Source: Malacoraja senta (Eukaryota). Taken from it: 64,000 bases of DNA. Under the pieces are notes generated by a model, which was given only the letters and a program-made list of their open reading frames with translations, had not been told where the DNA came from and did not search any database. The stretch covers positions 12,836,001 through 12,900,000 of the forward strand of contig CM075989.1 of assembly GCA_038087875.1 (NCBI GenBank), given 5' to 3'. Positions within the stretch are counted from its first letter, which is position 1, and each line of letters starts with the position of its first letter. Made by a program: the position numbers and the translations under genes. Shown here piece after piece: positions 1 to 64,000 of this stretch.

Positions 1-332
1 GGACTCGGGGTCTCGGAGTGAGCGCTTCTGGTCTCCGCAAGCCCGGGGTCGGGGCTGCTGGTCGTGTGAAGCCCTGGGTCGGTGCTTCTAGTCCCGGGGA
101 GCCTGGGGTGTGGATTCCGGGTCCCGGGGAGCTGGGTGTGCGAGCTGCCAGATGTTGTGACCTGCAACAGTCTTCTGCTGTAAGGGAAGGAGGCGCCTCC
201 GGCTCCCGCTCCCCACAGCGTTGATCCCGGCCAGGACCCGGTGGGGAACCGCGAGAGTGAGCAAATGGTCAGCGCTGCGAGCAGAAAGACCACCCGGCGC
301 CAGCTCAGTCTCCTCCTGCGCCCCGGAAACAT
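1..332 (-). CDS. SLC24A1: Partial 5' coding exon of probable rod Na+/Ca2+-K+ exchanger NCKX1 (continues off the left edge)
   Basis: Open frame from ATG at 332 (in-frame TGA upstream): MFPGRRRRLSWRRVVFLLAALTICSLSRF...YSRRLLQVTTSG... The basic RRRRL-W-R-x-x-FLL start plus hydrophobic segment matches my recollection of NCKX1 N-termini. It is followed by a Ser/Thr/Pro-rich loop. SLC24A1 is near CILP/MTFMT in human 15q22. Not in the ORF track because it is truncated by the window edge. Confidence 0.72.
   Translation of the reverse strand, partial: MFPGRRRRLSWRRVVFLLAALTICSLSRFPTGSWPGSTLWGAGAGGASFPYSRRLLQVTTSGSSHTQLPGTRNPHPRLPGTRSTDPGLHTTSSPDPGLAETRSAHSETPS
31..140. repeat. Degenerate 30-bp tandem repeat (about 4 units) inside the SLC24A1 coding frame
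   Basis: Units start GTC at 31, 61, 91 and 121 (e.g. GTCCCGGGGAGCCTGGGGTGTGGATTCCGG). They encode 10-aa repeats such as LPGTRNPHPR / LPGTRSTDPG. Confidence 0.75.
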
Positions 333-549
333 CCCGTCTCCGTTCCTCAACGCTCCAATGTCCAATGTTGGAAATTTACACCAGGCCCATCAGCGGTGCC
401 CCGGCGGCGAGCCTGTGTCCCCGCGGTGAATGGGGAGATGGTCCCCGCTCCTGGATCACAGGCTCATTTTCAGCGTCGCCCAACCCTTGGCTTCTCGGTC
501 GAAAGAGATTTGGGAGAAGGTGAGCGCGGCAGTTTTAAGCCGGGATCTG

Positions 550-898
550 TAATCAGATCTGCGCAGCTCGCCCGCCCTGAACCTGATCCTCCGGCGGGCG
601 GAGGGGGAGGCAGCCCCGAGCACCGACTAACCAGGGCGCCAAGCCGATGTTAATCAGGCTCCCGACCGACCAGCACAATCTTGACCCATTTCTGCAGAAG
701 AAAGAACAACTCGGGGACCGGTGTCTATGGAAACTGAAATAATTTACTCTCTGAATACTCAAGCAATTCTAATCAGATGTCATTAAATATTCGGTGAATC
801 TGATTAAGGATTCTTTTCCTTCACGCCCTGTCGCACTTCCACCCTAAAGTTAGTGACTTTGACCACCGAGCCTACTATGCCTCTCATCTTTATATAAA
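550..898 (-). promoter_or_regulatory. Candidate photoreceptor (CRX/OTX-type) regulatory region upstream of SLC24A1
   Basis: TAATCAG at 550, 651, 770 and reverse copy CTGATTA at 800. TATA-like TATATAAAG on the minus strand near 890. Possible splice acceptor (ttctttcttctgcag, minus strand) at about 692. Confidence 0.45.
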
Positions 899-1484
899 CC
901 TAAGGGAAAACAATTAGTCTGTATAACTTTTCCTGATCGCAAATAATCTCTAATGCAGGCATCGTCCTGGCGAACCTCTTCTGTCCCCTCTCCAGAATCT
1001 CCACAACCTTCCTGTGATGTGAAACCAGAACTGCCCGCAATACTCCACATGTGGCCCTACAAAAGTTTTATACAGCTGCAACGTTACCCTCCGGCTTTTT
1101 CACAATGTCCCCACTGCTGAAGGCAAGAATGTGGTACCTTCACTACCATCCTAGCTACCTGTTCAGCCATTTTCAGGATCCCCCCCTGTTCAATGTCCTT
1201 AAGTGTCGTGCCTTTTACTGTACATTTTCTTCTTACATTTCATCTTTCAAAATGCAACACTTTTCACTTTTTCGGCGTAAACTCCCCCATATTTCCAACT
1301 GGCGTGTATCCTGTTGTATTCTTTGACAACATTATTCACTATCCATAACTCTGCTATTTTTCACGTTATCTACAAAACTTTCCAACCAACACATTTATAC
1401 TGACTTCCAAATTATTTATATATATATCATAAACAACAGAGATCCCAGCACTGATCCCCACATCACAGACCTCGGGGCAGAATC

Positions 1485-1614
1485 GCCCCCCCCCTCCCCC
1501 CTCCCCCTCCCCCCTCTCCCCTCCCCCTCCCCCTCCCCCCTCCCCCCTCCCCCTCCCCCCTCCCCCTCCCCCCTCCCCCCTCCCCCTCCCCCCTCCCCCT
1601 CCCCCCTCCCCCCC
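1485..1614. repeat. (CCCCCT)n polypyrimidine/polypurine tract; G-quadruplex/triplex-capable
   Basis: Direct reading: about 130 bp of C-runs separated by single T. Confidence 0.95.
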
Positions 1615-4600
1615 TACCATTACCCCCACTGTCTTCTATGAAAGAAGAATTTTGAATCCAGTACATCATGGCACCTTGGGGGAGGGGAGTGGGGATCCCA
1701 TGTGTCTTATACCTCGGATCATCCTAGCACGAAGGCTGCTCATCTGAACAAAAGGATGTACTAGCAATCGGTGGAATGCAGCGCAGATTCACCAGGGTTG
1801 TCCAGGAATGTTAGGTTTGCGCATGGGGAGAGATTTCGTGGAGTTTGGAAGAATTAGAGGTGATTTCATGTAAATTTATCACAATCCTTCGAGGCCTGGA
1901 CAGAGTTGATGATGGGGGGCGTTTTCCTTGGCTGAAGAGTCTTGAATCAGAATAAGGGCTCATAATCGTCCCACCCTGGTCATTCCCTCTCCCTGCACCC
2001 GTCCTGCAGTAGATATAGAAGCTGGAAAGCGCGCAACGCCAGACACAGAAACATCTTTTTCCCTTCGTTATCAGGCTTCTGAACAGTCCTTCTATAAAGC
2101 CAAGATACTGTTCCATTCACCTCTACCCCATTGAGGACATTCGATTTTGTGTAAGGAACTGGTGCGCTGCAATGCTGAAAACTATATTCTGCACTCTGTA
2201 TCTCGCCCGTTGCTCTCTCTTTTGTACGACTTTGAACTGATTACAACTATGTATGTTGGATCTGTTTAGATAGCTTGCAAACTAAAGTTTATCACCGTGC
2301 CTCGCTATTTGTGGTAATAATAAACTTAACCTAAGGGGTAAACAGTTTAGAACCAACGAGAGGAAAATGTCTTCATCCGAGACTGGATATATTTTGAAAT
2401 TCCCAACCAGAAGGGCTGTGGATTCTTGGTCCTTAAAGATTCATTCAACGTTGAAACCCGTAGATCTTCTATCGATACTCTGGCATTAAATAAATCAAGA
2501 GATTTGGGGACAGGGCGGGAAAATGGTGCCGGGATCAGCCATGATCTTGTGGATCCCCGGGAACTACATGGCCTCCTGTTCACATATTTCCTTTATTCTT
2601 ATTGTGATCAATCATTATTACTTATTTTACAGACTCGGGATAAGATGGTGCCGAGCCAGAGGGGTGTGGGGCATTACAGGCCAGGTGCGAAGCAGTGTAG
2701 TCCCGGGAGACTCATTACAGTCCCGGTGGGACCTTTCCCCCGGAGGACAGCTGGAGAACGCGCCGAGCGTTGTTTAGACGCCTTGCTTCTTTCCACTGCG
2801 TTTTATTGGAGGTCTGTCTCTCCGGAACCGAGTTTCAGCACCTCGGACAGAGACACGGTTCCAGCCGACCCAGAGCCTGGGTCCAGGACTGCGGGTTGGT
2901 ACCGCGCAGGGGACCGCGAATGAATGGGGGAGGCCCCATCCTTCTCTCTAGTTGATTGATGGCTGGCTGGTGGCTGTGTCCGGCCAGAACTAGAGGCTGG
3001 AGTTCACTCAATGATCGATTGCTGGTAAAGAACTTTGCTTAAATAAAAGAGATAGGATTGTTGGTATCCACACTCCAGACAGCCCCTGAGAGACCCGGTG
3101 GTGGAGTAAGACTCTCCAAATAAATGTGGGTAAGTCTGCCGAATTGTATATGTATACCAAACATAAAACCTTTACTTATAATAGGATTAGTCATTGGGAA
3201 ATCCATAAATTAGATTTAGCGTTCATAGAGCGGGATCTTTTGAAGAATATCTGGGTGCGAGGATTGACCGGATCGGATGATTTAGCGAGAGCCCAGTGCA
3301 ATTAGCCATCTGGTTAGACAAGACCAGGCTTAAACCTAATGAGAAAGCTAAGCTTGCTAAAGAGTTCGTGATATATCTATTTTATCCTTTAATCTTGGAC
3401 GAGTTTCGCAAAACACGTCGTCAAATTTGGATGACGTTTCCAGAAAGTTTGTCAAAGATATATTACATCTCCCAATTAGTGTTGGTGATGGTCTTTTGCC
3501 CTGCAGGGTTCGTAATTGGGCCTTGATATCCCCAAACTGTTCATCGTTACGATTATTAGAAAGTTAGGTTTAATAAAATCGCCCTTATGTACTTTAGATA
3601 TGCGAGGGTTAGGGAACTGAAGTATGTCAAGGACCATAATGGCAGGACACGTAATATACGTCTTGAAACCATTGGTAATAATATGGCAGGGGTTAATGTG
3701 AGTGGATGGGGGGAAGTGTTCATTCAGTCAACTATCCTTCCAGTGCAAGTTTTGCTTATTATAAGGATAGTCTCAACTCCAACTGGTGAATTAAGCGGTC
3801 GAACTCGTTTTTTTAAGTCCAACTTGCAAGGTAAAGGTAATACGTTTGCTCTGGATTCTGGAATGCAGACTTCGGTGACGTGATCTGTCGCAGGTGCCGC
3901 TGTCTTCTAATGTTCGATTACAGATATCTGGATGGATGATATACACTTTAGGGATTTGTAAAATTTTGGTAATCCACTCTCTGGATATCTTGATAGTTCT
4001 CCATCGGACTCTGTTGAAAGAGAAGAGGCAAAGGGATACACGTGCTTTGCAAACTAACGTCATTTGGAAGGCAGCACCTGTGGCTCCCAGCGGAAGACTC
4101 CCCTGACCACACGCCGAGGCCTCTCCCTGCGTCCCCTTCCTACTGGCTGGGGCACCCGTTCCTGCTTTAGAAATTCGCCTGGTTCCGTGTCCCGCACTCT
4201 TTTTACATTTACCGGGGCATTGTTATAAAGAACAGTACAGCACAGAAAGAGGCCCTTCGGCCCACAATGTCTGTACCGATTATGATGCCAATCTAAATTT
4301 ACCCTACCTGCCTGCACATGAGCCGTATCCCTCTACTCCCTGCCCGCTCATCCATGTGTTGGTCTAAATGCCTCTTAAAAGTTGATATTGCGTCTGCTTG
4401 CATCACATTCCCTGGCAGTAGAATCCAGGCGCCCACTCCAACGTGTGGAAAACACTCGGGGTCTCGCATCTTAATCCTGTTCCCTCTAGTATTTGAGAAT
4501 CAGGGTAATCCCTCTAGTTCCCCACGCTTTCTTTAAACTTAGGGCTGATAGTAATAATTATCATTCTACCGTATAACGTTCACACACGATAGCTCGTCCG

Positions 4601-5275
4601 GTACCAGGTGTTACGGGTGCAGAGAATTAAAGGAGTTTTATTGTAAAACAGCAGTCTGGAAGCAAGAGTGAACAGGTAAAACTCCTTTAACGCGAAGCAT
4701 TAGTGTTGCCGGACAAACGGGTGTTTTGAATTAGTGCTCCATTACATCTTGAATTCACTATTCTTTCTTTAAATGTTGCACAGAAGAATAAATAACACAT
4801 TTTGTGGTTAGAAGGAGCGTCGGACACAGACGCGGGAGAGTTTAGCTGAGCGGGAGGTTCACTCCTCGGCTTCATGGAGCCCAGGTTCGGCTGCAGAGAG
4901 CAGGAAGGCCGGGAGAGGGCGGTGGCGTTGCGCGGGGAGTACAACGAGCTCCGAAATCTCGGCTGACCCAAGCAGAATGTGGCAAAAGACAAAGTGCTGG
5001 AGTAACAGCGGGTCGGGTAGCATCTCTGGAGAAAAAGGATGGGTGAAGTTTCGGGTCGGGACCCTTCTTCAGACCTCAAACAGCACCTATCCATGTTCTC
5101 CAGAGACCTACCTGACCCACTGAGTTACTCCAACACTTTGCTATAACTCAGCATCTGCAGTTCCTTCCTATTACAGACCGCGGATAAAGACAAGTACAGT
5201 CCATTTAAAATGTAAACACGGGAAAGAAATTCCAGATACCTAGGCAACAGCCTTGCCCCCATTTAATCTTCAATT

Positions 5276-5475
5276 AGGACGGCACAGCGGGAGAATTGCT
5301 GTCTTTCAACGCCGTAGACCCGAGTTCGATCCCGACTACGGGTGCTGTCAGCATGGAGTTTGTACGTTCTCCCCGTGACCGCGTGGGCTTTATCCAGGTG
5401 CTCCGGTTTCCTTCCACACTCCAAAGGCGTACAGGTTTGTAGGTTAATTGGCTTCAGTAAAACATGTAGGTTGCT
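5276..5475 (+). mobile_element. tRNA-derived SINE (related copies at about 18930-19170, 22490-22760, 35620-35890, 54900-55060, 55210-55440, 58600-58830)
   Basis: B-box-like GAGTTCGATCC followed by the recurrent core tgtgtggagtttg(c/t)acgttctccccgtg...ctccggtttcctcccacactccaaagacgt...gtaggttaattggc. Confidence 0.7.
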
Positions 5476-5933
5476 CGCAGTGTGAGGTGTACATTACTCC
5501 AAGTACATTACTCAAGTTAAATGGTTTAATGCTAATTATCTTTATTCATTTTTTATCCATGAGTGAATCATGACAATGAAAATTTTTGCGAATTCTCAGA
5601 GATAGTGTTGATTCTTAAAGCAGTTTGGTTTCAATGTCACAGGCAAAAATGCAATCAGGTACTTCACCTAGAAAGGTGGAAGAGAGATTGGAGCAGGATA
5701 AAGCTTGTCGAGTAATAGGTAGATACGGGTGAAGGGATGATTGAAGGCCAGTGAGGAAAAGAGAAAAGATGTGAGATAAGGATTGAACAGTTGTGAATTG
5801 TGAAGCTAGAGGATGGAAGTAAATGGGAGGAGAGAAATAGGTGCAAGTCCAGGTGGGCTGGGGTATGGTTATATACATAAAAATGGAGAATTCAATGTTT
5901 GTATGGTTGGGCTGTAAGCTATCCAAGTAGACT

Positions 5934-7925
5934 ATAGAAATATAGAAAATAGGTGCAGGAGTAGGCCATTCGGCCCTTCGAGCCTTCACAGCCATTCAAT
6001 ATGATCATGGCTGATCATCCAACTCAGTATCCTGTACCTGCCTTCTCTCCATACCCCCTGATCCCTTTAGCCACAAGGGCCACATCTAACTCCCTCTTAA
6101 ATATAGCCAATGAACTGGCCTCAACTACCTTCTGTGGCAGAGAATTCCACAGATTCACCACTCTCTGTGTGAAAAATGATTTTCTCATCTCGGTCCTAAA
6201 AGAATTCCCCCTTATCCTTAAACTGTGACCCCTTGTTCTGGACTTCCCCAACATCGGGAACAATCTTCCTGCATCTAGCCTGTCCAACCCCTTAAGAATT
6301 TTGTAAGTTTCTATAAGATCCCCCCTCAATCTTCTAAATTCTAGCAAGTACAAGCCGAGTCTATCCAGTCTTTCTTCATATGAAAGTCCTGCCATCCCAG
6401 GAATCAGTCTGGTGAACCTTCTCTGTACTCCCTCTATGGCAAGAATGTCTTTCCTCAGATTAGGAGACCAAAACTGTACGCAATACTCCAGATGTGGCCT
6501 CACCAAGACCCTGTACAACTGCAGTAGATGTACAGCATCTACTCTTATACTCAAATCCTTTTCCTATGAATGCTAACATACCATTCGCTTTCTTCACTGC
6601 CTGTTGCACCTGCATGCCTACTTTCAATGACTGGTGTACCATGACACCCAGGTCTCGTTGCATCTCCCCTTTTCCTAATCGGCCACCATTCAGATAATAG
6701 TCTACTTTCCTGTTTTTGCAACCAAAGTGGATAACCTCACATTTATCCACATTATACTGCATCTGCCATGCATTTTCCCACTCACCCAACCTATCTAAGT
6801 CACCTTGCAGCCTCCTAGCATCCTCCTCACAGCTAACACTGCCCCCAGCTTCGTGTCATCCACAAACTTGGAGATGTTGCATTCAATTCCCTCATCCAGA
6901 TCATTAATATATATTGTAAGTAGCTGGGGTCCCAGCACTGAGCCTTGCGGTACCCCACTAGTCACTGCCTGCCATTCTGAAAATGACCCGTTTACTCCTA
7001 CTCTTTGCTTCCTGTCTGCCAGCCAGTTCTCTATCCACATCAATACTGAACCCCCAATACCGTGTGCTTTAAGTTTGCATACTAATCTCTTATGTGGGAC
7101 CTTGTCGAAAGCCTTCTGAAAGTCCAGATATAACACATCCACTGGTTCTCCCTTATCCACTCTACTAGTTACACCCTCGAAAAATTCTATAAGATTCGTC
7201 AGACATGATTTACCTTTCATAAATCCATGCTGACTTTGTCCAATGATATCACCACTTTCCAAATATGCTGCTATCCCATCTTTAATAACTGACTAGTATT
7301 TTCCCCACTACCGATGTTAGACTAACTGGTCTGTAATTCCCCATTTTCTCTCTCCCTCCCTTTTTAAAAAGTGGGGTTACATTAGCCACCCTCCAATCCT
7401 CAGGAACTACTCCAGAATCTAAAGAGTTTTGAAAAATTATCACTAATGCATCCACTATTTCTGGGGCTACTTCCTTAAGTACTCTGGGATGCAGCCTATC
7501 TGGCCCTGGGGATTTATTGGCCTTTAATCCATTCAATTTACCTAACACCACTTCCCGGCTAACCTGGATTTCACTCAGTTCCTCCATCTCATTTGACCCC
7601 CGGTCCCCTGCTATTTCCGGCAGATTATTTATGTCTTCCTTAGTGAAGACAGAACCAAAGTAGTTATTCAATTGGTCTGCCATGTCCTTGTTCCCCATGA
7701 TCAATTCACCAGTTTCTGACTATAAGGGACCTACATTTGTTTTAACTAATCTTTTTCACTTCACATATCTATAAAAACGTTTGCAGTCAGTTTTTATGTT
7801 CCCAGCCAGTTTTCTTTCATAATCTATTTTCCCTTTCCTAATTAAGCCCTTTGTCCTCCTCTGCTGGACTCTGAATTTCTCCCAGTCCTCTGGTAGGCTG
7901 CTTTTTCTGGCTAATTTGTATGCAT
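5934..7925 (-). mobile_element. CR1 LINE, 5'-truncated, frameshifted ORF2 (reverse transcriptase)
   Basis: ORF pieces with [70 protein letters not shown]. The 3' tail is (tttctata)-type at 5934-5950. Confidence 0.95.
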
Positions 7926-8570
7926 TTGTATGAGGTGCTGTTCCTCCAGTTTGCATGTGGCCTCCCTCTCTGGTGATGGAGGAGGCCCAGGACAGAAAGG
8001 TCAGTATGGGGATGGGAAGAGGAGTTAAAATAGTTAGCAACCAGAAGATCCAGCAGGCTTTGGCAGACCAAGTGCAAGAGTTGCCAAGTTCACGCTTGGC
8101 CTTGTCGATGTATAGGAGGCCACATCCAGAACACAGAATGCAGTAGACATGGTTAGAGGAGATTCACTGGAACTTCTGTCTCACCTGGAGGGAATGCTGG
8201 GGTCTCTGGATGGATGTGAAGGAGGAGGTATAGGGACAGGTTTACATCATCTGCAGTTGCAGGGGAAAGTATCTGGGCAGGGATGACTTGGTTGGCTAGA
8301 AATGAATGAACCCAGGAGTTGCGGACGGTGCGGTCTCTGTGGAAGGCAGAAATGGGTGGGAATGGGAAGATGTGACGGTGGTGGATTCATGTTGAAGGTG
8401 GTGGAAATGTTAGAGAATCCCTTCCCCGGCCCCCCACCACCACCACAATCAGCTTGAAGAAGGGTCTGACCCGAAACATCATCTATCCATGTTCTCCAGA
8501 GATGCTGCCTGAGCCGCTGAAATACACTTGCACTTTGTGTCTTTTGTAAACGAGCATCCGCAGTTCCTTG
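7926..8570 (-). mobile_element. Penelope-like retroelement remnant (GIY-YIG endonuclease region plus terminal repeat)
   Basis: Degenerate coding 'HTDLSVLGLLH', same family as 55500-55890, followed by the common gaagaagggtc..gacccgaaac repeat. Confidence 0.6.
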
Positions 8571-11339
8571 TGTTTTATCCCATTTTAACAACTGTCGGTT
8601 CTAACCTCTCCCAGATTAAAAAAGGTCCCATCTCAAACACGAGGATTGGGCAGCTTCCAGGAACTACTAATTCACCCACGCCATTGCCACTGTAGACAAA
8701 TTATAACCCAGTCTAGAAAGGAAAAAATATTTTAAATCATATGCAGTACATAATTTTTCACAGAGACCACTGGCTGCTACTAAACTGCTGCAGGCACCAT
8801 TCCCAAATTAAATTCCCAAATGCAAAGCATCTGGGCTCCTGAAATCTACTCCAGCCTAGTTCCTTCACAGGCAGAAAGATAAACCTTCAGGAAATGAAAC
8901 AAATGTAAGGAATCGAATTCCCACACCAACAGTGGTTGCTAAATCTTTGTTAGTGTGTCCAGGCCACATTCACCAGACTGAGAGTGAAGCAGGTGGGCAC
9001 GGTTGTTAAACTGAAAGGGACCTCTGGGCTGGCGAAGTGAGTTGTAGCTGGAGAACAATTGTTGACCTTTTCCTACATTTTAACCCCCACAGAATGCACT
9101 ACACCTTCTTAAACAAATGTCTCGACTCTACATTAGCTGCAAAGCTCCATCAAGAACAGATGCAGATGGACTCGACTTGGTTTTAAGGGAAATTTAAATC
9201 ATCGTCCCACCTCAGCAATGCAGAATCTACTAAGGCATCTTACCCCACTCACAGGATGGACATCTCAAGATGAGGAAGTACCTACGATGGCCTTAAGCTT
9301 AAATGGAGAAACTGGATCAGTCATGGAAACAATGTGCACTTTAATTGATAAGTCAGACTCATCAGGAAAGAAAATGGTACCCCCACGCATTTAAAATAAA
9401 ACCTCAGACATCATCGTTAAGCCTGCAGCCAAAGGCAACAGTGCTGTCATCATGGGCAGGAAACAGTACTTGCTGGAAACACATTGGCAATCAAACAATA
9501 GGAAAAAAAACACAGTGCTGGAGGACCTCAGTGGATCAGGGAGAATCTGTGAACAGAATGGACAGATGACATTTTAGGTCAGCACCCTCTTCCTTCTTAT
9601 GGAGGGTCCGCACCTCAAATATTGTGTGTCCATTCCTTCCACAGATGCTGCCTGACCCATTGAGTTCCTCCATCACTTTATGTTTCGCTCAAGATTTCAG
9701 CATCTTGAGCAAAACACAAAGTGCTGGAGGAACTCAATGGGTCAGGCAGCATCTTTAGATGGACAGTTTCTTGTCCAAACAATAGAGAACACTGCACTAA
9801 ACTAACCAAGTCCATCTATAAAGAGACACAAAGGGAATATTTAGTGAGACACAATTAGAATACTACAATGGGAATCAGCCCTGAGCCGGAAAATTCTGAT
9901 CCATGGTCCTCACAGTCCAGTTTCCAAACCTCCATCTCCTGTCCCATCTCCCATCCGATCTCCACAATCATATCTCCACACTCGTGCTCCACACTCCTGT
10001 CCCATCTCCTCCCATTTCCATTTAAATATCTGGTAGCCTGTTTCTCCAGCCCTGTTTCTGTAGCCCTTATTAATGTTTGCAGTTGTTGTGATTTGGCTGA
10101 AGGGGCCTCTGAACCAAAGTGGAGCCGTCAATATGAATGAGACACATTGTTGTAGACCCATCTGATCTGCACAGCCATGGAATGCAGGCATTGGACCAAA
10201 CCTAGACTATTCCTCTGCTAATCATTTGCAGACCATAACCGTATGATGCAGACATTGGGAAATGCTGAGCTATACGCAATGTACAGAGTGGGTGTTGGAC
10301 GAGTCTGTGTCCTGGGATTTTCCTCCCACATCCTAATTAAACATTCCTCTTACTCACAGCTGCTTCAAGAGTGCAGCCAATATAGCTTCCATCTTCTTTG
10401 GTTAGGTCTTGTTTGTAAATTTAGTTTAGGAGAATTGTCGGTAAATTATTTTAGCAGAAATAATTGTTGAACATGAGAGATTGACTCATATTGAACCATT
10501 GTAAAAGCACCATTGATCCACAAGAAAGAACATAGAATAGTAGGAATACACGTCAAATAGTAGGAATATATGTAGAATAGAACATGAACAGGCCCTTCGG
10601 ACAACAAAGTCTGTGCCAAATATGATACCAAGGCCATCCCTTGTCTATCTGCACATAATCCATATCCATAATGCCTAGCCCAAAGTCTATTCAATGCCAC
10701 AATCATACCTGCCTCAACCACCAATCTTGCTAGAGTGCTCCAGGCACTCACCACCCTCTGTGTTAAAAAGAACTTGCCCCACACATCCCCTGCATCAATT
10801 GCGACTTGGTAAGTATGATTTTGATATGAGTAATTCTGAGGTGGCAAAGCTTGGTACTCCAGAAGGATTCAGATCACTCTTCAAGAAGAAAAACTATTTT
10901 TTTGCAGAGAATCCAAGAAATAAGCTGAACTAATGTCTAGTATATGCTACTTTGCCCACATGAACATTAATGGGCAGCCTTGCTCCAATTATGTACAATG
11001 ATGAATCTTAGTCACCACAACCTTGGTGAGGCCAGACAACTAATCGCATATTGTAATTATCTACTGGATTCAATGAGTCAGATGTTTTTACGTCCAAAAA
11101 ACACAGCAATGATTTTATACAAAGCTGTTGTGGCTTTTTTGAGTTGTATTGTGCTTATTTTGCTCATTTTTGACAAGAGCCTGTCTATAATAACATATGG
11201 TTAGTTTGACAGTCCAGTCACGTCAGTTTGTTGGAAAAGTGTAATCATTTCCTCCCATATGTTTTTTATATTTCTCATACACATTTACAGTTTCAATGTT
11301 TAAAAATTAAATTATACTGTTTCCAGTTCACTCATACAG

Positions 11340-12360
11340 TTACATAGTGTGGAAAAAGGCCATTCAGCCCACTTAGTGTCATAGAGTGATACAGCATGGA
11401 AACAGGCCTGTCAGCCCAACGCCCACACCAGACAATGTGTCCCAGCTACACTAGTCCCACCTGCCTGCGTTTTGTCTATATCCCTATCCATGTACCTATC
11501 CATGTACCTGTTTAACTGTCTCTTAAATGTTGGGATAGTCCCAGCCTCAACTATCTCTTCTGGCAGCTTGTTCCTTCAACCTGAGCCAGTCTCATTTGCC
11601 TTCATTTGGCCCATATCCATCTAAACCTTTTGTATCCATGAACCTGTCCAAATGCCATTTAAGTGTTGTATTTGTACCCTCCTCCACAGCTTCCTCTAGC
11701 ACCATCATCTGAGTGAAAAACATGCTTCTCTTTTTACCCTCTCACCTTAAATCTATGCTCTCTAATTTTAGAATCCCCTGAGAAAAAGTCTGTGACCACT
11801 CTGTCCCACATGGTTTTATAAGGTCACCCCTCAAAATCGTTTGCTCCAGGGAAAACAGTCAGAGCCTATCCAGTCTCTTCTATAGCTCAAACTGCTCATT
11901 CCTGACAATATCTTTGTGTATATTTGCTGCACCCCCTCTATCTTAATTACAAAATTCTTACACAAGGGCTACCAGAACTGCACACAAAGCTCCAGACACG
12001 GTCTCATCAACTTCTTATGTAACTGTTACAAAATGGCCAAACACTTGTACTCAATGCTCTGAATGATGAAGACAAGAATGTTATACCTTCATCTCCACCT
12101 TGTCCACCTATGTTGCTACTTTCAGAGAACTATGTACTTGCATCCCTAGCTCTCTGTTGGACAGCACTCCCCAGAGCGTTGTCATTTACTGTGTAAATCC
12201 TGCCCTGGTTTAATTTACCAAAATGCCAAACTGCACTTCTCTGAGTTCAATTCAACCTGCAATTCCTTTTATAACTTCCTCAGTTGATACAGATTCTGTT
12301 GCAACCTTGGACAATTTTCTTCACTGTCAACTACACCATCAAATTTGGTGTTTTCTGTAA
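11340..12360 (-). mobile_element. Old degenerate CR1 3' fragments
   Basis: Recognisable CR1 3' motifs (accagaactgcacaca, aggtcacccctc, ctatccagtctc) without an intact ORF. Confidence 0.6.
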
Positions 12361-12539
12361 GGGTTACTGAGTAATCAGGTATCATTATATAAGTAGTAGA
12401 AACAAAGAACTGCAGATGTTGGTTAATACACAAAAAGTACAGTTGGTAATGTAACTAGCAGCCCATGTTCTTAAAGAGACAGTGATGTCTGATTTCTGTG
12501 GAGACACTCTGTCCACTATAACTGAAATCCATTATAGAG

Positions 12540-13500
12540 GTTCATAATGACAAGGATTTACTATAGTGTTACAGCTGCAGAGAAAATGCAGAGAAATATA
12601 TGTGCAAGGACTACAACGAAGTAGATTGGAAAATAGAGAGTTCATCCTTAGCCCAAGTGAGGTCCGTTCAGTAATCGGATAATGGGGAAGAAGCTGTCCT
12701 TAAATCTGGTTGTTTGTGCTCTCAGGCTTTTTTATCTTCTGCCTGACGGGAGAGGGAAGAAGAGAAAGTGGTCCTTGAGTATGTTGGCTGCTTTCCCGAG
12801 GCAGTATGACGTGTAGATGGAGTCAATGCGGGCACAGGTGCCCTGTGTGATTTCCTGAGCCGCATCCACAACTCTCTGGAATTTCTTATCGTCTTGGGAA
12901 TGCTTTGTATGCTTGGAAATGCAAGAATTTCATTGTCCTATCTGGGACACCTGACAATAAACTCTCTTGACTTGACTTGTATGGTGCATCTGTAGAAATG
13001 ATGTCATTTCAGACAGGTCAAATTGCTTTTCTCCTCTGAGGAAGTAGAAGCTGGTATGTTTCCTTGGTCATCGTGCCATTGTGGTTGGTCCAGGACAAAG
13101 TGTTGGTGATATTTACGCCAAGTAACTTGAAGCTCTTGGCTATCTCCACTTCAGGACTATTGATGCAGACTGAGTCAGGTACACCACCTCACCAGTTCGA
13201 TCATTTTGTTCATATTGAAAGAGAGATTGTTGTCTTGACACTATGTTACTAAGTTCTCTGTCTCCTTTCTGTACTCTGTCTCGTCATTTTTTTAGGTCGG
13301 CCCACTGCAGTGGTATCATCAGCAAACCTGTAAATGGAGTCGGTGCAGAATTTGGCCGCACAATCTGAGTGTAAAGGGAGTATAGTAAGCGACTGAGACG
13401 CCAGTGTTGAGAAGGATCATGGAGGATGTTTGTCACCTAACCTTACTGATTGTGGTCCATGGGTCAGGAAGTTGAGGATCCTATTGCAAAGAGAGTTCTG
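12540..13500 (-). mobile_element. Rex1/L2-type LINE fragment (related pieces at about 15330-16130 and 51420-51980)
   Basis: Shared motifs gaagaagctgtcc..tctgg, gtagatggagtcaa. The 15753-16025 ORF 'VGLITNNDETEH...WCQDNNFSLNVSKRKELVI' is typical of the Rex1/Babar RT C-terminal region. Confidence 0.65.
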
Positions 13501-14809
13501 ACTCCTAGTTCTGGAAATGTGGAGACTAAACACAATTATAAAAGGGTTTCATGAGCATCACTGCTTTTGCTTTCTTGCGATGAACAGAATGGAACAGCTT
13601 TATTTGTGCTGAGTCCAAGGCAGTAATTGGAATGGAATTGTCCAGAGGGATCAACTTCCCAGAAATCCTTCTCAGCCTGGCGATCCATTAGATTTGTTAA
13701 GAAGAATCATTAATGAGGCTGGAATTGGAAACACATCAGTCGGTTCCAATTATACACTTCAATGTGAGAGGTTACTCTAAGCAGATCTTGTTACTTCTTT
13801 ATAATGAGAACCATGTGATTATAGCTTTTAAGTGCTCAGCCTGATTCCCACAAGTGGGCTTTCACAGCTGATTGTACTGGTGTATTGATGGAAGTGGTTA
13901 GCAACCCTTCACTGTTGTAACTTATCCTTTGGAAACTGTAGCTCCGTAGATTAAAGAGTTCCATTGTAACAGCTGCCGCAGATCTACTGTTATAGGGTCG
14001 TTGTTCCTTTTTTATGTCACCTTTCATCTGAGCTTGGTGCTTGGAAATCCTGGCTGCTAACTCACTCAATTGTACTTGGGAAGATTTAGTTCTTGCTGAC
14101 TGTGTCTGGATTATTTTGGAGCATACGCCGGCACGCCCCCACACTTGTGCAGACCATGGAAAATGTATGGTTCTGTCTAGGGTTTTGGATATGCAGTGGC
14201 CTTCATTGTATTGGCTTACAAAATGAGTGCCTGGAATATATACAAGCTCCAGAATCCATGAAAGTTGTGAACATTGGCAGGCAAGTCCTGCAAAGAGAAA
14301 AGCAAAGCTAATGATTCTGGTCAATGACCTTTCATCAGATGTATATATTTTTTAATGAATTACTTTAATTTAAATCAAACCCAATTTAAAAAGACCTTTT
14401 ATCAGATTACTAAATCAAAAAAAATATATATTTTTTTAATTTTAATTTAAAGCACCACCTTTCCACAAAGTTCCAATTTAAAACAAATTGACCTAATTTC
14501 TTGTTTCTTCATTCACAGAAGTTGGCTGACCGGCTGAGTATTTCAAATATGTTCTGATTTAGTTTTGGGTTTGTAACATCTGCAATATTTTCCTTGTGGA
14601 AATAGTGGTTGTGTTGTCCAATAGCAATGTGCAAAGTAAACTCATTTAACATGGAAGGTACACAAAAATGCTGGAGAAACTCAGCGGGTGCAGCAGCATC
14701 TATGGAGCGAAGGAAATAGGCATCAATGAAACAAAGCAGAGTTGGGTGAGTTATCATCTGCTGAGTTCCTCCAGCAGGCTTGTATTTGTGTGTTTTAGGG
14801 GGAAAATGA

Positions 14810-15049
14810 CCTGATCAAAATGACTCCTGGATGTTTCCCTTATATAATTATACCAGGATAAAATATGGTGCGATAAATTATCCAGAGATTCATTGTCAGC
14901 AATACGTTACCCTGGGGTCAATTACTTTGGGCTTAATAACTGTGGGATTCATTGCCTTGGGATCTATTGTTGAGATTAGCTATCAATCTGTCAATCCTTT
15001 CCGTGTCCGGGCCGGGTGAGGTTTCCCGTGTTGGGTCAAATTAAGCTGC

Positions 15050-15098
<49 letters not shown>

Positions 15099-16870
15099 TT
15101 TGCAACCATACTCCCCCCAGAACCCAAAGACTTTGGTTTCCCGGAAGCTTGTTTAAAGCTTGTTCCATAATCCTTGTTTAAATTATCCCAAGATTTATTC
15201 TGGGATCATTTACCTTTGTATAAATTGCCCTAGGAAAAATTAACACAAATGACTCTGGATTTCATGATCCTGTAATTAATCCCCCCCCCCCTTTCAGGAA
15301 CTTTCAGGAACTGGAACTAGCATTCCAGTTCCTGAAACAAAGGTCCAATGTCCACTATGGAGTAGAGGTGCACTGGACAGGACTCTAGCTCATGGAAGGG
15401 CCATTTAGAAGCTTGATAACAGAGGGGAAGAAGCCGTTCCTGAGTCTGGTATTGCGCGCTTTTAAGCTTTTTGCAGACGGGCGCAGGGAGAAAATGGAAT
15501 GACCGGGATGGGACGTCTTTCATTATGTAGGCTGCTTTTTCAAGGCAGTGTAATTTGTAGATGGAGTCAGTGATAGGAAATCTGGTCAGTGCGATGTTCT
15601 AGGCTACATCTACTACTCCCGGCAATTTTTTGCGGTCTTGAGCAGAGCTGTTCCCTAACCAAGCTGTGATGCAACCCAACAATATGTTTTCTATGGTGCG
15701 TCTGTAGAACTTTGTATGAGTCAATGAAAATATGTTAAATTTCCTCAGTCTTCTAGAGGCATTGGTGTCTTGGCTGTCGCATCAATGTGGTTGGTCTACA
15801 ACTGATGGTTGGTATAACTAAAGAAGTTGAACTTTGAACCATTTCCACTTCTGCACCATGGATGCCGATTGGGGCATGTACCCCACCATGCTTCCTGAAG
15901 TAAATAACTAGCTCCTTTCTCTTGCTGACATTGAGGGAGAAGTTATTGTCCTGACACCATGTAACTAAATTCTCTATCTCCTTCCAGTGCTCCGTCTCAT
16001 CATTGTTTGTGATCAAGCCCACCACAGTGGTTTCACCTGCAAATTGGTAGGTGGGAGTCAGAGCTGAATTTGGCTATGCAGTCACGAGTATCTGAGGAGT
16101 ATAGTAGGGGACTGAGAACGCATTTTGTGTTTTCTGACACAGAGACCGAAATCAGTGAGGATAGGTGACAGCACCTCCTCCACAATAATCCCCAACAACA
16201 TGCCCCACAAGGATGCATCTCAGTCCATTACACCAGGACAAATTATCCTGTGATTCTAGGATTCATTACACACTGGATTCGTAATGCAGGGATTATACAC
16301 CTTGGCATAAATTGCTTTGGGAAAAAATACTTTAGAGAAATTCCTTTAATTATGCTGATATGCAAAACCTGAAAGTCATGACAGTGGGATCAAATTCCCG
16401 TCCAGAATTACCTTCCAATAAATTACTCTGGGAATTCATTTACCTGGAGATTTATTTTCCTAGGAATTCAATTTCCTGGTTTCATTGCTATTAACCTGGG
16501 TTAATTACCTTGGGCTATCTCGCCCTAGGATTTGTTATTCCAAGATTCATTTTCCTGGGATTCATTATTCAGGAATCCATTAACCTGGAAATAAAATACA
16601 CGGACAGATTATTCTGAGATAATTTATCTTGGGACAACTTGAATTAGGAAGAAATACCTCAAGTAAATTACCCAGGGATTTATTTATTATCCTGGGTTGA
16701 ATCTCTTATGGAATCCTACTCTGACAATAAATACCAGAGATAGATTATATCATGATTCATAATGATAGAATAAATATTATCCAGGGATTCACTATCTTGA
16801 TATAAATTACTCTGATATAAAATTCTTAGGATAAATCAAGCTAGACTTCATTATCTGGTAATAATAATTA
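14810..16870. repeat. Degenerate AT-rich satellite (ataaattaccctggga/ttcattatcc-like short units), interrupted by an 18S fragment and a LINE
   Basis: Recurring aaatta(c/t)c...gggattcatt motifs at 14810-15270 and 16230-16870. Confidence 0.5.
14978..15149 (-). pseudogene. Isolated 172-bp fragment of 18S rRNA
   Basis: Reverse complement contains universal SSU motifs AAACTTAAAGGAATTGACGGAAGGGCACCACCAGGAGTGGAGCCTGC and GGATTGACAGATTGATAGCT. No flanking rDNA. Confidence 0.93.
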
Positions 16871-18659
16871 TTATAATGTAATCCAAGTTAACAAAATCCC
16901 AGCACAATTTATTGCTAGGTAATTTAAGTTTAGTAAATGTCACAGTATTGAATATTATCTGCTAATTACCATATAATATTCAATACTGTGAGAGTGTTCA
17001 ATATTGTGACATTTACTAAACTTAAATCACCCAGCTATAAATTGTGCTGGGATTCCGATAACTTGGATTACACCGAAATAAATAAACATAGTAAATAGGA
17101 ACCCGAGTAGCAGTTCAGATCTTCAAGCCTGCTCCACCCATCAACATAGACACAAAAAGCTGGAGTAACTCAGCGGGACAAACAGCATCTCTTCAGTTTT
17201 CTGATTTCTTCAGAAGGAGGGTTTCGACCCGAAATGTCACCCATTCCTTTTCTCCAGAGATGCTGCCTGTCCCACTGAGTTACTCCAGCTTTTTGTGTCT
17301 ACTTTCGGTTTAAACCAGCATCTGCAGTTCCTTCCAACACCACCCATCAACATGTTCATTACTGATCATCCAAAGTCAAATCCTTTGCCAGCTTCCTCCC
17401 CACATCCCTGGATCCTCTCTCCGTCAGATAAATATCGAACTGCTTCTTGCACACGTTTAATGATGTGTCGAGTGCTTTATGTGGCAGAGCATTTCACATG
17501 TTTTCCACTCTTCCCATCTCAGTCCTAAATGGTTTACACCTATTCCTTGGACCGAGACCCCTGGACATGTCCTTTCGCAACATCCTTCCTGCCTCTACCT
17601 GAGTCTTTTAAACTTGACTGACAATGAATCTAATCGACCCAAATCTCCTCATACATCAGACGTGCTTTCCCGGAAATCAGACTGGTGGGACTTTGCTGAA
17701 CTTTCTCCTTAGAAATGGCATTTTTCCTCAGATATAGAGTCCATAACGGCACACAATATTTAAGATCTTGAACAACTGCAGCATGACGCCTGTGCTTCTA
17801 TATTCAAATATATTTACCATGAAGACTAACATACACTTTGTCACCATAACCATAATCTACTGAATTTGAGTGGTGGCAAGTCAATTGCAGGGTCCAGCAT
17901 TCTCCCTATACAAAATAATCTTAAAACTTATGGACTTGTGATCATTATCCCCCAAATGATCTTCCACGGCAACACCAATCACCTGGCCAGGCTCATTTCG
18001 GCTCATCCACTTATTGTTTATAAAAACCCTTTCTGGCTTAAGTCCTCCCTCCACCACCTCCAGTTTAAATTCCATTTGGAATATTTTGGAGGACCAAGAA
18101 ACCAAGAACCAAGAACTCTCTTGGTTACACTTCACAAATCCTGCCCCCTCTAACCCTTTGGCACTGAGCAACTAACTACTGGGGAAATTAAAGTCACCCA
18201 CAAAGACAACTCTTACAATAAGTCGTCACAGTTCTCCTGAGATGCTGCCTGATCTTTTGAGCTACTCCAGCACTTATTTTGTAAATCAGCATCTGCGGTT
18301 CCTCATTTCTACACCAAGCCAACACTGCTGGCTCATCTGTGGAGAGAAGGAATGGTTGACGTTTCGGGTCGAGACCCTTCTTCAGACTAGAATTATTGAA
18401 TTAGTTTAGGGGTCACGGGTTATAGGTAACATAACTGATAAGATGTGGGCCTCGGTCAAGGAAGTGGAGCTGAGGCCAAAAACAGAAGAGCCACGATCTC
18501 ATGAAGTGGGGCAGCAGACTGATGATGGGGCAGCAGCAGACTGATAATGGGGCAGTAGCAGACTGATGGGGCGGACGATCTTCCCCTGTTATTTCTGCTC
18601 TCTGTCCGTCGGGCTTTGCTGCCTTCTGATGCCGAGCTCCCACAGCTGTTGGCTCGGCT

Positions 18660-18823
18660 CAGCTTTTGATCAAAGGACCAGGTTTACAGCCCCCAGACCT
18701 TATATAAAGTCACGCCGAGAGTTCCGGAGCAGTCTAGCAGATGTCCTCGCCGATCAGCGAGACGTCGCCCTACCTTTCTGCAGCGTCTGACTTCAGACTG
18801 GAGCGGAGCCGGTGCGGGACGGG
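18660..18823 (+). promoter_or_regulatory. CILP: Candidate CILP core promoter and non-coding exon 1
   Basis: CpG-rich patch, TATATAAA at 18701-18708, splice donor GG|GTGAGT at 18824, nearby AGAC/GTCT boxes. CILP has a non-coding first exon in mammals. The assignment is inferred. Confidence 0.42.
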
Positions 18824-19558
18824 GTGAGTGGAGCGGGGACACCGGGTAAAAAGCGCTTGGGTATTGGCGAGTGCAACACAGCCGCAGCCAATCCAAGCTT
18901 CAATGCTGCAGACTGATGTTCCGCGGTAAAGCCATTGCCTCGCAGATTCAGCGACACTGGTTCGATCCCCATCTCCGGCGCTGCCTGTGTGGAGTTTGCA
19001 CGTCCGCCCATGTCTCAAAGACGTGCGGGTCTATGGGATAATTCGCCCTACAATGTGAGCGAGGGGTAGAATCCGGGGGGATTAATGAGAAGGTGGGCGA
19101 ATGTAAATTGGGATTCGGGTAGCTTTAGTGTTGGTCGGCATGAACTCGATGGCCCGAAGGGCCTGTCCCTTGGAAGCAGGTCGGTGGTGTCTGCGAATTC
19201 CCTGGTCCTATGAGAGAATATGTAAGGAGAGAATTGCTCTGAGAGCTGGCCTAGAATAGATGGGCCAAATGTCCTCCTTGTTTGGGTGTGAGGCTTGAGT
19301 GATTAAGGGTGGAAATGGCACCTGAGAGGAGGGTGCACACTCTGGGGCTTAAAACCCTTCCTCTGAGCTGAGGTTGGGACATGGGACAGAGATGGATGGA
19401 TGGCTCAAGTCATTCTTCCCAACAGCCATCAGGCTATTAAACACTGCAACCTCCTAATAAGCTCTGAACAACATCGACTTGGGGGCATTGTTTTTGTCTT
19501 TTTGCACTATTATTGTTTATTTGTTTTTTATGTGTAAGTGTGTGTGTGTATATATATA

Positions 19559-19589
<31 letters not shown>

Positions 19590-19618
19590 GTGTGTGTATG
19601 TATATGTGTGTGTATGTA

Positions 19619-21232
19619 CAATGGCTTGCAAAAGTATTCATACCCCTTGAACTTTTCCACATTTTGTCACGTTACAACCACAAACGTAAATGTATTTTAT
19701 TGGGATTTTATGTGATAGACCAACACAAAGTGGCACATAATTGTGAAGTGGAAGGAAAATGATACATGGTTTTCAATTTTTTTTACAAATAAAAAACTGA
19801 AAAGTGTCGCGTGCAAAAGTATTCAGCCCCCCTGAGTCAATACTTTGTAGAACCACCTTTCGCTGCAATTACAGCTGCAAGTCTTTTGGGGTATGTCTCT
19901 ACCAGCTTTGCACATCTAGAGACTGAAATTTTTGCCCATTCTTCTTTGCAAAATAGCTCAAGCTCAGTCAGATTGGATGGAGAGCGTTTGTGAACAGCAA
20001 TTTTCAAGTCTTGCCAGAGATTCTCAATTGGATTTAGGTCTGGACTTTGACTGGGCCATTCTAACACATGAATATGCTTTGATCTAAACCATTCCATTGT
20101 AGCTCTGGCTGTATGTTTAGGGTCGTTGTCCTGCTGGAAGGTGAACCTCCGCCCCAGTCTCAAGTCTTTTGCAGACTCTAACAGGTTTTCTTCCAAGATT
20201 GCCCTGTATTTGGCTCCATCCATCTTCCCATCAACTCGGACCAGCTTCCCTGTCCCAGCTGAAGAAAAGCATCCCCACAGCATGATGCTGCCACCACCAT
20301 GTTTCACAGTGGGGATGGTGTGTTCAGGGTGATGTGCAGTGTTAGGTTTCCGCCACACATAGCGTTTTGCATTTAGGCCAAAAACTTCAATTTAGGTCTC
20401 ATCTGACCGGAGCACCTTCCTCCACATGTTTGCTGTGTCCCCCACATGGCTTGTGGCAAACTGTAAACGGGACTTCTTATGGCTTTTTTTCAACAATGGC
20501 TTTCTTCTTGCCACTCTTCCATAAAGGCCCGATTTGTGGAGTGCACGACTAATAGTTGTCCTGTGGACAGATTCTCCCACCTCAGCTGTGGATCTCTGCA
20601 GCTCCTCCAGAGTTACCATGGGCCTCTTGGCTGCTTCTCTGATCAATGCTCTCCTTGCCCGGCCTGTCAGTTTAGGTGGACGGCCATGTCCTGGTAGGTT
20701 TGCAGTTGTGCCATACTCTTTCCATTTTCGGATGATGGATTGAACAGTGCTCCGTGAGATGTTCAAAGCTTGGGATATTTTTTATAACCTAACCCTGCTT
20801 TAAACTTCTCCACAACTTTATCCCTGACCTGTCTGGTGTATTCCTTGGGCTTCATGATGCTGTTTGTTCACTAATGTTCTCTAACAAACCTCTGAGGCCT
20901 TCACAGAACAGCTGTATTTATACTGAGATTAGATTACACACGTGGACTCTATTTACTAAGTAGGTGACTTCTGAAGGCAATTGGTTGCACTGGATTGTAT
21001 TTAGGGGTATCAGAGTAAAGGGGGCTGAATACTTTTGCACGCGACACTTTTCAGTTTTTTATTTGTAAAAAAATTTGAAAACCATGTATCATTTTCCTTC
21101 CACTTCACAATTATGCGCCACTTTGTGTTGGTCTATCACATAAAATCCCAATAAAATACATTTACGTTTGTGGTTGTAACGTGACAAAATGTGGAAAAGT
21201 TCAAGGGGTATGAATACTTTCGCAAGCCACTG
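19619..21232 (-). mobile_element. Full-length Tc1/mariner DNA transposon (1614 bp, about 213-bp TIRs of IR/DR type, TA target duplication)
   Basis: TA|CAATGGCTTGCAAAAGTATTCATACCCC...GGGGTATGAATACTTTCGCAAGCCACTG|TA. TIRs 19619-19831 and 21020-21232 differ at only about 4 positions. GCAAAAGTATTCA is repeated at both ends of each TIR. Confidence 0.97.
19837..20855 (-). pseudogene. Tc1 transposase (DD34E), inactivated
   Basis: MKPKEYTRQVRDKVVEKFKAGLGYKK... then a 1-nt deletion in an A-run near 20780. GRPPKL motif. SDET followed by in-frame TAA at 20392-20394. FQQDND-34aa-E (SPDLNPIE). Confidence 0.95.
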
Positions 21233-23262
21233 TATATGTATGTGTGTGTATATGTGTGTGTGTGTATGTGTATATATATGTGTGTGTGTGTGTATATGTG
21301 TGTGTGTATATATATGTGTGTTTGTATTTATATATGTATATGTGTATTTATGTATATATATGTGTGTGTATTTATGTATATATACACACAACAATTTTTC
21401 TCGTTTTTTATATTATTTTCTGTGTACTATGTTTACGTATTTTGTGCTGCTGCAAGTAAGAATTTCACTGTTCTGTCTGGGACATTTGATAATAAAACAC
21501 TTGACTCTTAAACAAAGTGGATGACTGGTTTCCACACCTTGTGAGCAATGTTGCTGGTCATGATTTCACATGGAATGTGGAGTGGGGGGGGGGGGGGGAG
21601 GGGAGGGGTCAAAGGGGATGCTGCACTTGGTCTGCAGACGCAGTAATGTCGCTGACCTTCTGTCGGACCTGATCAAAACCTACAGCAGATCCAAATAGAG
21701 AACAAAGGTCACATTGAGGAGACCCAGGAGGACAGGAATAGAGTGAGTGGTTAAATGATTGATGACACTTCGTGCAAAGAAAGGAGAAAATTCACAGTGT
21801 GTGAGGAAGATCAAGGGAAGGATGGGTCACATAGTCCCTGTGGCCATCCCATGTCCCACTACCCACAGCCAGTTCTTTCCTCTCTGCATCATTCAACCCC
21901 CCACCGACCACAGACCTTTTTTTAATCACAGCTCCAACTTTCTTTAAAGTTCCTGGTTCTTTAAATCACAAACATTTTTCAGCCCAAACACAGAGGCATA
22001 CTGTTAGATTCCAAAAGTGAAGAGCTGGTGTTTAGAACATAGAACAAGTAACAGTGCATTAAACGGTATAACATGAAGGGTCAATCTAAGATAGAAACCA
22101 CCGTGCACTTATTAATGTCTTAATACTCCCTGGGTTATGCACCAAAACATCACAGCCACCCAGTGAGAAATTAAAACTAATGAGGGTAACAGCATTGCCT
22201 TAAAATCAAGCATAAATGTGCACTCTTCGTAGCTTTCATGTAAACCATGTAAAAATGTCACAGTAATAACAGTTTTTATGTAAGTTTGTACTAACCCTTG
22301 TGGTTGTTGGTGGGTTAGAAGTTAAAATTGTGAAAACAGAACTCCACTCACTATAAGCCTGGATTTAATACAGCAGCCAATAAGCCAGTCCACTCTGAGG
22401 ATTGGTTAGTGTGAAGCAGTAAGCCATCATTAAACTCCATCAGCACCCCTCTCACACTGCCTGCTGGCACACTGCCACAATAACTAGACCCACTGCCTCA
22501 CTGCACTCGTGAACCAGGTTCAATCATAACCCTGGGTGCTGCCTGAGACTGTGTGGATTTTCCCAGATATTCCAGTTTCCTTCCACATCCCAAAGTTGTG
22601 CAGGTGGATTAGTTGTCCTCAGTGGAGCGAATGGCTGGAGAATTGAGGCACTGGTGTGTATGTGTGAGAGAGACTGGATTGCTGGGACACATGGGATTAT
22701 GGAACTGATGGGAATGCTCTGGAAGCTAGTATAGACTCAACGGACTGAATAACCTCCTTCTATGTCATGACAAAATAAAACTTCTGCCTCATTCACAGAC
22801 CCATTCCCACATCCTCAACAGATCCTTCTTTCAGCAGATATCAACACTGGGATAATCGTCCTTTATGTGCAGTAAACTTGGGAAACTTTAAGGGCTGCAC
22901 TTAAACTAAGCTATAAACCTCCTCTAGGTTGGAATGATTGTCACCCAGTCCTCCCTGAATACTATTTAATTCCTTGCACCAACTAATTTTCCTCCCAATT
23001 ACCACAATTTTAGAGCATAGCATATAAACAGTACAGGATAGGAACAGGTCCTTTGCCCCAAGATATTTCCCCCTCGCTCCCTCTATGTCCAGCACCCCCC
23101 CCCCCATGTCAGTGGGGGCATGTACAGCCAGTACAGTATTCTGTTTTAATTTTGTTTTTTTAGGGATCTGCTCTTGATGGTATTAAATGAGATTAGGTGT
23201 TGACATCTGAAGATCAGTGGTCTACAAAAACTCATCGCAGCTGTAGGAACAAAATTAAAGAG

Positions 23263-23323
23263 ATGGACTTAAACTGGGCTGCCACCCTGCTCCTCTTCGG
23301 GATGATCTGTGACACAGCACGAG
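23263..23323 (+). CDS. CILP: CILP first coding exon (signal peptide); exon acceptor at 23163/23164
   Basis: ATG...MDLNWAATLLLFGMICDTAR-G|gtgggt, 61 coding nt, phase 1. Hydrophobic signal peptide; preceded by tttgtttttttag acceptor. Confidence 0.8.
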
Positions 23324-24959
23324 GTGGGTGTTGGGCTCGCTCAGGAATTTCCTGACTTCTTCAAAACTTTTTGTTTGCAGGAAATGTTCTTATATTTTAT
23401 GCTGTCGTGAGTGTTTGGATTTAATTGGACAATCACCTGCTCTGTGAATATCTACCTCGCATTTAAGCCGGATTATCCTTCGAATTCTTTGAATCTTAAG
23501 AATCTTCATGATTTAAAGAACATAATTCAGGAGGAGGTTGGACACGTGGTCTCTTGGCACCAAATAGATTACAGTTTTTTTACTGGTAAACAAAAAATGC
23601 TGGAGAAACTCAGTGGGTGAGGCAGCATCTATGGAGAGAAGGAATAGGTGACCTTTCAGGTCGAGACCCTTCTTCAGACTGATGTCGGGTGGGGGGTCGT
23701 AGAGTCGGAGGGAAGGGGGAAATCATAGAGGGGGCCAGTGAGAGAGGATGATGCTAAACTATCTTCGGAGGGAGGAGGAGAACTTCTTCAAAGTAGACAT
23801 ACCTTGAGGAGATTTCGCTGTGGAGTCAATGAAATGTTTAAGAAAGAACTGCAGATGCCGGAAAAATCAAAGGCAGACAAAAGATGCCAGAGAAACTCAG
23901 TGGGTGAGGCAGCATCTATGGAGAGAAGGAATAGGCAATGCTTCGGGTCGAGACCCTTTTAGTTTATCTATTGACGAACACTCTCCTTCCCAAATCTATG
24001 AACTTGATCTCCCTCCCCCCCATTTCCAAAGCTTTCTCTTTCCTCAATGTAGCCAATATTGTTCCTCCGTTTAAGAAGGGCGATCTGTAAATGCATATAA
24101 AATGGTGAGGGGCATAGTTATGATGCATAGTTAGTCTTTTACACAGGTTCAAAATGTCAAATACTCGTGCATAGCTATAATGGTAAGAGGGGAAAAGTTT
24201 AAAGGGAACGTGCGTTGCAAGTTGTTTATATAAAGAATGAAAGGTACATAGAACCTGCTGCCAGGATAGGTGATGGAAGCAGACATGATTAATGACAATT
24301 AAGGGGCATTTAGTTAGGCAGATGAATGTGCAGGGAATGGAGGGGTATGGATCACGTGCAAAGAGATGGGATTAGTTTATTTGGTATCATGTTGTCTTGG
24401 ATGTTGTGGGCCTATGCCATACTGCTCTATGCTCTATGTCAAGCTTGACTGTACTCACTGACTCTGTAGCTCTCTGGGATAAAGTTTCTGACGATTCACT
24501 ACACTCTGATTAAGTGAACTCCTCTTCCTTTCAGTCCCAAATAGGCAATTCTCAATCTGAAACTATGACCCCTAGTTCTAGATTATTACACAAAGGTAAA
24601 CATAAGATAACTGGCTTCCCAGTCAAGAATTGCCGACCTTAAATAAAGAGGGCAAAACTGCTCAGAGCATTAAATGAGTGATCTGTATCATTCCCACACC
24701 TACCTGTCCATCTGCAATCTGACAGTGGAGAAGTGAAGGATGAACATGTTGGAGTGGGAATGGGAGGTGGAATTGAAACGATATGCAACCGGGAGCTCGG
24801 GACAGCCACTGTGAACAGAGTGCAGGTGCTTGGCAAATTGGACTATTGGTCTGCGCTTGGTCTCACTGCCTTCGAAGGTTTGTAGGTTAATTAGATGCAG
24901 TAAGTTGCCCCTAGCATGTAAGAGAGTGGATGAGAGAGTGGGATAACGTGAAACTAGTG

Positions 24960-25775
24960 TTTGATTTGATTTTTTTGATTTTGATTCAATTTATTGTCAT
25001 TGCACTTTTCAGTGCAACGAAATGGTTTAGCCTGCAGTCATAACATAGAATTAAATAACAAAAACACACACTCAACACAGTTTAACATCCACCACAGTGA
25101 GTCCACCAGGCACCTCCTCACTGTGATGGAAGGCAAAAAGTCCCAAAGTCCATGTCTCTTCCCTCCTTGCTCTCCCTCTGCGCTGAGGCGATCCAGGCCT
25201 CCGATGTTGTGACCCCGCCGGGTGGTGGTAAGTAAGTCCCGCGGCTGAATAGGAACGGGCCGGTTCAAACTCCGCGGCCCAGGGCGGTCGAAGCTGCCGC
25301 CCTCCAGTCCAGCGGACGCAGCTGTTGTTGCGGGAGCTACGGAAAAACAGGTCACCAACCTGTGACCTGCGCGCTCCCGACAATGTCGTCCACTGGCCTT
25401 CGCCGAGCCTCCGAGGCTCCGAAGTCGGGTCGGAAGTCGGGTCGCAAGGCCACCACAGCCCCGAAGTCGGCCAGCCCCGCGCTGGCAAGTCCCGGCTGGC
25501 TCTGCCTCCCGAGCCCCGAGGTCGGTCCCAGATGGAGGCCGCCAGCTCCGCGATAGGCCTCAGCGCAGACGGAGACGGAGACGGGGGATACGGCAAGAAA
25601 GGTCGCATCCCCCCCGAAGGAAGAGCCAAAAAACATGCTTCTCCCACCCCCCCACACATACACAACTAAAATAAACCAAAACAAACCGCAACAACTGGAC
25701 AAAAGAAAACAAAAAAAGAAAAGACAAACGGACTGCAGGCGAGCCGCAGCTGCAAGGCAGCGCCGCCACTTCTCA
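24960..25775 (-). mobile_element. GC-rich non-autonomous retroposon-like insertion with AATAAA and (TCAAA)n-like tail
   Basis: ttgatttgatttt...caatttattgtc at the left end (reverse polyA signal plus tandem tail). CpG-rich body; related GC-rich piece at about 49400-49800. Confidence 0.5.
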
Positions 25776-28058
25776 CAACGCCAGAAATCCAGATTAAGAA
25801 CCTGGAGATGGTGGATGCAAAAGTTGTCATCTTCCCAAACTCCATAGATTCCATAAAATGCCACAGATTGGAAGGTATTAAATGTAACTTGTAACTTGGC
25901 TACTTTTGAAAGGAGGGAGAGCAAAAAATTGGGAACTTTAGATCAGACAGCATGACATCAGCATCAGAGGAAATATTGGGAGTATTATTAAGGTAGTGAG
26001 AATAGGGATGGGCAGACACAGCCTAGTTTGAAGAAAATATGACAGTTCTGTTGGAAATTTTTGAGGTTGTAAATAGCAAGGTCGATAATTAATTGCCATG
26101 GTACATGTGGATTCTTTAGAGGCCTTTGATGTGTGATTGCGATTTTATTAAACAAAATTAGAGCACTGGTTATTTGTAGTTTATTCTGGTGGATTGAGAA
26201 AACAGAATTTTGGATCTAATGTGATTGGTGATGGCCTCATTTTTTCTTAATCTATATCTTGAACTTGGAAAAGGGGATTGTGTGATATGCCAAGTTTTGG
26301 GTGAGGTTGGGGAAACTGCGTAGGAATAAACTGGCGAGTGGGTGAGGGAGACCGAGTGAGGAGCAGTGAAGCATCAGAAGGCAAAATCCTTCCAGATGTC
26401 ATTTCAAGCCTCTTTTTTTTGCTTGTTTGTCTGGTATGATATTTCCAGAGAATAACATACATTCTTCCTGTATTTACTGAAAAGATTACAATCCCCCTTG
26501 AGAAATTTGACAGACAAAAGCTTTGGAAATTTTATCTCCCAACAGCAGAAATCTACAGCGAAGCTGAACGAGAAAATCTGTTTTATCAATTAGGAAAACG
26601 GCATGTAATTTGTCAGCAACAATGACAGGTTTTGGGAAGTTCATGCAAACCCCTGAGAAACAAAATGTTCAAGCAAATCGAGCTTTTAAATACTCTTCCT
26701 GGTAGATTGTGAATGCTTCCTCAGTGAACTTTCAGTGAATTTATATTTTGGGATTGTGGGTTATTCGTCTGTGTGACAGAGTTGAAATGAATTTATTTCA
26801 CAGATGTCCTTTTACATGATACAAAACATTTATTTCTTAAAGCACTGGGACATTTATTAACTGAAGGTTTCATTCTGCTGAGTGGAGTCTTTTAGAGTTG
26901 CTTGTGAAAGATAATTTGCTTTTCTGGACTGGAAGTTCTGAATGTAAAAATGACATTGTAAATGGCATGTGAGCAACCACTCAGCAACTAAAAACTTCAC
27001 AAAAAGAGGCAAGGAAAACAAATGTCACTTTTAGAATTTAGATTGTTGAGGGGAATATTTTCGCTGGTTCTATATTATCAGTTCTTTCTATCATCTATGG
27101 TCCATAAAAAGAAAGACAGCAACAGAAAAACTTGACATGATAAAAATGTGTTGGTTTTCAGTCTAAACAATGAAGACACAAGAGACTGCAGCAGCTGTAA
27201 TCCTGAGCAAAAAGCAAAGTGCTGGAGGAACTCAATGGGTCAGGCCACATGTTTGGAGGGAAATGGACAGTTGATGTTTGAGGTCAGGACATTTCTTCAG
27301 TCTGATGCTGCTTGACCTGCTGAGTTCCTCCAGCACTTTGGCAATTTGGCAGTGTTGGAGAATTAAGAACTTCGGATGGAGGCGACGGCTGCAGCCTTTA
27401 TGGCTCGCTGCAGCATGGAGTTTGAAAATGGCTCCAAACCTGGCGACTGTTGTATATGGTCTCAGTAGGCTATTTTTATACACTTTGTATTTGATCTGGG
27501 ATTTTATTTATCAAGAATAATAATTTACTGAACTATATGCAAAAAAAAAAGATTTCACTATTACCTTGGTACATGTGATAATAAAGAACCATTGAGCTAT
27601 TAGAAGGCTTGGTTTGAGGTGAGAGGAGAAAGATTAAATAGGAACCCAAGGGGTGACTTCATTCAATGGGGATGACATGTATATGGAGCAGGCTGCCACT
27701 GTGGAAGTAGTTGAGGTAGGTGCAAGAATGTATTGAAAGACATTTGGACAGGCACATAGACAGGAAAGGTATCGAAAGGTGTGGGTCAAATGCAGGTAAA
27801 TGGGGCTAGCTTAGATGGGGCACCTTGATGGCATGGATGAGTTGGGCTGAAGGTTCTCTCCATAAAAAATAAAAATAAGTAACAATTCAATTTTCCTAAA
27901 GCTTCTAAATCTCCTTCATTTTGTAATTACTGAATGGGTGGGGGACGGAGGATGAAGGCAGGTGGAGAGATGGTGGGGAAAATGGGAGCACACCGCAGGA
28001 CAAGTTGAATCAGTTGTCATTCTTATTGAATGGCAATACTAATTCAAGGGACCAATTG

Positions 28059-28738
28059 GAGGGAGAGTTCCTTTCACAGCGTGTGGAGAGTCTGTGCCAG
28101 GGGTTAAAGATGCGGGGACGGCAGGAGTGTTGAGAAGGAGGGGGTCGGAGATCATGTCAGACTCACTCACCGTTGCCGCAGCGCTCCGGGCACGGACAGC
28201 AGAACTGGCCGCCACTTCCGGGGAAGGAAGCAGCTCAGGTGACTGCGAGCGGCCGTCGGGACCCGACAGCAGAACCGGCTGCCACTTCAGCGCCTTCTGC
28301 CGGCCAGCTCACATCTGGCAGTGCTCTCCGTCTGAACACCTCTCACCTGCCGCTCGCCGGCTTCGCTCATGTCAGCAGCTTCCCGCAAATCCTTAAATTC
28401 CCACAGCCGAGTAACCTCAATTGGTCCCTTGAGCGCGCTGTCAGAATTTAAGGATTTGCGGGAAGCGGCTGACATGAGTGAGGCCGGCGAGCGGCAGGAG
28501 AGAGACGGATGGCACTGGCTGGGGTGAGCGGGGGCCGGCAGAAGGGGCTGTCCGGTCCCGGCGGCCACTCGCAGCCACCCGAGCTAATTCACTCCCCGGC
28601 CACAATGCGAAGGCTCCGTGCCCAGAGCGTCGCAAGTGGGTTACTGGCCCCGATCCCCTCCTTCACAACGCTCCTGCCCTCCCCGCAACTTTACCCCGGG
28701 CCAGACTCCTCAAACACTGTGAAAGGAGCTCTCCCCCC
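28059..28738. repeat. About 680-bp imperfect GC-rich palindrome (MITE-like)
   Basis: Arms pair across a centre near 28420, e.g. 28348-28400 vs 28445-28497, and ggagagttcctttcacag vs ctgtgaaaggagctctcc at the ends. Confidence 0.8.
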
Positions 28739-29789
28739 ATCCCGGGAAATACAGTATTTAAAAACATAAAGCACCAAGAAATGTACTTACCATGTTATCG
28801 GTACATGAACTCCATTCTTCACTCTTTGTTTCCTAAGATACACTTAAAATAATGACAATCCATATTTGGAAAACCCGCCAAGAAACTCGCGCTGCGCATG
28901 CACAATAGGCTGCTGCGCATGCGCAGTACTGCAAAGGCAGAATTTCAGCTGCCTTCAGCCCCGCTTGTCATTGACGGCTTGAAGCAGCGCTGACGGCACG
29001 TGGGCTGCACAGACCTTCGCGTGTTACAAGTGCTGCGGTTGAAAGGCACGGAGAATTATGCCTACCTAAGAGATCGATCTCTTAGATAGGCATAATTCTC
29101 CCATGCCTTTACTATTTATATTTAATAATTGCCATTTCATAATTTTAGTCAGGGTAGGCAGTGCCACAGACTCGTCACCTTCTCTGCCCCCCAATTATAC
29201 TGGGCTTCCACATGCTCTCAGACCATCACCGTGGTTCCTGGCATCACCCAGTTGGGCCCAATGACTTTCTGCCTTTGACCATGATCTCCTCTCGTTGGAG
29301 AAAACTCAACCCTGGTCTATCCAAACTCTCCACCATCCCTGGTCCCAGTCTGGAGAATATTCGTTACTACTCCTCTACAGTAATTATATAATTAAACATG
29401 GGGAACAAAACCTCGTACACAGTACCCACTCTTATCAGAGCCCATATGATTACAGTATCTTTACTCCTGAACTCAAATCCTCTCATAGTAAAAAGCCAAC
29501 ATCTTCTTAATCACTTACTGCCCCTGCGTGTCACCGTTTGTGTACAAGGACATTCAAGTCCCTTAGATCATCCAACACTACCCAATCTCTCACCCACCAC
29601 TTAAAATTATTCAGCTTGCAGATTCCAACATGCATTCCAGTGTTGTACTCTGAGCTTTGACCAAGGTGGCACAGATCCTCCTCTGGCCGTTGAATTCTAC
29701 AGTTCATTGAGAAAGCAAAGCATGATATGAGACTGAATTATACTGCTATAAGGAAGGAATGTTAAGTGTTGCTATTCAGGTTTTGTGGT

Positions 29790-30175
29790 TAGAAACATAG
29801 AAAATAGGTGCAGGAGGAGGCCATTTGGCCCTTGGAGCCTGCATCGCCATTCATTGTGATCATGGCTGATCATCCACAATCAGTAACCCGTGCCTGCCTT
29901 CTCCCCATATCCCTTGATTCCTCTAACCGCTAGAGCTCTATTTAACTCTCTTTTAAATTCATCCAGTGAATTGGCCTCTACTGCCTACTGTGGCAGAGAA
30001 ATCCACAAATTCACAACTCTCTGGGTGAAAATTGTTTTCTCGTCCTAGTTTTAATCGGCCTCCCCTTTTTCTTAGACTGTGACCCCTGTTTCTGGACTCC
30101 CCCAACATTGGGGACATTTTTCCTGCATCTAGCGTGTCCAGTCTTTTTTTAAATAATTTTATACGTTTCTATAAG
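29790..30175 (-). mobile_element. CR1 3' fragment (further copies at about 34490-35000, 35000-35600, 52240-52700, 56740-57800, 60200-60740)
   Basis: agaaacatagaaaataggtgcaggaggaggccatt... matches the 3' end of the CR1 at 5934. Confidence 0.85.
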
Positions 30176-30343
30176 ATCTGTCTGAAGGTGGTTTCCTAGG
30201 ACACTTTCACTGCAGTTGAGATCAGTGTCCGACTGCTCTGTGAAAGAAATTGGAGCCAGGAATGGAGTAGGTGAACAATTGTACAGTTCCCTTCCATCAA
30301 TCTTTGCCAAGGAAAGGGATGCAATAACACCTCCTTCTTTCAG

Positions 30344-30613
30344 GGCATTGGCAGTGGACGCCCTGGTTTAATATCGACCACCCTGGGGGGAGTGGTGACC
30401 ACGAGCGACTTGACGCCATCCAGCGATACTACCCGGACAAACTCTGCCAAACGCCACTCGGAGTTGAAGCTCGCACCGTGCATGGTGTCCCCGCCGCGCT
30501 GACGGGAGAGGCAGTGCACCTCAGTCACCAGCATGGGTTCTGGTGCGTCAATGAAGAGCAACCCTCGGGGAAACACTGCTCCGACTATGCCGTGAGGTTC
30601 CGATGTCCCACAG
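30344..30613 (+). CDS. CILP: CILP exon, WxxW (mucin-2-like) domain
   Basis: cag|GG...G|gtaagt, 270 nt, phase 1-1: HWQWTPWFNIDHPGGSGDHERLDAI...GFWCVNEEQPSGKHCSDYAVRFRCP. Confidence 0.96.
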
Positions 30614-31707
30614 GTAAGTGCCGCCTTTGGGTGAGACAGAAACCGACTCGGCATTCTCCCAGTCTGCAGTTGTTCTTGTACTTTATCTCAGTGGGAGGAA
30701 GTAGAGCTGGAAAGTTTGGCAGATGCAATTTAACGCTGACAATTGTGACAACGCGTTTTCTGGGGTCTAATTTTGGGAGGACATTCAGGATAAAGCTGTG
30801 ACTGAGACGTGGAAAGGAAAATCTGTGAGGCTGATTCCGATGTAAAATAAAGCAGGAGTTGTCACTAAGATCGGATGGGGGGGAAAATACTGAAAATCTG
30901 AAGTGCTGGTAGCATCTGCAGAGGAGAAAAAAGACACAAAGTGCTGGTAGGCACTTTGTAGAAGTCTATGAAGAAGGATTTCGACACGAAACGTTGCATA
31001 TTTCCTTCGCTCCTTAGATGCTGCCTCACCCGCTGAGTTTCTCCAGCATTTATGTCTACCTTCGATTTTCCAGCATCTGCAGATCCTTCTTAAACAATCA
31101 GTGCTAGACTAACTCAACGGGTCAGGCAGAATCCCTGGAGAACATGAATAGGTGATGTTTCGGGTAGGGACCCTTCTTCAGTCTGATGTTCCAACGGAAT
31201 TGAGTGTCTTTGAACACAAATGGTGACATACAGGGGCAATAAGTGGTTAAGAAGGCAGACAACATGTTGGCCTTTATTTGGAGAGGATTTGAGTACAGAA
31301 GTAAACCAGCATCTGCAGTTCCATATTTCTCCTTCTCTCTGCAGAGGAGAGCTAGGTTAATGGGCAGGTTGTTATTAGAGGAAGCATATGCTGATTTTTG
31401 TGTGGGGTGGGTGAGGGACACTGGAGAGAGGCAAGTTTTGAAGGAGAGGTGTGTGGGACTCCCCCACATGATGTGTGCCTTTGGCCACAGTGGGTGCTCT
31501 TTTGGTGCCAACTTATTCCCTGCCCAGCAGTCAGTCGATCAACAGCAAGCAGAGTGAAGCTGGAGCAGGCAAGTGGGATAATGGTCAGATAACACTGTGA
31601 GGAGGGACCAAACCTTGTTTAATTCACAGGGAGGAGCTGATCACTCAGACAGCTCAGAGTCAGAGTCAGCCAGGGAAAGCAGGGACCGTTCCTGTCCACT
31701 GATCCCC

Positions 31708-31863
31708 AAGGTAGACAAAAGCGCTGGAGAAACTCAGCGGGTGCAGCAGCATCTATGGAGCGAAGGAAATAGGCAACGTTTCAGGCCCGAAACGTTGCCT
31801 ATTTCCTTCGCTCCATAGATGCTGCTGCACCCGCTGAGTTTCTCCAGCACTTTTGTCCACCTT
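31708..31863. repeat. Near-perfect hairpin (about 72-bp stem) from a Penelope-derived palindromic repeat family; many partial copies in the window
   Basis: gtagacaaaagcgctggagaaactcagcgg...gcaacgtttc-aggccc-gaaacgttgc...ccgctgagtttctccagcacttttgtccac. Confidence 0.85.
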
Positions 31864-32629
31864 CAATTTTCCAGCATCTGCAGTTCCTTCTTAAACACGG
31901 ATCCACAAGCACTGCTGGGTTATCATTACTAGATTTGAGGAGCTTCCAGCATTAACATAGATGCAATATATTCTGTTCATGTGCTTTTTCTTTTTTTCTT
32001 TTAAGTTGTCATTAACTCAGAAGATGGGAAACAATCTTATCACTTGTCCATTGGTCTACTTATCTTCCTGCTATGTTCTGCTTTGGGTTTTTTCTCAGTC
32101 CACCAGAGCACTCAAAGATTTCCATCAGAGTCCTTCAACTCTCTCCCACCAACCCATCCCCACTGCCCCTCCCCCACCGATCCATCCCCAGACTCCCATC
32201 CCCCACCGCCCCTCTCCCACCCTCTGTAAGAGTCAGGAAGTCTTGATGCAGCTTTATAAAACTTTGGTTAAGCTGCATTTTAGTTGAGTTTATTGTTGTT
32301 GTCACGTGTTATGAGGAACAGTGAAAAGCTTTTGTTTGCATGCTATCTGTCAAAGAAAAGACTCTACATGTTTACAATCAAGCTGTCCACCGTGTACAGA
32401 TAGAGGACAAATGAATTTGAAATATTGTGTGCAGTTAGCCCCCATTACAGGAGGAATGTGGAGGCTTTGGAGAGGGTGCAGGTTCACCAGAATGCTGCTT
32501 GGATTAGAGGGAATTGAATATGAGGAGAGATTGGACAAACTTTGAATGTTTTCTCTGGAGCATTGAAGGTTTAGCGGTGAACTGGTAGAAGTTTATAAAA
32601 TGAGAGGCATAAATAAGTATGAAAGATAC

Positions 32630-33060
32630 ATCTTCTAGATTACCTGGGGTCATCGGGTGTTTCGGGTCTCACAGCATCAGACACCCTCGCCCAGGCAACC
32701 CAGCCGGGGTTGATCAAGCCCCAACTTGCGTCCCAGCAGCAACCGCCCACGGATCAGCCCTCTTAATCCAAACCCACTAGCAGCTTTCTCTGCGGCTTCG
32801 CTTGTGGATTAAATGGCCCTCTTCTTTGCCAGCCCCGTAATGCCCAACTGGTTGCAAACTGCAGCCATTCATTCCGGGTGCTGGCTGAGGGCCATTTAAT
32901 CCGTTGCTGTGGAACTACTCCGCAGGGGTTGGGAGACTCTAGTGCGTGGAGGGACTGGGCTCTGTGGGGTGAGTCCTGGCCGGGCTCCTCCTGCGTCTCA
33001 CCAGGTTCAAGGCCTGCACCTCTTTCTCCATCTTCGAGCATTTCATTCTTGCCTGATGGA
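32630..33060 (-). mobile_element. Internally deleted HERO-like (restriction-like endonuclease clade) non-LTR retroelement
   Basis: N-terminal-type peptide GETQEEPGQDSPHRAQSLH...RIKWPSASTRNEWLQF joined to a degenerate C-terminus AAEKAAS-W-IKRADPW. The 3' UTR is GGGCTTGATCAACCCCGGCTGGG...GACCCGAAACACCCGATGACCCCAGG. Family assignment is from recall. Confidence 0.6.
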
Positions 33061-33751
33061 TTTTTAGGCCATGGAGATTTAATTTGTTTTAGTTTAAACT
33101 TTCAAGATTGGCGGGCATAGCTTTAAGCTCAGGGGGGGAATTTAAAGGTTGTCCGGCACAATTTCTTTACTCAGAAGGGTGGCGGAAACGTGTGGCCAGG
33201 TGAGGTGGTGGAAACAGATACTACAGTGTCAGTCAATAGTCTCTAATTTAAAGCACTGATTCCACCAGTGACCCGGTTTCAAATATTATTGAACCAAGGC
33301 TGGAATGAGAATTCACCATCTTTACACCAGGACTTTCAGATGGCCAAAGAAGGGGTGAGGGTGGTGTGTGTCAGAATGATGGTTAAAGAAATGATTACTC
33401 CTCTCAGGAGGGATGATATACTAGAAAGATGAGGCTATTTGGGTTGTACTGCGATCAAAAAGCTGTGAGAATGGTGATAATGTACAATTCCCCGAGAGCA
33501 CAGGCAGCAAACACGGAGGCAGATTTCTAAGCTGCACCGTAACTGGCCGGCCAGTGGTCACTGGGTATTTGTAGTTATCCCAACTTTAACTCACGCAGAA
33601 ATAGTGTAACAGGCGTAGAGGCGCAGAATTCAAAATCAGAATTTTCCTCAAGGTGAAGAAAATAAATAAGTGATAAATGATAAACGCAGTGAAATATTAC
33701 TTTATATTTTGGACAATTTAACACAAAACAAACCAGAGTTTCTTTCTTCAG

Positions 33752-33943
33752 GAACCGCTTCTAGGGTGGCTTTGAGCTCCTGGTCCACGTGGTCAGAGTG
33801 GGCATCCTGCAGTGCGGGCTGTGAGCAGACTGGAGTGCAGACACGGAGCCGCGGCTGCTCCACAGCACAGCTGCCGGACTGGCGGCAGCACTGCCCCGGC
33901 CCCCTGCAGGAGGGGCGGATGTGCCAAGGCCAACCATGCACAG
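33752..33943 (+). CDS. CILP: CILP exon, thrombospondin type-1 repeat
   Basis: ttcttcag|GA...ACAG|gtacgt, 192 nt, phase 1-1: WSTWSEWASCSAGCEQTGVQTRSRGC...CQGQPCT. Confidence 0.96.
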
Positions 33944-34389
33944 GTACGTGCAAACACATTGCTCATGTTCCAGGCTTGACTGCCGGAGTGACAATAATGA
34001 GCAAGTTACCTCAAAGCTCATGTGAAAACAAAGGTTGGTGCAGCAATCCTAACTTCAGCTGATCGCTCGATTCTAACGATCCCTTCCTTCATGAAGAGTG
34101 GAATCAGAGATGAATCTTCTCCCACGCATCACTCCCCCCTCATGTAGCTATACCACTGTCATGTGTGACACGCAACAATATTTACTGCATTAAGAAGGAA
34201 GGAATGCTATTTTAATTCTGGTCAGTGGGCAGGCTTCCATGCAACAACGAGTCAAGGTGTCATCTCCTCACCATGACCTCTAGTCCAGACGTTCGATGCT
34301 TTAAAGATACTGCAGGATTTTCTGCAGTGCATTTCCAAAATGCAGGATCAACTAAAGAGTGTGACAGCAAACAAACTACACCATAGGCA

Positions 34390-34485
34390 ATACAGCACTG
34401 CCCTTCCCACAGTACAACACTGCCCCTCCCACAGTACAACACTGCCCCTCCCATGGTGCGGTGTTCCCTCAGCACTGCCCCTCCT
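34390..34485. repeat. 22-bp minisatellite (cagtacaacactgcccctccca)
   Basis: About 3-4 degenerate tandem copies read directly. Confidence 0.7.
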
Positions 34486-35979
34486 ATGGGTCATAAGGTC
34501 ATAAGGGATAGGAGTAGAATTAGGCCATCCGGGCCATCGTCCACTCCGCCATTCAATCATGGCTGATCTAACTCCCTCCTAACCCCATTCTCCTGCCTTC
34601 TCCCCATAACCTCTGACACCCGTAGTAATCAAGAATCTATCTATCTCTGCCTTAAAAATATCCACTGACATGGCCTCCACAGGCTTCTGTGGAGGCCAAG
34701 AATTTCACAGATTCACCACCCTCTGACTAAAGAAATTTCCCCTTATCTCCTTTCTAAAAGAACGTCCTTTAATTCTGAGGCTATAACCTCTTGTCCTGGA
34801 CTCTCCCACTAGTGGAAACACATCCACTCTATCCAAGCCTTTCACTATTCTGTATGTTTCATTGAGGTCCCCCCTCATTCTTCTAAACTCCAGCAAGTAC
34901 CGGCCCAGTGCTGACAAACGCTCATCATAGGTTAACTTCCTCATTCCTGGAATCATTCTCCTCTGGACCCTCTCCAGAGCCAGCACATTCTTCTTCAGAT
35001 ATGTTGCTCAAAATTGCTCACAATTTATTCATGAATGTGTGGAGCTGCAGGAGATGGGCAAGATCCTCAAGGAGTATTTACCGTGGAGAAAAGTATGAAA
35101 GCTAGAAAAGTTGTAACAGTTGATGAAGATGTCTTGAGGACAGTCCATATTATGGTCAAGGAGATGCTGGATGTCGTAAGGTATATAAAGGTCGATAAAT
35201 CTCCTGTGTATGATCAGATATCTCTGAGGATGCTGTGGGAAGCTAGAGGGAGCCCTAGCTGAGATATATGAATCATCGTTAGACATGGGTGCGGTCCTGG
35301 ATGAACGGAAGGTGGCTAATATTGCGTCTCTAGTTAAGAAAATCTACAAGGAAAAGCCTGGAAACTATAGACCAGTAAGCCTTACGTCTGTGGCAGGTAA
35401 ATTATTGGACAAGATGCTGAGAGATAAGATATATATGTATTTGGATGGACAAGACTGATTAAGGATAGTCAGTCATGTTTTATATTTGGGAGATGGTGCC
35501 TTATAAATTTGGTTGTGTTTTTTTTGTAAAAGGTTGACATACAAGGCCATATACATTGTCTATGTGGACATCAGCAAGGCCTTTGATAAGGTTCTCCTTG
35601 ACAGGCTGCTCTGGAAGGAGGCCCAGATTCGATCCTGACCTCGGGTGCTGTCTGTGTGGGGTTTGCACATTCTCCCTGTGATTGCAGGAATTTCCTCCAG
35701 GTGCTCCAGTTTCTTCCCACATCCCAAAGATGTGCAGGTTTGTAGACTAATTGGCCATTGTAACATTGACCCTAATGTGTAGACAGTGAGTGAGAAAGTG
35801 GGATAACATAGAACTGAACAGGTGAGCAATGGTCAGCGTGGCCTCTGTGGATGAAGGGCCTATTTCCCTGCTATATCTCTGAACTAAAACTAAATTAAAC
35901 ATTAGTCACTGACTGCCCATCATTATTGATCATTCCATTTATGAGTAATGGTGGTTTTGTTTTTATGCTCTACTCACAG

Positions 35980-36048
35980 TGACTCCCTCAACAGACGTGA
36001 GACGGCATCGTCTTCCAGCGAAGAGCGGTGGGCAACAGCAGACTGCCG
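35980..36048 (+). CDS. CILP: Candidate additional symmetrical CILP exon (69 nt)
   Basis: gttttgtttttatgctctactcacag|TG...GCC G|gtaata, phase 1-1, open: (V)TPSTDVRRHRLPAKSGGQQQTA. CpG retained relative to flanks. Confidence 0.5.
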
Positions 36049-37524
36049 GTAATATCTGATCTGATCTGCTCTTCATTGTAAAGTGGATGTAAAATAAGTC
36101 CCATCCCTTGACATCATCTTCAAAGGAAATACCTTTATCATCTGTGAACAATTCAAAATTATTGGCAGGGATACCTCAATGGTTCTTTATTGTCACATGT
36201 GCCTAGGTTCAATGACGTCTGACGTTGCACACTTCCTATGGAAGGTCGTTGATCTGAAACTAGGTTGGGGTTAATTTTTTCAAGGGACAACTTATTAGTT
36301 TAGTTTTAGTTTTTTTTAAACTTTAAAAAAAACTATTCTGATCAAATGCTAAGTTACCAAGTGTGAAAAATATTCTTGTTAAGATTTAGTGTCAACTGAT
36401 AGCATAATTACAAATTGCTCTTCCTCCACCTCCTTCGTGGATGCCCTTGAACTGTGGAGTTACCCAGAAGCACTCTAGTATAGTAACCCTCTCCTCATTC
36501 CTTGCACAACTTCCAGTCCTGCATCCTGTGTTTATCCCGGAGGGATATTCCTGAGCAGTAACAATAGTCTCCATTTCCCTTTGGCAACATCCAGAGTTCA
36601 ACCAGAGGTTGAAAATCTCTTTGGTCTTCATTGCAATGTTTCCCTCTCACCCTCGATACAGACCGAACATTATCTTCCTAATTCCCTATGATTGTAAAAT
36701 AAGAACAGAAAATACTGGGTCACTTGGCAAATTAAACAGATTCTGTGGAACAAGAAACCAAGTTCAAGTTTCAGATTTCATTAGATGTAGGGAAATGTCA
36801 GAGGTACGCAGGTTTTAAGATGCAGAGTAAGTGGAAGGGAAGAAATAGAAAAGATCCATGAAATGCAGGAAGAATACATAGCATGATAATGTGTGGAGTG
36901 AATACTGGAAATCCAAAATAAAAATCCTGGAATACGATTGTACAGGATTATTAAACTTGATGATGTGTCTGAAAGACTATAATCAGTGAATATTGTGTTA
37001 CTTAATTAGAGGAGCAGTGAGAGTAGAAGGGCGGAGAATACGAGCGACGGGCGAGTAGGAGCTGAGGATCGCAGTAATGGGTGGACAATCGCCCAATCTC
37101 CTGTCATCTGCATGCAGAGGAAACCCTGCTGTCAACAGTGCAGTAAATTTAACTGAATGAAGTAGATCACTGCTTCATGGGAATGAACGTTTGGGTTCCT
37201 GGACAGTGGGAAGAAAGGAGCGGTATTGGCTGGTGTTGAGGGTGCACAGCAAGTTGCTGAGAGATGGGGAGTGGAGGTTGCTGGAGATGAAAGAGTGAAA
37301 CTGAATTATGCAACAAGAACACTCTCGTGGGGATGCTGAAAGGGGAAGGATTGGGAATTGTACCTGGCGGTGTATGGGAATTATGCAGGATGATCCCTTG
37401 CATGAAAGTTGAGAACAAAAAGATTTCCACTCAGCCTGGGAGCAGAAAGAATAGATCTGGATTACATAAGGAAATGCTTTGGTCCTTGAATTAACTCTGA
37501 CTGAGCTTGAATGGTGTGTTGCAG

Positions 37525-37839
37525 GTTGTGAGCTAAGGTGTGCCATGGGCCGTGTGAATGCAGCGTGCACCCAGTGCATGTGTGAGGACCATTCCCTCTA
37601 TGGCTCAGTGCGACTCCAGGATGGGGCTCCTGCCTCCGAGGCAACTGTTCACCTGAGGGGAAGCTCCAACAAAGCCTTGACCATCTGTGACAATAACGGC
37701 AAGTTCAGGATACCTGGCCTCTGTCCTGATGGAAAAACTGCCTTGGAGATCAGAAAGCCTTATTATGGAATTGCTGTTGTCACACTGCGCCAAAGCACCA
37801 GCAAAGTCTCCACCATCGACATAAAGCTCAAGAGATCTG
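37525..37839 (+). CDS. CILP: CILP exon (Cys-rich / carboxypeptidase-regulatory-like region)
   Basis: gcag|GT...TCT G|gtgagg, 315 nt: CELRCAMGRVNAACTQCMCEDH...GKFRIPGLCPDG. Confidence 0.96.
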
Positions 37840-38501
37840 GTGAGGAAATACACTACACCTCCGCATGAACACAGCATCTAACAGGTGGCACATAATCACA
37901 CAACACACATGTCATTGTTACACAGTCCACTATTTCACATGTTACTGTTGTGTTACACGCCTTTCACTAACGCACAAATATTACAAATACAAAGACACAA
38001 GAGACAGGAATCTGGACTGGCAAACACAGTGGCAGTCCAGAGGTACTCAGCGGATCGAGCAGCACCTGTGGGGAGAAAGGGATGGCCAACATTTTGGGTC
38101 TTTACTAATACAGTTGCCCCTATTATATGGCACGTATGATCATACAACCTTCACAATTATACAGTCCTCACTATAGCACCTCATGCACAGCACTCATGCT
38201 TCATTTTAACATAACTATTATTAGTTACTATGCATTTCCCCATTCCACACCCTTCAATATGAGACCACCTTTGTACATACTTTTATATCACTTGTGTGAT
38301 AAATAAATCATCAAAACACACAGACCACCTGAGACACCTGATAGTTGCAATGATACAACTCATCACAGCTCCGCAACCAGTAACCAACCAATATAAACAA
38401 AAAAACAGCTGTAACATTGCAATACAACCAATGGCATAATTTAAAAAAAGCACTCAGTGCCCTGGACTCACTGTTTTTGTTAAATCCTCTCCTTTCTGCA
38501 G

Positions 38502-38610
38502 AGAAGCCTTTCATCAAGAAACAACCTCAGAGCAAGGTCAGGCGCGAGGGGCAAGATGTCACCTTCTGCTGCCAGGTTGTGTGCAATCCTCCCGCTAACA
38601 AGTACCTTTG
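38502..38610 (+). CDS. CILP: CILP exon, Ig-like domain N-half
   Basis: ctgcag|AG...TG|gtaaga, 109 nt: EKPFIKKQPQSKVRREGQDVTFCCQV...KYLW. Confidence 0.95.
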
Positions 38611-39715
38611 GTAAGAACCTCTCAGTTTTGTTTGTGCTCCTTTGCCTTTGTCTTTGTCCCTTGCAGTCCCTGTTACTTCTGTGGGGTCAGGGCCAATGGT
38701 GATTAAATCAATGGTCCACGGTTGGATTGGTCACCAGCAACTGTGTTCAATGTTTGGGGCTGGAACTGCTGGTTGGAGAGGATAGAATCTGTTGTTGAGG
38801 GTTGGAGTTGGTGTCAGATGGTGGGGTTAACATGGGGGGCTGCGATCTGGAGCCATGAGGTGTTGGGGCAGGGACTAACTAGTTGAAATATTGCAGTCGG
38901 TATTGGGATGAGATCATTGGTTTAAAAGTTGGGATCTGTTTTGGGATGGGATTACTGTTTGCATATTGGGATGGAATAATTAGTTGGAATGTTGGATCTA
39001 GACTGGGCAGGACCTTTGTTTTGGTACTAAGGGTGGCTTCAGTAACTGGGCTGGAGTCACTGAATGGGGGAGTAGGACTGGTATTTGGAGGTTGTTCAGT
39101 TGTCAAGACGTTGGGGTTGGTAGTCAGAGACTAGAGACTATTGGAGACAGTGGAATAGTACAACTTTTATTATTTCCTTAACTAAACTTGCTGCACGCCA
39201 GGTTTCCGGTACCCCACCCAACCAACCGTACACCCATACATCTAAATGCGCCCTGGGTTCCTCATCTTTATTCCCCAACACAGCACTTTTTCCCAGTTTG
39301 CACTTCCTTGGCTGTCGTTTTGTTCCTCCTCTTCCTAGATGTTTAGTAAATTCTTTCCTCCTTCATCCCGCTGTCAAACCAGTCCAAAACCTCCCCGAGG
39401 GCAGCAACAAAACGTTCACAATCACCGTGGTCCAGCCCAACTAATTCCAATGCCCACCGAATCTAATGTTCTCCCCCAATGGACATTTATAGACATCGCC
39501 ATTGTTGCTGTGTCCTGAGAAGGCTGCATGGCCCATTGAGTCTGCTCCACCCTCAGTCAAGATCATAGAATCATAGCATGGTTACAGCACAGAAGGAGGC
39601 CATTTGATCTGATTTAGTTGGGCCAAAAGGCTTATATATGCCATCTAGTCTGATGTAGGTCGTATGTTTTGGCTCATGGTTTTGTACTATTTTCTTCCGT
39701 TGACATTTGGTGCAG

Positions 39716-39873
39716 GTACCACAATGCTTCTTTGTTGGATGCGAGGACAGCAGGATCTGGCAGCGTGCTGGTGTTACACCAGTTGCAGCCACAGCAGGCT
39801 GGGCAATACATGTGTCATGCCAGCAACGCGCTGGGCTCCATCAAATCCAAGCCCGCTACACTCACAGTAACAG
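39716..39873 (+). CDS. CILP: CILP exon, Ig-like domain C-half
   Basis: tgcag|G TAC CAC AAT...ACA G|gtcagt, 158 nt: YHNASLLD...QAGQYMCHASNALGSIKSKPATLTVT. Confidence 0.95.
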
Positions 39874-41648
39874 GTCAGTCCTCTCTTCACTACACCAGGG
39901 CCAACAGTCAAGGAAATAATCAGACTGAGGAAGTTCAAACTCGTGTGCAGGTGGGGTACGTTTAAGTACGACTACATCTCCAGCGCATTCCACCACTCCA
40001 GGTCTCCTACAGTGATCAGTAGTCAATGTTGTACCATAATTTACAATTGGAAACAGTTCAGACGTTGAGGCTTAGATGTTGACCCAGAGTGGATGGAGGA
40101 ACTCTGAACTAGTCCGAAGAAATATTTTCCATCCATATGACAATTTAGCTCCACCTAGTGCTGACACAGCACCTCCTCAGTGGAGTAGACACAAAATGCT
40201 GGAGTAACTCAGTGGGACAGGCAGCATCTCTGGGGGAAAAGGAATGGGTGACATTTCTGATTGAGACCCGACCCGAAACTCTCTTGACCAGAAACATCAC
40301 CCATTCCTTCTCTCCAGAGATGCTGCCTGGCCCGCTGAGTTACTCCAGCATTTTGTGTCTATCTTTGGCGTTTGTCTTGGATTGGATTGGGGAAAAAAAA
40401 AAAAAAAAAGCGTTCGGCACGGACTTGAAGGGCCGAGATGGCCTGTTTCCGTGCTGTTATAGTGATATGGTTATATGATTGTGTGACCACATGCAGAGTA
40501 TGTCCAGATGCCTTGCCTGTATATGTTCCAGTGGGATTACTCCCCGAAATTTCCTTGAACGTACATTCCTTCCAGGGGATTGGAATGGGGTTTTCCTGGA
40601 TTGAACAAAGGTTCCATTGAGTGACATTTAGTCTTTGTATAAACCAGTCTTGAGATAAAGACATCCTGCAGCATTTGAGGCTTTAACTGACACTACATTT
40701 TTGTGCATTTTCTCCACATTTAATAGGACTTGCCTTTTCCTTTTAAATAAACATTTCCAGAGCATCTTCGGGCTTTCCTTGGTTTTACTTGTCGCTGTTA
40801 TTTCAGGCACTCTCTTTGTTTTCCTAATTCAATCCTGCACCTTCTAAACTCCTCCAGCAATTTTGAAATGCAAAGCTCTAACAGGTCTGCATTACTCAAC
40901 ATCCATCAGGAGCCAGAAATATCTTTGCAGGAATATACTTTATTTCTCAAGGTGTGAGGGTTGTTGGCAAGGCAGCATTGAATCTCGTCACTTAACATCT
41001 TTGAGATGGTGGTCATGAGCGGCTTTCCTGAACTTCTGCATCCGCATGATGTGCTCCCACTGGGCTGCTTGGGAGGGTGATCCAGTACTTAGACCCAGTG
41101 ACGGAACGATAATAAATACAGTCAGGGTGTGACTTTGGGGCAACCTATGAAGGTGCTGTTTCCTTGCAGTCTAAAAACTGCATATCCCATCCTTCAAGTC
41201 TTGGATGCTATTTACCTTTGAGTAACTGGTTCTAGTCCACTTCTGAGAAACCATTCCTCACCTTGTCATGTTCACTGCTTACAAAGTGCTCCGTCAATAA
41301 AGTCAGTGCCATCTCCTTTCTCAGGCTTGCTATGTTCTGATGTAAAAAGTTCATGCACTTCAATAATTCTGCGTCTTCTCATACAATATGGCTGGATTCT
41401 ATTTAAAACCGGCACGGGTCTCTTTGTGAAGATACTCTCGCTACCCAGAGTCACGCAGCTACAGATACCCCTGGCTCTCCCTCGCTGGGCAGGTCTGGTT
41501 TGATGGGTGGTTCTGACATTTTCTGCTTTTGCCACCGGATTGTACTTGCATTTTGCTTCCAACAGAACTCACAATTCTTTTGTTCTTTAACAGGACATGT
41601 GTGCGTGCCTGTGTGTGTATAGATGAAGATCTGTTCTTGTTTCCACAG

Positions 41649-44020
41649 TGCGGACCGCTCCTTCGTGTAACCCGACTCCTCAGAGCTACTTCATACGACT
41701 TCCTTCCGACTGTTATCAAAACCTGAGCCAGTCTTTTTACTACGATGTGGGTAAATGTCCAGTAACTGCATGCGCCAGCATTCAAGAACCAGAGGGGCAG
41801 TGCAGAGATGCCACAACCTATTGCTGTGGAGCTGTGAAACTAGAAGACAGGGTGATTTCCTGCTCCATGTACACACTTCCCATTCGAGTGGTGAATAAAT
41901 GTGGATGCCAGAGATGCGTCGATAGCAAAGCAATTGTCCGCGGCCGTGCAGTGGCTGCCGACGATGGGGAACCCATGCGATTTGGACTGATTTTTATGGG
42001 TGGAAAAAAAATCAGCATGACTGGGTACAAAGGCACCTTCTCGATTATGGTTCCTGCAGACATTGACAGGTTAGTCCTCACTTTTGTGGATCGCTATCAG
42101 AAGTTTGTTAATACCACAAAGGTACTTCCCTTTAACAGAAAAGGAGGTTCCGTGTTTCACGAGGTTAAACTCCTCCGGAAGAAGCCAGAGATAATGTTGG
42201 ATTGTTCCATCAGCAACACCATCAGCCTCGGGTCAAAGGAAAACCAAGACCCAGTAGCTGAACTGGAGATCCCACCCAACTCTTTCTACAGGGAGAATGG
42301 GGAAATATACAGAGGGTTGGTGAAAGCCAGTGTCACCTTCCTGGATCCAAGGGATATCTCATTGGCCTCAGCAGCACAAAGTGATCTCAACTTTATTGAC
42401 GAAGAAGGTGATGTTCTACCTTTGAGGACATACGGCATGTTTTCTCTGGATTTTAGAGATGAAGTAGCAAACGATAGACTCAATGCAGGACAGGTGAAGC
42501 TATTTTTTGACACTGCCCAAGTCAATATACCAGAACACTTGGAGCAAATGAAGCTGTGGTCACTCAATCCTGAAACTGGCTTCTGGGAAGAAGAAGGTTC
42601 CTTCACTTTTGTTAGAAGTCGTCGAGGTAAACGTGAAGAGCGAACCTTCCTGGTGGGCAACATGGAGATTCGGGAGAGAAGGCTTTTTAACCTGGATGTC
42701 CCAGAAAGCAGAAGGTGCTATGTGAAAGTCCGATCCTTTCGAGGTGATCGGTTTACATCTGGAGATCAGTTAGAGGGAGTGGTTGTATCTCTCATTAACC
42801 TGGAGCCCACGCCAGGATTTGCCTCCAACCCCCGGGCATGGGGTCGCTTTGATAGCGCAGTTACTGGTGCCTATGGGGCTTGTGTGCCCGCTTTCTGTGA
42901 TGACCAACAACCACACGCTTACTCTGCTTATGTGACGGCGACCCTTGGAGGAGAGGAGTTGGAGGCTGTGGCTTCCTCCCCCACTGTGAATTCCAACACA
43001 GTGGGTGTTCAAGAACCTTTTCTGCACAAGCTCCAGTACAGGAGGTCAGATCATGAGGATCCCAGAGATAAAAAGACAGCTTTCAGGATAAATGTGGCCA
43101 AACCCAATGCCAATTTACCAGCGGAAATAAATGGTCCCATTTATCCATATGAGAAATTAAGAGAGTGTGAAACGGCACCTTTTAGTGCCGGCCATTTCCG
43201 ATTTTACAGAGTAGAGGGGGACAGATACGACTACAACACCGTAGCTTTCAATGAAAATGACCCAATGAGTTGGACAGAAGACTACCTCGCTTGGTGGCCG
43301 CGGCCAATGGAATTCCGGGCTTGTTATATAAAGTTGAAGCTGAGTGGAACGCATGAAATTACAGTGAGATCTCGAAACATGGGAGGAACTCACCCTCGGA
43401 CAGTGGGTCAGTTGTACGGGCTCCGGGATGTGCGGAGTACCCGTGATATGACCCAGCCTGGCGTTTCTGCTGTTTGTCTGGAGTTCAAATGCAGTGGCAT
43501 GCTCTACGACCAAGAGAGGGTTGACCGCACACTGGTGAAGATCATCCCTCAAGGTCACTGCCGCATGGAAAATATAAACAGCATGTTACGGGAATACCTG
43601 GTCAACCATCTGCCTCTCGCCGTCAACAATGACACCAGTGAGTTTACCATGTTGGCTCCACTTGATCCTCTTGGCCACAATTACGGCATCTACACGGTGA
43701 CTGACCAGGATCCAGTCATAGCCAAAGAGATGGCACTGGGGAGATGTTTCGATGGAAGTTCAGACAGTGTCTCGAGAGTCATGAAGTCTAATGTAGGCGT
43801 GGCATTGACCTTCAATTGTGAGGACAAGCCGGTGGGTCACCAGAATGTCTTCCAGACCCTGCAGAACTTCCCAGGACAGCAGCCTGTATATAATCAGAGG
43901 ATGGGGAGAGGTAAGCGAGGCCGGGGAAAGGGCGTTAAACTGCGAGGACTTCGCCTGGACAAAAAACTGAGAAGACAGAGAGAGGTACCCAGAAGGAAGG
44001 CATTACAGCCTGTTGTTTAG
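41649..44020 (+). CDS. CILP: CILP large terminal exon (furin site RRGKR at 42620-42634 and C-terminal C2 polypeptide)
   Basis: ttccacag|TG, about 790 codons to TAG. Hallmark CILP motifs LRTYGMFSLDF, LWSLNPETGFWEEEG, KREERTFLVGNMEIRERRLFNLDVPESRRC, DPLGHNYGIYTV. The seven core exons sum to 3477 nt (in frame). VPESRR motif and MTFMT linkage favour CILP1 over CILP2. Confidence 0.97.
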
Positions 44021-44303
44021 TGACATGGTCAAACCAGCACTTTGCTCCAAACTGCATCGTTTTACAGGGTCAAGCCTTCCTTAAGGAAATTAGTTCCAAA
44101 TATTCTATGAACTGTGATATCAATTCTCTATTCTATTTATTTCTGATACTGTTTCAAAACTGTGATTTCCAGTTTGCATCAGGTGCTGGAACTGGCATTC
44201 AACAGCTTTCTCCAATTGCCAGCTGGATCTTACTACAACCTTTGATATAATGATTGCATACTCTGCTTGTAGTTAGTATTATGGAATACATGATGTTTGT
44301 AAA

Positions 44304-44309
44304 AATAAA
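44304..44309 (+). terminator. CILP: Probable CILP polyadenylation signal
   Basis: First AATAAA about 285 nt after the stop, followed by T-rich sequence. Confidence 0.7.
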
Positions 44310-46665
44310 TGGCTCACATTTTACATCTGCTTTGTTCTGCTACATGTGATTCTGCTCACTAACAGCCTGTAATCCTGAAGGACTGCAGTGCTGGGGGGGG
44401 TTGCATGGGTTGGGGGATGGGATTTCTTGCAGCTGAGCAAAGCTCAGGGAGATGTTCAAAACCATGTGCAGTTTGATACTATAAGGTGAACCTGTCACGG
44501 TGGTAAGGAAACTTTGTCCTTAACTTTGTAATTTACAACAAGACAGGCAACTGGAAACCTTCACTGCAAACTCTACTTTCTATAAATGCTAACACTACAC
44601 TAAATTGTTACAGAACACTTTACTCGTTTCAAATATTTTAAATTTCCTAACTTTGCTGAGTTGTTGCCTACAAACATTCCACGTGCGATCTTGGTCAACT
44701 GACTACCCATCATCTTGCTTCCACTTATCACTACTTACTTAGATTGCAGTATCTGCACGACCTTGTACGTTAACATACCAATAAAATTAGTTATATGTAA
44801 TTCCCCGTGGTAATCAGACACCATCTCTTCAGAACAGTCTGTCAGTTTCACTGTACTCTATTTGAAACTGCATTCCTAAATTTGTAAATTCTAACCCTTC
44901 CCATTACCCTGCTTATCACTACCAATATGGGGTCAAGGAAAGAGCGTTCACGCGCGGCCCTGTTTCCACCAATCTTTCCACCACCACGCACAAGAAGAAC
45001 AAGAAGCGACAAGACAGACACCATTGTATGCAGATGCCGAGAAGTGTGTTCAGCTCTGGCTGAACAACTTCTAATCTTGTGTGTGGACTCGATAAGAAGA
45101 AGACTACCAATATCTCTCTCTACATGCACAATTAACGTGTCTTTGGGAAACAGAGGCTGCAGTAGCGTCACTTGGCCTCTTCAGGATACCCTGCCATTCA
45201 GTTCACTAATGACTGATTCACCCCAGCGCATGCTCCTGTATTTAAATTATAACTAAGATTTAAATCTGAAATCTAAAGCATGTTTGCTTTAGGTACAATT
45301 TCAGAAAGATGTCTTTACCTTTTCACTCAAATCGACTTAGTATTGATGACAACATTTATACTTTCCTAATTACTCATTGTCCTTGCATGTTATCTTTCGC
45401 CGGTTCATGAGCCAGGAGACCCAGTTCCCTCTGAACACCAACATCTTTTTCAATCTCGCATTTGAAATAAATGCGCTTTTCTATTTTTTCACAAAAATGA
45501 AAAACTACCCATTTTTCCACATTATATTCTATCTGTCATTCACTTTTCCTGTTTATAACTTCAAAGTTTCTCCTGACAATTCATATAGGCCATCCTGTTT
45601 TGTGTCATCAGCAACTTAACTACCTGCACTTGGTCCCCACATCCAAATTATCGATATAGATTGGAACTGCTGGAGGTCCAGTATCGATCTTTCTTGCAAA
45701 TGTGTCACAACCTCCAGTCCAAAACTCAGCTAATTCTTTCTATTCTGTTAACCAATCCTCAAATCACATGGCATATTACCCAATAACATGGACTCTAATG
45801 CATTTAATATCCTGTGTGCCACTTTATCAACTCACGTCTGAAAGTTTTAGTGCTCACGTGTACAGATCCCCCTCATCTTATCTGCCAGTTAGAACTTAAA
45901 AACAAGATTGTCAATGTTGATTTATTTCATCGACCAATTTTGTCTGTCTCAACTCAGTATTATTTTCAAAGTATTCTTTACTACTTCCTTGTTAAAAGAT
46001 TCAAGCATTTTCTCAGTTCTGTTATCATAACTAGTCTGTCATATATGTGTTTTCTCTCTCCCCTCTTTCTTAAAAACTGTGGTTATATTTTCTATCTTCT
46101 GATCTGTGTGAACAGTTATATAATTTGCAATTTTGAAAGGTGACCAGTGGTGCATCCACTATTGCCATAGCCACTCTTTCAAAACCTTGGGATGGAAAAC
46201 ATCAGGTCCCAAAGATTTATTGGCTTTTTATTCTAGGAATTACCTTTTGTTTTAAAGCTAATTATTCCAGCTCCTTCCTTGCTTCAGACGTGTTTGCTAC
46301 CTCTCGGAGATTTTGCACCTTCATGCCAACCATCAAGCACCATCTACATTGATCCCGTTTACCTACACTTGAAGATCCAATGCTTGTCTGGATACTTCTC
46401 AGACAGTGAGAGAGTCTCTGCCTCCACCACCCAGTTAGGCAGTGCATTCCAAACTACCTCTGGGTGAAAACCCCCCCCCTCTTCTTCAGATTCCCCTTAA
46501 ACCTACGCCCTGTCGTTTTAGACATCTCTGCTGTGGGGAAAAGTTTCCTGCTGTCCCCTTGTTTCCAAACGGTCCAATCCAGGCAACATCCTGATGAATC
46601 TCCAGTGCATCTCTCCTGATTTCTGTCACAGGCAAATTTCTATCCAAGCTTAAGACATCAGTATT

Positions 46666-46806
46666 CTTCTTCTTCTTGCGTATGGCGTGCACAGCCTAAA
46701 GTTGTAGGACAACTTGTTCTATTTGATCTTACTTGATTGTGCACACCAGGTTGATTGCATTCGTCGAAACAGGGTGGACCATGTGAAGGTTGCAATCTCC
46801 CACCCC
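46666..46806 (-). mobile_element. 141-bp short retroposon (Vingi/RTE-type non-autonomous element) with (GAA)n tail and 13-bp TSD
   Basis: Flanked by AGACATCAGTATT at 46653-46665 and 46807-46819. Minus strand reads GGGGTGGG...GCCATACGCAAGAAGAAGAAG. Confidence 0.9.
46753..46806 (-). ncRNA. Minimal HDV-like self-cleaving ribozyme fold
   Basis: P1 GGGGUGG/CCACCCU (G1-U wobble), J1/2 GA, P2 GAUUGCA/UGCAAUC, P3 ACC/GGU, L3 UUCACAU, G for P1.1, vestigial P4, J4/2 CGAA. Confidence 0.82.
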
Positions 46807-47120
46807 AGACATCAGTATTGATGCCAAGCCTATTAAGTGTATATTATCAAAAACTTTTGAAAATCTATAAATAACAGTGACCAGATTTCCGTTCTTGACC
46901 CTTTCTCCCTCACGTCATCGAAAACCTCACGAAACTGGTGAATTATCTTTACTGCTACACGGATTTCCCAGGCAGCCCTCCAACCCACCACCATTAGCCA
47001 GTGACAGGCTTTACCCCCAAGGTGTAATCTGCACATTCATCGCAAGGCTCAATAATGTGAAAATAATTGAACTTTAATTACAGAATCACTTACATCTTTA
47101 TGATCAAGTCACAATCCAGT

Positions 47121-47288
47121 TTATTTCGACATTTTATTGATCCTTGTTTTAGGTGTGTATGTTTGAAACCTGGCTACATTTTGATGAGCTGGGCTCCTTT
47201 GATAGTATGGATGGAGGTATCCATTATAAAAATCTGCAGCCGAGAGCAGCTTCTTCAATACCACTCGCTTGAAGCCAGTCCAGCCATT
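47121..47288 (-). CDS. MTFMT: MTFMT exon 9 (last)
   Basis: ctctag|AAT GGC TGG...: [28 protein letters not shown]...KMSK*. Confidence 0.93.
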
Positions 47289-48644
47289 CTAGAGAGAAAC
47301 ACGGGTGAAACATTAGTTAAGAGTTCATGTGCACAAGCTGTAGAGTTGATCTTCTCTGCCAATCCTCTTAGGTATGCAAGAACAAAATCAAATGAGTATC
47401 ATAAATTGCATTCAATATCAACATCATAGTGCCAGAGATAATAAATGTATATTTCAACTTCCCAATAATATTATCTCGCCATAGGAGTCTGATAACGAGA
47501 TCTCACCATCATGTGATACAGCACAGAAACAACCTCATTGACCCATGCCAACATTTTTGTCCATCTACACTACTCCCATTTGCCCCATTAGGTCTGTGTA
47601 TCTATGTAAATATCTGTTTAAATGCCTCTTTAACTTAGTGATTCCACCAGCTCTTCTGGCAACAAATTCCAGATGTCAACCACTATCTGAAAGAAGGATT
47701 TACCCCTCAGATCACCTATAAAACACATTCCACTCAACTTAAACCTATGGCCCCCTGTTTTTGATATATACTATGGGGGAAATATTCTGGCGGTCTACCA
47801 TATCTATGCCTCTCAAAATGTTAAATGCTTCTATCAGGTAACCCATTGGCCTCCTTCAATCCAAGGAAAACATCAAATTTCTCTCCCTATCTCGTCTTTC
47901 ATCTGGCACCATCCTTGTAAATCTCCTCTGCACGCTCTCCAGTGCAGTCACATCCATCCTGCAGTGCGGCAACCAGAACCATATACAACATTGCAAGTGC
48001 AATCCAGCCAGCATTTCGCAGAGTTGTTACAAAACCTACTGACCCTTATACTCAGTGTCCTGACGTATGAATCCATGCGTGCCTGCTTCACCATCCTATC
48101 CCTCTGCGTTGCCACTTTGAAGGGACAATAGATCGCTCGGTCTGTTCATCACATTCCTTGGCACCCTACCATTTACTGTATATGTTCTACCCCTATTTGA
48201 CCTCAAAATGCATCATGTAGATAGTTCCTGTCATTACCGAGGTCTCACTTGCTCGTTACCACAGTAACAGTCAGCTCGTCTGCTTGCTAATGAGGCCACA
48301 AATCCCATTGTTTAAGACCAAGGTCGCAGAAGTAATAAATCGGAAGGAACAAGACAGTGGCTATCCGGCAGGAGTGAGATAAGAGACAAAGGGTCCACTC
48401 CAAGACAAGTCTCTTCTCATTCCTACCAGATGGTATGGAAGTACACACATAGCAGCAGATGTCTGCTATTTTACTTAATACTCACGTGATTGTTAGTCGT
48501 TTAGCAGCACACTCATGTTATTATTAGTCATTGAATTAAATCATTTATTCAATATCCTTTGGTAAATAAGTTACTTATTTCTACTTTTGTATCTTTGTAT
48601 TCGTAGTAATTCATTTGTATCTTTGTATTCTTAGTGATTCAAAC

Positions 48645-48683
48645 CAAAGATACTAGAGTACTAGAGCTCCTCTAGTATCTTTG
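48645..48683. mobile_element. 39-bp palindromic micro-MITE with 8-bp TSD (ATTCAAAC)
   Basis: attcaaac|CAAAGATACTAGAG-tactagagctc-CTCTAGTATCTTTG|attcaaac. Confidence 0.85.
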
Positions 48684-48712
48684 ATTCAAACTATAAACTG
48701 GTATGTAACCTT

Positions 48713-49149
48713 TGTAACCGTGTGGCAGCTGGGAGATAAGGGTAGCAAAATAGAGGGTGATAAATGAGCTAGAGTGACAGCTGGGAGATAAGGTTGGCAA
48801 AATAGAGGGTTACAGATGAGTGAGAACAGACCAAGACAGTAAATAAGGGTAGCGAAAGAAGAGGAGATATGGGAAGAGATATAAGAATTGAGATAAGACT
48901 GAACCAACATCGGAAGTTAATGGTGGCAGGGCAGAGAGTGTCAGTATAGAAGAGTTTGTGTATGCAAGATGTAGAAGAGATATGACTAAAAACCTGTAAT
49001 AAAAAGGAGCTGGCCGCTGCAGTGTGTGAGCAGTCAGGCGGTTGTCTTCCCGAGTGTTCCAGCCGTTGTTTGCAAATAAAGGCTTTTCGACTTCTCGAAG
49101 AATTCTCCGTGTCTGTGTCATCTTATCCAACTCTGAGTTTCGGTAACCA
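48713..49149 (+). mobile_element. Possible solo LTR
   Basis: Starts TGTAACCG, ends CGGTAACCA, has an internal direct repeat (cagctgggagataagg...caaaatagagggt) and AATAAA near the 3' end. No TSD confirmed. Confidence 0.4.
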
Positions 49150-50233
49150 TGATAATGGCCACTGTCTTGTTGCTTCAGATTTATTACTTCCGAGACCTTG
49201 GTCTTAAACATGCCAGACTTCCAATTTTTGGCTGTTGTTTAGTGAATCTGAGAGAGGTTACAATGCAGTATTGACTCTATTCTAATATTGAATGTTCATC
49301 GGCTGGTTACTCACTCCTTAACATTCACTTCTTCCATGCAGTCATTAGCAATCTTGATATTTTTTCCTATCATCATTCTTGAATCCCTGGATTTAAAACA
49401 CCGCGGAGCCTGGGATCTGAGATCGCCAGAGTCGGAGCTCCAACCAGCGCGGCCTGAGAACTTCGGGAGCTGCGGTCTCCAGGGAGGAAGCGGCCGCTCC
49501 AGACATTCCAAGCCGCTGAGGAGTGTTCACCCGACGCCGGAGTTCCATCTTCCCGGCAAGAGGAAACATCGGACTGCCGTAGCGTCAACTGTGGAGGCCA
49601 CAATAGGCCTGACTATGGGTGAACAGGGGACGGGACTGGACTTTGCTGCCTCCCCCCACAGTGGGAACCATTGTGGGGGGATGTTTTTATGTTTATTGTT
49701 AAATTCTTTAATGTTGTGTCTTAACTTTATTCGTGTGCTGCAATGGCAAGTCAAATTTCACTACACCAATTGGTGTATGTGATAATAAATGTCCTTTGTA
49801 TCCTTTGAAGATCCTCACAGACCTTTAACCATGTGGCACCCACCAGGTCTATTCAGGCTGTAAACAATGTAATTCTTCTATTCTGTGATGGCTATTTTAA
49901 TCCTTTGACTAACGCACACACATTCCTGGGTCCATTAATTCACCTTTCACCTCCCCCCCCCCCCCCCCCCCCCAACACACACACCTCCAGCCCTTACTTC
50001 ACTCTGGCCGATTCTTCACAGAATTACAAATCCCCTTGTGGGGTCACAGAAAAATGGAATGAGCTAAGCAGACACAGGAACCGTCTGCAGAATGGAATTA
50101 GAAAGGGATAGGCAACTCACTTCAGAGCCTGTGAACTGTACCGCTGCAAACATGGTTGTTAACAAAGTAAAGGAAAATTCAGACACCTTCAGATGCACCG
50201 AAATTAAGACGGAATGCAATGTCAAAATGTTAC

Positions 50234-50310
50234 CTTGCAGCGTATCAGAAGAATATTCGATTCCTTATGGAAGTGGGCAGTTCCAGGGATTAACTGTTCC
50301 TGTGTGGCTG
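50234..50310 (-). CDS. MTFMT: MTFMT exon 8
   Basis: ttctgcag|CA...AAG|gtaaca, 77 nt: ATQEQLIPGTAHFHKESNILLIRCK. NAGNAG acceptor. Confidence 0.9.
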
Positions 50311-53258
50311 CTGCAGAAACAAACATTAAACAACTCAAGAGATGCAATTCTGCAAAGTTTCTCAGCGTTACTGTGAAAATGGTTCATGCCACTTGCAGAA
50401 ATTCTAAGTGTAGGAAAGTGGGTACATTTCTAGAATCTTCAGAATTTGCAAAAAATAAAAATATAATGGCTGCCAACACTGAAGTCAGCCACCAGACCAG
50501 CTAAGATGGATGGTTTCTCAATCAGCATCCAAGCACCTACAGTAATGGAGGCGACACATGTTCAAATACAATAACACTGCAGATGCAGGACTGCGGCTCC
50601 AGAAATGTAACCTTTGATTCTCTCTCCACTAATACTTCCTGACCAGATGAGATCACCGGAGTTTTATTCCAAGACTATTCAGAAAAGGGACGTTTTTTTT
50701 TTTTTTAAGTGCCAGCACAAATGACAAGTGCTGTCTGCTTTTGTCAAATTGGTTGTGATGTATTAAATTAGAAGTGTTAAATGTTTTCAGATGATTTGGG
50801 TTAAAAAGATAATAAACTATTTAAAAATCAACATTCCAAAACACTGAAAAATGCTTGAGATCCGAGGGTTTTGTTGGCCGGGCTTTTCCCTTCGACTCGT
50901 CGAGCCTTGGCTGGAGCTTGGATCCCTTAGCCGGTGAGGAAGGTCAAGCACATGTGGATTACATTTGTTTAGACTTGGGTAAACCACGGACTGCAACTGC
51001 TGGCCAAGAACGTCTATTAGCAATATCTGGGCCGATAAATCTCCTTCTTTTCCGTGAACTCTAACTATAAAACCCACAAAGGATTTAATCAAATGCCTTC
51101 TGGAAATCCATGCAGATAGCATCTGTCAACATGACTTTAAACATCAAAAACAGCACGCAAAACTCCAGATGAGGTCACACTAAGGCCATATATATCTGCA
51201 GAAAGTCATCCTGCTTCTGCACCGAAACCTGTTGCAAAGCAGGAGAACCGCACTATCCTGCTGCACTGAGCTTTCAGCTACTGATGTACAAGGGCACCAG
51301 GTCCCACAGGACTTTCCCTTTTACAAAACTGCTTACAGTCCTCAGGCGGTGGTTTTGTATGCAGTGATTTGGTGTTTTGGTAGCATTGTGCAAACCTCAA
51401 GCCCCTGCAGAGGAATATTTAGTTTAGTTTATTGTCACCTGTAGCGAGGTACAGTGAAAAGCATTTTGTTGTGTGCTATCCAGTCAGCGAAAAAAACTAC
51501 ACGATTACAATCGAGCCAGTGTACAGACAGAGGATAAAGGGAATAAAGTTTAGTGCAAGATAAAGTCTAGTAAAGTCCAATTAAAGTTAGTCTGAGGGTC
51601 TCCCATGAGATAGATGGTAGCTCAGGACCGCGCTCAAGTTGGTGTTAGGATGGTTCAGTTGCCTGATAACAGCTGGGAAGAATCTGCCCCTGAATCTGGA
51701 GGTGTGCGTTTTCACACTTCTGTACCTCTTGCCTGATGCGAGAGGGGAGAAGAGGTGGTCTCCAGGGTAAGACTCGTCCTTGATTATGCTGCTGGCCTTG
51801 CCGAGGCAGCATGAAGTGTAGATGGAGTCAACGGAAGGGAGGTTGGTTTATGTGATGGTCTGGGTAGTTCCCACAATTCTCTGCAATTTCCTGCGTTCTT
51901 GAATGGAGCTGTTCCCAAACCATGCTGCGATGCATCCCGATATCATGCCTTCTACGGTGCATCTGCAGACGTTGGTGAGAGTTTGTGTGGTTACTTGTCC
52001 TGCAACCTCTCCCCCGCCCCAAAGGAGCTCTTTCTAAATGAGATGTTTGGGAGGGGAGCTCAATCCCATGGGTGGTGCTGCTGGCAGCCGAGGAAATTCC
52101 CAGCACTCCTGGAAGTCAGGATGACTACATCTGTGGGATTGGCCAGCTCGATTGCCAACCGGCAACTTTATGTTGCTAAAGTAACTCAGTGGGTCAGGCG
52201 GCATCTCTGAAGAAAAAGGATTGTCGACATTTCGCGTCAGGTTAACCTATGATGAATGTTTGTCGGCACTGGGCCTGTACTCGCTGGAGTTCAGAAGAAT
52301 GAGGGGGACCTCATTGAAACAGAATAGTGAAAGGCTTGGATAGAGTGGATGTGGAGAGGATTTTTCCACTAGTGGGTGAGTCTATGACCAGAGGTCATAG
52401 CCTCAGCATTAAAGAACGTTCTTTTAGGAAGGAGATGAGGAGAAATTTCTTTATTCAGAGGGGGGTGAATCTGTGGAATTCTTTGCCACAGAAGGCTGTG
52501 GAGGCTACGTCAGTGGATAATTTTAAGGCAGCGATAGATATATAGATAGATTCTCGATTAGTACAGGTTGATTAGTCAGAGGTTATGGGGAGAAGGCAGG
52601 GGAATGGGGTTAGGAGGGAAAGATAGATCTGCCATGATTGAATGTTGGAGTAGACTTGATGGGCCGAATAGCCTAATTCTACTCCTATCACTTATGATCT
52701 TATGAGAACGCTTCTTCAGACCCCAATCTGAAATGTCATCCATCCTTTTGTTCCAGGGATGCTGCCTGACCCACTGAGTTACTCCAGCACTTTGTGTCTA
52801 TCTTCGGTATAAACCTGTATCTGCAGTTCCTTCTGACACTACAGAGCATCTGCGAGGCAAATAGCTACATGGAGAACAGCACAACTGTAGGTGAAGGGGT
52901 CAGAAAAAGAAAGGATGGAAGGAAGGAAGGCTGGCCAGGAGTCAGGGAAAACTCAGAGTGCATCTCACTCTTGTGGACAAGACAGATGGCACTTCAGTTC
53001 AATTTCCTATCTAAAGCGCTGCACTTCACACGGTGCTCTAAATCAGCACTGATCCCGAGTGTCAGCCTTGATTCCATGCTCATGTTTCCGAAGTGGTTTT
53101 CAAACTCACGACAGCCCAGTGAATCGTGCACTACCCCAAGGTTCATTTGCTGAAATGCTGCAGGACAGTCTGAGCTTCCACAGAGAGAAGACAGAGAGGG
53201 GAGCCATGCTCAGCCTCAGCACCAGCCTGTCCCCATTGCACAATCTGAAACAACCTAC

Positions 53259-53340
53259 CCTGGAAGTCAGGAATTTCTTCAATATCCACTAAATCCACCA
53301 GCTTCACGGTCTTGCCCATCCACAGTGTCCGTAACAATAC
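53259..53340 (-). CDS. MTFMT: MTFMT exon 7
   Basis: tcgcag|GTA...CAG G|gtaggt, 82 nt: VLLRTLWMGKTVKLVDLVDIEEIPDFQ. Confidence 0.9.
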
Positions 53341-55439
53341 CTGCGACAACAGAATTAATGTCAATTAATTCCATGCCCTTCCACATAATCAACAGCATCG
53401 TGTTAGTTCACCAGCGATATTATTTCTCTCCCCATCTTTATGTTCCATTCATCTATCCTCATCCAAATCGTGGAACACAGGAGGCATGCGAAGTGAACGG
53501 GCTCTCCATTTCTGCCATTCTTCCTCCTTGGCTCGTTGAAGCAAGCGCAAGGACATGAGGTGCAGAAACACTGACTTACTTTTCATAGGCGTCAACTGCT
53601 GGAAACTCCTTCAAACCCAGGCATTGGGCACCTACTCTGGAATGAAGGCTGTGGCTCACCGAGATAGTTCAACACCATTATATCAGGAGCAGTGAGGGAT
53701 GTACAATAAGTCCCAGCTTTGCCAGTGAAGACCACATCCAATGAACACATGAAGGGCTCAAATTAATGGTTGCCTGGGTGCCAATGGCCACCTAATTAAT
53801 GGTTGCCTGGGTGCCAATGGCCACCAAAAGTGCTGCCAGGCAACCTAAAAGCCGTGCCACTTTGCGCGGCTTGGCAAGCACCCGGGACACCTGCCGTTCA
53901 ACTCTGAGCGGGCCCCCCTTCTAGCTCTCTCTCTGTTAGTCTCCGTCTCCACCAGCCATCCGTGTCCGGGTCTCCGCCCTCCGCTCTCCGGCCTCTCTTC
54001 ATCCGCCGGCATGGCCGGCCGCCCTGCACATGCGCACTGCCACGGCAACTGGTCGGCGCCGGGCACTCTCTCCCTCCCTTTGCATTGTGGGAGATCTGGC
54101 CGCCTCGCCGTGACCGCTGAAACCCAACGCAGAATCACTCCCTGGAGCTGGAGTAACCCCCTGGAGTAACTCTTGCTTCTTGGTTTCCTGGTCCTCCAAA
54201 AATATTCAAAATGGAATTTAAACTGGAGGTGCTAGAGGGTCCATCACCAAACTCCAAACTCAGAACAATAACAGCCTATTGCACTGTATCTGTTTATTTA
54301 TTGTGTATATATATGGTCTATGGCATATAGACACACTAAACTTTTATCTCCTGTTCTGTATTATGTTTACATATTCTGTTGTGCTGCAGCAAGCAAGAAT
54401 TTCATTGTCCTATCTAGGACAATGATGCTCTTGACTTGGACTTAAGCAAAAGAGGGTTCTTGGGGAAAAAAAGAGCTACATTAAATTTAGTTGCGTCTGG
54501 TAGGGTGAAGACTATTCCATACTTTAACTGTGCGGGGGAACTCCATGGAGCAGCCAGCATCTCTGGATAGAAGAAATTGGGTGACGTTTCGGTTAGAGAC
54601 CTTTCATTAGATTCCCTCTGGTTTTAGTGTTTTTCCTTTAATTTAAAGATAAAGGCCCACCGAGTCCACGCCGACCACCGATCACCCGTACACTAATTCT
54701 ATCCCACACATTAGCGACGCAAGTCAAGAGTGTTTTATTCTCTCACGTCCCAGTTAAAACAATGAAATTCTTACTTGCAGCAGCACAACAGAATATGTAA
54801 ACATAGTACTCTGTAAACAATGTTATAAACGAGTAAACAAAACAGTGTATATTTATATATGAATATAGAATTCTGTGTTAGGTTGGGTCTGAAAAAGGTT
54901 CCTGCACACCTTTGGAATGTGAAAGGAAACAAGAGCACCCGGAGAAAACCCATGCGATCAAAGGGAAAACGTGCAAACTCCATACAGACAGCACCCATAT
55001 TCAGGATCAATTCTGGGTCTCTGGCACTTTTAGGCAGCAACTTTATGGCCAATGTGCTGCCCCATAGTCTTGAACTGAATTAAAACATACAGTAGCTGTA
55101 AAGGGGGACATAGTGCCACTTAGAGATTTAAGACTGAAAATGGATAGATTCTTTTTTTTTTAGTAACCAAAGTTATCAACGTATAAATTTTTGTGTGTTG
55201 GAAAACAAAATATAGTGGCAGCTAGTAGACTTGCTGCCTCACATGCCAGAGATCTGTGTTCGATCCTGTCCTCGGGCACCGTCTGTGTTGAATTTGCACA
55301 TTCTCCCTGCAAGCGTGTGGGTTTCCTCCCACAACCCAAAGAAGCATTGGCTTTGTAGGTTAACTTGTCTCTGTAAAATTGACCTTAATGTGTAGGGAGC
55401 GGGTGAGGAAAGTGGGATTACAGAACTTGTGTGAATGGG

Positions 55440-55890
55440 TGGTAGACAAAAAAGCTGGAGAAAATCAGCGGGTGAGGCAGCATCTATGGAGCGAAGGAAT
55501 AGGCGACGTTTCAGGTCGAGCCCCTTGTTCAGACTGATGTCGGTGGGGGGGTAGGAAAAAGGAAGGAAAAGGCGGAGACAGTAGGCTGCGGGAGAGCTGG
55601 GAATGGGAGGGGAAGGAGGGAGAAAGCAAGGACTACCTGAAATTGTAGAAGCCAATGTTCATACCGCTGAGGTGTAAACTACCCAAGTGAAATATGAGTG
55701 CTGTTCCTCCAATTTGCTGTGGGCCTCACTCTGGCCATGGAGGAGGCCCAGGACAGAAAGGTCGGATTTGGAATGGGAGAGGGAGTTGAAGTGCTGAGCC
55801 ACCGGGAGATCAGGTTGGTTATTGCGAATTGAGTAGAGGTGTTGTGCAAAGCGATCGCCAGGCCTGCGCTTGGTCTCACCAAGGTTGATC
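55440..55890 (-). mobile_element. Penelope-like element 3' remnant (GIY-YIG endonuclease)
   Basis: GETKRRPGDRFAQHL...LPVAQHFNSLSHSKSDLSVLGLLH, followed by the hammerhead-like terminal repeat. Confidence 0.75.
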
Positions 55891-56280
55891 ATACGCTGAA
55901 TAATCCAACCACATTTTTGTTTGGGAGTGGAAAGAAATAATAGAAATTGCATTCATTGCAACGTGTAAAAAGAGTTGAGACACCGTATTATAATTTTGCT
56001 GTATGTCATTGTGGTATATATCATGTCTTGATTGGTGAATATGTTTAGTTTGTGACTTTATTTGAAGCAGAAATAATATGTGAATGCTTCATTGAGCATA
56101 ATTACGACTGGTAACTACGCACTTCTTCCGAGCACATTATCGCAAGCGTCATGCAAGCCGACTTAAATGACCACCAAATCTGTCATTTGGCAACCTAAAA
56201 TGCTGCCTAGGTTGCCCGGCTGGAAACAGAGAGAAAAAGTTAAGTGAGAGCCCTGCCCAGTCACCACTTCATGCACTTAC

Positions 56281-56372
56281 CCTGGACCCGATTGCCCGGT
56301 TTAACCGATCAAGCTCCTCCACTGTTTGTTCCTCCCAATTCACCCAACTGTCAGCAACAGTGATTTTGGGAG
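56281..56372 (-). CDS. MTFMT: MTFMT exon 6
   Basis: tttgcag|CT...AGG|gtaagt, 92 nt: APKITVADSWVNWEEQTVEELDRLNRAIGSR. Confidence 0.94.
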
Positions 56373-56596
56373 CTGCAAATACAAACATTACAAAAAAATG
56401 TATTGAAGTCCCTTTGCATAAAACACCCATTCCCCACCCAAGGTCCTTGACATTCAATTATATAAATATCTGGGACGATTTGTTTGATAATATCATATTA
56501 TTAGATGTAAAACATTTCAGATATGTTGTGAATGAATGAAATAGATGTAACGTCTCAAAGGGCCAGTATCAATGCAGAGAATTCTCTGGCACTCAC

Positions 56597-56672
56597 CAAA
56601 TGTGATTCCATCTTTGCTTTGTTCCCATTTATTCTCTATATGTTCTGGCAGACTTTTCAATACTGACAAGAG
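56597..56672 (-). CDS. MTFMT: MTFMT exon 5
   Basis: tttcag|CTC...TTT G|gtgagt, 76 nt: LLSVLKSLPEHIENKWEQSKDGITF. Confidence 0.93.
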
Positions 56673-59542
56673 CTGAAACAATTAAATCAGTAGGTTTAAA
56701 ATTAATTGATTCAGCCGGATTGCAAAAAATCAGTAGGAACAGGGGGCTATTTAGCCCATCGAGCCTGCTCCAGCATTGAATAGGAACATGGCTGATCTAA
56801 CATTCCACACCTACCTTCCTGCCTTTCACCCATTATCCTCAATTCTCTTACTGATTAGAAATCTATCTTTCTCAGTCTTAGATATAACCAAAGACCATAT
56901 TTCTCTGCAGCAACGAGTTCCAAAGACTCACAATCCTTATGAAAAATTCTACATCATCTCTGTCTTAAATAGGAGTCTCCTTATTCTGAAACCATTCTCT
57001 CTGCTTCTAGAGTGTCACATGAGAGGAAACATCCAATCAGCATTTAACTTGTCTGGCCTCCCCCAAATAATCTTCTATCTTTCACTGATCACCTTTCACT
57101 CTTCTAAACTCCAGTGAGTAGAAGGCCAGCCTGTTTAACCTTCGTATCCAGTATCATCAAGTAAACCTCCCCCGAGCTGCCTTCAATAACATAATACTCC
57201 TCCTTAAAGAGGGGAACCAACCCATTTGTGGTGTGCGACATGTGGTCTCACTGCGGCCATGTATAGTTGCAGAGACTTCCCTACATTTACACTCTGACCT
57301 CCTCAAAATAATGGCGGACATTCCCTTGGCCTTCGCCATTACCTGCTTCATTTGCGTGCTGGGTTTCTGTTTTTCATCCCCACATTCCTTTGTGCTGCAC
57401 CTTTTTGCCGTCTTTCTCCACGTAAATACTGTGCTTTCTTCCAAAACAAAGTTCACACTTTCCCCACATTATACCCCATTTGCCTATTTTTCCCCCCTAC
57501 TCACTTATCAATCTCTCTGTGACTTGTTTACATCCGCCTGAAAATAACATAGAAACATAGAAAATAGGTGCAGGAGGAGGCCATTTGGCCCTTCGAGCTA
57601 GCACCGCCATTCATTGTGATCATGGCTGATCGTCCCCTATCAATAACCCATGCCTGCCTTCTCCCCATAACACCATTGGGTTTTATCCTGTGATTTAGCT
57701 TTTTGTGACCACCTTGTCAAACATATTCTGAAAGCAACATCTTCAGGTTCCCTTCCATCCACTTTCGAGACTTGCTCATAAAACTCCAATGAATGCATCA
57801 GACATGATTTCCAAGCATAAAGCCAAGCTAACTGCTGGAAAACACTGATATCCCACATGTGCTACTCCTACTGTGAATAACTCGGCTTGATCAGGACTTT
57901 GATAGTGTCTGACCAGCTTTTACAGCCTAATGGATGTTACGGTTGGTAATATCCCAACACACTTTAAATTCACTGTTTTAAAGTTGTTACACGGTGGTTA
58001 TAATACATTTACCAGTGAGCCCTAACGAGTGCTCGGGAAGCAAGGTGCAGGTGCGTTTCAAGGGAGAATGGGAGCCGTCACTTGTGAGCTAGATGTTGCG
58101 CCATCACAATTTACTAATAGCTGGACCGCGATGTATCAGAATTACACTGTACTTCCTTTATAGTCTAGTTTGAATCACCTCAGCACAAAAATCAATTTGC
58201 AGTGCAGATCCATCACTGGCCCCAACATCTGTCCTTTCTCGGAAAGACCTCTCCAGTTTTCCTACACTCACTTCCGTAGCTTTTACTTTTTTTACTAATT
58301 TAACTTTTACAATTTTTCCAGTCAGCACCAAGAGCTTTCCAGTTTACACATATTTGTGATATTCTCATTTCCATCTCTGACCCAATGATAAAGATGGAAC
58401 AACAATAGTCACATCTTTGTCCGGCTCTGCCAAAAGTGAAGTATTACTGATGCTGCACATATGTAAATTCTGGAAATAATCAGCACGCAGGCAAGTTACA
58501 CAGGTGTCTGTGCAATTTCCTTTGAAAGTGTTGATTAATTTTATTTCCACTGTGCTCAAAGGGAGCAAGACCAGACTTCTCTCTGAACCCTAAGAATTGT
58601 GCAAAGAGATCAGACCTCAGTGGAGTTTGAACATTCTCCCTGTGAACCTATTCGTTTTCTCTGAATGCTCCGATTTCTTCCCACACTCCAAAGACGTACA
58701 GGTTTGTAGGTTAATTGGCTTTGGTAAAATTGTAAAAATTGTCCCTAGTGCGTAGGATAGTGCTAGTGATCGCTGGTCGGCGTGGACTCAATGGGCTGAA
58801 GGGCCTGTTTCCATGCTGTATCTCTAAAGTACAGTAATAAAACATTCCAGGTGGCTGTTTCTTCAGGGCTATGTAGAATTCCACTAGAATTTTGGTTTGC
58901 GACTCAAATCTTCTTGCAATGAAAGCTGACATCCTCTATCAGACTACTTCCTTATTCAGTAGTCCCCTACATTTATTTAAAATTCCACATTTAATTCTGT
59001 CATTGTTTTTGTGTCAAAAGTCAGGAATTCCCTCTACAGCAACACCTTTTTCCCCATTCCCCTTTATCAACATATTTTAAATTGTGGATGCATGGATAGG
59101 GAATGGCCAAATGTGAGCGATGGGACTAGCTTGAATAGGGCATCTTGGTCAGCATTGACAAATTGGGCTAAAGGGCCTGTTTCCCCGCTGTGTGACACTA
59201 TGACTCTAATTACCTCATGGTAACTGGGTCAGAATCCAGGCATTCCTCATCCTGGAGGAATTCCTGGATTCTGACCCAGTTACAATTCAAACAAAACTAT
59301 TGTGAAGAGACTTGTTGGATGACTGCAAGGACATGTAGGTGACTGTTTGATGTTTGATTTTTTTCTATGATGGGGGAAACAGGCCTTCGCCAGCACTGAC
59401 CATAGCAGGTCAACATCTTCCTCATTACCATCCACTCAAAGCCAGTCAGGGGTGGACAATAAATGCTGATCTTGGCATCAATGTCTACCCACAGACTGTT
59501 TTAAGTGAAAATCACAGCTAGTGCAAGTTTGAATATTTTTAC

Positions 59543-59645
59543 CATTTCAGCACCTTTTTCTGCCAGTATCACTCCTAGTTCACCAGACGTGCATCGCGGA
59601 GGAACAGGACACTCCTGCTGCAGTAGAATGGGGCCAACGTCAAAC
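59543..59645 (-). CDS. MTFMT: MTFMT exon 4
   Basis: tttgtag|G TTT GAC...ATG|gtaaaa, 103 nt: FDVGPILLQQECPVPPRCTSGELGVILAEKGAEM. Confidence 0.95.
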
Positions 59646-60800
59646 CTACAAAAATCAAACATCAAACAGTCATCTACATGTCCTTGCAGTCATCCAACAA
59701 GTTTCTTCACAATAGTTCTGTTTGAATGCACAGCTAATCATCGAGAAAGTGATCAGATAAATTCAGAAAACCTCTCGTGGAAATAAAAAAATGTTTGGAA
59801 AAAGACAATTAAAGACTCGTTATCCCAATGGCTCTGTTATGACTCATGAAAGTAGCTGCTCACAGCCAAGATTCCTTTTACTTTCCTCTGGAATGCACTG
59901 CCTGAGGGGGAGATGGAGGTAGACATTCTCACTGAGGGGGAGGTGGAGGTAGACACTCATTTTGGAAGTATCTAAACAAGTACTTGAATCACCAAGGCAT
60001 TGAAGGTACAGATCAAATGCTGGTAAACTAGCGTAGATAAGGTCCAGATGGTCAGTACAGATATTGTGTTTCTATGCTGCATGTGAGTATGTGTAACATT
60101 TCTGCAGTTTCCACAAAAGATGTGTAGTGACATATATCTTGAACACATGTGGCGTAAGTATTTGTCAATCTCTTAACATAAAACAGAAATGCTTCTTTAA
60201 ATATAAAACAAAGAACAGTACCGCACAGGAACAGGCCATTCAGACCACAATGCCCATGCCGAACTTGATGCCAAGTTAAACTAATCTCTTCCTGCAAGTG
60301 ATCAAAATCCCTCCAATCCCTGCATATCCAAAGGTAACTTAAATGCCACTATTGTAATTGCCTCCACAACCACCTTGGCAATGTGTTCCAGGCACCCACC
60401 ACTCTCCATGTAAAAATGTACCCTGCACATCTCCTTTAATCTTTTTCCCTCTTACCTTAAACCTATGTTCTCGAATATTTGACATTTCCCCCCTGGAAAA
60501 AGGATCTGTCTACCTTACCAATGCTTCTTTCAGTCTCCCCTCAATCTCCAATGCTCCAGAGAAAACAATCCAAGTTTGTCCAACCTCTCCTTATAGCTAA
60601 TACCCAATAATTCCAAGCAGCAATTTAGTAAACTTCTTCTGAACCCTCTCCAAAGCCTCTACATCCGTTCTGTAATGGGGCGACCAGAACTGAATACAAT
60701 ACTCCAAATGTAACCTAACCAAAGTCCTGTGAAACAACCTAATTTGTTAATATCATTGGATTTCTCCCAGTTCCACAAGTTTCTGTACAAGTCAACGTAC

Positions 60801-60923
60801 CTTTTTGGTCGAATCTGCATGATGGTGACACCAGCCATTCGATCACCATGGATCAGTGTGTGAAAAATTGGAGCAGGACCTCTCCACCTTGGAAGCAGAC
60901 TGGGATGGAGGTTCAATATTCCA
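60801..60923 (-). CDS. MTFMT: MTFMT exon 3
   Basis: ccctag|T GGA...AG|gtacgt, 123 nt: formyltransferase motif [19 protein letters not shown]...[10 protein letters not shown]. Confidence 0.97.
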
Positions 60924-61451
60924 CTAGGGACAAGACAGAGATCTGTTAGATCTGATATTGTAGGCAGCATGAAAGAAAGATACAGAAGGAGGGCATGAAT
61001 CAGTAGAGTATATTCCACATGTGCTAACTCACTCTCTGGAGGATTAAGTAAGCTGCAAAGGAAAGAAAGAGGTACAAAAGGGAGGCATAGTCAACAATAA
61101 ATAGGAGAGTGGTTCACAAGGCCTTTTCATTGTTGATCTTGAATCTCAACAGCACTTTTTTTCAAATCCCCATATCCCTTTTGATTAAATATCATCCCCA
61201 TATCCTTTTTGATTAAAGATCTGTCATAATTTTACTTAACGGCAGAGTAGGGGCGAGGTGCTGAATGGCCTCTTATGTTTGGAAACACGAGACGACAAAG
61301 GACAGTAACCAACTTATTAAGGAGTACAAAAACCCAAATTTAATGGAGTCCTGTCTACTTCAGATTTCTCTCACTACAGTAGTACATCATTAAAACGTCC
61401 CCAGTCCAGGATTTGACCTCAGGATTTGCAATAGGCAGAAGATATACTCAC

Positions 61452-61667
61452 TATGGGAATTGATGAATGAGGGCATCACTGAGCAGTGCACCAAACGATA
61501 CAATAATTCCAACATCAAATTGATTGCACTCTGTGAGGCAAGGCCAATGGTGAATTGAAATTTGATTCAGCTTGGCGTATTTTCGAACAGGGAGCTTGTC
61601 AGATTTAGTGGTTGGCAAAGTAACAACCTCCAGCTGTTCTATGAGCAGCTTTCCGTCATCCAAGGAT
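61452..61667 (-). CDS. MTFMT: MTFMT exon 2
   Basis: ttatag|A...TA|gtgagt, 216 nt: LIEQLEVVTLP...FDVGIIVSFGALLSDALIHQFP. Confidence 0.95.
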
Positions 61668-62035
61668 CTATAAGGGAAAAAAAGGAACCAAATGTGTCAT
61701 TATTTTCCATTATTACTGCAAATGTTAGAAGCAACCAGACAGAAATCTTTGTACACGTCAACATCAATTTACTGAGATCCCTGCTGCCTGTGTGGAGAGG
61801 GGATGGGAGGTGTTGAACATTATTTCCAGATATGAATAAAGTCAATTTCTTAAAGGGCAAGCATCGCCATGGGCTGTTAAATGACCCCTAACTGACCCGG
61901 CGGTTGGGGTCAGGGAGGAGTCATTTGTTCCCTCAGTCCGCACACCTTTCTCCGACGCAGTTCAAGCTGTGGATCTTCCTCAGCCCCTGGTCCGCCCCGC
62001 TACCCGCGCCCGTCCCGGGTACCTGCGCCCGCTAC

Positions 62036-62232
62036 CTGCACCCGTGCAGTTTCTGCAGCGTCCGTTGCGCAAACGCATCGGTTCCGAAGAAGAGAATCCT
62101 CCAGGGCGGCGCGGCCCGGATCCGCAGCCCATCGACCGAACTGCTCACGGAGAGCAAGCGCTTCACTGCCCATCTAACGCGAGGAAAGCCTGGGGCTGCG
62201 GCCCAGGCCCGGCCGGCCCTCGCATTCCACAT
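62036..62232 (-). CDS. MTFMT: MTFMT exon 1 (mitochondrial methionyl-tRNA formyltransferase; Arg-rich transit peptide)
   Basis: MWNARAGRAW...PPWRILFFGTDAFA...LHGC-AG|gtagcg. The nine exons total 1134 nt = 377 aa + stop with consistent phases. Confidence 0.92.
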
Positions 62233-62270
62233 GCCGGGTGCAGAAAGCCCCGCTCCATCAACCGCTGGGC

Positions 62271-62300
62271 GCCGCCATCTTGGTGTAGGCAACTTCCGGT
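62271..62300 (-). promoter_or_regulatory. MTFMT: MTFMT CpG-island core promoter with ETS/GABP and YY1 motifs
   Basis: Minus strand ACCGGAAGT (62300-62292) and CAAGATGGCGGC (62282-62271), inside a GC/CpG-rich island at about 61900-62500. Confidence 0.75.
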
Positions 62301-62400
62301 CCCGTCGGTTTACTGCACCCGAAGTGAAATGTTCCGCCTGGAGACGCGGGACGGTGAGCGGGGGCGCAGGAAGGCCGCCGAGGTGTCACTCCCTCAGAAG

Positions 62401-62436
62401 CAAAGATACTAGAGGAACGTTCCTCTAGTATCTTTG
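62401..62436. mobile_element. 36-bp perfect-palindrome micro-MITE with 8-bp TSD (CTCAGAAG)
   Basis: ctcagaag|CAAAGATACTAGAGGAAC-GTTCCTCTAGTATCTTTG|ctcagaag. Confidence 0.88.
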
Positions 62437-62849
62437 CTCAGAAGGAGCTCGGTGGCCAGTTCCCAGCTCCATGCCGTGGCCCACAGGCCGAGGGGTTGGG
62501 AGAGGGGGCACGCTTGCCAAGATGAACCCAGTCTGGAGAAAGATTCCAGCCCGGAACGTCGTCTATCAATGTCCCCCCAGAGATGCTGCCTGGCTCACTG
62601 AGTTACTCCAGTATTTGTGTTCTAGACAAGATTCTACCATCTGTAGTTCATTGTGACTCCAGTGATGAGGGATTGATCTGGATCTGGATGTAGTACGCTG
62701 AAAAGCTCTAGGTAGAGCATCACTTAGCACTATGATGGTGGTGGACGTGCTAGTTGAGATGGAGATGCTTTTGGAGATGCATCTTTGTATGTGTTGGTGT
62801 TTTAGAGATCTCTGATGCTGGCTGGTAGGGTATTCCAATCCCTTGCTGT

Positions 62850-63535
62850 GTTGAAGAAAAACGAGTTAGAAAGTGCTAATGAAGTGCCCTACGGAATGAA
62901 ATAATTTTCAGGTTGGAATCTTCTGGTTGACATGCCTATGGGTGCTTGGATTAACTGGATGTGGTCCTCCATCTTTAAATCAATAGTGGTATTCTTGATG
63001 TTGTGAAATGTCAGTCAGATGAATTTGTGACGAGTAGTAGGTGGATGAAGTTTAAGGTCCTTTATCATGCTGGAGACTGAGCTCTGCCACTTGTAGTTGT
63101 TAGATATGAACCTTGCTGCTCTGTTTTGCACTGTTTGGATCTTATTGATGTTCCCTTGAGTGAAAGGATCCCACATGGAGCAGCAATATTCAACATGTGG
63201 ATATACAAGGCTTTTATATGCTTGGATCTTAACTTCTTTGGGTGCGTTTTGCAGATTGCGACGTAGAAAGCCGATGACACTGCTGGCTTTGGCTGTTGCC
63301 CCTTCCACATGCTTGTTCCATTTCATGTTTTCAGACAAAGTAACTCCAAAGTATTTATGACTAGAAACTGCCTCTAGCTGATGTCCAGAGAGTGTATAGG
63401 AATTATGGATTGGTTTAGATTTCCTAGTAAAACGCATGACATTACATTTTTCAGGTTTGAACATCGTTTGCCATTTCTTCTCCCATCTCTCCAATGAGCG
63501 CAGATCTTTTTGAAGCGTCAGGCAATCATCATGAG
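62850..63535 (-). mobile_element. Non-LTR retrotransposon RT C-terminal fragment (CR1/L2-group, distinct family)
   Basis: LQKDLRSLERWEKKWQTMFKPEKC...YFGVTLSENMKWNKH...AYKSLVYPHVEYCCSMWDP...VQNRAARFI. Confidence 0.85.
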
Positions 63536-63557
63536 ACATAGTCATGGTATGTGTATG

Positions 63558-63960
63558 TCTCATTGAGAGGGGATCTTATAGAAACGTACAAAATTCTTAT
63601 GGGGTTGGACAGGCTAGATGCAGGAAGATTGTTCCCGATGTTGGGGAAGTCCAGGACAAGGGGTCACAGCTTAAGGATAAGGGGGAAATCCTTTAAGACC
63701 GAGATGAGGAAAAACTTTTTCACACAGAGAGTGGTGAATCTCTGGAACTCTCTGCCACAGAGGGTAGTTGACGCCAGTTCATTGGCTATATTTAAGAGGG
63801 AGTTAGATGTGGCCCTTGTGGCTAAAGGGATCAAGGGGTATGGAGAGAAGGCAGGTACGGGATACTGAGTTGGATGATCAGCCATGATCATATTGAATGG
63901 CGGTGCAGGCTCGAAGGGCCGAATGGCCTACTCCTGCACCTATTTTCTATGTATCTATGG
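63558..63960 (+). mobile_element. Young CR1 3' fragment inserted next to or into the older LINE
   Basis: LRGDLIETYKIL...GEKAGTGY*, nearly identical to the reverse complement of 5936-6330, ending cctattttctatg. Confidence 0.93.
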
Positions 63961-64000
63961 TACGTTGGTACAACAGGAAGATTAGAAGAAGTTGCTGGAT

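What the first reader, a model, noticed from the sequence alone, without database searches (positions are those of the whole stretch)
59285..59727. 78-bp inverted repeat brackets MTFMT exon 4 and covers its branch-point/polypyrimidine region
Seen: 59285-59362 and 59650-59727 are reverse complements at 75/78 positions. One arm ends within about 4 nt of the exon-4 acceptor boundary; the other lies in intron 4. In the pre-mRNA the three differences give one G-U pair and two A-C mismatches (preferred ADAR sites). Neither arm resembles a repeat elsewhere in the window. Known: exon 4 (103 nt) is frame-shifting, and its skipping is the effect of the common human MTFMT c.626C>T allele. Inference: the duplex could loop out exon 4, causing skipping and NMD or exon circularisation, as a structure- or editing-controlled dial on mitochondrial translation initiation. 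It could also be a neutral recent inverted duplication.
Basis: partly seen in the sequence, partly recalled or inferred. Interest (0 to 1): 0.72.

Follow-up and report, generated by a model that had tools for sequence, protein, structure and literature searches.

The report
Fold-back duplication scar flanking MTFMT exon
A real 78-base mirror-image copy of an intron end sits on the far side of one exon of a mitochondrial-translation gene in a fish genome, but it looks like an old DNA-copying scar that drifts like ordinary intron, and the one RNA data set from a relative shows the exon spliced in normally.

Summary
The inverted repeat is real: 75 of 78 positions, 287-nt loop, enclosing the 103-nt frame-shifting MTFMT exon 4 and covering its branch-point/pyrimidine tract. 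It is not an assembly artefact: one contig of a second sample spans it with 0 differences, at single-copy depth. Both related organisms laid (2 of 2) carry it. That is a multi-switch fold-back event. The arms change at intron rate (6/149 versus 24/573, p=1.0); 0 of 6 changed sites are compensated and a 7-nt deletion faces the branch region. One 'ADAR' A-C mismatch is a recent substitution of this lineage. In a relative carrying the repeat, one unbroken RNA contig (depth 158) joins exon 3 to exon 4; no skipped or circular contig was laid, though contigs drop rare and decayed forms. Verdict: probably a neutral scar; low-level skipping is not excluded.

The parts
59650..59727 (-). 5' arm = native 3' end of MTFMT intron 3 (template of the copy); holds the T-rich tract and branch-point candidates at about -25, -17 and -10
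59543..59645 (-). MTFMT exon 4, 103 nt, AG acceptor, weak-looking GTAAAA donor; skipping shifts frame to a stop at codon 184 in exon 5
   Evidence: spliced to exon 3 in RNA contig of organism D
59363..59542 (-). first 180 nt of intron 4 (rest of the loop), with a decayed repeat remnant next to the copied arm
   Evidence: (table 2)
59285..59362 (-). 3' arm = inverted 78-nt copy of the intron-3 end, in intron 4; single-copy; present in organisms A, B, D
59255..59286 (.). right arm of the 32-bp hairpin: second templated segment, overlapping the 78-nt copy by 2 nt (AT; CAT in both templates)
   Evidence: (I6)
59217..59254 (.). left arm and 6-nt loop of the 32-bp hairpin (template of the second segment)
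60801..60923 (-). MTFMT exon 3 (123 nt)
56597..56672 (-). MTFMT exon 5 (76 nt), site of the premature stop if exon 4 is skipped

Best explanation
The tract 59255-59362 (108 nt) in MTFMT intron 4 is the scar of one complex templated-synthesis event at a DNA break or stalled fork, in an ancestor of organisms A, B and D. Inferred steps: one end folded back on itself over a 6-nt loop and copied 32 nt; the other end primed with a short A run on the T run of the exon-4 pyrimidine tract 287 nt away and copied 78 nt of intron 3; the two new ends joined at a 2-3 nt homology (AT/CAT). Shown: both segments are reverse copies of nearby DNA, they abut, the joints carry these short homologies, the arms are single-copy, and they have since changed at intron rate without compensation. 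The pre-mRNA can form a strong duplex over the branch point, but the acceptor is made 283 nt before the first base of the second arm, so it is probably recognised first (inferred); exon 4 is in the dominant transcript of a relative that has the repeat. Any skipping would be an unselected leak removed by NMD.
For: Junction anatomy (printout; pair I6). Single-copy depth and a 1129-nt contig with 0 differences in a second sample. Organism B: 6 substitutions in 149 arm bases versus 24 in 573 other intron bases, Fisher p=1.0; 0 of 6 with a changed partner; uncompensated 7-nt deletion facing -17 to -23; duplex -106 versus -122 kcal/mol in A; 4 of 5 changes in the 32-bp hairpin break a pair, 0 compensated. 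Organism D: 1-nt deletion at 59315, and contig breaks at 59317-59345/59667-59695 imply a second unmatched change (my inference). RNA contig of 799 nt, depth 157.8, joins exon 3 to exon 4 and alone explains the depth of 5 of 5 exon bins. Background: 17 local inverted pairs in the window, 9 of 17 with no distant copy in it, 0 in 10 of 10 shuffles; a 287-nt loop placed at random in this gene encloses an exon in 1136 of 11871 placements. Known process: PMC7954356 (templated reverse fragments, median 12, max 128 nt), PMC5728401 (snap-back).
Against: No outgroup without the insertion was found, so 'insertion' and direction are inferred. The 365-nt reach is far beyond the 30-bp limit of the SD-MMEJ definition. 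The rate test is weak: 6.2 changes expected, only 2 or fewer would approach significance. 4 of B's 5 own substitutions give G-U wobbles on the transcribed strand (all transitions 5 G-U: 2 A-C, p=0.45), which is what mild selection for pairing would look like. Stems over about 50 perfect bp caused skipping in vivo (Solnick and Lee as cited in PMC2275289). The RNA run is from organism D, is contigs only, and exon 5 lay outside the laid stretch. D's differences were only partly listed (126 rows hidden).
Confidence: 0.72

Rival explanations
1. Same origin, but the duplex forms often enough to cause measurable exon-4 skipping (then NMD) or intronic A-to-I editing, as an unselected by-product. Compatible with the best explanation on origin; differs on molecular effect.
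For: Predicted occlusion of branch point and pyrimidine tract; weak-looking donor GTAAAA; stem length above the in vivo threshold cited in PMC2275289; human MTFMT skip products are nearly invisible in standard RNA-seq because of NMD (PMC13082330 passages).
Against: No skipped, circular or intron-3-retaining contig laid in run X18; longest perfect run in A is 29 bp; inverted Alu pairs also flank many constitutive exons with nearly the same predicted stability (bioRxiv 2025.03.07.642063 passages).
Confidence: 0.3
2. The copy was co-opted as a selected cis-antisense switch: the duplex hides the branch point, exon 4 is skipped, the message decays, and editing, helicases or temperature set MTFMT output.
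For: Retained in 3 of 3 organisms examined; arm ends 4 nt from the acceptor; 4 of 5 B substitutions keep a wobble pair; branch-point sequestration can cause skipping in engineered substrates (PMC2275289).
Against: Flank-rate divergence, 0 of 6 compensated, deletions in both relatives; one of the two A-C sites is lineage-specific with a 5' G neighbour; folding at 10 C and 37 C predicts the same occlusion; exon 4 included in the RNA contig.
Confidence: 0.08
3. The arms are decayed terminal inverted repeats of a small DNA transposon or fold-back element, or two insertions of a rare repeat.
For: The window has transposon-borne inverted repeats, e.g. 215-bp arms around transposase-like frames at 19617-21234.
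Against: Depth over the arms is single-copy in X2 at 85% likeness whereas true repeats 100 bp away reach 300,000; the interior is an old coding exon with its own acceptor; no flanking duplicated target site seen.
Confidence: 0.04
4. Assembly or long-read fold-back artefact.
For: Fold-back chimeras make inverted copies (general knowledge).
Against: Contigs spanning both arms in X2 (0 differences) and X3, and three overlapping contigs in X7.
Confidence: 0.01

Closest known systems
Short-range template-switch insertions, four-point model (Walker et al. 2021, PMC7954356; introduction part 1 and passages read)
   Same: A fragment that is the reverse complement of DNA tens to hundreds of bases away, leaving an inverted repeat; lengths 32 and 78 nt fall within the reported range (median 12, max 128).
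   Different: Two abutting fragments from two templates need at least three switches; no pre-event sequence was available to fit the model.
Snap-back SD-MMEJ / polymerase-theta templated insertions (Khodaverdian et al. 2017, PMC5728401; passages read)
   Same: Short inverted primer repeats, inserted sequence becoming part of a longer inverted repeat, short homology at the final joint.
   Different: Templates lie about 40 and 365 nt away, beyond the paper's 30-bp criterion; the enzyme cannot be tested.
Loop-out exon skipping by inverted intronic repeats (inverted Alu pairs; bioRxiv 2025.03.07.642063 passages; Solnick and Lee via PMC2275289)
   Same: Complementary arms in both flanking introns, stable predicted stem, short exon.
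   Different: Arms are unique sequence, one being the acceptor region itself, so the effect would be masking rather than looping; skipping not seen in the one RNA contig set.
Inverted-repeat-driven circular RNA (Liang and Wilusz 2014, PMC4201285; passages read)
   Same: Repeats longer than 30-40 nt on both sides of an exon.
   Different: Branch point lies inside the stem; exon 103 nt, where test exons of 400 nt or less circularised poorly.
Human MTFMT c.626C>T exon-4 skipping (PMC13082330 passages)
   Same: Same exon, same frameshift and decay outcome if skipped.
   Different: Caused by loss of an exonic enhancer, not by structure; the equivalent base here (59562) is C.

Membership tests
Short-range template-switch insertion | Fragment is the reverse complement of a template within tens to hundreds of bases | tested here: met
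   78 nt at 75/78 from 287 nt away; 32 nt at 94% across a 6-nt loop
Short-range template-switch insertion | Explained by a single out-and-back switch | tested here: not met
   two abutting fragments from different templates: a multi-switch event
Short-range template-switch insertion | Pre-event (ancestral) sequence lacks the fragment | tested here: inconclusive
   both relatives laid carry it; no outgroup locus found
Snap-back SD-MMEJ | Primer repeat and microhomology of at least 1 bp at the joints | tested here: met
   AT shared exactly (CAT in both templates) at 59284-59286; T run at 59358-59363; such short matches also arise by chance
Snap-back SD-MMEJ | [quoted passage not shown] | tested here: not met
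   about 40 and 365 nt
Snap-back SD-MMEJ | Dependence on polymerase theta | not testable with these tools
   historical event
Loop-out exon skipping by inverted repeats | Complementary arms in both flanking introns with a stable predicted stem | tested here: met
Loop-out exon skipping by inverted repeats | Exon is skipped in RNA | tested here: inconclusive
   only the included form laid in 1 of 1 RNA run, contigs, organism D
Conserved regulatory RNA structure | Arms conserved above flanks or with compensatory changes | tested here: not met
   6/149 versus 24/573; 0 of 6 compensated; low power
Repeat-driven circular RNA | [quoted passage not shown] | tested here: not met
   stem covers -5 to -82; exon 103 nt
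Repeat-driven circular RNA | Back-splice junction | tested here: inconclusive
   no such contig laid in X18; library type not on record
ADAR-edited duplex | A-to-G changes in RNA against DNA of the same individual | tested here: inconclusive
   RNA cover of the 3' arm only at depth 3.46, 3 of its 4 differences not shown, none of the 5' arm; DNA run from another sample
DNA transposon terminal inverted repeats | Multi-copy in the genome | tested here: not met
   single-copy depth over both arms (table 2)

The most novel reading that the evidence does not exclude
A DNA-repair scar created a gene's own antisense guard against its branch point, and this has been kept across a clade by tolerating G-U wobbles, giving condition-dependent unproductive splicing of MTFMT (a structure-gated brake on mitochondrial translation initiation) that standard RNA-seq hides through NMD. 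A weaker, separate lead: fold-back duplications of unique DNA may be unusually dense in this lineage (9 of 17 local inverted pairs in 64 kb have no distant copy in the window) and supply such guards genome-wide.
Probability: 0.08. Interest if true: 0.68.

Novelty: new member of a known kind. Interest (0 to 1): 0.22.

Why it matters
As it stands it is a tidy natural example that a roughly -120 kcal/mol duplex predicted over the branch point of an essential, frame-shifting exon can persist through several speciations with the exon still in the main transcript, which fits early co-transcriptional acceptor recognition; and a clear two-ended fold-back junction in a germ line. If skipping were regulated it would be a rare case of a regulatory element born from a repair scar and a first structural control on MTFMT; none of the 15 listed of 216 papers mentions MTFMT, and the search for palindromes in cartilaginous-fish introns listed 2 unrelated papers. 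These searches cover the open library only.

Tried and rejected
No whole genome is held, so copy number came from contig depth. Run search: no holder on record as RNA for the window's organism (no evidence either way); 4 of 24 listed runs were laid. Metagenome scan with exon 2 for an outgroup locus: 575 pattern matches, 0 confirmed. Rfam: 15 matches, all far below gathering score, 14 of them generic microRNA-hairpin fits around the 32-bp hairpin, none on the 78-bp arms; the hairpin is not called a microRNA. The 51-nt gap across the hairpin in an X18 contig (depth 3.46) has no GT-AG ends in any of 4 equivalent registers: not an intron. Change-type counts show no T>C excess in RNA over DNA (20 versus 30) but are dominated by repeats and not used. 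The 'UNIQUE' tag counted 7 because a length-biased complexity filter dropped the target itself and the transposon ends; I recounted from the 'far' column (9 of 17). A 77% 30-nt match at 59002-59031 (I8) was not treated as significant. Earlier scan notes: nothing for this genome or sequence.

Full report
Observation. The pair 59285-59362 / 59650-59727 is an ungapped inverted repeat, 75 of 78 positions, 287 nt apart. The gene is on the minus strand: exons 62232-62036, 61667-61452, 60923-60801, 59645-59543, 56672-56597 and 56372-56281 read in one open frame. Of four exon peptides scanned, exon 3 hits Pfam Formyl_trans_N (E 4.5e-13), exons 4 and 6 give weak Formyl_trans_N and _C hits and exon 2 none. 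Exon lengths 103, 76 and 92 fit the human numbering quoted in PMC13082330 (passages), where c.626 is in exon 4 and c.814 opens exon 7. Skipping exon 4 gives a stop at codon 184, early in exon 5.

A second inverted repeat, 32 bp at 94% with a 6-nt loop (59217-59248/59255-59286), overlaps the intron-4 arm by two bases (z -9.2). So 59255-59362 is made entirely of two reverse copies of nearby DNA. At their joint both templates read CAT and the product shares AT; at the far end the copy stops in the T run just before the acceptor and the recipient continues with T. The simplest account (inferred) is two fold-back syntheses joined by a short homology, with priming on the T run explaining why the copy ends at the acceptor. 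It works like snap-back templated insertion (PMC5728401, passages) and short-range template switching (PMC7954356, introduction part 1 and passages), but it fails the former's 30-bp distance rule and needs more than one switch, so I file it as a multi-switch templated inverted duplication without naming an enzyme. Homologies of 2-5 bases also arise by chance, and no outgroup lacking the tract was found.

Is it real, and is it a repeat? Of 24 runs listed I laid four on 58900-60950. X2 (organism A, another sample of the same study as the best holder, so not fully independent) gives one contig over 59155-60283 with 0 differences and 0 gaps. Depth over both arms is 22.3, the single-copy level, while repeats close by reach 300,000. 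Artefact and transposon ends are rejected.

Conservation. Both other organisms laid carry both arms and the hairpin. For B (X3, one contig 59140-59990, 33 substitutions, 28 listed, all 26 gap letters accounted for) the arms hold 6 substitutions in 149 bases against 24 in 573 other intron bases (Fisher p=1.0); I assigned the 5 unlisted ones to the non-arm class because repeat-covered bins hide single contigs. None of the 6 has a changed partner, and a 7-nt deletion in the copy faces -17 to -23; the duplex falls from -122 to -106 kcal/mol. In the hairpin 4 of 5 differences break a pair in B and one shows A as the changed lineage. For D (X7) the list is incomplete (126 rows hidden); a 1-nt deletion at 59315 is shown, and contig ends at 59317-59345 and 59667-59695 imply a single shared 31-mer bounded by that deletion and one more unmatched change (my inference). 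At 59673 both relatives have C, so the -28 A-C mismatch is a substitution of lineage A; its 5' neighbour is G, a context ADARs disfavour (PMC9638939, start of abstract). By hand arithmetic, two shared mismatches in 78 against 4.2% A-B divergence put the event at roughly 1.6 times the age of that split, with wide error. Against my reading: power is low (6.2 changes expected), and 4 of B's 5 own substitutions give G-U on the transcribed strand (5 G-U: 2 A-C overall, p=0.45).

RNA. X18 (organism D; the tool marks it 'RNA?, probably DNA') has a 799-nt contig at depth 157.8 whose positions 219-343 lie on exon 3 and 344-444 on exon 4, running on at both ends, so it is spliced RNA; the DNA run of D shows no such piece. 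This contig alone explains the depth in 5 of 5 bins over exons 3 and 4, and the end of intron 3 has no cover. So exon 4 is in the dominant transcript of an organism that has the repeat. Limits: one run, contigs drop rare forms, exon 5 was outside the laid stretch, and skipped human MTFMT messages are barely seen in ordinary RNA-seq. Editing could not be judged.

Mechanistic plausibility. Stems of more than about 50 perfect bp altered splicing in vivo, and long loops may let factors bind before the second arm is made (Solnick and Lee, Eperon et al., seen only as cited in the discussion of PMC2275289). Here the longest perfect run in A is 29 bp and the acceptor precedes the second arm by 283 nt. 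Inverted Alu pairs are enriched at skippable exons yet common at constitutive ones with almost equal stability (bioRxiv 2025.03.07.642063, passages; its supplements are closed and were not seen). Circularisation is disfavoured by the buried branch point and the short exon (PMC4201285, passages).

Background. The window holds 17 local inverted pairs of at least 24 bp and 85%; 9 of 17 have no distant copy in the window, counting this pair, the hairpin, one nested pair and one transposon's ends; shuffles give 0 in 10 of 10. Whether the others are unique genome-wide is unknown. A loop of this size placed at random in MTFMT encloses an exon in 1136 of 11871 placements (exon 7 limits approximate); ending within a few bases of an acceptor is rarer and was not counted.

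Verdict. A real, clade-shared, single-copy inverted duplication of known kind, most likely a neutral templated-synthesis scar (0.72). An unselected low-level effect on splicing is open (0.3); a selected dial is unlikely (0.08). Interest 0.22.

Noticed in passing
window 62278-62232 (minus): The first ATG of MTFMT exon 1, in a strong-looking context, is out of frame and stops after 6 codons in a TGA overlapping a second out-of-frame ATG (62258); the first in-frame ATG is 62232. Either two upstream ORFs or an indel error/variant.
   Followed up: no
window 59233-59283: An X18 contig (depth 3.46) lacks 51 nt across the 32-bp hairpin at a 3-nt homology, with no splice-site ends; absent from the DNA contig of the same organism (other sample). 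Reverse-transcriptase jump or a deletion allele.
   Followed up: partly
window 48309-48364 / 49155-49210: Second inverted duplication in MTFMT (about 55 bp, 91%, about 790 nt apart), both arms in the last intron, enclosing no exon.
   Followed up: no
window 16877-17072: Compound fold-back: 76-bp arms with a nested 26-bp palindrome, suggesting repeated priming like the event studied.
   Followed up: no
window 28057-28739, 29042-29110, 62389-62447, 36307-36335, 15302-15337, 32806-32902: Further palindromes with no distant copy in the window; 62389-62447 lies just upstream of MTFMT exon 1.
   Followed up: no
window 19614-21237: Element with 215-bp terminal inverted repeats at 98% around transposase-like frames (19837-20781, minus); Tc1-like by recall, not scanned.
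   Followed up: no
window 50310/50307 (minus): Tandem acceptors 3 nt apart at the likely MTFMT exon 8.
   Followed up: no
window 41627-44020 (plus): 797-codon frame that I recognise by recall as the last exon of CILP, tail to tail with MTFMT; not scanned.
   Followed up: no
window 31708-31863, 9634-9763, 40186-40361: Near-perfect palindromes built from a high-copy repeat family of this genome.
   Followed up: no
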